Positions 1 through 39,214 of a stretch of 39,214 bases of DNA are shown in pieces. Location of the stretch: IMG/VR virus record IMGVR_UViG_2541047122_000029; one strand, written 5' to 3'. The notes beneath the pieces were generated by a model. That model did no database searches. It saw only the letters and a program-made list of their open reading frames with translations, and was not told the DNA's origin. This DNA is from a virus. Its lineage: Duplodnaviria; Heunggongvirae; Uroviricota; Caudoviricetes. The translations under genes and the position numbers were made by a program. Position 1 is the stretch's first letter. Every line of letters starts with the position of its first letter.

Positions 1-190
1 AAAGATACCTCTTGGTGCTTTTCTAAGGAAAGGTTTCTTTCTATTTATCCAATTGAAAAGTAAGGACAAAAGCAAAAATTAGCCAAAATACCAAAAATAC
101 CTTGATTTGGTATTTTTAGTGATGCATTATTTACCCGTGCAGATATCCGCACGAATATCCGCGCGGGTAACTTTTTAGAATAGAGGAAGT
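1..190. promoter_or_regulatory. Early operator/promoter region upstream of ner (repressor-ner intergenic region, cut by window edge)
   Basis: AT-rich non-coding stretch. Inverted repeat AAAAATACC (93-101) / GGTATTTTT (109-117). TTACCCG (131-137) / CGGGTAA (164-170) flank two direct ATATCCGC copies (143-150, 155-162). RBS AGAGGAAG at 181-188 before ATG 191. Confidence 0.6.
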
Positions 191-439
191 ATGAGTAGAA
201 GAGAAGTTTCAGATCACGATTGGCCGCCTGAAATCATCAAGGCGCGCTTACACATGGCTGGCTTATCACTGCGCTCTTTATCTTTAAAGGCTGGTTACAG
301 CAGGGATTCGCTGAAAAGCGTATTACGTACTCCTTGCCGACCGTATCAGCAAATAATTGCTGATGCTCTTGGGGTATCGCCTGAAGAAATCTGGCCCAGT
401 CGATACCAGGTTAAGAGCTATATGAGAAAGGCGTCATGA
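191..439 (+). CDS. ner: Ner-like DNA-binding early regulator
   Basis: 82-aa ORF with predicted HTH; C-terminal ...IIADALGVSPEEIWPSRYQ resembles Mu Ner; sits immediately upstream of the transposase as in Mu. Confidence 0.85.
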   Translation: MSRREVSDHDWPPEIIKARLHMAGLSLRSLSLKAGYSRDSLKSVLRTPCRPYQQIIADALGVSPEEIWPSRYQVKSYMRKAS

Positions 440-440
440 T

Positions 441-2531
441 ATGTATGTCATTGCAAAAGAACTGATTGGCGCGCCCGGAATGCCTGCTACAACAAAAGGT
501 ATTCGCCAGGCATTACAACGTTACGTACAAGGGAAAAGCTGTTGTTCCCGTCGTCGCTCAGGCTCTAAAGCAACTGAATACAGCATCGACTGTTTACCTG
601 AAGTGACGCAGCAGGCATTACGTGAACGCTACGCCCTGCAACTGATGACGCAAAAAGTCGATGAATCACCGGCTCCGGTGGTGACAAAGGCCAGACGCTC
701 GCCTGCCGTGGTTGATGCGGTGGAGGCATATCGCGGATCACCACAACTGATGGTCGAACGCCTTAATGCCCTGACTGAAAACCAGCGCCAGGTGGCTGAT
801 GCACGAATCGCGATCGTCAGCGAAGTTCTGAAAGTCGCGCAACAACCTGGTTTCAGCTGTGCGAAGGCTATCCGGTTTATCGTTGACAACCTGGCACGTT
901 CGCAGCTGGACGAGCGCATTGTGGCAATGGTTGAGACGGCGAACGCCAAAAAGGGAAACAGCCGCGCGTTAAGTGAAATCACGCTGAAACGCTGGATTGC
1001 GGCCTTTAACAAGGCGCAGAACGCCGCTGAACGCCTGCTTTTACTGGCACCGGGTAAGCGCCAGGAAATAAAAGCCGAAGATATTAACTGGCTGCCCGAA
1101 TTTCTGGCGCAGTATCGCCAGTCAAACGGCCGACCAATGACCGAGGCTTACGAGGATTTTGTCGCTGAATGGCAGCACCGGCACGCTGATGAGCCTTATA
1201 TGCTCGATATCATGCCGTCTTATGACACCATTCGCCGCGCAATGAAGAAACTGCCGGAAGTGGTGAAACAAAAAGGCCGGGTGACCGGCAGTGAATACCG
1301 CCAGCTTGAGGGATTCACGCGCCGCGACTGGTCAAAAATGCCGGTGAATTATGTCTGGATTGGTGACGGTCACGGCATGAAGCTGAAATGCGCACACCCG
1401 GTTCACGGTCGGCCATTTGCACCGGAAGTGACCTTTGTTATCGACGGTGGCACGCGCTTTGTGGTGGGCTGGAGCCTTGACCTGGCTGAAAATGTTTTCG
1501 CCGTAGCCGGTGCCATACAGCACGGCATTCGCCATCACGGCAAACCGTTTCTGTATTACTCGGATAACGGCTCCGGGGAAACCGCCGACATCCTGGATAA
1601 GGAGGTTGTGGGGATACTGCCGCGACTGGGGATTAATCACCCGACCGGGATTGCCGGTAACCCGCAGGGACGGGGCATTATCGAACGGCTTAACCGCACA
1701 TTACCGATGCGCATAGCCCGTAAATACCGCACCTATTTCGGGAAAGGTGCAGATCGCGAGACGTTACGCAAAACCAACCGCGATTTACGCTCGGCATTTA
1801 CCGCCCTGCAACAGGGCAAACGGCTGAACGCCCGGCAACAGTCAGCGATGCGTGATTTACCGTCCTGGGCTGAACTGATTGATGCCATTCGTGATGGTGT
1901 TGAGTGGTACAACAACCGGCCGCACGATGAATTACCGGTGAAGCCGAACGGCAAGCATTACAGCCCGGCGGAGTTCAGAAAAAAACGCCTGGCGGAAGAG
2001 GACACGGAAATTGAATGGCTGTCCGATGTTGAGCTGCGGGATATGTTCCGGCCGATGGTGGAACGCCCTGTAAGACGCTGTGAAATACGCTGGCTGAATA
2101 ATATTTACTACGCGCCCGAGCTGCGTGACGAGCATGGCCGTAAGGTGCTTATCAGCTATGACATTCATGATGCCGAACGAATTACCGTACGTCGCCTGGA
2201 TGGCAGCGTGATTTGCGAGGCGGTATGGGACGGTAATAAACGCGAAGCCTTCCCGGTTAGCGCGGAATACTACAAACAGCAGCAACGCCTTAAAGGCATG
2301 CGTAAACGCGCAGAGGAAAAAATCCGTGATGCCGAGGATGAGGTTGTCAACGTGCTGGAGCACAAGCCGCAGGAGCCCTGGCTGGAAAACATATACCGCC
2401 CTGTGGGTAATACGGTGACCGTTCAGCAACCGGTCGCTGACGATGAACCTGATGAAGAATACGAGCGTAATTTCCAGCGGGGATTGCAGTTGCTGGAAGC
2501 GAAATTAAAAGAAAATGACCCGCTGGCCTGA
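441..2531 (+). CDS. A: Mu-type DDE transposase A
   Basis: 696 aa, similar in length and sequence to MuA as I recall it (central catalytic region, acidic C-terminus ...DDEPDEEYERNF); ATG 441 directly follows ner stop. Confidence 0.93.
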   Translation: MYVIAKELIGAPGMPATTKGIRQALQRYVQGKSCCSRRRSGSKATEYSIDCLPEVTQQALRERYALQLMTQKVDESPAPVVTKARRSPAVVDAVEAYRGSPQLMVERLNALTENQRQVADARIAIVSEVLKVAQQPGFSCAKAIRFIVDNLARSQLDERIVAMVETANAKKGNSRALSEITLKRWIAAFNKAQNAAERLLLLAPGKRQEIKAEDINWLPEFLAQYRQSNGRPMTEAYEDFVAEWQHRHADEPYMLDIMPSYDTIRRAMKKLPEVVKQKGRVTGSEYRQLEGFTRRDWSKMPVNYVWIGDGHGMKLKCAHPVHGRPFAPEVTFVIDGGTRFVVGWSLDLAENVFAVAGAIQHGIRHHGKPFLYYSDNGSGETADILDKEVVGILPRLGINHPTGIAGNPQGRGIIERLNRTLPMRIARKYRTYFGKGADRETLRKTNRDLRSAFTALQQGKRLNARQQSAMRDLPSWAELIDAIRDGVEWYNNRPHDELPVKPNGKHYSPAEFRKKRLAEEDTEIEWLSDVELRDMFRPMVERPVRRCEIRWLNNIYYAPELRDEHGRKVLISYDIHDAERITVRRLDGSVICEAVWDGNKREAFPVSAEYYKQQQRLKGMRKRAEEKIRDAEDEVVNVLEHKPQEPWLENIYRPVGNTVTVQQPVADDEPDEEYERNFQRGLQLLEAKLKENDPLA

Positions 2532-2602
2532 AATAAAAAAATAACCCGAGCGGCGACTCAGGTTATTTGATTAAACAAGGTATCAAATGAGAGGTTAATA
2601 AT

Positions 2603-3535
2603 ATGACTGATATTAACGATGTAATCAAGACCATTGATGAACTTATTGATGGCGGCGTACTGACACAGTATGCCATCGCCAGAGAGGCGGGAATTTCCGA
2701 CGGCACATTATCGGCTTTCCGTAAGGGAAAATATAAAGGCGATAACGCTGCTGTGGCTGCTTCCCTGCGTTCCTGGTATGAGAACTGGAATAAACAAAGC
2801 GCACTGCCGGAACCGCCGCAGTTTGTGGAAACGCAGACAGTCCAGGAGCTGCGCACACTGTTTCAGGCGGTTCGTCTGATGGGCTGTATTAACGTTATTG
2901 TGGGCGTACCGGGTGTGGGTAAAACGGCCACTGCCCGTAATTACTGCCAGGAGCAACCAAACACCTGGATGATCACCCTGTCACCCGCGCACTCCAGCGT
3001 CACGGAGTGTCTGCTGGAGCTGGCCGATGCGCTGGGGATTGATTACACCCGCGCGAACAAAGGGGCATTATCCCGCGCCATCCGCCGTCGCCTGATGGGA
3101 ACGCGTGGACTGGTGATTGTGGATGAGGCGGATCATCTTGGTATTGACGGTCTGGAGCAACTCCGGGCAATTCAGGACGCCACGGGGATCGGGATGGTGC
3201 TTATTGGTAACCCGCGCGGATTGTTTAAAGGTGGACGCCGCGCCTTTGATGATTTATCGCGCCTGTTCAGCCGTCTTGCCCGTACAAAACAACTTCGCAA
3301 GGCCAAAAAGGCGGATGTGCTGGCCATTGCCAGGGCGTGGGGGATCAGTGGTGAGGCCGAGCTGGCCGTCATGCAGGCTATCGCTGAAAAGCCGGGAGCG
3401 TTACGCGTTCTGACACATACGCTTAACCAGGCGTGGCTCACCGCCAGCGGTGAAGGTGCGGCGCTGACAGAAAAACATATTAATGCGGCCTTTAAAGAGG
3501 TTTATACCAACCCTGAATTACTCTCACAGGTGTGA
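2603..3535 (+). CDS. B: Mu B-like transposition ATPase / target DNA activator
   Basis: 310 aa; N-terminal HTH, Walker A GVPGVGKT, IVDEADHL Walker B-like motif, conserved LPEPPQFVETQTV; matches Mu B organisation. Confidence 0.9.
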   Translation: MTDINDVIKTIDELIDGGVLTQYAIAREAGISDGTLSAFRKGKYKGDNAAVAASLRSWYENWNKQSALPEPPQFVETQTVQELRTLFQAVRLMGCINVIVGVPGVGKTATARNYCQEQPNTWMITLSPAHSSVTECLLELADALGIDYTRANKGALSRAIRRRLMGTRGLVIVDEADHLGIDGLEQLRAIQDATGIGMVLIGNPRGLFKGGRRAFDDLSRLFSRLARTKQLRKAKKADVLAIARAWGISGEAELAVMQAIAEKPGALRVLTHTLNQAWLTASGEGAALTEKHINAAFKEVYTNPELLSQV

Positions 3536-3537
3536 TT

Positions 3538-3759
3538 ATGGCGGTATTTTATATTCCTGATATTTACGGACGCTTTTACCTGGTTAATTTCGATAACGTG
3601 AAGGTGATTTCACTGGCCGAAAATAAAGAATGTGGCGATTTACTTTTTGAATTTAATGACCGCACACGAATGGTGATATCTGCCGGACTTGATCGCGAAG
3701 GTGCGACAGAAGTTTACAGCGGAATATGCCGTTCTGTTGGTGCGAAACAAGTCAGCTAA
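3538..3759 (+). CDS. Hypothetical early protein
   Basis: Track ORF 3532-3759 starts at GTG; first ATG is at 3538. Tightly packed after B. Confidence 0.5.
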   Translation: MAVFYIPDIYGRFYLVNFDNVKVISLAENKECGDLLFEFNDRTRMVISAGLDREGATEVYSGICRSVGAKQVS

Positions 3760-4026
3760 ATGAGGTGTTATATGAATATGCAATCCTGCGGTAACAAAAT
3801 GAATTTATTCGACTCCCTGAACAGCGCGCGCCGTCTGACCGAACTTGCCGGTGCGGTACTGGAACGCAGTAAGCGCTATCCGCAACGTTTTGCACTGAAA
3901 ACCACGCCGCCGGTAGGCAACGTGCAGGGAACCGGTGAAATTGAAATCACCATACAGACCAACGGCCTGCGCCGCCGTGTGAAGGCCACCCGCATCAGCG
4001 GCTGCACGGTTTACTGGGAGGTGTGA
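3760..4026 (+). CDS. Hypothetical early protein
   Basis: 88-aa ORF. An internal ATG at 3772 preceded by GAGGTG may be the true start. Confidence 0.5.
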   Translation: MRCYMNMQSCGNKMNLFDSLNSARRLTELAGAVLERSKRYPQRFALKTTPPVGNVQGTGEIEITIQTNGLRRRVKATRISGCTVYWEV

Positions 4027-4027
4027 G

Positions 4028-4309
4028 GTGAAAAAAAATCTCATTGCATGGGCGTGGTCGAGTGGTCTTATTGAGTTTGGTTACGTCCTGCCGGAAGGTG
4101 CATTGCCGATAGTTGCCGGAAAGCCTGCCACGGTACGGCATGTGATTGAGGTTATGGCGCGTCATGGACGTGATGAACAGGAGCAGTTACTGGTTCCGGG
4201 GATACCGGAAGCGGTGACGGAGGAAGAAGCCTTTAATGCCATGATTCGGTTCTGCCGTGAGGTCAGACGCCGGGTCAGTTATCCAAACAGAACGAGGACC
4301 AGAGGATGA
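4028..4309 (+). CDS. Hypothetical early protein
   Basis: 93-aa ORF, GTG start preceded by GGAGGTG; contiguous with neighbours. Confidence 0.5.
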   Translation: MKKNLIAWAWSSGLIEFGYVLPEGALPIVAGKPATVRHVIEVMARHGRDEQEQLLVPGIPEAVTEEEAFNAMIRFCREVRRRVSYPNRTRTRG

Positions 4310-4578
4310 GTAAAGTCGTACGCATTATTTTCGAATACAAGGAGCACGTTATCCATAAAAACGCGGATGGAACAGTGCGCATGGGGATAAGTCTGGACAT
4401 ACGTTCAACCGGGATAAAGCAGAAAGGTGATGGACCTGCCATGATTTTTGGGGTGGTTATGCTCGCGGAAAGCAGAGACTTTGCTGAACTTGTGGCAATG
4501 AAAGCCAGTGCGCTCATGAAAGATATGAGCATGCGTTCCGGGGTTATTAAAGGTAATGAATTTAATCAGCAGGGGTAA
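4306..4578 (+). CDS. Hypothetical early protein (paralog 1 of tandem pair)
   Basis: 90 aa; N-terminus MSKVVRIIFEYKEH... is paralogous to the next gene. Confidence 0.55.
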   Translation: MSKVVRIIFEYKEHVIHKNADGTVRMGISLDIRSTGIKQKGDGPAMIFGVVMLAESRDFAELVAMKASALMKDMSMRSGVIKGNEFNQQG

Positions 4579-4582
4579 TTCC

Positions 4583-4876
4583 ATGAGCAAAGTACGCGTT
4601 ATTTTTGAATTTAAGCATGTTTCGCATGACGAAAAACCGGCAGGCAATGACTGTGTTGAAGTGCATGAAAAGATTGGTGTGGATGTAAAAACAGAACGTG
4701 ATACGAATAACAGGCCGACGTCACTCTGTGACGTTTATGTAAGTATTCTCCAGTATCACAGTCCTGAAATTATTCAGTTTCTCTCAGCGGAATTTCAGGC
4801 ATCTGTACAGGCTTTTGGGGCGGATGCCATCATTAAACGCCACCGCGTGCATAAAGCATCAGGCACACTGCAATAA
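4583..4876 (+). CDS. Hypothetical early protein (paralog 2 of tandem pair)
   Basis: Internal ATG of track ORF 4556-4876 gives MSKVRVIFEFKH..., matching the start of the previous gene. Confidence 0.55.
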   Translation: MSKVRVIFEFKHVSHDEKPAGNDCVEVHEKIGVDVKTERDTNNRPTSLCDVYVSILQYHSPEIIQFLSAEFQASVQAFGADAIIKRHRVHKASGTLQ

Positions 4877-4887
4877 GGAAAAACAAA

Positions 4888-5418
4888 ATGGCAAAACGCG
4901 TTACAAAATTAAAGGCCGCAGCCGAGGCTGCACCGCAGACCCGCGAAGAGGTCAGCCGCGATATCCGCACCCTGGGCGATATTCAGCGAGAGGCGCTGCG
5001 GCTGGAAACGGCGATGAATGATGAAGTGGCAGAAATCACCGCCCGTTATACGCCGCAAATTGAAAACCTTAAAAAAGAAATCAAAGTGCTTTTTAAGGGG
5101 ATTCAGGACTGGTGCAAAACCAACCGAGATGAGCTGACGAACGGCGGCAAAACAAAAACTGCCAATCTGACCACCGGCACGGTGTCATGGCGGCTGGGAA
5201 ATCCATCATGCAGCGTCAGCCGTGATGTGGAAGGCGTGATTGAAATGCTGCGCCTTATGGGGCTTGAGCGATTCATCCGCACGAAAGAGGAAGTGAACAA
5301 GGAAGCCGTCCTGGCGGAGCCGGATGCGGTGAAAGGCATTGCCGGTATAAAGGTGAATAAAGGCGCTGAAAGTTTTTATGTCGAGCCTTTTGAACAGGAC
5401 GCCGGACTGAATAAATAA
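4888..5418 (+). CDS. gam: Gam-like host-nuclease inhibitor (DNA-end binding protein)
   Basis: 176 aa; ...RLETAMNDEVAEI..., ...NRDELTNGGKTKTANLTTGTVSWR..., ...FIRTKEEVNKEA... match Mu Gam as I recall it. Confidence 0.85.
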   Translation: MAKRVTKLKAAAEAAPQTREEVSRDIRTLGDIQREALRLETAMNDEVAEITARYTPQIENLKKEIKVLFKGIQDWCKTNRDELTNGGKTKTANLTTGTVSWRLGNPSCSVSRDVEGVIEMLRLMGLERFIRTKEEVNKEAVLAEPDAVKGIAGIKVNKGAESFYVEPFEQDAGLNK

Positions 5419-5515
5419 CACCACATTAAATCTTTAAATATCACATCGTTTTAATTATGGCGCTCGCGTCAGGGGACTGCCTGCGCCTGAAAGCTGAAAA
5501 TAAGGAATCGGAAAC

Positions 5516-6058
5516 ATGGCATATTTTTATTTCAAATTAGACATAGTGTACACAAATAAATATTTAACCGAATATCAGCGGGATGTTTTACCGCTACGCA
5601 ACAGTATTCTTCGGGCATTACTGAAAAATACAGGCGCTGCCGGATTGCGCTTAAAGCCGTTCGCCATGGACGTAATCAGTGAGTTTTATTTTTCTGGTTC
5701 TCTGCCTGCGGGCTGGCGTAAGCGCGATGATGTGGCTTTTATCGGGGGCGGACCGTGCTTTATTGCCAGACCTGATGAGTCATGCCCTGAAGGTCCGGCG
5801 ATTGCCGCAATGGTTGAAGCCGCTGAACGCGAGTTAAGAAAGCGTCCTGATTTCCTTGTCTGGCTCTGTGAAAAGCTGGGGGTAATGAGAATCCCCTCCA
5901 TGTTTAACACGGACTCCTGGTGGACCCCGTCACTCTCCCGTGATGCCCTGTGCGTGGTGTTTAAAGTAGGAACTTATGGCAGGGAAATAAAAGGGGGTAT
6001 TCCTGAAGAATGCCAGGAGATTAAACATTCTGAATATGTGGCGCTGACGGAGGAATAA
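5516..6058 (+). CDS. Hypothetical early protein
   Basis: 180-aa ORF after the only intergenic gap in the early operon (5419-5515); RBS TAAGGA upstream. Confidence 0.6.
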   Translation: MAYFYFKLDIVYTNKYLTEYQRDVLPLRNSILRALLKNTGAAGLRLKPFAMDVISEFYFSGSLPAGWRKRDDVAFIGGGPCFIARPDESCPEGPAIAAMVEAAERELRKRPDFLVWLCEKLGVMRIPSMFNTDSWWTPSLSRDALCVVFKVGTYGREIKGGIPEECQEIKHSEYVALTEE

Positions 6059-6061
6059 TTC

Positions 6062-6595
6062 ATGATTGATGCAAAAGTGCTTGAAGGGGTTAAAAACTGG
6101 CTGCGTATTTACGGACGTCTGACCTGCGGTATTCTGGCTGAAAAAATGAATATGCCGCCATCCTCCATGGTTTATTTTCTGCGTGATGCGGTTGATGCAG
6201 GCGTGCTGACGGAATGTAACGGTTTTTATGATATTCCGCGTCCCCGCCCGGTGCAGCCGGTTCGTCGCAAATGCAGCCAGGAGTCTGCGGCTGATGATGT
6301 TCAGTGGTGCAGCTTCAGAAAATCCCTGCCGTGGATTGAAGGGCATGATATTCCGTCGATGGCGTGGGAATTTGCTCAGGGCGTGCTGACCTGTGAAACC
6401 GTTTATGTGGTGGCTGAAGTTGATGAGCAGGCCATGAAAGAAGGCGTGCCCCAGTTTGTGATGTCGTATATCGACATCCGCCTGGGCGTCATTATCTGCG
6501 GTTTAAGCGGCTGGAATATCACCTCGCGCGTTCTGCGTTACCTGATTGTTGACCGGACGGCCGCGCCTGCCGGGATATCAGCGGAGGTGGCGTAA
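6062..6595 (+). CDS. Hypothetical early protein
   Basis: 177-aa ORF packed 3 nt after the previous stop. Confidence 0.6.
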   Translation: MIDAKVLEGVKNWLRIYGRLTCGILAEKMNMPPSSMVYFLRDAVDAGVLTECNGFYDIPRPRPVQPVRRKCSQESAADDVQWCSFRKSLPWIEGHDIPSMAWEFAQGVLTCETVYVVAEVDEQAMKEGVPQFVMSYIDIRLGVIICGLSGWNITSRVLRYLIVDRTAAPAGISAEVA

Positions 6596-7110
6596 TGTTC
6601 TTTAAAACATCAAACCCTTCCGCGCTGGCTGCGTGGCAAAAATACCAGCAGGACTGCCAGACGGTAAAAGATGAGGCGAAACGCCTTGAGGCCGTGCTGA
6701 ATGTTGCGTGCCGGTCGGTATTTGAATTCAGTATCAGTGGTTTTTGTTTTAAGGGACTGCGTTTTACGGAGGACAAATATCCTTTTCATCGTGATTTATG
6801 GCGAAAACCAACTGCGTCGAATGGCTGGAGCTGCACACCGCGCACATCACGTATTCCCAAAGCCCTGCGCGTTGCCTCTGACGAACTTAACAGTCTGTGG
6901 CGTGAATATTCGCCCGTCACGTATGCCAGAACCGATGCACTGTTGTTCTGGCTGGGCATTGATTTCTCGGCAATCCTGTTTGGCCCTGTGGAGTGGTTCT
7001 GCGTTGACGATGTGATTTACCTTCAGTGCGGCGTAAAACCCGCAAAACAGAAAATGACCGAAATTCTGTCTGATGAGTTTTATGCTGCTGAAAAGCGAGT
7101 CAGGGGGTGA
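6595..7110 (+). CDS. Hypothetical early protein
   Basis: 171-aa ORF; start overlaps previous stop (TAATG). Confidence 0.6.
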   Translation: MFFKTSNPSALAAWQKYQQDCQTVKDEAKRLEAVLNVACRSVFEFSISGFCFKGLRFTEDKYPFHRDLWRKPTASNGWSCTPRTSRIPKALRVASDELNSLWREYSPVTYARTDALLFWLGIDFSAILFGPVEWFCVDDVIYLQCGVKPAKQKMTEILSDEFYAAEKRVRG

Positions 7111-7113
7111 TGC

Positions 7114-7665
7114 ATGATGATATTACAACCCATGGGGAGAAAAGGCCGTGCACCCGCTCATGTTCGCGCATGGACACCTGAAGAAGATGCGCTGCTGATT
7201 GCGCTTTATCCATCCACCCCGGTTAAGGATATTGCTGTCAGGATAAAAAGAAGTTTCTGGGGTGTACATAACCGGATTGTTTTATTACGCGGTACTTACC
7301 CGGAGTTGCTCAAATGCAAACGCCTCAGATTTAAACCTGATGAAGATAAATTTATCCGAAAAAATGCCAGAACAATGACCGGTAAGCAAATAGGAGAATA
7401 TCTGGGGCGAGACCGGGATTCTGTCCACAATCGGGCGCGATATATTGGCGTAAGCATGAAAAAATACGGAGAGTTGCTGCCCTTCACCCGCATACCTGAC
7501 GATGATGTTCGTCTTATTCGTGAATTACGGGATGCTGAATCACCACGGCGTCTTACCTTTAGGGAAATCGGCGAGAAATTTGAATTATCCGAGGGCACGG
7601 TGAGTTTTATTTATCACCGTCGTCGGACTGCCGAAGATGTTGTATTACGGGAATTAATGCCATGA
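7114..7665 (+). CDS. Hypothetical protein with three tandem HTH-like repeats (putative DNA-binding)
   Basis: 183 aa; three repeats of about 45 aa (WTPEEDALLIALYP.., KPDEDKFIRKNARTMTGKQIGEYLG.., DDDVRLIRELRD..LTFREIGEKFELSEGTV); RBS GGGGGTGA upstream. Confidence 0.6.
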   Translation: MMILQPMGRKGRAPAHVRAWTPEEDALLIALYPSTPVKDIAVRIKRSFWGVHNRIVLLRGTYPELLKCKRLRFKPDEDKFIRKNARTMTGKQIGEYLGRDRDSVHNRARYIGVSMKKYGELLPFTRIPDDDVRLIRELRDAESPRRLTFREIGEKFELSEGTVSFIYHRRRTAEDVVLRELMP

Positions 7666-7973
7666 TAACGACATTATTTGTTGAATCAGATGAACCCCTT
7701 GTGTGTGCCGTCGGAATGCCGGTCTGTGGCGGAACGCTGACCGGTGTTTATTTCGGGGATTTGCGCGGTTATCCCTGGCATTCACTGAATGATGCTTTCC
7801 CGCCTGATATGGAGGCTGTCGTGCTGATTGTTCAGTATGGTGACCAACAGGAACTGCGCATCGGCCATATGGGGTATGAAGGCTTTTTTATTGATGAAGA
7901 AACCGGAGCCTGCCTTGAAGATGAGGACGGACAGGTGACGCACTGGTGCCATATTTCAGCTTTACCGGAATGA
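7662..7973 (+). CDS. Hypothetical early protein
   Basis: 103-aa ORF overlapping the previous stop by 4 nt. Confidence 0.55.
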   Translation: MITTLFVESDEPLVCAVGMPVCGGTLTGVYFGDLRGYPWHSLNDAFPPDMEAVVLIVQYGDQQELRIGHMGYEGFFIDEETGACLEDEDGQVTHWCHISALPE

Positions 7974-8338
7974 CGGGAGGTGAATGCGTGAGAAGTTATA
8001 TTGATAATGAAAAACTGAAGACAATCAGCGACTGTCTTAGCTTGCTGGCAAAAATAAAAGAAACCATTGAAGAGATTAAATTTCAGCTTGAATACGAACC
8101 CTGTGGCGATGATACATGGCGTAACTCTGCCAGAAAAGCACTGGCTGTCTTTCAGAAACAACGCCGGACTGTTGAATACCGCCTTGCTGTATTGCGCCAG
8201 GAGGAAAAGGAAAGAAATATAAGACGTCATGAACTCGTTAATGATTTTCTTGTTCGTGAATTAAAGGAGCGTGTGCCGGAGTCGGTATTTTTTGAGTGTG
8301 AGGCTGTTGCCCGTAGCAAAGCACTGGAAACTGATTAA
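7970..8338 (+). CDS. Hypothetical early protein
   Basis: In-frame ATG at 7970 overlaps the upstream stop (ATGA); track ORF 7946-8338 begins earlier; alternative GTG 7988 after GGGAGG. Confidence 0.5.
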   Translation: MTGGECVRSYIDNEKLKTISDCLSLLAKIKETIEEIKFQLEYEPCGDDTWRNSARKALAVFQKQRRTVEYRLAVLRQEEKERNIRRHELVNDFLVRELKERVPESVFFECEAVARSKALETD

Positions 8339-8350
8339 ACAGGCAGGTGA

Positions 8351-8686
8351 ATGATGAGTATTGAATTAAGATCGTCTTATGAATATCGTAAAATTCTCAT
8401 CGCCGGAGGCATGAAACCGGAAGATGCAGAAAAAATTGTTTCTTTTATGGATAAAGAATGTGACAAACGGGATATGCCAGAAATTATTATGGATGACATG
8501 ATTCTGCATTCAGCCGTAGCGTTAAGCCCGTTATGGATTGTGCATTCTCTTGCTGAAATTGCCAAAGGCACCGATAAACAGGCAGCTGTTGCTGCCCTTC
8601 AGACGCTTAATGAAATGCGTATATCTCCACGCCCGACATTAATACATATGATTCTCTCCAGTATGGAGGATAAAGCAAATGAATAG
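8351..8686 (+). CDS. Hypothetical early protein
   Basis: 111-aa ORF; AGGTGA RBS before the start. Confidence 0.55.
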   Translation: MMSIELRSSYEYRKILIAGGMKPEDAEKIVSFMDKECDKRDMPEIIMDDMILHSAVALSPLWIVHSLAEIAKGTDKQAAVAALQTLNEMRISPRPTLIHMILSSMEDKANE

Positions 8687-8876
8687 TCTACCCGCTGGAT
8701 GGGCGCGGCCACTAATGGCCAGGAAGCATCATTTTTTTAAAACAGGCGAAAATATCAGTATATGTGGACGGTGGTTATATCTGGCTCATAATCGCGAGCC
8801 GGATACATTTGAAAGCCCTGATGACTGTGCCGAATGCCGCAGAAGAGTGAATAAGGAGAAAGATAATGGACAATAG
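8679..8876 (+). CDS. Hypothetical small Cys-containing protein (possible zinc ribbon)
   Basis: 65 aa; Cys at ICGRW and CAEC; overlaps both neighbours. Confidence 0.45.
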   Translation: MNSLPAGWARPLMARKHHFFKTGENISICGRWLYLAHNREPDTFESPDDCAECRRRVNKEKDNGQ

Positions 8877-9162
8877 TTCTCTGTTGTTCTGGTGCTTATA
8901 TATCACATCCTTTTTCGGCGCATTTGTTATTACCCGGTGGTTATGTCGAAAAATCATCTGCTTTTTTGATAAAAGACATCCGGTTGAACGGGCGGCTGAT
9001 GCGCTCATTCAGCAGGCCATTGTGTTATATAGCGGTGAATTTTTCTGCCGAATAACAACCAGAGATGGCTGGCACATAATGATTATTCCACCAACACACC
9101 ATGCCCGGTGGGATGAGGCAGAAAAGGCTTTCCATGTCCGTAAAAAGGTAAATACGGTATGA
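8866..9162 (+). CDS. Hypothetical protein with N-terminal transmembrane helix
   Basis: 98 aa; hydrophobic N-terminus LLFWCLYITSFFGAFVITRWL. Confidence 0.5.
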   Translation: MDNSSLLFWCLYITSFFGAFVITRWLCRKIICFFDKRHPVERAADALIQQAIVLYSGEFFCRITTRDGWHIMIIPPTHHARWDEAEKAFHVRKKVNTV

Positions 9163-9668
9163 GAGGAAAACTGATATCCGCCATTCATGTGGCAAAGCGC
9201 GAGCTTGCCCTGGATGATGAGACTTATACATCCGCGCTGCTGGCAGCCACCGGCAAAACCAGCTGCCGGGATATGTCACCGGATGAGTTATCCCGCGTGC
9301 TGGATGTTTTCAAAAAACGCGGTTTTAAAGTGCGCCAGAAGCCGGTTAACCAGGCCTTAAAACCGGGTACGGTGACCGCCAAAATTCGTGCCATCTGGAG
9401 GGTGATGCACCGGCAGGGCTTTATCTCTGATGGTGCGGAAACCGCCCTTAACCGCTGGGTGAAATCGCAGACGGCCGCGCAGAACGGTGGCGAAGGTGTG
9501 GCAAACTGGCAGTGGCTGGAGCAACACCCCGCCCTGGCCTCAGATGTGCTGGAGCGTCTCAAGCGATGGCACCGCCGCAAAATGCTGGCCGCGATGGGAA
9601 TGCCCGAACGCACGCTGATGGGGTATGACGCCGTTTGCAGGCAGTATGAAAAATCACTTCCCCGTTAA
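9159..9668 (+). CDS. GemA-like protein (Mu gp16-like)
   Basis: 169 aa; N-terminal ...LISAIHVAKRELALDDETY... resembles the Mu GemA family as I recall it; last gene of the early operon, before a strong terminator. Confidence 0.55.
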   Translation: MRGKLISAIHVAKRELALDDETYTSALLAATGKTSCRDMSPDELSRVLDVFKKRGFKVRQKPVNQALKPGTVTAKIRAIWRVMHRQGFISDGAETALNRWVKSQTAAQNGGEGVANWQWLEQHPALASDVLERLKRWHRRKMLAAMGMPERTLMGYDAVCRQYEKSLPR

Positions 9669-9672
9669 CCCC

Positions 9673-9706
9673 AAATCCCGCCACAGCGCGGGATTTTTAT
9701 TTTAAA
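9673..9706 (+). terminator. Rho-independent terminator ending the early operon
   Basis: Perfect 9-bp stem AAATCCCGC (9673-9681) / GCGGGATTT (9688-9696), 6-nt loop, then TTATTTTAAA. Confidence 0.8.
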
Positions 9707-9737
9707 CTTACCGGGAACGCGAGAACCGGAGGCTGAT

Positions 9738-10163
9738 ATGGCAGAAACTCAGATGAGCATGTTTGGTGGTGACAGTGAGCAACTGCACGCCCTTATCGAC
9801 CGCCTTGATGACATCCCTGATGATGTTCTCAAAAAGAACTGGCCACGGACCCTGTCAGAACTGGTTGAAGTCACCGGCGCAGAACTTCAGCGTCAGGGGA
9901 TTGAGCCGGTACTGGCCGGTAAACTGGCACGCAAGGTGGCTGCGGCTCAGGCCGCCTATATGGGCGGACGGGGTTATTACCTGCCGGTCGGGGAATCTCT
10001 CTTTGCCGAGCTGCGAAACAATGAGATATTTTCGCGCTGGGACCGGGGCGAGAAAATTGAATCCCTTCGCCGACATTACCGGATGTCAGAAACCCAGATT
10101 TATACCGTCATACGTGAACAGCGCCGTCTGCATCTGGCAAGAACGCAACCGCCACTTTTCTGA
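9738..10163 (+). CDS. Mor/C-family transcriptional activator (middle/late gene activator)
   Basis: 141 aa; resembles Mu Mor/C (acidic N-terminus, C-terminal HTH ...SETQIYTVIREQRRL...). Only one member of this family is present in the window. Confidence 0.75.
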   Translation: MAETQMSMFGGDSEQLHALIDRLDDIPDDVLKKNWPRTLSELVEVTGAELQRQGIEPVLAGKLARKVAAAQAAYMGGRGYYLPVGESLFAELRNNEIFSRWDRGEKIESLRRHYRMSETQIYTVIREQRRLHLARTQPPLF

Positions 10164-10167
10164 TATT

Positions 10168-10181
10168 CCGCAAAGCCTGCC
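10168..10181 (+). promoter_or_regulatory. Candidate activator-binding motif of the lysis/late promoter
   Basis: CCGCAAAGCCTGCC, 54 bp upstream of the endolysin ATG; near-identical motif at 18095-18108 upstream of gene I. Confidence 0.4.
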
Positions 10182-10234
10182 GCCTTTCCTTCACCGTTAC
10201 GCTGACTCAGAGAACATCATGAGACAGCGTAACA

Positions 10235-10735
10235 ATGCCAAAACTCCCCGCACCACTGCGTAAAAAGCTGATTGCCCTTGTTCTGGCCGGTGCCGGGACG
10301 TTCACGATTGCCACGCATTACACCGGTTACTGGGAAGGGAAAGAAAACTCCACGTATATCGATCCCACCGGTACACCCACCATCTGTTACGGCCATACCG
10401 GCCCGGATGTGAAACCGGGTATGACCCTGACGGATGAAGAATGCCTGGAACTACTGGAAAAGGACATGAAATGGGCCTTTGCGGCCATTGATCGGCGTGT
10501 TCAGGTGCCGCTTACCCGTGGTCAGACGGTGGCGCTGGCTTCGTGGATCTTCTGGGCTGGTGAAACGAACTTCCGCAACTCCACGCTTCTGCGCCTGATC
10601 AATGCCGGGCAGATGCCCGCGTCCTGTAAGCAGTATATCCGCTGGATTTATTCAAAGGGGGTGAAACTTCCCGGCCTTGAGGCCCGCCGTTCGGCGGATG
10701 AATGGTTATGTCGCTACGACTTGCCGAAAGTCTGA
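10235..10735 (+). CDS. SAR endolysin (phage lysozyme, T4-lysozyme/GH24-like)
   Basis: 166 aa; N-terminal weakly hydrophobic signal-anchor-release segment LIALVLAGAGTFTIATHY; YWEGKENSTYIDPTGTPTICYGHTG contains the Glu-Asp-Thr catalytic pattern. Confidence 0.85.
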   Translation: MPKLPAPLRKKLIALVLAGAGTFTIATHYTGYWEGKENSTYIDPTGTPTICYGHTGPDVKPGMTLTDEECLELLEKDMKWAFAAIDRRVQVPLTRGQTVALASWIFWAGETNFRNSTLLRLINAGQMPASCKQYIRWIYSKGVKLPGLEARRSADEWLCRYDLPKV

Positions 10736-10808
10736 ACCGCTTCTGGCGACCGCTCATGATAGCGCTGCTGTGTGCGGTACTGCTGTTACGGGGTGTCCTG
10801 TGGCTGCG

Positions 10809-11198
10809 GTGAATAACGCCTTACCGGCCCTGATTGCCGGGGCGTGCATGGCGGCGCTGGGGATTATCGCTGTACTGGTTGCTGCGATATGGGGAATGCA
10901 CCAGAAGACGCAGCGCCTTGAGGACAATAATCAGGTACTTGTACGTGAGCGGGATGAGGCGCGTCAGGTGCTGGCAAATCAGCAGCACACCCTGCAACTC
11001 ATTTCACAAATCAGTGAGGCGGCCACGAATGAAAAGCAACAGAACATTCAGCACACCGAGGAGCAACAGAGCGTTGTCCGCCGGTCGCTGGCAGCAGTGC
11101 CTGCTGCCTCTGCCCCTGTTCCTGATGATGTGGCTGATCGGGTGCGCCGGGCCGTCTGTGAAATACGTGCCTGTGAAGCCGGTGCCGATCCCCGCTGA
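10809..11198 (+). CDS. i-spanin (Rz-like inner-membrane spanin)
   Basis: Within track ORF 10677-11198; N-terminal TM helix ALPALIAGACMAALGIIAVLVAAIW then Gln/Glu-rich coiled-coil. Start uncertain (GTG 10809 or ATG 10848). Confidence 0.65.
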   Translation: MNNALPALIAGACMAALGIIAVLVAAIWGMHQKTQRLEDNNQVLVRERDEARQVLANQQHTLQLISQISEAATNEKQQNIQHTEEQQSVVRRSLAAVPAASAPVPDDVADRVRRAVCEIRACEAGADPR

Positions 11199-11400
11199 AT
11201 GGCTGGCTGACTGCCTGGTCCCTCCTGCGCCGGAGCCGTTCACGTTTGGGGCATCGGTCACTTACAACCTGCAACTGCTGGCGGTGATCAAGAACTGCAA
11301 CGTGGACAAGGCCAGTATTCGTCGTCTGGAGGCGCGGCGACAACATGAATTTACTGATATGGCCGGAACGCCTGCTGTTCCGGCAGGAAAGACGAAGTAA
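11029..11400 (+). CDS. o-spanin (Rz1-like outer-membrane lipoprotein), overlapping the i-spanin in another frame
   Basis: Internal ATG of track ORF 10834-11400; signal peptide with lipobox LIGC, Pro-rich mature region VKYVPVKPVPIP; starts inside the i-spanin gene and extends past it. Confidence 0.7.
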   Translation: MKSNRTFSTPRSNRALSAGRWQQCLLPLPLFLMMWLIGCAGPSVKYVPVKPVPIPAEWLADCLVPPAPEPFTFGASVTYNLQLLAVIKNCNVDKASIRRLEARRQHEFTDMAGTPAVPAGKTK

Positions 11401-11410
11401 GGAAAAAGGT

Positions 11411-11638
11411 ATGGATGATTCAGATCGTGCTCAGGCTGTGATGGAGCGGGGATCAGAACGCGCCCTTTGTAACCGGCTGACACGTAAGCGCCGGGCAATG
11501 GATGCTCCGGGTAGACGTATTTGCGCGGACTGTGGCGGAGAGATCCCCGCCGCGCGTCTTGTTGCTGTGCCGGATGCCATCCGTTGTGTGAACTGCCAGA
11601 ACATCATGGAGGCCCGTCATGTGGGTCAGCATCGTTAA
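11411..11638 (+). CDS. TraR/DksA-type C4 zinc-finger protein
   Basis: 75 aa from ATG 11411 (RBS AAGGAAAAAGG); CADCGGEIP...RCVNCQ four-Cys motif. Confidence 0.6.
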   Translation: MDDSDRAQAVMERGSERALCNRLTRKRRAMDAPGRRICADCGGEIPAARLVAVPDAIRCVNCQNIMEARHVGQHR

Positions 11639-11930
11639 AGATTATGTTGTGCCGATCCTTTCGGCGACGGCAACCGCTGGCGGGATATTCATGGCGCTGA
11701 TGCGCAAAACGTTTGTCCCCCGCGAGGCCTTTGAAAAACTCTCCGACCGCGTTGAGAAGGTGGAAACCCGCCTGTCGTCACTGCCGACAGAAGCCGAGGT
11801 CAACCGTCTGAATGTGGAAATCGTGACCCTGCGGGGTGAACTGAAAACCACGAACGCCACGCTCCGCTCTGTCTCCTATCAGAACGAACTGCTGCTGGAG
11901 CAGGCTGTAAGGAAAAAAACGAATGAGTGA
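11619..11930 (+). CDS. Membrane protein with coiled-coil (possible lysis accessory/releasin-like)
   Basis: 103 aa; one N-terminal TM helix VVPILSATATAGGIFMALM then coiled-coil; lies between the lysis and packaging genes. Confidence 0.5.
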   Translation: MWVSIVKDYVVPILSATATAGGIFMALMRKTFVPREAFEKLSDRVEKVETRLSSLPTEAEVNRLNVEIVTLRGELKTTNATLRSVSYQNELLLEQAVRKKTNE

Positions 11931-12213
11931 TTTCATTACTGAAGATCAGCGTCTGGTCATTCTGCGGTCGCTGGCAGATTACAACGGTGAACTGGGTGAA
12001 TCCGTGCTCCAGGACTGTCTGGATGATTACGGCCACCGCGTGTCCCGCGACACCGTTCACACCCACATTGCCTGGCTTGCCGAGCAGGGACTGGTGCGCA
12101 AACGCGTTCTGATTAACGGTTATTTCATCGCGGAACTGACCGGCCGGGGGCAGGATGTGGCGGAAGGCCGCGCCAGCGTTCCGGGTGTGAAGAAACCACG
12201 CGCAAGGGGGTAA
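11923..12213 (+). CDS. Hypothetical winged-helix-like protein
   Basis: 96-aa ORF directly upstream of the packaging genes. Confidence 0.5.
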   Translation: MSDFITEDQRLVILRSLADYNGELGESVLQDCLDDYGHRVSRDTVHTHIAWLAEQGLVRKRVLINGYFIAELTGRGQDVAEGRASVPGVKKPRARG

Positions 12214-12215
12214 CG

Positions 12216-12797
12216 ATGGACAAGCCGACGCGTGGCCGCGTGCGCAAGGTGGATTTGCTCCCCGACAGCATCCGTAAGCCACTGCTGGAAATGCTGCGTG
12301 AAAAACGTCTGACGCAGGTCCAGATACGCGAGGAAATCAACCGTCTGATCCGTGAGGCGGGCCTGCCGGAAGAGCAGCAGCTTTCACCGGCGGCCATCAG
12401 CCGGGAAGCCTCCCGTAATGAGCTGATTGCCCGTAACCTGCGTGATTTACGCGAGCAGACAAAAGCCATGATGGCCGAACTGGGGGACAAGCCAACCGGT
12501 GAAACCACTGCATTGATCCTGGAGATGTCCCGCGCCCTGATGTACCGCCGTCTGCGTGCCGCGACCGAATCCCTGAACAGTGACAGCGACGTGGATATGC
12601 GTCTTATTAAGGACATCCTCCTGTCAGCACAGCGTGCGGAAAGTGCCGCCGAGCGCAGCATTAAGCGTGAAAAAGAAATCAGGGCTGCATTTGCTGAAGA
12701 GATGGCAAACGCCGTCACCGACGAGCTGCGCGGCGTGGACGGGATGAGTGAACAGCTTGAGTCCCGTATTAAGGGGATTCTGTTGGGTAAAGTCTGA
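12216..12797 (+). CDS. Mu gp27-like protein (putative small terminase subunit)
   Basis: 193 aa, highly charged and helical; immediately precedes the large terminase with an overlapping stop/start. Confidence 0.6.
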   Translation: MDKPTRGRVRKVDLLPDSIRKPLLEMLREKRLTQVQIREEINRLIREAGLPEEQQLSPAAISREASRNELIARNLRDLREQTKAMMAELGDKPTGETTALILEMSRALMYRRLRAATESLNSDSDVDMRLIKDILLSAQRAESAAERSIKREKEIRAAFAEEMANAVTDELRGVDGMSEQLESRIKGILLGKV

Positions 12798-14461
12798 TGA
12801 ATAACGCCGAAGAACTCTCCCCCTTACTGACGAATACCGTCTCCACCCGCAAAATTGATCTGGCCGGTGAAAAAGCCCTGCTGGGCGTGGATGTGCCGGA
12901 CAGCCTTGATTTGCCCGGTGATATGCCGGTATTTCTGGATTATCAGGCCCGCTGGTTTGAGGATGAAAGCGAGGTCTGCATCGCGGAAAAATCCCGCCGC
13001 ACCGGGCTTACCTGGGCGGAAGCCGGGCGTAACGTCATTACCGCTGCAAAACCGAAGCGGCGCGGTGGCCGCAATGTGTTTTATGTGGGGTCAAAGCAGG
13101 AGATGGCGCTGGAATATATTTCTGCCTGTGCACTGTTCTCCCGTGCCTTTAACCAGCTGGCAGATGCTGATGTGTATGAGCAGACCTTCTGGGATCGGGA
13201 TAAAAAAGAAGAAATTCTGACCTACATGATCCGCTTTCCGAACAGTGGATTCAAAATTCAGGCACTGTCTTCCCGTCCATCAAACCTGCGCGGCCTTCAG
13301 GGGGATGTGGTGATTGATGAAGCCGCGTTCCACGAGTCACTGGATGAGCTTCTCAAGGCGGCAATGGCGCTTACCATGTGGGGCGCGCGCGTGCGTATTA
13401 TCTCCACGCATAACGGCGTCGATAATCTGTTTAATCAGTACATTCAGGAAGCCCGCGAAGGGCGCAAGGATTACAGCGTCCACCGCATTACCCTGGATGA
13501 TGCCATTGCGGACGGGCTGTACCGTCGTATCTGTTATGTCACCGGCCGCGAATGGTCACCGGAAAGCGAGCAGAAGTGGCGTGATGATCTCTACAAAAAC
13601 GCCCCGACCCGTGAGGATGCCGACGAGGAATACGGCTGTATCCCGAAAAAATCCGGCGGTGCCTATATTCCTCACGCGCTTATTGAAATGGCGATGATCC
13701 GCGACATCCCGATTCTGACGTTTGAAGCCCCGGACGACTTCATCAGCCGTGCCGCATGGCTGCGTGAATCGGAAGTTTTAACCTGGTGTGAAGAACATTT
13801 AAAACCGCTTACAGAGAAATTAAATCCCCGTTCCCGCTTCAGCTTCGGGGAAGATTTTGCCCGCACCGGTGACCTGTCCTGCTTTGTGCTGCTGGAAATC
13901 ACCGAATCCCTGGCAAAACGCGAGGTGTTTCGCGTGGAGCTGCGTAACCTGCCATATGCCCAGCAGGAGCAGGTGATGATGTACATCCTGACCCGCGTTC
14001 CGGCGCTGACTGGCGCGGCGTTCGATGCCACCGGTAACGGCGGCTATCTGGCCGAAGCCGCGCTGCTGGCCTTTGGCCCGGACATCATCGACTGCGTGAT
14101 GTTATCGCCGAAGTGGTACGGCGAGTGGATGCCAAAACTGAAGGCCGAGTTTGAAGATCAGAATATCCTCGTCGCCCGCCATCAGACCACGCTTGATGAT
14201 TTGCGCCATGTGAAGGTGGTGAACGGTATCCCGCAAATCGACAAGGGGCGCACGAAGGACCAGAACGCAACGGCTGTGAACGCCCGCCGCCATGGTGATT
14301 TTGCCGTGGCGCTCTGTATGGCAAACCGGGCGTCATACATGGAGGGTTTCATCCTGGATGAATCAGCCTGTCAGGCGCTGCCGGAGCGGTCGCGGGCCAT
14401 GGAGGGCGGTTATCGTGATGACGATGAGGCATATCATGAATTTGATCGGGGGTGCTGGTAG
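12797..14461 (+). CDS. Terminase large subunit (Mu gp28-like)
   Basis: 554 aa; ATPase region followed by nuclease-like C-terminal region; position before the portal. Confidence 0.85.
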   Translation: MNNAEELSPLLTNTVSTRKIDLAGEKALLGVDVPDSLDLPGDMPVFLDYQARWFEDESEVCIAEKSRRTGLTWAEAGRNVITAAKPKRRGGRNVFYVGSKQEMALEYISACALFSRAFNQLADADVYEQTFWDRDKKEEILTYMIRFPNSGFKIQALSSRPSNLRGLQGDVVIDEAAFHESLDELLKAAMALTMWGARVRIISTHNGVDNLFNQYIQEAREGRKDYSVHRITLDDAIADGLYRRICYVTGREWSPESEQKWRDDLYKNAPTREDADEEYGCIPKKSGGAYIPHALIEMAMIRDIPILTFEAPDDFISRAAWLRESEVLTWCEEHLKPLTEKLNPRSRFSFGEDFARTGDLSCFVLLEITESLAKREVFRVELRNLPYAQQEQVMMYILTRVPALTGAAFDATGNGGYLAEAALLAFGPDIIDCVMLSPKWYGEWMPKLKAEFEDQNILVARHQTTLDDLRHVKVVNGIPQIDKGRTKDQNATAVNARRHGDFAVALCMANRASYMEGFILDESACQALPERSRAMEGGYRDDDEAYHEFDRGCW

Positions 14462-16050
14462 TGGGACGCATAATTGATCTTGACGGAAAACCTTTCTCCT
14501 TTGACCCGGAGATGCAGAGTGCCGTGCTGGATATTCCGCAGATTGCCAGCCGTTATATTGAACATCCGGCCTCGGGTATCACCCCGAACCGGGCGGCGCA
14601 GTGCCTTCGCGGGGCTGAACGTGGCGATCTGATTGCCCAGTCCGATCTGGCCGCTGACATTGAAGAAAAGGATACCCACCTTTTTGCAGAGCTGGGCAAG
14701 CGACGTCTTGCCATTCAGGGCGTGCCCTGGAGTATTGAGCCGCCACCGAACGCCAGCGCGAATGAGAAAAAGGACGCGGAAATGCTCGACGAATATCTTC
14801 ATTCCGCCGACTGGTTTGATGCCATGCTGTTTGATGCCACCGATGCCATCCTGAAGGGCTATTCCTGTATGGAGATTGAGCACGGGATGCTCGGTAAAAT
14901 GCACATCATCCGCGCCATCCGCTGGCGTGACAGCGGGCATTTCTGCCTTAACCCGGATGATTTGAGCGAACTGCGGCTGCGTGACGGCAGCCATGCCGGG
15001 GTGGCGTTTCAGCCCTTTGGCTGGATAGTGCATCAGTCACGTTCACGCACCGGTTACGGCGGCGCAACGGGGCTTGTCAGGACGCTTATCTGGCCGTTCA
15101 TTTTCAAAAACTATTCCGTGCGTGATCTGGCTGAATTTCTGGAGGTGTACGGCCTGCCGATGAAGGTCGGGAAATACCCGTCCGGGGCAACACCGGAGCA
15201 GAAAAGCGCCCTGATGCGGGCGGTGATGGATATCGGTCGACGTACAGGCGGGATCATCCCGGCCGGGATGTCGCTGGAGTTTCAGGCGGCAGCGAACGGT
15301 CAGGCCGATCCGTTTGAAACCATGATTTCGTGGGGGGAGCGTTCCATCTCCAAAGCTATCCTCGGCGGCACGCTGACCACGGAAGCCGGAGACAAGGGCG
15401 CGCGCTCGCTGGGTGAAGTGCATAACGAGGTGCGCCGGGAAATCAGGGATTCTGATTTACGTCAGCTGGCCGCCACGCTGAACCGCGATCTGGTGTATCC
15501 GCTGTATGCCCTGAACACCGCCCACGCCATAGATATCCGTCGCCTGCCGCGTATCTGTTTCCAGACAAAAGAGCCGGGGGATATCACCAAAATCACCAGT
15601 GCGGTGATGCAGCTCAGTACGGGGATGGATATTCCTGATCCCTGGGTACGGGAGCAGACCGGTATTCCACAGCCTGCCCCCGGTGAAGCCATCTTCCGTG
15701 TCCGTCAGAGTGGCAATGAACCTGCTCAGACAGACAAAGAGATGCCACCGGAAAAACAGGAGAAGACAGAGCAGACAGCGCTGGCTGCCAGACTGCCGGA
15801 AGCGAAGAGCAGCCCCCGAGATGAACTGGACGACATGGGGGACGCGGTGCCTGCCCGCCGGTTACAGGAGGCCATCGACCCGGTACTGGAGCCGGTCATT
15901 GAAGCCATCAGAACGCGGGGGCTGGCGGAGGCACTGGCAGACCTGCCTGCCCTTTACCGTGAAATGGATGATTCCCGCCTGATGACGCTGCTCAGTGATG
16001 CCATGTTTGCTGCGGAAATGAAGGGGATGCTGGATGGCACAGGGGATTGA
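14452..16050 (+). CDS. Portal protein (Mu gp29-like)
   Basis: 532 aa, GTG start overlapping terminase stop; acidic C-terminus; conserved position. Confidence 0.8.
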   Translation: MLVVGRIIDLDGKPFSFDPEMQSAVLDIPQIASRYIEHPASGITPNRAAQCLRGAERGDLIAQSDLAADIEEKDTHLFAELGKRRLAIQGVPWSIEPPPNASANEKKDAEMLDEYLHSADWFDAMLFDATDAILKGYSCMEIEHGMLGKMHIIRAIRWRDSGHFCLNPDDLSELRLRDGSHAGVAFQPFGWIVHQSRSRTGYGGATGLVRTLIWPFIFKNYSVRDLAEFLEVYGLPMKVGKYPSGATPEQKSALMRAVMDIGRRTGGIIPAGMSLEFQAAANGQADPFETMISWGERSISKAILGGTLTTEAGDKGARSLGEVHNEVRREIRDSDLRQLAATLNRDLVYPLYALNTAHAIDIRRLPRICFQTKEPGDITKITSAVMQLSTGMDIPDPWVREQTGIPQPAPGEAIFRVRQSGNEPAQTDKEMPPEKQEKTEQTALAARLPEAKSSPRDELDDMGDAVPARRLQEAIDPVLEPVIEAIRTRGLAEALADLPALYREMDDSRLMTLLSDAMFAAEMKGMLDGTGD

Positions 16051-17365
16051 TTTAGGTTATGCCGCCACGCTTCCCTCAAAAGAGGCGGTGGCATACTTCC
16101 GCGCCAAAGGGGCGCATATCAGCTGGAACTGGTTCGAAACAGACGCGGATGTTCATGCCCGTTCATTCACGGCGGCAAAAGCGGCACGCCTGGACGTACT
16201 GACCACACTACAGGCGGAAGTGCAGCGTGCTGTTGATGAGGGGATTTCACAGAAAGCATTTATCCGCACACTGACACCCCGCCTGCAAAAGCTGGGATGG
16301 TGGGGAAAGCAGATTGTGGTGGACAGCGCCGGTAACGCAGAAGAAGTGCAACTGGGCAGTCCCCGCCGTCTGGCGCTGATTTACAACGTGAACACCCGCG
16401 TGGCTTACAATGCCGGGCGTTACACGCAGATGATGAACAACACGGACACGCATCCGTTCTGGCAGTATGTGGCGGTGATGGACAGCCGCACCCGCCCGGC
16501 GCATTCCGCCCTTAACGGGCTGGTATTCCGCTATGACGATCCGTTCTGGAATACACACTACCCACCCAATGGCTGGAACTGCCGCTGCCGTGTCCGGCCA
16601 TTGTCTCAGGCCCGTCTGGATGCGATGGGGCTGTCTGTTTCATCCGGTCAGGATCATCTTTCCACCCGCAATGTTGAGGCTGGCGTGGATAAGCAGACCG
16701 GAGAAGTCAGAGAAATGCCGGTGACCACATATTCAGATGGCACCAGAACCATGACACCGGATGTGGGCTGGTCATATAACCCCGGCTCGGCGGCGTTCGG
16801 CACAGACCAGGCGTTGATCCGTAAACTGATCGAGGTGAAAAGCCCGGCGCTGCGGGAAATGGTGGTGCAGGAGATGAACAACAGCCCGGAGCGGCAGCTG
16901 GCGTTCCGCATCTGGGCAAAAAACATCATGAAAACCCGGCGAGGCGGTAACGATATCCGCACGCTGGGCTTTATGACCGAAAGTATTGCGCAGGCGGTGG
17001 AAAGCCGGACGGGAACGCCACCGGCCCGCCTGCTGGCGATGAGCGGTAAAAATGTGCTCCATGCGGACAGCATGAAACATCAGAATGACGGTATCGCCCT
17101 GACGCCGGAGGATTTCGGTCGATTACCGGCAATGCTGGCAAAGCCAAAAGCGGTGCTGTGGGACAAACGCCACAACAATCTGATGTATATCGTGGAAAGT
17201 AAGGATAGCAGTGTGCAGATTGCCGTTAATGCGCCGTACAGCCTGAAGCGTCAGCCGGATAAACTGGATGTGATTGTGAATGCTTACCGGGTTATCAATA
17301 TGGATAAGCTGAAATCGGATATCCGGGGTGGAATGCTTGAGGTACTGGAAGGAGATATTGATTAA
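16034..17365 (+). CDS. Head morphogenesis protein (Mu F / gp30-like)
   Basis: 443 aa; conserved ...RPAHSALNGLVFRYDDPFW...PPNGWNCRCRV... motif typical of the Mu F / SPP1 gp7 family. Confidence 0.85.
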   Translation: MAQGIDLGYAATLPSKEAVAYFRAKGAHISWNWFETDADVHARSFTAAKAARLDVLTTLQAEVQRAVDEGISQKAFIRTLTPRLQKLGWWGKQIVVDSAGNAEEVQLGSPRRLALIYNVNTRVAYNAGRYTQMMNNTDTHPFWQYVAVMDSRTRPAHSALNGLVFRYDDPFWNTHYPPNGWNCRCRVRPLSQARLDAMGLSVSSGQDHLSTRNVEAGVDKQTGEVREMPVTTYSDGTRTMTPDVGWSYNPGSAAFGTDQALIRKLIEVKSPALREMVVQEMNNSPERQLAFRIWAKNIMKTRRGGNDIRTLGFMTESIAQAVESRTGTPPARLLAMSGKNVLHADSMKHQNDGIALTPEDFGRLPAMLAKPKAVLWDKRHNNLMYIVESKDSSVQIAVNAPYSLKRQPDKLDVIVNAYRVINMDKLKSDIRGGMLEVLEGDID

Positions 17366-17460
17366 CGGTCAGTGGCGGGGGTTGAACCCGCATACATGAT
17401 CCACCCGGAGGCAGGCACCGACTTTACCAGTTAAGCGTACACTGACCGCCTGTTTATTTT
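17366..17460 (+). other. Structured intergenic element between F and G (long-range inverted repeat plus T-run)
   Basis: CGGTCAGTG (17366-17374) / CACTGACCG (17440-17448) enclose an inner hairpin GCGGG..CCCGC (17375-17391); followed by CCTGTTTATTTTAT. Confidence 0.4.
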
Positions 17461-17486
17461 ATATTCATCCTTTATGCGGAGGCAAT

Positions 17487-17960
17487 ATGTCATCCATTGA
17501 TGCCGCTGTCGTTGTTGACGTTACGCGTCTCCAGCGGGTCTTTGCCCGGCTTCAGTTTGTGGGTGGAGGGAAAGACCTGGCCCGCAGTGTGGCGGCGAGT
17601 CTTCTGTCATCGTCAGAAATGGCGTTTGAACAGGAAAAAGAGCCGGACGGCGAACGCTGGCATGACTGGTCAGATCCTTACCGCAAGTGGCGTACCCGTA
17701 AGGGATACATGCCCGGCAAAATCCTGACGCTGAACGGCGATCTGGCCCGACGCCTGACCACGGATTATGGCGATACCTGGGCGCTGATTGGATCAAATGA
17801 GCCTTATGCGGCCATTCATCAGTGGGGTGGCCTGCCAGGTATGCCGCCTGGACCGGCGGCCATTGGTGCACGTCCGTATATGGGCTTTGATCAGGTGGCA
17901 GAGCAGGAGATCATGGACGAAATCAGAAAACGCTTTAAAAAGGCCACAGAAACGCCTTAA
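17487..17960 (+). CDS. Virion morphogenesis protein (Mu G / gp31-like)
   Basis: 157 aa; resembles the Mu G family as I recall it; positioned between F and I. Confidence 0.7.
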   Translation: MSSIDAAVVVDVTRLQRVFARLQFVGGGKDLARSVAASLLSSSEMAFEQEKEPDGERWHDWSDPYRKWRTRKGYMPGKILTLNGDLARRLTTDYGDTWALIGSNEPYAAIHQWGGLPGMPPGPAAIGARPYMGFDQVAEQEIMDEIRKRFKKATETP

Positions 17961-18094
17961 TTGTTTAAGGTATGCAAATGCATTACCTTACCCCCTTCAG
18001 GCGCGTGTCGTGATTTTCTAACCTGTATTTAACGGGCTTTAAAATCTGCGTGAAGCGCCTTTGTATTTTTCCCCTGGAAGCACTTCCTGAAATC

Positions 18095-18108
18095 CCGCAA
18101 AACCCGCC
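18095..18108 (+). promoter_or_regulatory. Candidate activator-binding motif of the head-gene late promoter
   Basis: CCGCAAAACCCGCC in the 176-bp gap upstream of gene I; shares CCGCAAARCCYGCC with 10168-10181. Confidence 0.4.
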
Positions 18109-18136
18109 CTGAAAATTCCCGGCTTATGCTGCCGGA

Positions 18137-27729: not shown

Positions 27730-28837
27730 ACTGTATCTGGGCGGTGAGATTTTTTCCGGCTGGCTGACGGTGAGTGTTCGTCGCTCTCTTGAACATCTGG
27801 CGGGCTCCTTTGAACTGGGGGTAATGATGCCCGGTGTACGCCTTCCGTCATCCGTCCGTGCCGGTCAGTCTCTGGAATTGCGCATTGACGGTCAGCCTGT
27901 GATCACTGGCTGGCTGGATCAGGTCCGGCAGCGCATCAGCGCCACGCGTTTTCAGATCACGCTCAGCGGACGGGATAAAACCGGTGACCTGGTGGACTGT
28001 TCAGCCATTCATCCGGGCAGCCAGTGGAGGAACCGCACGCTGGAGCACATTGCTTCAGATTTGTGTGCTCCGTTCGGGGTCACGGTGCGCTGGCAGGTAA
28101 ATGATGCAACGGCAGCCCGGCCCTTTTCCACCTTCACACTGGAAAATTCAGAAACCGTGGCAGATGCGCTGACACGGGCCGCGAGACACAGAGGCGTCCT
28201 GGTAACCAGTAATGCCGCCGGTGAACTGGTTTTCACTCAGGCCGGCAGTCAGCGTGGCGACACGCTGACGCTGGGCGAAAATCTGCTGGATTTGGATCAC
28301 AACGTGGATCACCGTCTGCGCCACAGTGAATACCGTGTACGGGGGCACGGGCGTGGTGGTGGTCATGCCGGGGATGCACTGACAGCCGGAACGCTGGCCG
28401 CACCAGTTGGTACGGTGACAGACAGTGCCATCCACCGTTACAGACCGAAAATTGTGCTGGCGGATCATGCTGTTGATGCAGACGGTGCACGCCAGAGGGC
28501 TGTCCGGGAAATGCGCCGGGCGGTTGCCCGCTCTGTGCGCCTGACAGCCACCGTGCGGCACTGGTTTCGGGAGAACGGCCAGTTGTGGGATATCAACCTG
28601 CTGACGGCTGTCACGGCTCCCCGCACCGGAGTGGAAGAGCGTGATCTTCTTGTCTGTCAGGTGGAGTTTTCGCTGGATGCAAATCACGGCGAAACCACCC
28701 GTCTGATTCTGGCACCCCGTGACGGCTTTATTGTTCCGGCAGAGCCGGGAAACAGCGGAAGCGGAAATGCGGGTGACGTGGACGCCTTCGTGCGGGCACA
28801 GATGAAAAAACAGGGGATTAAATTCAATGATGAATGA
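27713..28837 (+). CDS. Baseplate hub-like tail protein (Mu P / gp44-like)
   Basis: 374 aa; GTG start with RBS GGAGGTGA. Confidence 0.7.
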   Translation: MSSRVELYLGGEIFSGWLTVSVRRSLEHLAGSFELGVMMPGVRLPSSVRAGQSLELRIDGQPVITGWLDQVRQRISATRFQITLSGRDKTGDLVDCSAIHPGSQWRNRTLEHIASDLCAPFGVTVRWQVNDATAARPFSTFTLENSETVADALTRAARHRGVLVTSNAAGELVFTQAGSQRGDTLTLGENLLDLDHNVDHRLRHSEYRVRGHGRGGGHAGDALTAGTLAAPVGTVTDSAIHRYRPKIVLADHAVDADGARQRAVREMRRAVARSVRLTATVRHWFRENGQLWDINLLTAVTAPRTGVEERDLLVCQVEFSLDANHGETTRLILAPRDGFIVPAEPGNSGSGNAGDVDAFVRAQMKKQGIKFNDE

Positions 28838-29441
28838 CGAAGTCATCAGCCGCCTTCTGGCCCCCGTGATGCGGGGTGTTCGTCTGCTGTTCGGGCGTGG
28901 TGTACTGACCGGCACAACGGACACGCTGAAAATCCAGAATGTGCAAATCACCGGTATGGATGGTGAAACCTTTGATGACGTTGAACGCCCCCAGCAGTAC
29001 GGGCAAATCAGCGTCCCCCTGCCTGGTGCGGAAGTTTTTCTGGCCTGTGCTGGCGGACAACGGGATCAGGCCGTGGTGCTTGTGGTGGAAGACCGCCGCA
29101 GTCGCCCGACCGGACTTACCGCCGGAGATACCGGCGTGTATCACCATGAGGGGCACCGTATACGTCTGACAAAGAACGGCCGGATCATTGTGACCTGTAA
29201 GACGCTGGAGATTTACGCCGATGAAGGTGTTCAGGTGGATACACCGGAGGCTCACTTTACCGGTAATATCACAGTGGATAAGAACCTGCATGTCAAAGGC
29301 AATGTGTCCATTGACGGCACCGGAAGATCACAGGGGGCGTTCACGATGTCCGAAGCGGTTATTGCCGGGATCACCTATTCAGGTCATGTGCATCACGATA
29401 ACGGTGAAGGCAGCAAAACGGGAGGACCAGAGAATGGCTGA
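28827..29441 (+). CDS. Baseplate assembly/spike protein (Mu gp45-like)
   Basis: 204-aa ORF in the baseplate block. Confidence 0.7.
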   Translation: MMNDEVISRLLAPVMRGVRLLFGRGVLTGTTDTLKIQNVQITGMDGETFDDVERPQQYGQISVPLPGAEVFLACAGGQRDQAVVLVVEDRRSRPTGLTAGDTGVYHHEGHRIRLTKNGRIIVTCKTLEIYADEGVQVDTPEAHFTGNITVDKNLHVKGNVSIDGTGRSQGAFTMSEAVIAGITYSGHVHHDNGEGSKTGGPENG

Positions 29442-29871
29442 TATTGCTGTCGTCTGGGATCAGGGTTGTGGTTCCCTGCAACTGAACGGCGCAGATCTTC
29501 TGACGGATAACAGCCTGCTGACTGCGGTCATTATTTCACTGTTTACGGACAGGCGGGCGCTGGATTCCGATGAAATCCCTGACGGCACCCGTGACCGTCG
29601 GGGATGGTGGGGAGACAGTTTCCGGGAGCGCCCCATTGGCTCCCGTCTCTGGCTGTTAAGCCGTGAAAAGACGCTGTCCTCCGTGGTCAGCCGTGCACAG
29701 GCCTATGCTGATGAAGCGCTGGCGTGGCTGCATAAAAGCGGTGTTGCCACATCCGTGGTATGTCATGCCATGCGTGTGGGGCATGATCGCCTTTCGCTTT
29801 CCGTGAAAATCACCCTGCCGGACGGAAGCAGACATCCGATGATTTTTTATGCTGATATGAAGGGGGAATGA
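29434..29871 (+). CDS. Baseplate protein (Mu gp46-like)
   Basis: ATG 29434 inside track ORF 29221-29871; the upstream extension overlaps the previous gene and is unlikely to be coding. Confidence 0.6.
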   Translation: MADIAVVWDQGCGSLQLNGADLLTDNSLLTAVIISLFTDRRALDSDEIPDGTRDRRGWWGDSFRERPIGSRLWLLSREKTLSSVVSRAQAYADEALAWLHKSGVATSVVCHAMRVGHDRLSLSVKITLPDGSRHPMIFYADMKGE

Positions 29872-30953
29872 TGCCTTATCAGCCCTTACCACTGGCGCAA
29901 CTGATCACACAGACACAACAGGATATCAGCCAGCGCCTGCCCGGTTCGCAGCCGGGCGTGAATGAAACCACCCTGAATGCCATTGCGTATGCACTGGCGG
30001 GTCTGTCAGCACAGGAGCATGAACATCTGGCCTGGATCTCCCGGCAGATAATTCCGACAGAAGCTGATGAAGCCGAACTCCTGAAACACTGCGCATTCTG
30101 GGGTGTCATCCGTAAACCGGCTTCCCGCGCTGACGGACCGGTACAACTGATGCTGACCACGGATGCAGGGATCACGGAAGGCGTACTCCTTCAGCGAAGC
30201 GATGGTGTTGTGTACCGCATCACCGGCTCTGCGACCGGAAAAGCCGGAACACTGAATGTTAATGTGGAGGCGGAAAGTGCGGGGCGCGCCGGAAATACCC
30301 CGACCGGAACCCGCCTGTCCTTTATCACGCCACAGGCGGGCATCAACCAGACAGCCACGGTTACCGGCACGGGACTCACCGGTGGTGCGGATGTGGAAAC
30401 GGTGCCGGAGTTGCTGTCCAGGCTGGTATTCCGGGTACAGAACCCGCCATCAGGGGGAACACAGTATGATTTTGAACGCTGGGCACGGGAAGTACCGGGC
30501 GTGACGCGGGCATGGTGTAAGCCTGAATGGCCTGAGGCGGGTAGTGTTGGTGTGACTTTTGTTCAGGATAATAACCCTGACATTTTCCCCGGAGAAGGTG
30601 ATGTGAAGCGGGTGGCGGATTATATCCGCAGTCATGATGATCCGGCGACGGGCCAGCCCGTTGGTCAGCCACTTGGGCCGACAATCAGCGTGTTTAAGCT
30701 GACCAATAAGCCGGTGGCGTTTGAGATCAGGATTGTACCCAAAACGCCGGAAAATCAGGCTGCCGTAAAACAGGCATTAACGGACCTGCTTTATAACGAA
30801 TCGCGGCCGGGTGGACTTGTATTGCCTTCATCATTCTGGCGGGCTGTTGCAGGGGTGAAAGGACTGGAGGATTTTGAAGTTCGCAGTCCGCTGAAGTCCG
30901 TGATGGCCGGAGATACAGAGTTGCTGACTGTGGGGGAAATCACATGGCTGTAA
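29868..30953 (+). CDS. Baseplate J-like protein (Mu gp47-like)
   Basis: 361-aa ORF, overlapping start/stop with neighbours. Confidence 0.8.
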   Translation: MMPYQPLPLAQLITQTQQDISQRLPGSQPGVNETTLNAIAYALAGLSAQEHEHLAWISRQIIPTEADEAELLKHCAFWGVIRKPASRADGPVQLMLTTDAGITEGVLLQRSDGVVYRITGSATGKAGTLNVNVEAESAGRAGNTPTGTRLSFITPQAGINQTATVTGTGLTGGADVETVPELLSRLVFRVQNPPSGGTQYDFERWAREVPGVTRAWCKPEWPEAGSVGVTFVQDNNPDIFPGEGDVKRVADYIRSHDDPATGQPVGQPLGPTISVFKLTNKPVAFEIRIVPKTPENQAAVKQALTDLLYNESRPGGLVLPSSFWRAVAGVKGLEDFEVRSPLKSVMAGDTELLTVGEITWL

Positions 30954-31504
30954 CCCTGACCCCGCATCAGCGCGCCCTGTTGCAGTTGCTGCCTGACGGG
31001 CTGGCATGGGATAAGCGGCCGTCATCCGTTCTTGCAGCTTTGTGCCTGGGCCTCAGTCATTCCACGGAGCGTGTTTCCTGGACCGGTAACCAGATGCTGG
31101 CAGAACGTTTTCCTGATTCATCCCGTCTGCTGCTGGAAGACTGGGAGCGTTATCTGGGGTTACCGGAATGTGATATGACCGGCGCAACCATTCAGGAACG
31201 TCAGCGTTATGCAGGGAATAAATACCGGATGAAACCCTCTCTTAACCGTGAATTTTATATCCGGTTTGCGGCAGAGTTTGGTTATGAAATAGATATTCAG
31301 CCATCACCGGATTCACAGTGGGTCAGTATTGTCACGATAAACAGTGAAACCGGCTACCGGAATATGAATGTGCTGGATGATATTCTCACCCCGCTGCGTA
31401 TTTATGAGGGTGGTGCGCTGGAATGTATTCTGAACCGTTATAAGCCTGCATGGCAGACGTTTATTTACGTATATGCAAACAGTCACGAAGAGGAGACTAT
31501 TTAA
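30944..31504 (+). CDS. Tail protein (Mu gp48-like)
   Basis: 186-aa ORF preceding the tail-fibre gene. Confidence 0.7.
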   Translation: MAVTLTPHQRALLQLLPDGLAWDKRPSSVLAALCLGLSHSTERVSWTGNQMLAERFPDSSRLLLEDWERYLGLPECDMTGATIQERQRYAGNKYRMKPSLNREFYIRFAAEFGYEIDIQPSPDSQWVSIVTINSETGYRNMNVLDDILTPLRIYEGGALECILNRYKPAWQTFIYVYANSHEEETI

Positions 31505-32415
31505 TGTTCCATGTTGATAATAATTCCGGCGTGGCGAATATGCCTGAACTGGCTCCGGCGCAGAGTAATACCACCACCTGGTTTACCGAAGGTGACGGAC
31601 AAAAAGGTATCAGCTGGATTGGTCAGGACTGGCTGAATATTCTCCAGGCCGAACTGCTGAATATTCTGGCTGAAGCCAGTATTCAGCCGGATAAGGCGCA
31701 GTTAAACCAGCTTACGCTGTCCATTAAAGCCATTATCGCTGCGAATGCCTTTTCCCGGAAAAACAACCTGAAAGAAATTGCTGATGCCGGTGCGGAAGCC
31801 CAGCGTCTGGCCCGTGGTTATCTTGGTCTGGGGACGCTTGCCACAAAAAACAGTCTTGGTCCCGCTGACGTTAATGCCCTGGCGAAGGATCAGAACCTTG
31901 CCGACCTGGAGAATGCGGAAACCGCCCGTAATAATCTGGATGTTTACAGCAGGAGCGAAGGTGATAACCGTTACCTGCGCAGGGAGCAGAACGGCGCAGA
32001 CATTCCGGATAAAGGCGCTTTTATCGATAACGTCGGTTTACGGGAAACGGTAAATAAGGCTGCTGATGCCCTGCCATCGGGTGGAACCGCCGTGGCAGCA
32101 AACAGACTCGCCACCCCAAGAAATATTAATGGCGTTCCTTTTGACGGAACGCAGGATATCAACATCACGTCAGGAATGACGCAGTCAACCGCAGATGGCC
32201 GGTATGTACAGAATGTTCAGCTTGGAGCACAGAGCTATCATTCACCCGGAGGCAATGAAATATCATGGAATTACAGCGCACCTTCCGGTTGTATGCTTTC
32301 CGGTATTAACGTGCAGGAAACCGGCTCCCGGTCTGCGGACAATATCGGTGGGGTCTATTATCGCCCGGTTCAGATTTATATTAATAATGCCTGGAGAACG
32401 GTAAGTTCAGTGTAA
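31504..32415 (+). CDS. Tail fibre protein (Mu S-like); constant N-terminal part plus variable C-terminal part in the current orientation
   Basis: ATG 31504 inside track ORF 31450-32415 (TAATG overlap). The 3' part from about 32035 lies inside the invertible segment and is paralogous to the minus-strand segment 33093-33458. Confidence 0.8.
   Translation: MFHVDNNSGVANMPELAPAQSNTTTWFTEGDGQKGISWIGQDWLNILQAELLNILAEASIQPDKAQLNQLTLSIKAIIAANAFSRKNNLKEIADAGAEAQRLARGYLGLGTLATKNSLGPADVNALAKDQNLADLENAETARNNLDVYSRSEGDNRYLRREQNGADIPDKGAFIDNVGLRETVNKAADALPSGGTAVAANRLATPRNINGVPFDGTQDINITSGMTQSTADGRYVQNVQLGAQSYHSPGGNEISWNYSAPSGCMLSGINVQETGSRSADNIGGVYYRPVQIYINNAWRTVSSV
32021..32046. other. gix-like crossover site (left) of Gin-type invertible segment
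   Basis: TTATCGATAACG-TC-GGTTTACGGGAA, 12-bp half-sites around a 2-bp core at 32033-32034; resembles Mu gix / Salmonella hix half-sites as recalled; inside the tail-fibre gene where homology with the minus-strand segment begins. Confidence 0.65.
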
Positions 32416-32425
32416 ACCACAGAAA

Positions 32426-32444
32426 AGGGTGCTGAATGCACCCT
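32426..32444 (-). terminator. Hairpin between convergent fibre gene and assembly gene (likely terminator for the minus-strand unit)
   Basis: AGGGTGC (32426-32432) / GCACCCT (32438-32444), 5-nt loop; on the minus strand it is followed by TTTTCTGTGG. Confidence 0.5.
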
Positions 32445-32449
32445 CTGAA

Positions 32450-32971
32450 TTATTCCGGTTTTTCCGGCCAGGGAATCGCCTGGTAATGCCCCTCACTGGC
32501 AATATCATTAAAGTGCATTTCTTTAAGCTGTCGGATATACGCCATCCAGCGCGTCAGCTGTAATTTATTTTCATCGCTAATCATGTCCAGTTTTAATTCT
32601 GTTTTCCAGTCATCCACGGTTTCGTTGGCTTCCTGGAGCAGCGATGAGCGACGCTTTTCAGCAACCGTCTTCCAGTTTACCGGCACCTTTGATATCAGGC
32701 CATCAGAAAACTGCCAGTTACCGTCAATATTCACACCTTCCGGCAGTTCGTCCACTTCAACAACAGTAAAACCTGCCGGATATAAAGCAGAGACATCTTC
32801 AGCAACAGAGCAGATAATACCCGTTACAGGCGAAATACAGAGTTTGTATTTCTTTGTGAAAAGCGGGATAGATTCATAAAAATCCCTTCCGTCCTCACTC
32901 TGGAAATACTGAACATCCTCACCATAGGGTTTGTCTTTCGGGTAATATCGTTTGACATTAATCAGTTGCAT
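32450..32971 (-). CDS. Tail fibre assembly protein (Mu U/U'-like chaperone)
   Basis: Minus-strand ATG at 32971 (RBS GGTGA) inside track ORF 32450-33022; N-terminus MQLINVKRYYPKDKP... and C-terminus ...WPEKPE resemble Mu U as I recall it. Confidence 0.8.
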   Translation of the reverse strand: MQLINVKRYYPKDKPYGEDVQYFQSEDGRDFYESIPLFTKKYKLCISPVTGIICSVAEDVSALYPAGFTVVEVDELPEGVNIDGNWQFSDGLISKVPVNWKTVAEKRRSSLLQEANETVDDWKTELKLDMISDENKLQLTRWMAYIRQLKEMHFNDIASEGHYQAIPWPEKPE

Positions 32972-33092
32972 AAACATCACCATGTAAATCAATGATAAAA
33001 ACAGGAATAATACTATCGCCATATACAGGCAATGCTTGTCTGAAATAACGCATATTTCAGATGCTGGCTGCTGTGTGCTATGCCCCCGTTAA

Positions 33093-33458
33093 TTAAATAC
33101 TTGCAGCGGATACCCAATGCCCATTAATACAATATTGTATCTGTCTGTAATAAACACGGTCATCACCACCACGCATTTCCCAGTCTCCGTTAGTCTTAAA
33201 ACCGGTAATCACATTTCCTGATGACAGGGAGTAATTATATTCCAGTCCGCCGCTTAATGCCTGCGCTCCCAGTCTTACCCCTGTAACATAACGCTGATTG
33301 GCCGTTGATTCCGGCATTCCTGACGTAATGTTTATATCCTGCGTGCCGTCAAAGGCGACACCATTGATTCTGCGGGCATTTGCCAGCCTGCTTGCTGCAA
33401 CAGCCGTACCGTTTGATGGCAGGGCATTCGCGGCCCTGTTTACCGTATCCCGTAAACC
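33093..33458 (-). CDS. Alternative tail-fibre C-terminal segment (S'v-like; no own start, expressed only after inversion)
   Basis: Minus-strand frame open from the crossover site to the stop at 33093-33095; encodes RDTVNRAANALPSNGTAVAAS...GTQDINITSGM..., paralogous to fibre residues LRETVNKAADALPSGGTAVAAN...; a TGA lies in frame just upstream of the site. Confidence 0.7.
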   Translation of the reverse strand, partial: GLRDTVNRAANALPSNGTAVAASRLANARRINGVAFDGTQDINITSGMPESTANQRYVTGVRLGAQALSGGLEYNYSLSSGNVITGFKTNGDWEMRGGDDRVYYRQIQYCINGHWVSAASI

Positions 33459-33472
33459 GAGGTTTCAGGGAT
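33447..33472. other. gix-like crossover site (right) of Gin-type invertible segment
   Basis: ATCCCGTAAACC-GA-GGTTTCAGGGAT, near-perfect palindrome with 2-bp core at 33459-33460, inverted relative to the left site; about 55 bp upstream of the invertase start. Confidence 0.7.
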
Positions 33473-33526
33473 GCCGTATATCTGCTTTAAAAGGCCTTTC
33501 CACCTCTTTTTAAGGAAGGTAAATAC

Positions 33527-34087
33527 ATGCTGATTGGCTATATACGCGTATCAACAAATGACCAGAACACAGGTTTACAAAGAAATGCGCTGGAATGTGC
33601 AGGATGTGAGCAGATTTTTGAAGACAAAATGAGTGGTAAAACGACACAGCGGCCGGGACTGAAGCGGGCACTGAAGAAACTAAAACCCGGTGACACGCTG
33701 ATGGTCTGGAAACTGGACAGGCTGGGGCGCAGTATGCGCCACCTTGTTGCGCTGACAGATGAATTACAGCAACAGGGGATAAATTTTCGTAGTTTTACTG
33801 ACAACATTGATACGTCAACCCCCATGGGGCGCTTCTTTTTTCACATAATGGGTGCGCTGGCAGAAATGGAGCGTGAATTAATTGTCGAACGGACACGGGC
33901 TGGTCTTGCAGCTGCCCGTGAAAGGGGACGAACCGGCGGCAGACCCCGCCGTCTCACGCAGGAACAATACGAGCAGGTCGGGCGTTTACTGGCCGGGGGT
34001 GTCAGTCGAAGACAGGTGGCACTTATTTTTGATATCGGTCTTTCAACCCTTTATCGTTATTATCCTGCGAGCGTTTCGGAAAAATAA
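33527..34087 (+). CDS. gin: Gin/Hin/Cin-family serine DNA invertase
   Basis: 186 aa; resolvase-type catalytic N-terminus MLIGYIRVSTNDQNTGLQ (catalytic Ser), C-terminal HTH; RBS AAGGAAGG upstream. Confidence 0.9.
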   Translation: MLIGYIRVSTNDQNTGLQRNALECAGCEQIFEDKMSGKTTQRPGLKRALKKLKPGDTLMVWKLDRLGRSMRHLVALTDELQQQGINFRSFTDNIDTSTPMGRFFFHIMGALAEMERELIVERTRAGLAAARERGRTGGRPRRLTQEQYEQVGRLLAGGVSRRQVALIFDIGLSTLYRYYPASVSEK

Positions 34088-34186
34088 GACGCTCTCTTTG
34101 TTGGGCCTTTACTGAATTAACGCAAAATGGCGTTTATCGGTCTGTGGATATGATAATTCAGTTTATTCAGGAACAGGCTGATTATT

Positions 34187-36226
34187 ATGACGTCCAAATG
34201 GGTTCAACTATCATCAATGCCCGGAAACTTTACTGTTAAAGTTTCCGGTGGTACAGCGGCATTTCTTGAGGCTCCCTTTCCTCCGGCCGAAACAAAAGGA
34301 GGAATGACATTTGCTGACTGTCTCATCAGTTTTAATACACGGGATTGCCTGTGGGTAAGGCCAGTATCCGGTGATCCGAGTGTGGAAATTACCGGAGCGG
34401 GTATTGGTGCGGTCATTCCGTTAAGTGCTGATGTTGCCGGTACTGCTGAACCGTCAGACTGGGATAATGCTGAAACACATACCCGTCCGTCAGGAAATGA
34501 AACTGCTTCCAGCTCCCCTTCCTGGTATTACGTGGTGGTTCTTGCTGGTCAGTCAAACGGTATGGCTTACGGTGAAGGTCTGCCACTGCCGGAGACATAT
34601 GACCGCCCCGAACCGCGTATTATGCAGTTAGCCCGTCGCAGTACAGTCACGCCGGGAGGTAAAGCCTGTCAGTATAACGACATCATTCTGGCCGACCACT
34701 GTCTGCATGATGTGCAGGATATGAGTGGAAAAAATCACCCGAAAGCGGATGTGGCTAAAGGGCAATATGGCACCGTGGGTCAGGGGCTTCACATTGCCAA
34801 AAAACTGCTGCCGTTTATTCCGGCAGATGCGGGGATTCTGCTGGTTCCCTGCTGCCGTGGTGGTTCTGCATTCACGGCGGGTGCTGACGGCACGTACAGT
34901 GACAGCACGGGTGCTTCAGAGGACTCAGCCCGCTGGGGTGTGGATAAGCCGCTGTATAAGGACTTAATCAGCCGGACAAAAGCGGCACTGGCGAAGAACC
35001 CGAAAAACCGCCTGCTTGCTGTGGTGTGGATGCAGGGCGAGTTTGATATTGATGCGAAGCCGACGGAGCATTCTGCGCTGTTTCTGGCGATGGTGGAAAA
35101 ATTCCGCGCAGACCTGGCTGAACAGGCGGAACAGTGTACCGGTGGCAGTGCTGCTGGCGTTCCGTGGATTTGTGGTGATACCACGTATTTCTGGAAACAG
35201 AAAAACGAACAGGCATACCAGGCAATCTATGACGGCTACAAAAATAAAACAGATAAAAACATTCATTTCGTCCCATTAATGACAGATGAAAATGGCGCGA
35301 ATGTACCCACCAACAATCCGGCAGAAGACCCGGATATTGAATCCATTGGTTATTACGGCTCAACGTGGCGTAACAGTGCCGCCACCTGGACATCTACGGA
35401 CCGGGCCAGCCATTTCAGTTCATGGGCACGTCGTGGGATTATTTCCGACCGTCTGGCCACGGCAGTTCTGACTCATGCGGGGCGAACCACAGTAAAAGCC
35501 GATGTTCCATCTTCTGAAACTGAAGCACCAGTGCCGTCACCTTCAGAAACTGAAGCAGTAACCACAACACTGCTGTCTTACCGTGTCAGTGAGTCAGAAG
35601 GAAATCTGAAAGCCCAGGGCTGGGAGCCGGCTGGCGGTAAAGCTGAAATTATCAGTGATGCAGGAGGCACAGGTGGTAAGGCAATGAAACTGACCAAGGA
35701 AACAGGTAAATCATCCTGGTATCTGGATCATGATGCCGGTACTGGTGCTGAACTGCTGAAAAATGGTGGTTTAATCAGTTGTCGTTTTAAAGTACCGGGC
35801 GACCTGGTGGCAAACCAGTATGTCATGGCGCTTTACTGGCCGGTTTCCTCTCTGCCGCAGGGTGTCACCCTGACAGGGGATGCAGGGAATAATCTGCTGG
35901 CATCGTTCTACATCCAGACAGACGCAAAAGACCTGAATGTGATGTACCACAATGCAAAAGTGGCAACAAATAACCAGAAACTGGGAACCTTTGGTGCATT
36001 TGATAATGAATGGCATACGCTGGCCTTCCGTTTTGCAGGAAATAACAGCCTTCAGGTTATTCCGGTTATTGATGGTCAGGATGGTGCCGCGTTTACCCTG
36101 ACGCAGTCACCAGTAGGAACTTTCCCGGTGGACAAACTCCGCGTAACGGATATCACAAAAAATGCAACTTACCCGGTGCTGATTGACAGCATTGTGGTGG
36201 AAGTGAAAAAAGCGGTAACAGAATAA
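34187..36226 (+). CDS. Multidomain SGNH/SASA-type carbohydrate esterase with Pro/Ser/Thr/Glu-rich linker and C-terminal lectin-like domain (cargo gene)
   Basis: 679 aa; AGQSNGMAYGEG (catalytic-Ser GQSN block), WMQGEFD and DRASHF motifs match sialate O-acetylesterase-type domains as recalled; linker PSSETEAPVPSPSETEA; no N-terminal signal peptide; sits between gin and com/mom, where Mu has no gene. Confidence 0.75.
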   Translation: MTSKWVQLSSMPGNFTVKVSGGTAAFLEAPFPPAETKGGMTFADCLISFNTRDCLWVRPVSGDPSVEITGAGIGAVIPLSADVAGTAEPSDWDNAETHTRPSGNETASSSPSWYYVVVLAGQSNGMAYGEGLPLPETYDRPEPRIMQLARRSTVTPGGKACQYNDIILADHCLHDVQDMSGKNHPKADVAKGQYGTVGQGLHIAKKLLPFIPADAGILLVPCCRGGSAFTAGADGTYSDSTGASEDSARWGVDKPLYKDLISRTKAALAKNPKNRLLAVVWMQGEFDIDAKPTEHSALFLAMVEKFRADLAEQAEQCTGGSAAGVPWICGDTTYFWKQKNEQAYQAIYDGYKNKTDKNIHFVPLMTDENGANVPTNNPAEDPDIESIGYYGSTWRNSAATWTSTDRASHFSSWARRGIISDRLATAVLTHAGRTTVKADVPSSETEAPVPSPSETEAVTTTLLSYRVSESEGNLKAQGWEPAGGKAEIISDAGGTGGKAMKLTKETGKSSWYLDHDAGTGAELLKNGGLISCRFKVPGDLVANQYVMALYWPVSSLPQGVTLTGDAGNNLLASFYIQTDAKDLNVMYHNAKVATNNQKLGTFGAFDNEWHTLAFRFAGNNSLQVIPVIDGQDGAAFTLTQSPVGTFPVDKLRVTDITKNATYPVLIDSIVVEVKKAVTE

Positions 36227-36231
36227 AAAAA

Positions 36232-36260
36232 TCCCGCCGGTCATGATATGGCTGGCGGGA
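36232..36260. other. Stem-loop immediately downstream of the esterase gene
   Basis: TCCCGCC (36232-36238) / GGCGGGA (36254-36260); preceded by A7 (36224-36230), so it reads as hairpin plus U-run on the minus strand; no U-tract after it on the + strand. Confidence 0.4.
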
Positions 36261-36372
36261 GCTACCTAACCCATAAAGGAAAATAAAAATACTCCCGAAG
36301 GAGTGGTTATCAGTCGCTTCGATGTTTTTACCCGATAACGAATTATGTAGTCAATATCAAAGGTAAGGTTAT

Positions 36373-36555
36373 ATGACATTCGTTCATACAATGCTGCTTT
36401 ATTTCTGCGCAGTGGTCAGTGCGTTATATCTGGTGAGCGGCGGTTATAAGGTCATCAGAAATTATATTCGCCGTAAAATTGATGATGCGGCAGCTGAAAA
36501 ACTCAGTAAAACAGCACAGGCACCGTCATCCCCAAACGACCCGACCCCGCTCTGA
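36373..36555 (+). CDS. Small single-pass membrane protein (cargo, unknown function)
   Basis: 60 aa; TM helix MLLYFCAVVSALYLVSGGY then charged tail; RBS AAGGTAAGG upstream. Confidence 0.55.
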   Translation: MTFVHTMLLYFCAVVSALYLVSGGYKVIRNYIRRKIDDAAAEKLSKTAQAPSSPNDPTPL

Positions 36556-36590
36556 TAACGGGGCAATATACCTGCAAAAGGAGAATATTC

Positions 36591-36836
36591 ATGCCAGAGA
36601 TTAAAGGCACGGTTACTGAAGAGCTTGTCAAACAGGCACTTTATTCTGAAGAAGTGAACCGCGTGCTGAAGGCGCAGGTTCGCAAGGATTTTGAGGCACA
36701 AATCGACGCATATGTTGATGAAGTGCTGGCCCGAATGGTTGGCCATTCTCCGGCTGAAAACAGCACGGAGAATGAGCCTCAAGCCGTAGAGCAACCAGAG
36801 CCGGTTCAGCCCGGAACTGACGGTACTATGATGTAA
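36591..36836 (+). CDS. Small acidic helical protein (cargo, unknown function)
   Basis: 81 aa; RBS AAAGGAG 8 nt upstream of ATG; followed by a clean terminator. Confidence 0.65.
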   Translation: MPEIKGTVTEELVKQALYSEEVNRVLKAQVRKDFEAQIDAYVDEVLARMVGHSPAENSTENEPQAVEQPEPVQPGTDGTMM

Positions 36837-36845
36837 CAATACCGA

Positions 36846-36876
36846 CCGGCAGGTTTCCCTGCCGGGTGAATTTGTT
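36846..36876 (+). terminator. Rho-independent terminator after the small two-gene cassette
   Basis: CCGGCAGG (36846-36853) / CCTGCCGG (36858-36865), loop TTTC, then GTGAATTTGTT. Confidence 0.7.
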
Positions 36877-37045
36877 AATGCACGTTTTGTGTACTTTCCC
36901 TCCGGGGAGAACAGGCAGGACATATCAGCATCCTGAAACAGGACGCATTTTGGGGTTTGTATGTCTTGCCATTTTGAGATCGAGAACGGCGATAGATGAG
37001 CTGTAAGGGAGTCTTACAGGCAGGGCAAACAGGCTCTTTATCCAT
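36875..37045 (-). CDS. Possible small zinc-ribbon protein, divergent from com/mom (low confidence)
   Basis: Minus-strand 56-aa ORF MDKEPVCPACKTPLQ...CPACSPRRE with two CPAC pairs; AAGGAG 9 nt upstream of ATG at 37045; track ORF 36875-37069 starts 8 codons earlier. Confidence 0.3.
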   Translation of the reverse strand: MDKEPVCPACKTPLQLIYRRSRSQNGKTYKPQNASCFRMLICPACSPRRESTQNVH

Positions 37046-37139
37046 GATAAAGATCTCCTTTTTATGCATCTCTGCTTTACAGGAGACCGGGGAATATCAT
37101 AGGATACGACACGAGCTCGAAGTAAAGCATTGATGCGAA

Positions 37140-37410
37140 TTTGTTCCAGGTCCAGATAGCTGTAACTATCTGGACCTCCCTTTATGTAGTATCCTGTTGA
37201 TTTGAAACATACTACATATACGCGCGATCCTACCTTCACTGTATAAAAAGTCAATAAAATGATCATTTTATGATCGTTTTCACCACCTAAGTCTTCGTTT
37301 TCTTTAAGTAAATAATCACCGCCCTGAATCATTGTTGATGACTTTTCAATCTATTTGTTGTATCAATTAAACAAATCGAATCGATCGTTTTTGTCGATCG
37401 ATTGCATGAG
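37140..37410. promoter_or_regulatory. com/mom upstream control region (palindromes plus GATC cluster, likely Dam-methylation-sensitive promoter)
   Basis: AT-rich. 12-bp inverted repeat AGGTCCAGATAG (37148-37159) / CTATCTGGACCT (37166-37177); 9-bp inverted repeat ATGTAGTAT (37184-37192) / ATACTACAT (37209-37217); GATC at 37226, 37261, 37272, 37383, 37396. Confidence 0.6.
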
Positions 37411-37446
37411 AAAGGCATCAACAACAAAGCAGGAGGTTATGCGGCC

Positions 37447-37647
37447 ATGTATCGAAACATACGGTGCCGACACTGCAATAAGCTACTGGCACGGGCCAGT
37501 TTCAGTTATCTGGAAGTAAAATGTCCGCGCTGTAAAACCCTCAATCAAATCACATCTCCGAGCGCCACAGAGCACCCCACATACACAAGGAAATCCTGTC
37601 GTGGGGAACAGAAAGCAAGTCACATCCCGTATCATCAGCACGCCTGA
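37447..37647 (+). CDS. com: Com-like zinc-finger translational activator of mom
   Basis: ATG 37447 (RBS AGGAGG) inside track ORF 37402-37647; [13 protein letters not shown]...[12 protein letters not shown] matches Mu Com (IRCKNCNKLLFKA...IRCPRCKRH) as I recall it; overlaps the next gene. Confidence 0.75.
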
Positions 37648-38338
37648 ACTTATTCGCTATAACGACAATATCGTTGGTTATGGCTCCCGTGAGTTGCGGG
37701 TTGAGACAATAAGTTGCTGGCTGGCCAGACTGGTCATCGTCAATAAACATTACAGCCACCGTTTCGTAAATAACTCCTACCTTCATCTGGGCATATTTTC
37801 AGAACGGGAGCTGGTTGGCGTAATGCAATGGGGCTATGCCCTTAATCCAAACAGTGGTGCACGCGTCGTAACGGGCACGCGGAACCGTGAATATATGGAG
37901 CTTAACCGGTTATGGCTGCATGACTGTATGCCGAGAAACTCCGAATCAAGGGCAATCAGTTACGCGCTCAAGCTAATCAGGCAGCTTTATCCGCAGGTAC
38001 AGTGGGTTCAGTCGTTTGCAGATGAGCGTTGTGGCTGTCTTGGTGTCGTGTATCAGGCAAGCAATTTTGATTATGTAGGCAGCCACGAATCAACATTCTA
38101 TGAACTTGATGGCGAGTGGTATCACGAGATTTGCAGGAATGCCATTAAACGAGGCGGACAGCGAGGTGAACATCTGAGGGCTAATATCGACAGAGCCAGT
38201 GTTCATAAATTCCGTCAGTTTCGTTACATCCGGTTTCTGAACAAGAGGGCCAGAAAACGCCTCAACACAAAGCTATTCAAAGTCCAGCCTTACCCAAAAC
38301 CACAAACAGTTAAAACTGGTTTAAAAGAGAGTGAGTGA
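37601..38338 (+). CDS. mom: Mom-like DNA modification protein (anti-restriction)
   Basis: 245-aa ORF overlapping the end of com; ...[16 protein letters not shown]...[23 protein letters not shown] resembles Mu Mom as I recall it. Start uncertain (GTG 37601 in track). Confidence 0.75.
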
Positions 38339-38375
38339 ACGCTTAAAAACTCATTCTAAAACCCAAAAGAAAAGC

Positions 38376-38416
38376 GCCGATTTAGTATCAAATAAGTTGC
38401 GTATCGGCGTTTTTCA
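38376..38416 (+). terminator. Terminator-like hairpin downstream of mom
   Basis: CGCCGAT (38376-38382) / ATCGGCG (38403-38409) with a large 20-nt loop, then TTTTTCAG. Confidence 0.35.
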
Positions 38417-38449
38417 GCGGTATCAAATGAAATGCAAATCGGTATCAAA
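38384..38449. repeat. Three direct copies of RGTATCAAA in the region after mom (candidate end-binding sites; prophage right terminus not resolved)
   Basis: AGTATCAAA 38384-38392, GGTATCAAA 38419-38427, GGTATCAAA 38441-38449. Confidence 0.3.
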
Positions 38450-38920
38450 AAAATCGCCGCGCTATAGGCTTTTGCTGAGTTACAAAGGCGAATTCTGGAT
38501 AATCAACAGACAGGGAGTGCGCAATCTGATGCAGCATTGCTCTGGAGTTTTTGGAACTCTTACTCTGCAGATGAACTGGTCGATGACTTAGTCATTCGCT
38601 GTGGTCTGGAAAGCGCCGTTGAAATCGTCCTTTTTGCCCTTCAACTCAAATATAAACCAGTAAAAGGCGCAGTAACCACCATCATTCCACCTAATCACGA
38701 AGCAGAATCGCTACCTAGTTAGCATCAACGTCTATGTCATCATCTTTCACTCGCTTCAGAAGATGAGTGGCAACGCTGTGTAGATAAAGTACTCACCGCC
38801 ATTCCGACGCTATCCCCCGCACGGCAACCTTTTGCGGCGTTACTGCTCCCTGAACGCCCGGATATCGCCCATGCTATAGATCTACGCTATGCAGACCAAA
38901 ACGTCCCGGCGATGACCTGG

Positions 38921-39214
38921 TGAACCGCCCCGGGTTTCCTGGAGAGTGTTTTATCTGTGAACTCAGGCTGCCAGATCATCGTTTCCGATGGAAGCATAAT
39001 AAGCTTTTTCTGCTTCTGCCGGAGGAGTATGGCCCAGCCTTCCCAGCAATCGTCGATTGTTATACCAGTCCACCCACGTTAGTGTGGCCAGTTCCACTTC
39101 TGCACGGTTTTTCCAGCTCTTACGGTGTATTACCTCCGCTTTGTAAAGACCATTGATGCTCTCAGCCATCGCGTTGTCATACGAGTCGCCTGTACTCCCT
39201 GTTGATGCCAGTAA
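38921..39214 (-). mobile_element. IS3-family insertion sequence, partial (continues past window end)
   Basis: Terminal sequence TGAACCGCCCCGGGTTTCCTGGAGAGTG from 38921; minus-strand transposase 3' end lies 42 bp inside it. Confidence 0.8.
38963..39214 (-). CDS. IS3-family transposase OrfB, C-terminal fragment (5' part outside window)
   Basis: Minus-strand frame open to the window edge: ...GDSYDNAMAESINGLYKAEVIHRKSW..., matching the DDE-integrase C-terminal block of IS3-family OrfB; stop at 38963-38965. Confidence 0.8.
   Translation of the reverse strand, partial: LLASTGSTGDSYDNAMAESINGLYKAEVIHRKSWKNRAEVELATLTWVDWYNNRRLLGRLGHTPPAEAEKAYYASIGNDDLAA

What the first reader, a model, noticed from the sequence alone, without database searches (positions are those of the whole stretch)
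36875..37217. Possible divergent zinc-ribbon ORF and a 30-bp perfect palindrome
On the minus strand a 56-aa ORF with two CPAC pairs and an AAGGAG RBS points away from com/mom. Upstream of it lie a perfect 12-bp inverted repeat with 6-bp spacer (37148-37177) and a 9-bp inverted repeat (37184-37217). Palindromes of this length in an AT-rich promoter region are typical operators for dimeric regulators; the ORF could be that regulator or could be spurious.
Basis: seen in the sequence. Interest (0 to 1): 0.45.

Follow-up and report, generated by a model that had tools for sequence, protein, structure and literature searches.

The report
Structured leader of small prophage gene
The ORF looks like a real, uncharacterised 56-residue zinc-ribbon gene of a Mu-like prophage that databases record as a broken 154-residue pseudogene, and the two palindromes most likely form hairpins in its mRNA leader, not repressor binding sites.

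Summary
The window is a Mu-like (Sp18-type) E. coli prophage. RefSeq annotates 36875-37332(-) as a frameshifted 154-aa pseudogene, but comparison contradicts that. Only the 56-aa zinc-ribbon frame shows purifying selection. A 45-47% identical stand-alone 52-53-aa homologue sits at the same place, divergent from com, in Salmonella Mu-like prophages. In other relatives two unrelated ORFs take over the same start region.

Upstream lies a sigma70-like promoter. Its hexamers, 16-nt spacing and distance to the first palindrome are conserved, while the spacer sequence is not. Both palindromes therefore fall in the predicted ~175-nt transcribed leader.

The 30-bp palindrome (HP2) exists as 13 sequence variants that all keep a stem of at least 9 bp and a 6-nt loop. 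Six of nine pairs change on both sides. It occurs once or as two tandem copies.

Consensus folding favours the ORF-sense strand, with G·U versus A·C asymmetry. The leader's 3' 110 nt are better conserved than com, mom or the ORF.

There is no Rfam, Pfam, PADLOC or PDB match. The function of protein and leader is unknown. No transcript data were found, so transcription is inferred.

The parts
36875..37045 (-). 56-aa basic zinc-ribbon ORF (CPAC...CPAC, pI 9.7), including the TAA stop. This is the probable real gene.
   Evidence: dN/dS about 0.2 in this frame only. (Salmonella homologues of 52-53 aa in the same synteny; MDKE, CPxC, GKTYxP and CPxCSP conserved). (pI).
37055..37060 (-). Shine-Dalgarno AAGGAG, 9 nt before the ATG.
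   Evidence: Identical in the E. coli and Salmonella leaders.
37035..37053 (-). HP4: an 8-bp hairpin UCUUUAUC-AUG-GAUAAAGA with the start codon in its loop.
   Evidence: The only change is C to U, which keeps a U·G pair. HP4 is absent from loci with other cargo ORFs.
37081..37088 (-). GGUCUCCU: the 3' strand of the inner stem of HP3, and also complementary to the SD (a possible anti-SD).
   Evidence: Cognate anti-SD/SD duplexes are -13 to -15 kcal/mol; non-cognate combinations with cargo 3 are -4 to -9. This is an inference.
37066..37136 (-). HP3: a long-range stem (GCAUCAAUGCUUUAC / GUAAAGCAGAGAUGC) that encloses inner stems.
   Evidence: Three pairs change on both sides (100/172, 127/147, 128/146). 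One position is broken in 2 of 8 leaders.
37077..37130 (-). 17-codon upstream ORF (MLYFELVSYPMIFPGLL*) that ends just after the anti-SD. Whether it is coding is uncertain.
   Evidence: Read from the sequence. The frame is kept in all variants, but there is no SD and no low dN/dS.
37148..37177 (-). HP2: the 30-bp perfect palindrome. It is a stem-loop with variable sequence and conserved structure (allele A).
   Evidence: 13 sequence variants, one or two tandem copies. (117 of 117 cells paired; 6 of 9 pairs with changes on both sides; 0 of 500 shuffles reach this).
37183..37218 (-). HP1: a 10-bp stem with a 16-nt loop, starting a few nt after the predicted transcription start.
   Evidence: The lower stem is invariant. 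The loop has four different sequences of the same length. The upper stem covaries (21/32 GC to UA) and one pair changes A·U to G·U.
37227..37254 (-). Predicted sigma70 promoter TTGACT-16-TAGGAT, with a predicted start near 37220. A GATC overlaps the -10.
   Evidence: three sequence families (TTGACT/TAGGAT, TTGACT/TAAGAT, TTGACG/TATAAT), always with a 16-nt spacer and 6-8 nt to HP1, while the spacer sequences are unrelated.
37076..37105 (+). Promoter-like site on the plus strand, TTTACA-18-TAGGAT. It could give an antisense RNA that ends at HP2.
   Evidence: By my reading of the variants, the hexamers and spacing are conserved with a variable spacer.
36846..36865 (.). GC-rich hairpin CCGGCAGG-TTTC-CCTGCCGG between the convergent DUF826 gene and the zinc-ribbon ORF. 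It looks like a terminator with weak T-runs on both sides.
   Evidence: The tool's terminator rule does not flag it. The Salmonella homologue has a canonical terminator at the same place.
36875..37332 (-). Span that RefSeq annotates as a 'frameshifted' 154-aa hypothetical pseudogene. The 1-bp difference from the 'intact' allele lies between 37039 and 37040.
   Evidence: The upstream two thirds show no frame-specific constraint, and frameshifts and stops occur in several lineages.

Best explanation
The region is a small leftward transcription unit, a 'moron', inserted next to the com-mom control region of a Mu-like prophage. It consists of a sigma70 promoter at 37254-37227, a leader of about 175 nt, the 56-aa zinc-ribbon gene at 37045-36875, and a terminator-like hairpin.

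The two palindromes are RNA stem-loops in that leader, read on the window's minus strand.
- HP1 (37218-37183) sits at the very 5' end of the predicted transcript. It probably protects the transcript, as 5'-terminal hairpins do.
- HP2 (37177-37148) is a modular hairpin selected for its shape: a stem of 9-12 bp with a 6-nt loop, in one or two copies. Its partner or role is unknown. A stabilising barrier or a binding site for an RNA-binding factor is the most likely role.
- Downstream, HP3 and a hairpin holding the AUG (HP4), with a CUCCU element able to pair with the SD, probably limit translation of the cargo.

Shown:
- The sequence features exist.
- The promoter signature is conserved.
- The pairs covary.
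- Pairing favours the ORF-sense strand.
- The ORF is under coding constraint and keeps its synteny.
- The cargo ORF has been exchanged in relatives.

Inferred:
- That the unit is transcribed, and where transcription starts.
- The role of each hairpin.
- That translation is controlled.
- What the protein does.
For: 1. Promoter. The hexamers, the 16-nt spacing and the 6-8 nt distance to HP1 are conserved in three otherwise unrelated sequence families from E. coli and Salmonella.
2. HP2. There are 13 sequence variants. All 117 cells pair, 6 of 9 pairs change on both sides, and 0 of 500 shuffles reach this. Six cells are G·U and none is A·C.
3. Whole leader, RNAalifold on 8 diverse leaders. Fifty-one pairs, 98% of cells paired against 94.0 +/- 0.7 in shuffles, 7 pairs with changes on both sides, covariation score 0.172 against 0.093 (0 of 500).
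4. Strand test, each strand folded on its own. The sense strand gives -43.3 kcal/mol, and 10 variable pairs use G·U against 1 with A·C. The antisense strand gives -38.4 kcal/mol, 1 against 6.
5. Conservation. The leader is better conserved than its neighbours between E. coli and Salmonella. Its 3' 110 nt are about 89% identical (my count), the whole leader is 80%, mom 76%, com 75%, and the ORF is only 45% identical in amino acids. At blastn level only the leader aligns.
6. Gene reality. dN/dS in the ORF frame; stand-alone Salmonella homologues with the same SD and AUG context and a canonical terminator. The 68-aa replacement ORF also shows coding constraint, 17 synonymous against 12 non-synonymous sites, P = 3e-5.
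7. Moron character. Mu itself has nothing here, because gin abuts Pmom. The GC content is low. In close relatives the whole unit is replaced by another leftward gene.
Against: - No transcript, start-site or ribosome data were found. A search of the supplements of a Sakai ribosome-profiling paper for this ORF found nothing.
- On the closely related E. coli set plus one Salmonella leader, covariation outside HP2 was not significant.
- The HP2 set was curated by hand: bulges were removed and stems trimmed to 9 bp.
- The tool itself warns that related sequences can beat the shuffles without any structure.
- HP3 has an uncompensated mismatch in 2 of 8 leaders.
- The loop of the window's HP2 allele looks inverted relative to the other alleles. 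That argues against a loop-specific RNA function.
- A plus-strand promoter-like site is conserved just as well (my reading).
- In some Salmonella loci the HP2 units follow an upstream ORF instead of the promoter and HP1. HP2 therefore does not depend on this promoter.
- Several E. coli lineages carry damaging changes in the ORF: C7Y, truncation, and a shifted start.
Confidence: 0.55

Rival explanations
1. DNA operators. HP2 and/or HP1 are dyad-symmetric binding sites for a dimeric regulator of the leftward promoter or of com-mom. Their sequences differ between phages because the regulator's specificity differs.
For: - The dyads are perfect, in an AT-rich control region next to the heavily regulated mom promoter (PMC3378877).
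- The inner half-sites (T)AG-N6-CT(A) and the 6-bp spacer length are invariant in all HP2 variants.
- Symmetric co-variation of the arms is also what operators of changed specificity would show.
- The apparently inverted loop in allele A would not matter for a DNA site.
Against: - Both sites lie downstream of the conserved promoter.
- Common alleles have a 1-nt bulge in one arm only (C, D, H, I).
- All the mismatches are G·T on the ORF-sense strand and none is A·C.
- A 1-bp insertion in both arms (allele B) changes the half-site geometry.
- There is no second copy anywhere in the prophage.
- HP2 alleles are shuffled among otherwise similar phages and are duplicated in tandem.
- The palindromes persist where the zinc-ribbon ORF is absent.
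Confidence: 0.1
2. Rightward terminator or insulator, possibly the 3' end of a cis-antisense RNA. A plus-strand promoter (TTTACA-18-TAGGAT, 37076-37105) makes an RNA of about 70 nt antisense to the leader that stops at HP2. Alternatively, HP2 and HP1 simply stop rightward read-through before it reaches the toxic com-mom operon. This could coexist with the sense-leader model.
For: - The scan flags HP2 as terminator-like on the plus strand (stem followed by CCCTTTATGT) and finds the plus-strand promoter.
- The hexamers and 18-nt spacing of that promoter are conserved with a variable spacer in E. coli and Salmonella variants (my reading).
- Untimely mom expression is cytotoxic and is guarded by many layers of control (PMC3378877).
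Against: - The T-run is short (3-4 T) and separated from the stem by 3-6 nt in most alleles.
- Second-copy hairpins with three G·U pairs would be A·C mismatches in a plus-strand RNA.
- Consensus folding and wobble asymmetry favour the minus strand.
- HP2 units also occur in loci where com is not the next gene on that side.
Confidence: 0.15
3. RefSeq's reading. The real gene is the 154-aa ORF, the window carries a frameshifted pseudogene, and the palindromes are incidental coding sequence.
For: An uninterrupted 154-aa ORF exists in some strains (WP_115801860.1). Its 90% cluster has 205 member sequences. The length difference at HP2 between alleles A and B is 6 nt, which keeps the frame.
Against: - The upstream 149 nt give dN/dS of 0.58, 0.64 and 0.57 in the three frames, so no frame is preferred.
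- Frameshifts and stops occur in the upstream part in several lineages (L008/L009, L020/L031), and other reading frames appear among the database proteins.
- The ORF's ATG (37332) lies upstream of the conserved promoter.
- Salmonella homologues are stand-alone proteins of 52-53 aa.
- The 'intact' form differs only by one extra G that fuses the frames.
- The same upstream DNA precedes unrelated ORFs.
Confidence: 0.04
4. Mutational by-product. HP2 is a quasi-palindrome kept perfect by template-switch ('quasipalindrome correction') and by recombination, without any function.
For: - Several alleles are perfect palindromes.
- There are signs of loop inversion: allele A's UUACAG is the reverse complement of CUGGAA with 1 mismatch.
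- Tandem duplication and deletion occur, and hairpins and tails are mosaic.
Against: - The hairpin persists across the E. coli-Salmonella divergence. Over that divergence the unconstrained neighbours (promoter spacer, HP1 loop) have been fully randomised.
- Loop length and the closing pairs are invariant.
- G·U pairs and bulges are tolerated rather than 'corrected'.
Confidence: 0.06

Closest known systems
Phage 'morons' (promoter-gene-terminator units inserted between conserved phage genes)
   Same: It has its own sigma70-like promoter and a terminator-type hairpin. It sits between conserved modules and is absent from phage Mu at this position. Its GC content is lower than the phage's. The whole unit or its ORF is exchanged between close relatives.
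   Different: It has an unusually long leader that is better conserved than the gene it precedes and is reused with at least three unrelated ORFs.
Mu com-mom translational control (Com zinc finger, six-nucleotide-loop hairpin and translation-inhibition stem)
   Same: It is the immediate neighbour. It also involves a small Cys4 zinc protein. The start region is caught in a hairpin. Its hairpins have 6-nt loops, and Mu Com binds short hairpins with six-residue loops (PMC6483171).
   Different: The protein is not in the Com family: there is no PF10122 hit, and the CxxC pairs are 31 residues apart against 16. The Com motif CC-N2-3-GAG is not present in the HP2 loops. Only a GAGNNCC half-motif occurs at the base of HP2, and only in some alleles.
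Divergent promoter momP2 of phage Mu
   Same: It is a leftward promoter in the mom upstream region, pointing away from com-mom (PMC3378877).
   Different: momP2 overlaps Pmom and has no known product. The promoter here lies about 190 bp from the com ATG, beyond the GATC cluster, and precedes a gene.
5'-terminal stabilising stem-loops (ompA type) and REP/BIME intercistronic hairpins (my own knowledge)
   Same: HP1 starts within a few nt of the predicted 5' end. HP2 is a GC-rich hairpin without a U-tract that occurs in a variable number of tandem copies in transcribed intergenic DNA, in some loci right after the stop codon of an upstream ORF.
   Different: There is no sequence similarity to REP. 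The copies are confined to this one locus of Mu-like prophages. A stabilising effect has not been tested.
SD-sequestering leaders and leader-peptide attenuators (ermC type)
   Same: A CUCCU element 25 nt upstream can pair with the SD. A short upstream ORF ends right on that element. The AUG sits in a hairpin loop.
   Different: The upstream ORF has no SD and shows no coding signal. The consensus fold places the CUCCU element inside HP3 rather than on the SD. No inducer is known.

Membership tests
Com family zinc ribbon (Pfam PF10122) | Match to the family profile | tested here: not met
   PF10122 does not appear among the Pfam hits for the 56-aa ORF or for P0032, even at E = 0.1 to 1. The neighbouring com gene carries it.
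Com family zinc ribbon (Pfam PF10122) | CxxC-N16-CxxC spacing | tested here: not met
   The ORF has C7/C10 and C42/C45, 31 residues between the pairs. In Com the pairs are 16 residues apart.
Intrinsic (Rho-independent) terminator, for HP2 | GC-rich stem followed directly by a U-tract | tested here: inconclusive
   On the minus strand no U-tract follows the stem. On the plus strand it is borderline (CCCTTTATGT), and the lenient scan flags it. In other alleles the T-run lies 3-6 nt from the stem.
Palindromic operator of a dimeric regulator | Half-site sequence conserved among relatives that share the regulator, with symmetric geometry | tested here: not met
   The arms differ at 6 of 9 positions among variants. 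There are single-arm bulges and a 1-bp insertion in both arms. Only the inner AG/CT and the 6-bp spacer are constant.
Palindromic operator of a dimeric regulator | Placed at or upstream of the promoter, often with several sites | tested here: not met
   Both palindromes lie downstream of the conserved -10. There are no further copies in the window.
Palindromic operator of a dimeric regulator | A protein binds the double-stranded site | not testable with these tools
   This needs EMSA or footprinting.
Phage moron | Own promoter and terminator flanking an ORF that is not needed by the core phage | tested here: met
   Conserved promoter signature. Canonical terminator in Salmonella, weaker hairpin in the window. 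The unit is absent from Mu and replaced in close relatives. Transcription is predicted, not observed.
Structured cis-acting mRNA leader | Secondary structure conserved through compensatory changes on the transcribed strand | tested here: met
   Caveats: few, related sequences, and a hand-curated HP2 set.
Structured cis-acting mRNA leader | The structure changes expression of the downstream gene | not testable with these tools
   This needs reporter fusions with disruptive and compensatory mutations.
154-aa protein-coding gene (RefSeq WP_115801860.1 family) | Reading frame and coding constraint maintained over the full length | tested here: not met
Type I toxin-antitoxin locus | Small hydrophobic toxin with a cis-antisense RNA to its structured 5' UTR | tested here: inconclusive
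   The product is basic and not hydrophobic (pI 9.7). An antisense promoter-like site exists, but no antisense RNA has been shown.
Any Rfam family | Covariance-model match | tested here: not met
   For 36300-38500 on both strands, all matches have E of at least 0.37 and score far below the gathering thresholds.

The most novel reading that the evidence does not exclude
The leader is a portable RNA control cassette: promoter, 5' hairpin, one or two shape-selected hairpins with 6-nt loops, and an SD-masking element. Mu-like prophages would place it in front of interchangeable cargo genes. Its HP2-type hairpins would be bound by a trans-acting RNA-binding protein. The obvious candidate is the adjacent Com zinc finger, which is known to bind hairpins with six-residue loops. 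Translation of the leftward cargo would then be coupled to the com-mom late switch, extending the set of genes Com controls beyond mom.
Probability: 0.08. Interest if true: 0.7.

Novelty: new variant of a known kind. Interest (0 to 1): 0.45.

Why it matters
- Annotation. A few percent of complete E. coli genomes carry this locus (217-233 of 5,426, mostly Shiga-toxin-producing strains, plus many Salmonella). In every RefSeq locus I opened except one it is marked as a broken pseudogene. The evidence points instead to a small zinc-ribbon gene with a conserved leader that no database describes.
- Biology. The leader's 3' part is better conserved than com, mom and its own cargo, shows compensatory evolution, and is reused with at least three unrelated ORFs. 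It is therefore a candidate new cis-regulatory RNA of temperate phages. It sits next to one of the most elaborately controlled phage operons.
- Limits. This is a narrow family with no known phenotype.

Tried and rejected
- Known-family searches on the protein. Pfam, PHROGs and PADLOC gave only sub-threshold generic zinc-ribbon hits. A PDB profile search gave nothing meaningful.
- Structure. A single-sequence AlphaFold model had pLDDT 69 and showed a two-strand ribbon. Foldseek against the PDB gave no hit with E below 2.
- Exhaustive phmmer against 1.84 billion representative proteins found only 4 clusters.
- Rfam on both strands gave nothing.
- Scans of one genome per species, with the protein and with the HP1 pattern, found nothing. 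The family is therefore narrow.
- Antisense pairing of the leader with the 5' part of the com-mom mRNA was not better than shuffles: -80.6 against -74.3 +/- 5.3 kcal/mol (one search timed out).
- The first covariation count, on mostly E. coli leaders, was not significant: 67 of 500 shuffles reached it. Single-sequence sense and antisense fold energies were not discriminating. The Salmonella variants were needed.
- The Com-binding motif in the leader is represented only by a GAGNNCC half-site in alleles A, E and G.
- Literature searches for transcript or ribosome evidence on Sp18 found nothing usable.
- Rejected: HP2 as a gix/hix, dif or attC-type recombination site. The geometry or the partner enzyme does not fit. 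This rests on my own knowledge, with no test beyond the sequence.
- Rejected: a retron or type III toxin-antitoxin repeat. There is no reverse transcriptase or ToxN-like gene nearby.
Full report
OBSERVATION

The window is a Mu-like prophage: transposase genes A and B at the left, and gin, com and mom at the right. The finding region is 100% identical to E. coli O157:H7 strain F7508. Close relatives occur in 217-233 of 5,426 complete E. coli genomes and in two Stx-phage records that carry an inserted Mu-like phage.

- The minus-strand ORF runs 37045..36875, 56 aa, with two CPAC pairs. AAGGAG lies 9 nt upstream of the ATG.
- The perfect 12-6-12 palindrome is at 37148-37177. I call it HP2.
- The second inverted repeat is really 10 bp per arm, at 37183-37218. 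I call it HP1.
- Such repeats are far above chance. Perfect 12-bp inverted repeats occur twice in the window against 0.06 expected. Repeats of at least 9 bp in 36800-37500 number 8 against 0.07 expected.
- The 193-nt stretch folds with z = -6.3.
- The region is AT-rich, 36-41% GC against 53% for the window.

THE ANNOTATION IS MISLEADING

RefSeq marks 36875-37332(-) as a 'frameshifted' hypothetical pseudogene. An uninterrupted 154-aa form exists in other strains. The two forms differ by one G, ATGGAT(G)AAAGAG, between 37039 and 37040. On RefSeq's reading the 56-aa ORF is a fragment and the palindromes are coding sequence. Comparative data argue against that.

- The 149 nt upstream part shows no frame-specific constraint. 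dN/dS is 0.58, 0.64 and 0.57 in the three frames. The zinc-ribbon frame has 7 synonymous against 5 non-synonymous variant sites, dN/dS about 0.20 and P = 0.007, while the other frames give 1.56 and 0.58.
- The upstream part carries frameshifts or stops in several lineages, and database proteins read it in several frames.
- An exhaustive phmmer search found one distant relative. It is a stand-alone 53-aa protein, 45-47% identical, and is abundant in Salmonella enterica. It lies at the same place, divergent from com and about 390 bp away. It is followed by a canonical terminator.
- MDKE, CPxC, GKTYxP and CPxCSP are conserved across 17 family members.
- In other E. coli prophages the same upstream DNA precedes an unrelated 68-aa ORF that begins at the same ATGGATAAA. 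That ORF is itself under coding constraint, with 17 synonymous against 12 non-synonymous sites, P = 3e-5.
- In two viral contigs (L081, L083), whose Com is about 75% identical to the window's, a third ORF of about 100 aa replaces the 5' part of the zinc-ribbon ORF.

PROMOTER AND POSITION OF THE PALINDROMES

The scan finds TTGACT-16-TAGGAT at 37254-37227 on the minus strand. Across 21 distinct variants the region falls into three sequence families: TTGACT/TAGGAT, TTGACT/TAAGAT and TTGACG/TATAAT. The spacer sequences are unrelated, but the spacer is always 16 nt and HP1 always starts 6-8 nt after the -10.

That is the signature of a working sigma70 promoter. It places the start near 37220, so HP1 and HP2 lie at about +3 to +38 and +44 to +73 of the transcript. 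This is an inference; I found no transcript data.

The ATG of the 154-aa ORF (37332) lies upstream of this promoter.

HP2

HP2 is the only strongly divergent stretch between otherwise 97-99% identical alleles, and every allele is again a hairpin.

I collected 13 sequence variants from E. coli and Salmonella prophages. Examples:
- AGGTCCAGATAG-TTACAG-CTATCTGGACCT (the window)
- ACCCAGCATAG-CTGGAA-CTATGCTGGGT
- GACCCGGTAG-GTGGAA-CTACCGGGTC
- GCCCGGCAG-TGCGAC-CTGCCGGGC
- GATCTGGTAG-GTGAGA-CTACCGGGTT

After removing single bulges and trimming to 9 bp, all 117 cells pair. Six of nine pairs change on both sides, and 0 of 500 shuffles reach this. The loop is always 6 nt and the two closing pairs never vary. 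Six cells are G·U on the ORF-sense strand and none is A·C.

HP2 occurs once, or as two tandem units of about 80 bp. Hairpins and tails are shuffled between loci. The window's loop, UUACAG, is the reverse complement of the common CUGGAA with one mismatch, which suggests a loop inversion.

In some Salmonella loci the units follow an upstream ORF instead of the promoter and HP1.

THE WHOLE LEADER

RNAalifold on eight diverse single-unit leaders recovers four elements: HP1, HP2, HP3 and HP4.
- HP3 is a long-range stem, 37066-37136, with inner stems.
- HP4 is an 8-bp hairpin with the AUG in its loop, 37035-37053.
- There are 51 pairs. Ninety-eight percent of cells pair, against 94.0 +/- 0.7 in shuffles. 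Seven pairs change on both sides. The covariation score is 0.172 against 0.093 (0 of 500), and the slid controls are 0.058 or less.

I then folded each strand on its own.
- Sense strand: -43.3 kcal/mol, with 10 variable pairs using G·U and 1 with A·C.
- Antisense strand: -38.4 kcal/mol, with 1 and 6.

This asymmetry is the best available evidence that the pairing matters in an RNA of the window's minus strand, rather than in duplex DNA or a plus-strand RNA.

An earlier count on mostly E. coli leaders was not significant. The sample is small and the sequences are related, so I treat the result as good but not conclusive.

CONSERVATION

Between the window and a Salmonella prophage:
- mom is 76% identical at the nucleotide level and com 75%.
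- The zinc-ribbon ORF aligns over only 57% of its length and is 45% identical in amino acids.
- The leader is 80% identical over its full length, and about 89% over the 110 nt between HP2 and the AUG (my count).

At blastn level only the leader aligns. The leader's 3' part, not the ORF, is the most constrained part of the unit.

TRANSLATION

GGUCUCCU (37088-37081) is complementary to the SD region. In loci with the third cargo the element reads CCUCAU and matches that cargo's SD (GUGAGG). Cognate duplexes are -13 to -15 kcal/mol, and non-cognate combinations with cargo 3 are -4 to -9. This rests on one evolutionary event. In the consensus fold the element is the 3' strand of HP3's inner stem, so SD masking is only a plausible alternative conformation.

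A 17-codon upstream ORF (37130..37077) ends right after this element and keeps its frame in all variants. It has no SD and no coding signal.

WHAT IT IS NOT

- Neither palindrome recurs in the prophage.
- The leader has no second copy in the window.
- There is no Rfam match.
- The protein has no Pfam, PHROG, PADLOC or PDB relative. A modest AlphaFold model (pLDDT 69) shows only a generic two-strand zinc ribbon.
- It is not in the Com family.
- Phage Mu has no counterpart, because gin abuts the mom promoter there. Mu is, however, known to have a divergent promoter, momP2 (PMC3378877).
- In some close relatives the whole leftward unit is replaced by another leftward gene. The unit therefore behaves as a moron.

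RIVALS

- A DNA operator is disfavoured by the position of the sites, the single-arm bulges, the wobble asymmetry, the lack of other sites, and the persistence of the palindromes without the zinc-ribbon ORF.
- A plus-strand terminator or antisense RNA remains possible. TTTACA-18-TAGGAT at 37076-37105 is conserved in the same hexamers-and-spacing manner, and the scan flags HP2 as terminator-like. However, the T-run is weak and the wobble pairs point to the other strand. This could coexist with the leader model.
- Template-switch mutation can explain how the arms stay complementary, but not why the hairpin outlives fully randomised neighbours.

VERDICT

The ORF is a real, unannotated small gene. 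The palindromes are most likely transcribed stem-loops of a conserved, modular leader, not operators. The functions of the leader and the protein are unknown. This is a new variant of a known kind, a moron with a structured regulatory leader, and it is of moderate interest.

Noticed in passing
window 37560-37606 (+): The com-mom mRNA carries a perfect match to the bipartite Mu Com SELEX motif GAGNNCC-N3-GAGNNCC (GAGCGCC ACA GAGCACC). It lies directly 5' of a CCCCAC/GTGGGG stem that contains mom's GTG start. This is a Mu-type translation-inhibition structure, although this Com is only 44% identical to Mu Com (PMC6483171).
   Followed up: partly
whole window: The heptamer GAGNNCC, the Com half-motif, is about two-fold depleted on both strands: 31 matches against 69 +/- 8 in shuffles. 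The cause is unknown; codon usage was not checked.
   Followed up: no
window 37379-37403: A perfect 9-7-9 palindrome, AATCGATCG-N7-CGATCGATT, with GATC sites. It aligns with Mu's Dam/OxyR GATC cluster upstream of Pmom. It lies only about 45 nt from the com ATG, so the promoter layout must differ from Mu's.
   Followed up: partly
window 37226, 37261, 37272, 37052: GATC sites overlap the -10 of the leftward promoter, lie just upstream of its -35 within an AAAATGATCATTTT palindrome, and abut the SD. The leftward unit may be sensitive to Dam methylation, like mom.
   Followed up: no
window 34187-36836: A module typical of lambdoid Stx phages sits between gin (33527-34087) and com: a 679-aa sialate-O-acetylesterase-like protein (SASA + DUF6645), DUF1378 and DUF826.
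   Followed up: partly
L014-L016, L020, L080-L082, L138-L142, L152: The HP2 unit of about 80 bp is tandemly duplicated in many relatives. In some Salmonella loci the promoter and HP1 are replaced by a 51-aa ORF (MNTDKQKNEE...TDTT) or by a 123-aa gene whose 3' end abuts the first hairpin. The 51-aa ORF ends at the TAA of the ACATAAAGGG motif.
   Followed up: partly
L063, L067-L074 (com at 1501): In prophages whose Com is 97% identical, the whole leftward unit is replaced, at the junction ...ACAACAAATA, by a different leftward gene of about 100 aa (MDNHVTTRNRKMIEN...). The left flank of the com control region is thus a cargo-exchange hotspot.
   Followed up: no
L056, L057 and other loci with the 68-aa cargo: PGAP annotates a 66-aa ORF on the opposite strand (WP_001536755.1, MDKNKKQPDTKGLE...). 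Its 3' end overlaps the unannotated 68-aa ORF by about 38 nt. The 68-aa frame shows clear coding constraint.
   Followed up: partly
window 38963-39169 (-): A fragment of what looks, from my own knowledge of the motifs, like an IS3-family transposase C-terminus lies at the right edge of the window, beyond mom. The flank differs from strain F7508, where garL follows mom.
   Followed up: no
window 34221-34248 and 85-116: Two other perfect inverted repeats. One is 12 bp with a 4-nt spacer at the start of the esterase gene. The other is 11 bp with a 10-nt spacer near the left edge of the window.
   Followed up: no

Follow-up and report, generated by a model that had tools for sequence, protein, structure and literature searches.

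The mom promoter of bacteriophage Mu is the textbook case of a phage that uses the host Dam and OxyR proteins to time a toxic DNA-modification gene, and the Mu switch requires three GATC sites. In Mu these sites are located at -109, -91 and -78 from the com ATG, and both the C site TTATgccccaATAA and the promoter, whose spacer measures 19 bp, lie downstream of the operator. The control of Pmom by host Dam and OxyR has been described (PMC3378877). At gtr of the Salmonella phage P22, a GATC pair spaced by 13 bp within one OxyR half-site suffices for methylation-sensitive binding; one such pair, with GATC at -46 and -33, overlaps the promoter, and OxyR does not bind once the DNA is methylated (PMC2909390). 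At opvAB of Salmonella, functional half-sites match 7-8 of the 10 consensus positions, SeqA acts as an ancillary factor, and a distance of 32 bp between half-sites is canonical for reduced OxyR (PMC4856963). In the agn43 operator of E. coli K-12, GATC sites are spaced by 19 and 13 bp, the half-sites are 32 bp apart and score 8/10, and the operator covers the -10 hexamer and the start site and runs downstream.

The DNA analysed here (the window, 39,214 nucleotides) carries a Mu-like prophage of Shiga-toxigenic E. coli in which the com and mom genes are flanked upstream by GATC sites. Of 5426 complete E. coli genomes, 233 contain this prophage lineage. The com gene (37447..37647, plus strand; Pfam PF10122, E 2e-12, and RefSeq annotation) encodes the zinc-ribbon translational activator of mom, and mom (37601..38338, plus strand; PF25680, E 4.5e-77) encodes the adenine-hypermodification enzyme. 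The start codon of mom is a GTG that overlaps com, so that, according to Pfam and the overlap of the open reading frames, an overlapping com-mom operon lies directly downstream of the sites. The Mom protein of the window is 80% identical to that of Mu. The initial annotation had reported five GATC sites in two clusters within about 220 bp upstream of com, and all five are present, at 37226, 37261, 37272, 37383 and 37396, that is, at -221, -186, -175, -64 and -51 from the com ATG at 37447. However, they constitute two unrelated features, a distal trio and a proximal pair. The stretch 37353-37398, which includes the pair, is probably a methylation-sensitive OxyR operator that gates com-mom, and the trio would be separate from it.

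The simplest view of the five sites is that they form one extended Dam/OxyR control region, an enlarged version of that of Mu. All of them fall in non-coding, A+T-rich DNA that extends no more than 221 bp upstream of com, and the control region of Mu is likewise located upstream of its promoter. However, in 19 of 42 otherwise near-identical relatives the DNA carrying the trio (37226..37275) is replaced by other DNA, while com-mom and the proximal pair with its operator are kept. The trio belongs to an exchangeable cassette of 472 bp (36866..37337, minus strand), with a bidirectional terminator (36846-36865) as its left boundary, and homology with the relatives carrying another cassette restarts exactly at 37338. 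The distal sites are also spaced by 11 bp, versus 13 bp in the proximal pair; the 15-mer across them matches the OxyR consensus at about 4 of 10 positions (by eye) and is not among the hits scoring at least 7; and these sites fall on the -10 hexamer and just before the -35 hexamer of a leftward promoter whose position is conserved. A single control region that includes all five sites is therefore very unlikely.

The cassette contains a putative leftward sigma-70-like promoter, TTGACT(37254-49)-16-TAGGAT(37232-27) (37227..37254, minus strand), a structured leader of about 175 nt with a hairpin at 37148-37177 that shows compensatory changes, and an open reading frame for a 56-residue zinc-ribbon protein with a CxxC...CxxC arrangement (37045-36875, minus strand). 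This protein is conserved in the relatives L111 and L112 despite DNA divergence. It matched no Pfam or NCBIfam family at threshold and its match in PHROGs is weak (E 0.006, function unknown); in Rfam, the region 36700-37700 matched no family, the best hit being a chance match (E 0.17). A minus-strand open reading frame of 135 residues (36925-37332) is probably an artefact overlapping the leader of the zinc-ribbon gene; RefSeq treats it as part of a frameshifted pseudogene, and it only matches the self-type PHROG family phrog_26524.

With respect to the trio itself, GATC 37226 overlaps the leftward -10 hexamer (TAGGATC), and 37261 and 37272 form the arrangement GATCAT-N3-ATGATC just upstream of the -35 hexamer. 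The position of the promoter is shared by relatives: L111 has TTGACT-17-TAAGATC, L261 has TTGACT-16-TACGATC, and L112 has TTGACG-17-TATAAT, a consensus promoter without GATC. The IS10 pIN and the IS50/Tn5 transposase promoters are Dam-sensitive and carry a GATC in the -10 hexamer. The leftward promoter resembles them in the overlap of a GATC with the -10 hexamer; this GATC, retained in L111 and L261, stays while the hexamer changes, and an element that transposes and replicates would be hemimethylated for a time. However, the gene served by the leftward promoter encodes a small zinc-ribbon protein, not a transposase, and is preceded by a long structured leader. Since one GATC overlaps its -10 hexamer, as in pIN of IS10, this predicted promoter probably responds to Dam independently.

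The proximal pair (37383..37399, with the sites at 37383-86 and 37396-99) lies within an OxyR half-site-like 15-mer, here called h2 (ATCGTTTTTGTCGAT, 37384-37398). When 15-mers were scored against the consensus ATAGxTxxxAxCTAT (10 scored positions), h2 matched at seven positions, six of which are dictated by its two GATCG/CGATC ends. A second 15-mer, h1 (ATTTGTTGTATCAAT, 37353..37367), contains no GATC, also scores 7/10, and is located 31 bp from h2. By its sequence, the pair thus falls in an operator of the OxyR type with two half-sites about 31-32 bp apart, one of which holds both GATC sites, as in gtr. Scores of at least 7/10 are reached by only 0.13% of the 15-mers of the window, and their probability at local composition is 0.4-0.8% per position. 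Because both the consensus and the region are A+T-rich, h1 appears only moderately significant at a fixed register. In the whole 39 kb, pairs of such 15-mers at 21, 22 or 30-32 bp occur only at 37331/37353 (22 bp) and 37353/37384 (31 bp), and both of these pairs with half-site spacing fall inside the region preceding com. The third 15-mer (37331-37345) spans the cassette boundary at 37338 and is not conserved, scoring about 5/10 in the relatives with the other cassette (our own alignment); only one full putative OxyR site is conserved in the window type.

Both half-sites are part of a conserved com-mom cis-regulatory unit (37338..37446, plus strand) that opens with ATGAC(T/A) and also contains the ribosome-binding site AGGAGG (37431-36) and, before it, a variable stretch (37403-37418). 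The 17-mer of the pair, GATCGTTTTTGTCGATC, is exact in 42/42 window-type loci, and h1 is unchanged across 10 distinct window-type variants. Bases near the pair vary among these relatives while the pair itself is invariant, and the stretch from the operator to the ribosome-binding site is the most variable part of the unit, including a 6-nt indel.

This invariance bears on whether the clustering of GATC sites is just a functionless accident of an A+T-rich intergenic region. The five sites form the tightest three-site (50 bp) and five-site (174 bp) clusters of the window, and the significance of this clustering varies with the background chosen. In a whole-window Markov simulation a five-site span of at most 174 bp appeared somewhere in 36% of the runs, which favours a chance origin, while at the local 35% G+C at least five sites were obtained in 47 of 5000 runs. 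The right arm around the sites is about 6-fold depleted in GATC (three in 6.2 kb versus 17.9 expected). When com-mom loci were compared by host clade, those of Enterobacterales had 2.86 GATC per 110 bp before com versus 0.44 expected; no such excess was found in other host clades, and no clustering of CcrM-type GANTC was found in the alphaproteobacterial loci. The decisive support for the GATC sites is comparative rather than statistical. Chance, which the comparative data already contradict, can be given practically no weight.

For the com-mom loci of Enterobacterales, the first GATC in the pair spaced by 13 bp, named X, served as the alignment anchor. Their sites share one lattice (X-31, X-18/19, X and X+13), of which different lineages have different subsets. 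Mu-type loci (21 distinct sequences) have GATC at -18, 0 and +13, and four other loci have it at -31, 0 and +13; further loci have it at -18 and 0, with CATC at +13 in 15 of 17. The window-type loci (14 distinct sequences) have it only at 0 and +13, and the window reads AATT at X-18 and TATT at X-31. In 18 representative loci the matches to the OxyR consensus peak at the 15-mers starting at X+1 and X-30 (means of 6.6 and 6.3 out of 10, respectively). Further scans of viral and metagenome contigs for a short distance between operator and com mostly recovered the same lineages again.

A comparison with the Mu mom promoter region by blastn (11-base words; 36850-37700 against 50,697 phage records) gave no Mu match upstream of com, and the comparison was therefore anchored on the GATC pair. 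Anchored in this way, it does reveal a shared register of half-sites. As in Mu, an overlapping com-mom operon directly follows the operator; the two GATC sites of the pair are 13 bp apart, like the Mu sites GATC-II and GATC-III, and lie inside an OxyR half-site-like 15-mer; and a partner half-site is found 31 bp upstream in the same register, the Mu counterpart of h1 being ATAGAAAACGACGAT. However, the window has two GATC sites, at -64 and -51 from the com ATG, and not the three of Mu spaced by 18 and 13 bp; its operator sits 27 bp nearer com, and the distance from the pair to the com ATG is just 47 bp. The operator of the window probably overlaps or follows its promoter, whereas that of Mu precedes it, and no Mu-type C site (TTAT-N6-ATAA or ATAACC) lies between operator and com: an ATAACC-type site occurs in none of the 14 distinct window-type sequences between X+17 and X+50, versus 17 of the 21 Mu-type ones. 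The initial annotation had considered the sites consistent with a conserved methylation-dependent control of mom, with the caveat that number and spacing might differ from Mu. The first idea is well supported for the proximal pair, on account of its 13-bp spacing, its half-sites and its match to agn43, but not for the trio, which belongs to the cassette; the caveat was correct and even understated.

The core of the operator is nearly identical to that of agn43. The K-12 sequence tcGATCgtttatatcGATCgata and the window sequence tcGATCgtttttgtcGATCgatt are equal at 20 of 23 positions, h2 equals its agn43 equivalent at 13 of 15, and the half-sites are separated by 31 bp in the window and by 32 in agn43. 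The two differ in other respects. The agn43 switch, which is heritable (ON/OFF) and works without the need of a phage activator or a translational activator, combines three GATC sites with a strong promoter (TTGTCC-17-TAGAAT, score 12.1); in the window there are only two sites, and no promoter of such strength. With respect to gtr and opvAB, phase variation in these systems results from three or four half-sites that make up alternative OxyR sites, only one of which can be occupied at a time. By analogy with gtr, two GATC sites may suffice in the window.

The pair is also surrounded by a perfect inverted repeat with 9-bp arms, AATCGATCG-N7-CGATCGATT (37379..37403), so a factor other than OxyR could bind this palindrome, or it could form an RNA hairpin in the com leader. 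Candidate factors are SeqA acting on hemimethylated DNA, a C-like activator or another phage protein, the GATC sites then being incidental or serving for sequestration. The repeat is perfect, the scan marks its minus strand as terminator-like, it would be transcribed if the promoter were upstream, and SeqA has its ancillary role at opvAB (PMC4856963). However, the arms beyond the GATC tetranucleotides are not conserved in the other com-mom classes, which keep the tetranucleotides and their 13-bp spacing; therefore, neither a hairpin nor a longer protein site seems to be maintained. Moreover, CGATCG is found nowhere near the other late promoters of the phage, and the match extends to a second, GATC-free half-site at a distance typical of OxyR. 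A spacing of 13 bp is out of helical phase for SeqA pairs, which counts against SeqA. This explanation is thus considered unlikely, and OxyR is retained as the probable ligand.

The position of the com promoter is less evident. Consensus and position-weight-matrix scans, which recovered the agn43 promoter, found no convincing com promoter in the window (best sigma-70 scores of about 5.5, versus 12.1 for agn43). Although identity to the agn43 core is high, candidates exist both upstream and downstream of the operator. Upstream, the tentative rightward elements ATAATCACCGCCC, which resembles a C site when compared with the Mu late promoters (PMC4461284), and ATGACT, which could act as a -10-like or -35-like element, are located at 37311..37343 (plus strand); they are retained in the diverged cassette homolog L261 as ATAATCCCCACCC...ATGACT. 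In addition, the relatives with the other cassette have a near-consensus rightward promoter, TTTAAA-17-TAAAAT, just to the left of the conserved block. Downstream, class D relatives show good -10 hexamers (TATACT/TATAGT) at X+24 to X+26, beyond the pair, and these would favour a geometry with the promoter downstream of it. Finally, a candidate overlapping the pair (TTGTCG-19-CATCAA or TATCAT) would place GATC 37396 in the -35 hexamer.

On balance, our preferred arrangement has the promoter at the left end of this unit and the operator in the early transcribed region, as in agn43, because no Mu-type C site lies between the operator and com. This upstream location appears the most likely one also in view of the ATGAC(T/A) at the start of the block, the TTTAAA-17-TAAAAT promoter of the relatives and the high variability from the operator to the ribosome-binding site. 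A gtr-like arrangement, in which the operator would overlie the -35 hexamer or the spacer of a weak promoter just downstream, is possible but rather doubtful.

The overlapping candidate also raises the possibility that methylation directly alters RNA polymerase or promoter strength, with no repressor protein involved. Such a direct effect is likely for the distal leftward promoter, where a GATC lies over the -10 hexamer, and it could extend to GATC 37396 if the com promoter overlaps the pair. However, it does not account for the conserved spacing of 13 bp, for the lattice in common with Mu and agn43 or for the conserved GATC-free h1, and for com-mom it is very improbable.

Regarding the activator, the sole member of the Mor/C family found in the phage is encoded at 9738..10163 (plus strand; Pfam Mor, E 2.8e-32), between gemA and the lysozyme gene, and it shares 39% identity with Mu C and 27% with Mu Mor. 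The late motif GAwATyCCGCAAArCC-N20-TAyGCT, derived from the sequences preceding lys and gene I, has just two occurrences, at 10162 and 18089; its absence near com counts against the operator reading where late timing is concerned. Looser versions of this motif were uninformative. The Mu C-site motifs TTAT-N6-ATAA and ATAACCCC gave scattered hits only, and the single hit before com, with one mismatch and on the minus strand over the ribosome-binding site, was taken as chance. The 10-mer CCGCCCTGAA, present upstream of both gene I and com, is compatible with chance (about 0.17 expected, our own estimate).

The preferred reading, an OxyR operator at 37353-37398, suggests the following mechanism. 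Dam methylation of the adenines of both strands at 37383 and 37396 would exclude OxyR and leave the operon transcribable; with the sites unmethylated, or just replicated and still hemimethylated, a tetramer of OxyR would bind and block RNA polymerase. The early ORFs scanned contained no methyltransferase domain. The switch of the window would then be a rearranged Mu mom switch retaining only the 13-bp pair, and the trio, in the leftward promoter, would exert a separate control on the small zinc-ribbon gene. The positions of the sites, their conservation, the match to OxyR sites and the module boundary are established; OxyR binding, methylation dependence and promoter positions are inferred from them.

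The class of mechanism is known, and what is new is the arrangement of the Mu mom switch, which is of moderate interest. The version of the window is closer to the phase-variation operators of agn43 and gtr than to the operator of Mu, and the Mu-style mom switch emerges as an evolving lattice from which different lineages have retained different subsets of GATC sites. A common E. coli prophage carries a minimal version of it with two sites, probably placed over or after the promoter, and this arrangement provides a natural test of the number and geometry of GATC sites needed for epigenetic control by OxyR. It also raises the question of Mom expression from the prophage state in pathogenic E. 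coli. A bolder proposal, speculative and improbable as it stands, is that com-mom, devoid of the activator-site architecture of Mu, is mainly gated by an operator of the agn43/gtr style and may be phase-variable in lysogens. If true, com-mom would be an epigenetic ON/OFF locus in lysogens, beyond its late lytic role, a second, divergent Dam-sensitive promoter would co-regulate the small zinc-ribbon gene, and a subpopulation of STEC would hypermodify the adenines of its own DNA.

The window is a transposable prophage of the Mu-like kind. [quoted passage not shown] Pfam domains identify com (37447-37647) and mom (37601-38338), and the predicted Mom is 80% identical to Mu Mom. Several chromosomes of E. 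coli O157:H7 and other STEC contain the 851 bases from 36850 to 37700 (the GATC sites, com and the beginning of mom) with 100% identity; of 5426 complete E. coli genomes, 233 have a match to this segment, and the insertion sites differ. The right flank of the prophage differs in other strains (garL, a type VI secretion gene, a gene for an Ig-like protein), as expected of a transposable phage. In the window, an ORF for an IS3-family-like transposase, of which the C-terminal part is present (38963-39214, minus strand), continues past the right edge. About 0.5 kb to the right of mom lies ATAGATCTACGCTAT (38876-38890), the best match of the window to the OxyR half-site consensus (9/10), with a GATC inside; it was judged to be outside the right end of the prophage, which is not mapped exactly.

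The initial annotation had reported five GATC sites upstream of com and mom. Exact occurrences were found at 37226, 37261, 37272, 37383 and 37396 (-221, -186, -175, -64 and -51 relative to the com ATG), and both genes were confirmed. These sites make up the tightest three-site and five-site GATC clusters of the window. An equally tight five-site span appeared in 36% of whole-window Markov simulations, and at least five sites in about 1% of runs at the local composition of 35% G+C. Positional statistics by themselves are therefore weak and the real evidence is comparative; chance clustering is nevertheless hardly credible. The tail-fibre and accessory right arm (30729-36977, 6.2 kb) has 3 GATC against 17.9 expected, which gives the cluster a large local contrast. 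GATC is also strongly avoided in the early region (3695-10360; 1 observed versus 21.6 expected from trinucleotide counts), is near expectation in the late structural region (103 versus 123), and totals 125 in the window versus about 150 expected.

Relatives with 93-94% identical com-mom (loci L087, L101 and others) show that the five sites fall into two modules. Their homology to the window begins exactly at 37338, an unrelated segment of 579 bp takes the place of 36866-37337, and leftward of it homology returns in the DUF1378 and DUF826 genes. In a set of 42 window-type loci from IMG/VR and metagenomes, the exact 17-mer GATCGTTTTTGTCGATC is present in 42/42, while the distal GATC sites (37226, 37261 and 37272) are all kept in 20, two are kept in 3, and none occurs in the 19 loci carrying the other cassette. 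Thus, 37338-37446 is a cis unit that travels with com-mom, and the distal trio is part of an exchangeable cassette. This polymorphism contradicts a single control region comprising all five sites, which is very unlikely. Of the conserved methylation-dependent control of mom initially proposed, the proximal pair (37383 and 37396) stands as a candidate, by virtue of its OxyR-like half-sites and its presence in all 42 loci, and the distal trio drops out.

The OxyR half-site consensus is ATAGxTxxxAxCTAT, and in P22 gtr a GATC pair spaced 13 bp lies within one OxyR half-site, where methylation abolishes OxyR binding (PMC2909390). Half-sites of reduced OxyR are 32 bp apart, and in opvAB 7-8/10 matches are functional (PMC4856963). 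When 15-mers of 18 representative loci were scored against the consensus at every offset, the score peaked twice, at X+1 and X-30, X being the first GATC of the 13-bp pair. In the window, h2 (37384-98, ATCGTTTTTGTCGAT) and h1 (37353-67, ATTTGTTGTATCAAT), two half-site-like 15-mers, each score 7/10; the Mu counterparts, ATCGGTAATACAGAT and ATAGAAAACGACGAT, also score 7/10 in an identical register. This score is reached by 0.13% of window 15-mers and by 0.4-0.8% at local composition. Pairs of such 15-mers at half-site spacing (21, 22 or 30-32 bp) occur nowhere in the window except at 37331/37353 (22 bp) and 37353/37384 (31 bp), both upstream of com, and h1 and h2 are unchanged in 10 distinct window-type variants. 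Since no methyltransferase domain was found in the early ORFs scanned, host Dam is the presumed modifier. The palindrome at the proximal pair could instead serve a ligand other than OxyR or form an RNA hairpin. This explanation is unlikely: a comparison of classes shows conservation of the GATC sites and of the distance between them but not of the palindrome arms, and there is a partner half-site that lacks GATC. We infer OxyR binding, dam dependence and transcription starts alike from these comparisons; 37353-37398 is probably a Dam-methylation-sensitive OxyR operator gating com-mom, with the distal trio belonging to an independent, probably Dam-sensitive leftward promoter.

A profile HMM found com in 160 loci of Mom relatives from species-representative genomes and IMG/VR. 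In Enterobacterales, 2-3 GATC sites occur per 110 bp before com (mean 2.86 versus 0.44 expected). No such excess was observed in Pseudomonas and marine Gammaproteobacteria, Alphaproteobacteria or Desulfovibrionia (0.33-0.42 per 110 bp; 0.29-0.69 expected from the GATC density of each group), nor was there an excess of GANTC in these clades. Anchored on X, the enterobacterial sites share one lattice of X-31, X-18/19, X and X+13. The Mu type (-18, 0, +13) is represented by 21 distinct sequences, an agn43-like spacing (-19, 0, +13) by 2, the combination -31, 0, +13 by 4 (among them Edwardsiella, L005), -18, 0 by 17, and 0, +13 by 14, namely the window type plus L111. CATC stands at +13 in 15 of the 17 sequences with -18, 0. 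In a large enterobacterial class (L121, L125, L126 and IMG/VR loci related to them), the palindrome GACGATCGATA-N6-TATCGATCGTC encloses the GATC sites at X-18 and X, and X+13 reads CATC, not GATC; GATC to CATC is the substitution used by experimenters, which removes the Dam site and leaves the OxyR consensus undamaged. The Com profile detected no com-like ORF upstream of Mom in L006, L009, L011, L013, L016-L019, L057, L071, L152, L155, L157, L158 and L239-L246, many of them from Enterobacterales (those from IMG/VR carry no host name); therefore, com does not accompany mom in every case.

In the agn43 operator of E. coli K-12, which is established by experiment, the GATC spacings are 19 and 13 bp and the 8/10 half-sites lie 32 bp apart; its core, tcGATCgtttatatcGATCgata, matches the window (tcGATCgtttttgtcGATCgatt) at 20/23 positions. 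The alignment with the Mu mom promoter region that had been suggested detected, by blastn, no similarity to Mu in the DNA upstream of com. The expectation that site number and spacing may differ from Mu was borne out: Mu has three GATC sites at -109, -91 and -78 from the com ATG, and the window two proximal ones at -64 and -51. Downstream of the sites, Mu has the C site TTATgccccaATAA and a promoter with a poor -35, a 19-bp spacer and TAAGAT as its -10, then a leader of ~22 nt; in the window the second proximal GATC is just 47 bp from the com ATG. Of the distinct Mu-type sequences, 17/21 have an ATAACC-type motif after the operator; of the distinct window-type ones, 0/14 do.

The only Mor/C-family gene found (9738-10163, between gemA and the lysozyme gene) encodes a protein with 39% identity to Mu C and 27% to Mor, and the phage seems not to have one activator for the middle (Mor) and another for the late phase (C) as Mu does. 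GAwATyCCGCAAArCC-N20-TAyGCT is common to the upstream regions of lys and gene I, with 16-mers at 10162-10177 (lysozyme gene) and 18089-18104 (head protease/scaffold gene) and TAyGCT exactly 20 nt after each. These copies are likely late promoters and candidate binding sites of the C-like activator; the window yielded no further copies, neither at the tail genes nor near com. Given this absence, the 47-bp gap and the lack of an ATAACC-type motif, the order known from Mu (operator, then activator site, then promoter) cannot fit.

We lean slightly towards a com promoter upstream of the operator, an agn43-like layout. The conserved unit opens with ATGAC(T/A), and there is a weak sigma-70 match, ATGACT-17-TATCAA. 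In relatives that carry the other cassette, a near-consensus rightward TTTAAA-17-TAAAAT lies directly left of the unit (scores of 10.7-12.1; 12.1 for the real agn43 promoter). L261, with a third, diverged cassette homolog, retains ATAATCcCCaCCCTGAATCATTGTTGATGAC, which is similar to the C sites of Mu late promoters (at the lys promoter of Mu, ATAATCCCGCACC). In addition, 37403-37418, between operator and ribosome-binding site, is where variation is greatest, and it accommodates an indel of 6 nt. A gtr-like layout, with the promoter over the pair or just to its right, is less likely: TATACT or TATAGT stands at X+24 to X+26 in the class D relatives L111-L113, and two window-type variants contain TTGTCG-19-TATCAT. 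In L111, L112 and L113 a short hairpin, absent in the window type, lies ~25-35 nt upstream of com, just before its ribosome-binding site; it is kept with compensatory changes (GCCAC...GTGGC versus GCCG...CGGC) and overlaps the good -10-like hexamers TATACT and TATAGT. In either layout bound OxyR would obstruct RNA polymerase directly, whereas in Mu it acts from upstream of the activator site; a direct action of methylation on the promoter is highly doubtful.

At the distal trio, a sigma-70-like promoter reads leftward on the minus strand (TTGACT 37254-49, 16-bp spacer, TAGGAT 37232-27). GATC 37226 overlaps its -10 (TAGGATC), and GATCAT-N3-ATGATC, made up by 37261 and 37272, lies just before its -35. 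Promoters at the same place are TTGACT-17-TAAGATC in L111, TTGACT-16-TACGATC in L261 and TTGACG-17-TATAAT, with GATC absent, in L112. In IS10, the activity of pIN depends directly on Dam methylation. The window, L111 and L261 keep one GATC over the -10 and another beside the -35 while the -10 hexamer and spacer change, which suggests that the leftward promoter is directly Dam-dependent in the same way. Transcription is predicted to start near 37220, within a cassette spanning 36846-37337, and the structured minus-strand leader of ~175 nt has two hairpins, a conserved one at its 5' end and another at 37148-37177 in which changes compensate one another (GGTCCAGATAG/CTATCTGGACC in the window versus GACCCGGTAG/CTACCGGGTC in L111 and L112). 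An AAGGAG ribosome-binding site precedes a 56-aa CxxC...CxxC zinc-ribbon ORF (37045-36875, minus strand), whose protein sequence is conserved while its DNA diverges and for which no curated family was found; a bidirectional terminator (36846-36865) ends the unit. This arrangement probably accounts for the "frameshifted hypothetical protein" of RefSeq (36875-37332), which would be an artefact. In L261, the same promoter and the same beginning of the leader precede another cargo (zinc-ribbon plus transmembrane).

A limited literature search, which is no proof of novelty, found no paper comparing mom regulatory regions across phages. Epigenetic phase variation of mom in STEC lysogens is quite unlikely. 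The window feature fails two features that define Mu, the three sites and an operator upstream of the C site, and is thus described as a variant: on sequence grounds, it is best regarded as an element that would work like Mu Pmom, agn43 and gtr, yet does not simply belong to the Mu type.

Follow-up and report, generated by a model that had tools for sequence, protein, structure and literature searches.

Transposable phages related to Mu carry their right end behind the mom gene. In Mu, the last ~100 bp after mom form this end (attR), which contains three repeated sites (R1-R3), and the phage transposes into random targets. The sites of Mu are tightly spaced at the right end, with a long gap at the left end. 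According to a 2021 survey, the target duplication is 5 bp for Mu and 6 bp for B3 (PMC8705779). The survey also states that every Mu-like or B3-like element described before the TA-TA prophages of Leptospira had TG-CA ends (PMC8705779). The closest described prophage is Sp18 of E. coli O157:H7 Sakai, which has been described as intact and packaged (PMC2669165) and whose copies occupy strain-specific sites (PMC7430833). Shiga-toxin-producing E. coli commonly carry transposable prophages of the Sp18 type. Two further systems are relevant to the locus described here. IS629/IS1203 belongs to the IS3 family, and its sister copies show an orfA-orfB transposase with a programmed frameshift and a 3-bp target duplication. 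In E. coli K-12, the yehF/yehH (molR) region, which follows metG and precedes yehI, encodes proteins of the WGR plus DUF4132 type.

The window, i.e., the whole stretch of 39,214 nucleotides analysed here, contains elements of all three systems. The phage part has the termini of Sp18 (TGTAACCAGGTG... and ...ATCGCCGCGCTATA) and its com-mom right arm; prophages of this type, like Sp18, insert at random sites and are flanked by a 4-bp repeat (TAAA for Sp18). Sp18 is inserted in sorM, whereas the prophage in the window is inserted in a WGR/DUF4132 pseudogene, and identity to Sp18 in the mom-to-end region is ~97%, compared with 99.95% for the copy in O157:H7 strain Z1813. With high confidence, we read the stretch behind mom as the right end of this known Mu-like prophage of E. 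coli O157, then 454 bases of a dead host gene and finally an insertion sequence (IS). The interval is the scar of a double insertion into this dead gene. An Sp18-type transposable prophage of ~39,247 bp transposed between nt 473 and 474 of the WGR/DUF4132 gene next to metG. The 454 bp of host gene run on in frame until an independent IS629/IS1203 insertion after nt 927, where the first bases of the IS, TGA, close the host frame. The TAG codon between the two insertions is an older TGG to TAG mutation. This reading fixes the exact limits of three abutting elements for annotation, and it implies that neither insertion inactivated a working gene. The features are collected in Table 1.

Table 1. 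Features around the right end of the prophage, in window coordinates.
Feature	Position	Strand	Description
com	~37447-37647		Upstream of mom
mom	37601-38338	+	ORF; last prophage gene; stop codon TGA at 38336-38338
Hairpin and T-run	38369-38415	+	GAAAAGCGCCGAT, 21-nt loop, ATCGGCGTTTTTC; innermost repeat within the loop
Right-end module (attR) of the Sp18-type Mu-like prophage	38374-38466	+	Final prophage base 38466 (...ATCGCCGCGCTATA)
Repeat AGTATCAAA	38384-38392	+	Putative transposase-binding site R3; starts 75 nt from the terminus, read inward
Repeat GGTATCAAA	38419-38427	+	Putative transposase-binding site R2; starts 40 nt from the terminus and 22 nt from R1
Repeat GGTATCAAA	38441-38449	+	Putative transposase-binding site R1; starts 18 nt from the terminus
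GGCT	38467-38470	+	Predicted right copy of the 4-bp target duplication, from eight of eight relatives and the empty site ...GGCAGCAGGCTTTTGC
Host gene fragment	38467-38920	+	nt 474-927 of a 3.8-kb WGR/DUF4132 gene directly downstream of metG; pseudogene in the O157 lineage
TAG, codon 243	38720-38722	+	TGG (Trp) to TAG by G to A at 38721; TGG in intact alleles
IS629/IS1203 (IS3 family)	38921-39214	-	Terminal-repeat end near the transposase C-terminus; element runs off the window
OrfB C-terminus	38963-39169	-	ORF

Several features mark the element as a transposable phage: genes for an A transposase and a B-type ATPase at the left, com and mom at the right, and copies at many unrelated sites. Near the left end of related copies, a gene annotated as 'Mu transposase C-terminal domain-containing protein' precedes one annotated as 'AAA family ATPase'. 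The A protein of the window (441-2531) aligns end to end with MuA with 22% identity (E = 6e-11), and the phage is therefore only distantly related to Mu. Among the phage transposases of the collection, those of Yersinia phage vB_YpM_5 (79%), a Klebsiella phage (57%), and Haemophilus phage SuMu (44%) come closest. At the other end, the mom product of related prophages is annotated as 'Mom family adenine methylcarbamoylation protein' (WP_000528257.1) and its neighbour as 'Com family'. The region between the invertase and com also holds a 2-kb DUF6645 gene, a DUF1378 gene, and a DUF826 gene; Mu is not known to have genes at this position. Two overlapping ORFs of 64 and 135 aa on the minus strand (36875-37332), between the DUF826 gene and com, correspond to a gene annotated as 'frameshifted' in related prophages.

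The right boundary of the prophage is at position 38466. When 5426 complete E. coli genomes were searched with window positions 38300-38925, 1778 of them matched only from 38466 onward, with 458 of 459 bases identical across 38466-38924. The matched sequence belongs to a gene whose product is annotated as a DUF4132 or WGR protein. The sole mismatch, at 38922, is inside the IS, and all 454 host bases agree. The right end of the prophage is found elsewhere in 226 genomes. The matches listed for these genomes all extend to 38466 (query base 367) and go no more than 11 bases beyond it, and the independent insertions among them all retain the terminal A. With window positions 38100-38480 as the query, the mom-proximal part was found in 232 of the complete E. 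coli genomes, at 284 places beside many different genes. Nine right ends were read directly. All of them finish with ...GGTATCAAAAAAATCGCCGCGCTATA and then diverge, and the terminus GCGCTATA is identical beside the nine different flanks. Since these ends are the same up to the terminus and different thereafter, 38466 is the last base of the prophage. The A at this position is the same in phage and host by chance, which is why the host match seems to begin one base early and why this window by itself leaves the breakpoint uncertain by one base. The independent insertions and the empty sites decide the matter. An earlier note on this DNA had correctly looked for the prophage end between mom and an interrupted ORF. 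It had held that the terminus could not be called without the left end; the independent insertions and empty sites place it nonetheless. The exact prophage-host junction is absent from the 5426 complete E. coli genomes, from species-representative genomes, and from metagenome contigs.

The extent of the prophage follows from its nearest sequenced copy, which is inserted in puuB of strain Z1813. Window positions 1-38466 match this copy from nt 782 on with only 19 mismatches and no gaps. Because the match starts at nt 782, no more than the first 781 bp of the 39,247-bp element are missing from the window; this portion comprises the left end and the repressor gene. The left prophage end thus lies outside the window, as had been noted before. 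The left junction of the window's own insertion should lie 781 bp upstream of the window and is predicted to read ...CTGGCAGCAGGCT, then TGTAACC... Before the start of the prophage, the left flank is expected to read ...GAAAACTGGCAGCAGGCT, and metG should be located ~0.6 kb further upstream.

Mu-like insertions are also seen inside Stx1a and Stx2c phages (L002 4200-4330 and L023). In these copies, only 21% of window positions 37400-38925 matched. The DNA upstream of the ~93-bp end module is unrelated to the 3' end of mom, which indicates that the right arm of this prophage family is mosaic.

Three direct repeats with the consensus RGTATCAAA are found in the right-end module. This motif has five matches in the whole window, compared with 0.43 expected (an enrichment of more than 10-fold), and none of 100 shuffled sequences reached five. 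Three of the five matches are clustered within 66 bp at the right end, and the likeness of the repeats extends to 16 nt, GTATCAAA(N6)GC. The motif is arranged symmetrically at both prophage ends. The left end, recovered from relatives, begins with TGTAACCAGGTGAATCATTTGATACC. Read inward, TTTGATACY starts 18, 113, and 165 nt from the left tip and 18, 40, and 75 nt from the right tip. At both ends, 17 nt separate the tip from the outermost copy, and the copies are inverted between the ends. These are matching terminal repeats of the kind that the earlier note had proposed to seek at the left end. Furthermore, variants of the end module in two Stx phages have six substitutions, none of which falls in the three 9-mers.

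The three repeats are most likely the sites at which the A transposase binds the right end. This putative assignment is based on the equal 17-nt tip gap, the inverted copies between the ends, and the Mu-like spacing, which is tight at the right (22 nt between R1 and R2) and long at the left (~95 nt between L1 and L2). The sequence of the sites, however, is unrelated to the Mu consensus. In the last ~93 bp of the prophage, the A transposase would bind the three RGTATCAAA(N6)GC copies, all in the same orientation at the right-tip distances given above, and would be positioned to cleave after ...CTATA-3'. The repeats lie in the 3' untranslated region of mom and one of them sits within the loop of a hairpin, so that the repeats and the hairpin might instead regulate mom from its 3' side or terminate its transcription, or the repeats might have arisen by chance. 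This is very improbable. Three inverted copies of the motif, with an identical tip gap, stand at the opposite, left end of the prophage, and the motifs are unchanged in variants in which the DNA before the module shows no relation to the mom end. Chance would give only 0.43 matches per window.

Apart from the transposase sites, the module may serve mom itself. The hairpin has arms formed by a 13-nt inverted repeat (38369-38381 and 38403-38415, 92% complementary), after which the T-run follows. The predicted fold of the RNA from 38336 to 38430 has a free energy of -23.8 kcal/mol (z = -3.6), and one of 200 shuffled sequences folds equally well. A consensus terminator scan misses the hairpin because the 21-nt loop exceeds the 8-nt loop limit of the scan; the same scan found no promoter. 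The hairpin falls inside the conserved ~93-bp end module, which persists in variants whose upstream DNA differs. Besides its place in the end module, this hairpin would probably have a second role, namely that of terminator of mom transcription. The Rfam scan of 37300-39214 returned only a chance-level snoRNA match (E = 0.33), and ARAGORN found no tRNA in the window. In the prophage copy of F7508, RefSeq annotates a 'tRNA-OTHER' on the minus strand (L007 19322-19402).

The way in which this prophage type inserts differs from that of Mu. Both junctions are available for eight related insertions, and all eight carry a 4-bp target duplication: GGTA, ATAA, AGAG, CGTT, TTCT, CGCA, TAAA, and CATC. 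These are eight different targets. The comparison of duplications and termini covered window positions 38463-38470, L003 (1659-1669 and 40906-40913), L007, and the pairs L008/L009, L010/L011, L012/L013, L019/L020, L022/L023, and L002/L006. As an empty-site check of one insertion, the puuB site was rebuilt with a single GGTA and compared with uninterrupted genomes, and 180 of 180 positions matched. Duplications of 4 bp are already annotated in two GenBank entries, LC727895 and LC727881. All nine copies read have TA-3' as their right terminus, instead of the Mu-type CA-3'. The left end is TG in the copies read, except in strain M3, where it is TA. This strain, with an insertion in flgL (L013), begins with TATAACC instead of TGTAACC and has TA at both termini. 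Its left-end module carries several further substitutions.

A canonical Mu-type element would have its last base at 38465, one before the end given above, and would be flanked by the 5-bp duplication AGGCT. The window alone permits this end, since the A at 38466 is present in phage and host; Mu duplications are 5 bp (PMC8705779), and two of the eight related insertions are also compatible with 5 bp. This reading is nevertheless highly improbable. In six of the eight insertions, the fifth base differs between the flanks, whereas 4 bp match in every case, and the puuB reconstruction, the two annotated GenBank entries, and the terminal A kept in all independent insertions listed also speak against it. 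An end at 38466 also places the outermost motif 18 nt from both termini. Models with a 5-bp duplication and either end shifted by one base were rejected, as they fit two of the eight insertions only. The search for a 5-bp target-site duplication that had been suggested as a check would have failed, as this prophage type makes 4-bp duplications. Because the left junction lies outside the window, the duplication of the window's own insertion (GGCT) is a prediction.

We consider it likely that Sp18-type prophages depart from the Mu-type rules in two respects, namely in cleavage after TA-3' at the right end (at both ends in M3) and in a 4-bp stagger. No description of the ends of Sp18-type prophages or of their 4-bp duplication was found in the literature. 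All components of the locus are known kinds of element. The 4-bp duplication and the TA-3' terminus are its only mildly surprising point. If the departure is real, these prophages provide a natural variant for studying how the transpososome of the Mu family sets the cleavage site and the stagger. Delimiting such prophages by TG...CA ends and 5-bp repeats misplaces their ends.

The sequence between the prophage and the IS belongs to the host. In genomes without the inserts, the gene order is metG, a 3810-nt WGR/DUF4132 gene ('internal stop'), a WGR gene, a DUF4132 fragment, and yehI. In the full-length allele, Pfam detects WGR at aa 6-69 (E = 1e-19) and DUF4132 near the C-terminus (E = 7e-52). 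The fragment in the window alone (codons 159-309) lies between these two domains, and no Pfam family matched it. Intact alleles of 3798 nt are present in the non-O157 strains 118UI and Z1002. The open frame that had been called from 38537, an ORF of 61 aa on the plus strand with a TTG start (38537-38722), ends with the TAG; the frame then reopens and ends with TGA at 38921-38923, the first three bases of the IS. The TTG is not a genuine start because the frame is open back to the junction at 38467. The frame of the fragment is continuous with the annotated start of the gene, and 38537 and 38720 are both in frame.

The ORF at 38537-38920, which the earlier note had left undecided between phage and host, is host and not phage, as it is the middle of the WGR/DUF4132 gene next to metG. 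That it is phage-borne DNA (a cargo gene or packaged variable-end DNA) instead of chromosome in its native place can be dismissed, since, although the frame directly follows the last phage gene and Mu-type virions carry host DNA at their right end, the same sequence stands beside metG in 1778 genomes, nearly all without an adjoining prophage, related prophages at other sites do not have it, and it is in frame and collinear with the 3.8-kb host gene. The locus has the position and the protein type of the K-12 region, but O157-type genomes hold an extra 3.8-kb paralogue beside metG, and it is this gene that received the insertions. The K-12 gene yehF was considered as an orthologue and rejected, as it aligns only distantly with the fragment in the window; the distant alignment indicates that the O157-type gene is a paralogue that is missing beside metG in K-12.

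The stop codon in the fragment is older than both insertions. The TAG is present in the insert-free allele L001, and O157-type alleles that were inspected and have neither insert carry it as well, which dates the stop before the prophage and the IS. Window positions 38560-38900 are matched at 100% by five sampled genomes, among 329 at 99% or more. Every host base from 38467 to 38920 is identical to O157-type alleles without inserts, which answers the earlier suggestion to compare an IS-free allele. We infer that the gene was inactive before either insertion took place. As both insertions lie in an already inactive gene, they were probably neutral. The hairpin, the three repeats, and the ORF with its TAG are all at the coordinates first reported for them, and the earlier interpretation is partly right. 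The TAG is in frame and has no relation to the IS, since it occurs in alleles without either insert. The frame does run into the TGA of the IS, but two insertions interrupt the gene, that of the prophage at 38466/38467 and that of the IS at 38920/38921.

The IS is a copy of IS629/IS1203 with one end within the window. All 294 bases from 38921 to 39214 are identical to an annotated IS1203 copy, the characteristic terminal inverted repeat TGAACCGCCCCGGG... is present at 38921, and the C-terminus of the transposase reads inward from this end. A sister IS1203 copy is flanked by a 3-bp duplication, CTT. For the copy in the window, the far end is predicted to read ...GGTTCA followed by TGGTTAAGACTGG, with TGG as the 3-bp duplication. 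The insertion at nt 927 of the gene is absent from the 5426 complete E. coli genomes. Since neither this junction nor that of the prophage occurs in these genomes, the two insertion sites can serve as strain markers. In other O157-type strains, independent IS1203 insertions are found in the same pseudogene at nt 687, 1074, and 1413 (among L004 3309, L005 3648, and L018 ~1191). Judged from the reported match spans, further copies are probably located at ~nt 1097, 1273, and 1356. The repeated insertions may reflect a regional hot spot or the mere tolerance of a dead gene. The matches of these IS1203 copies share the same orientation, which is possibly an artefact of how the search joined matches.
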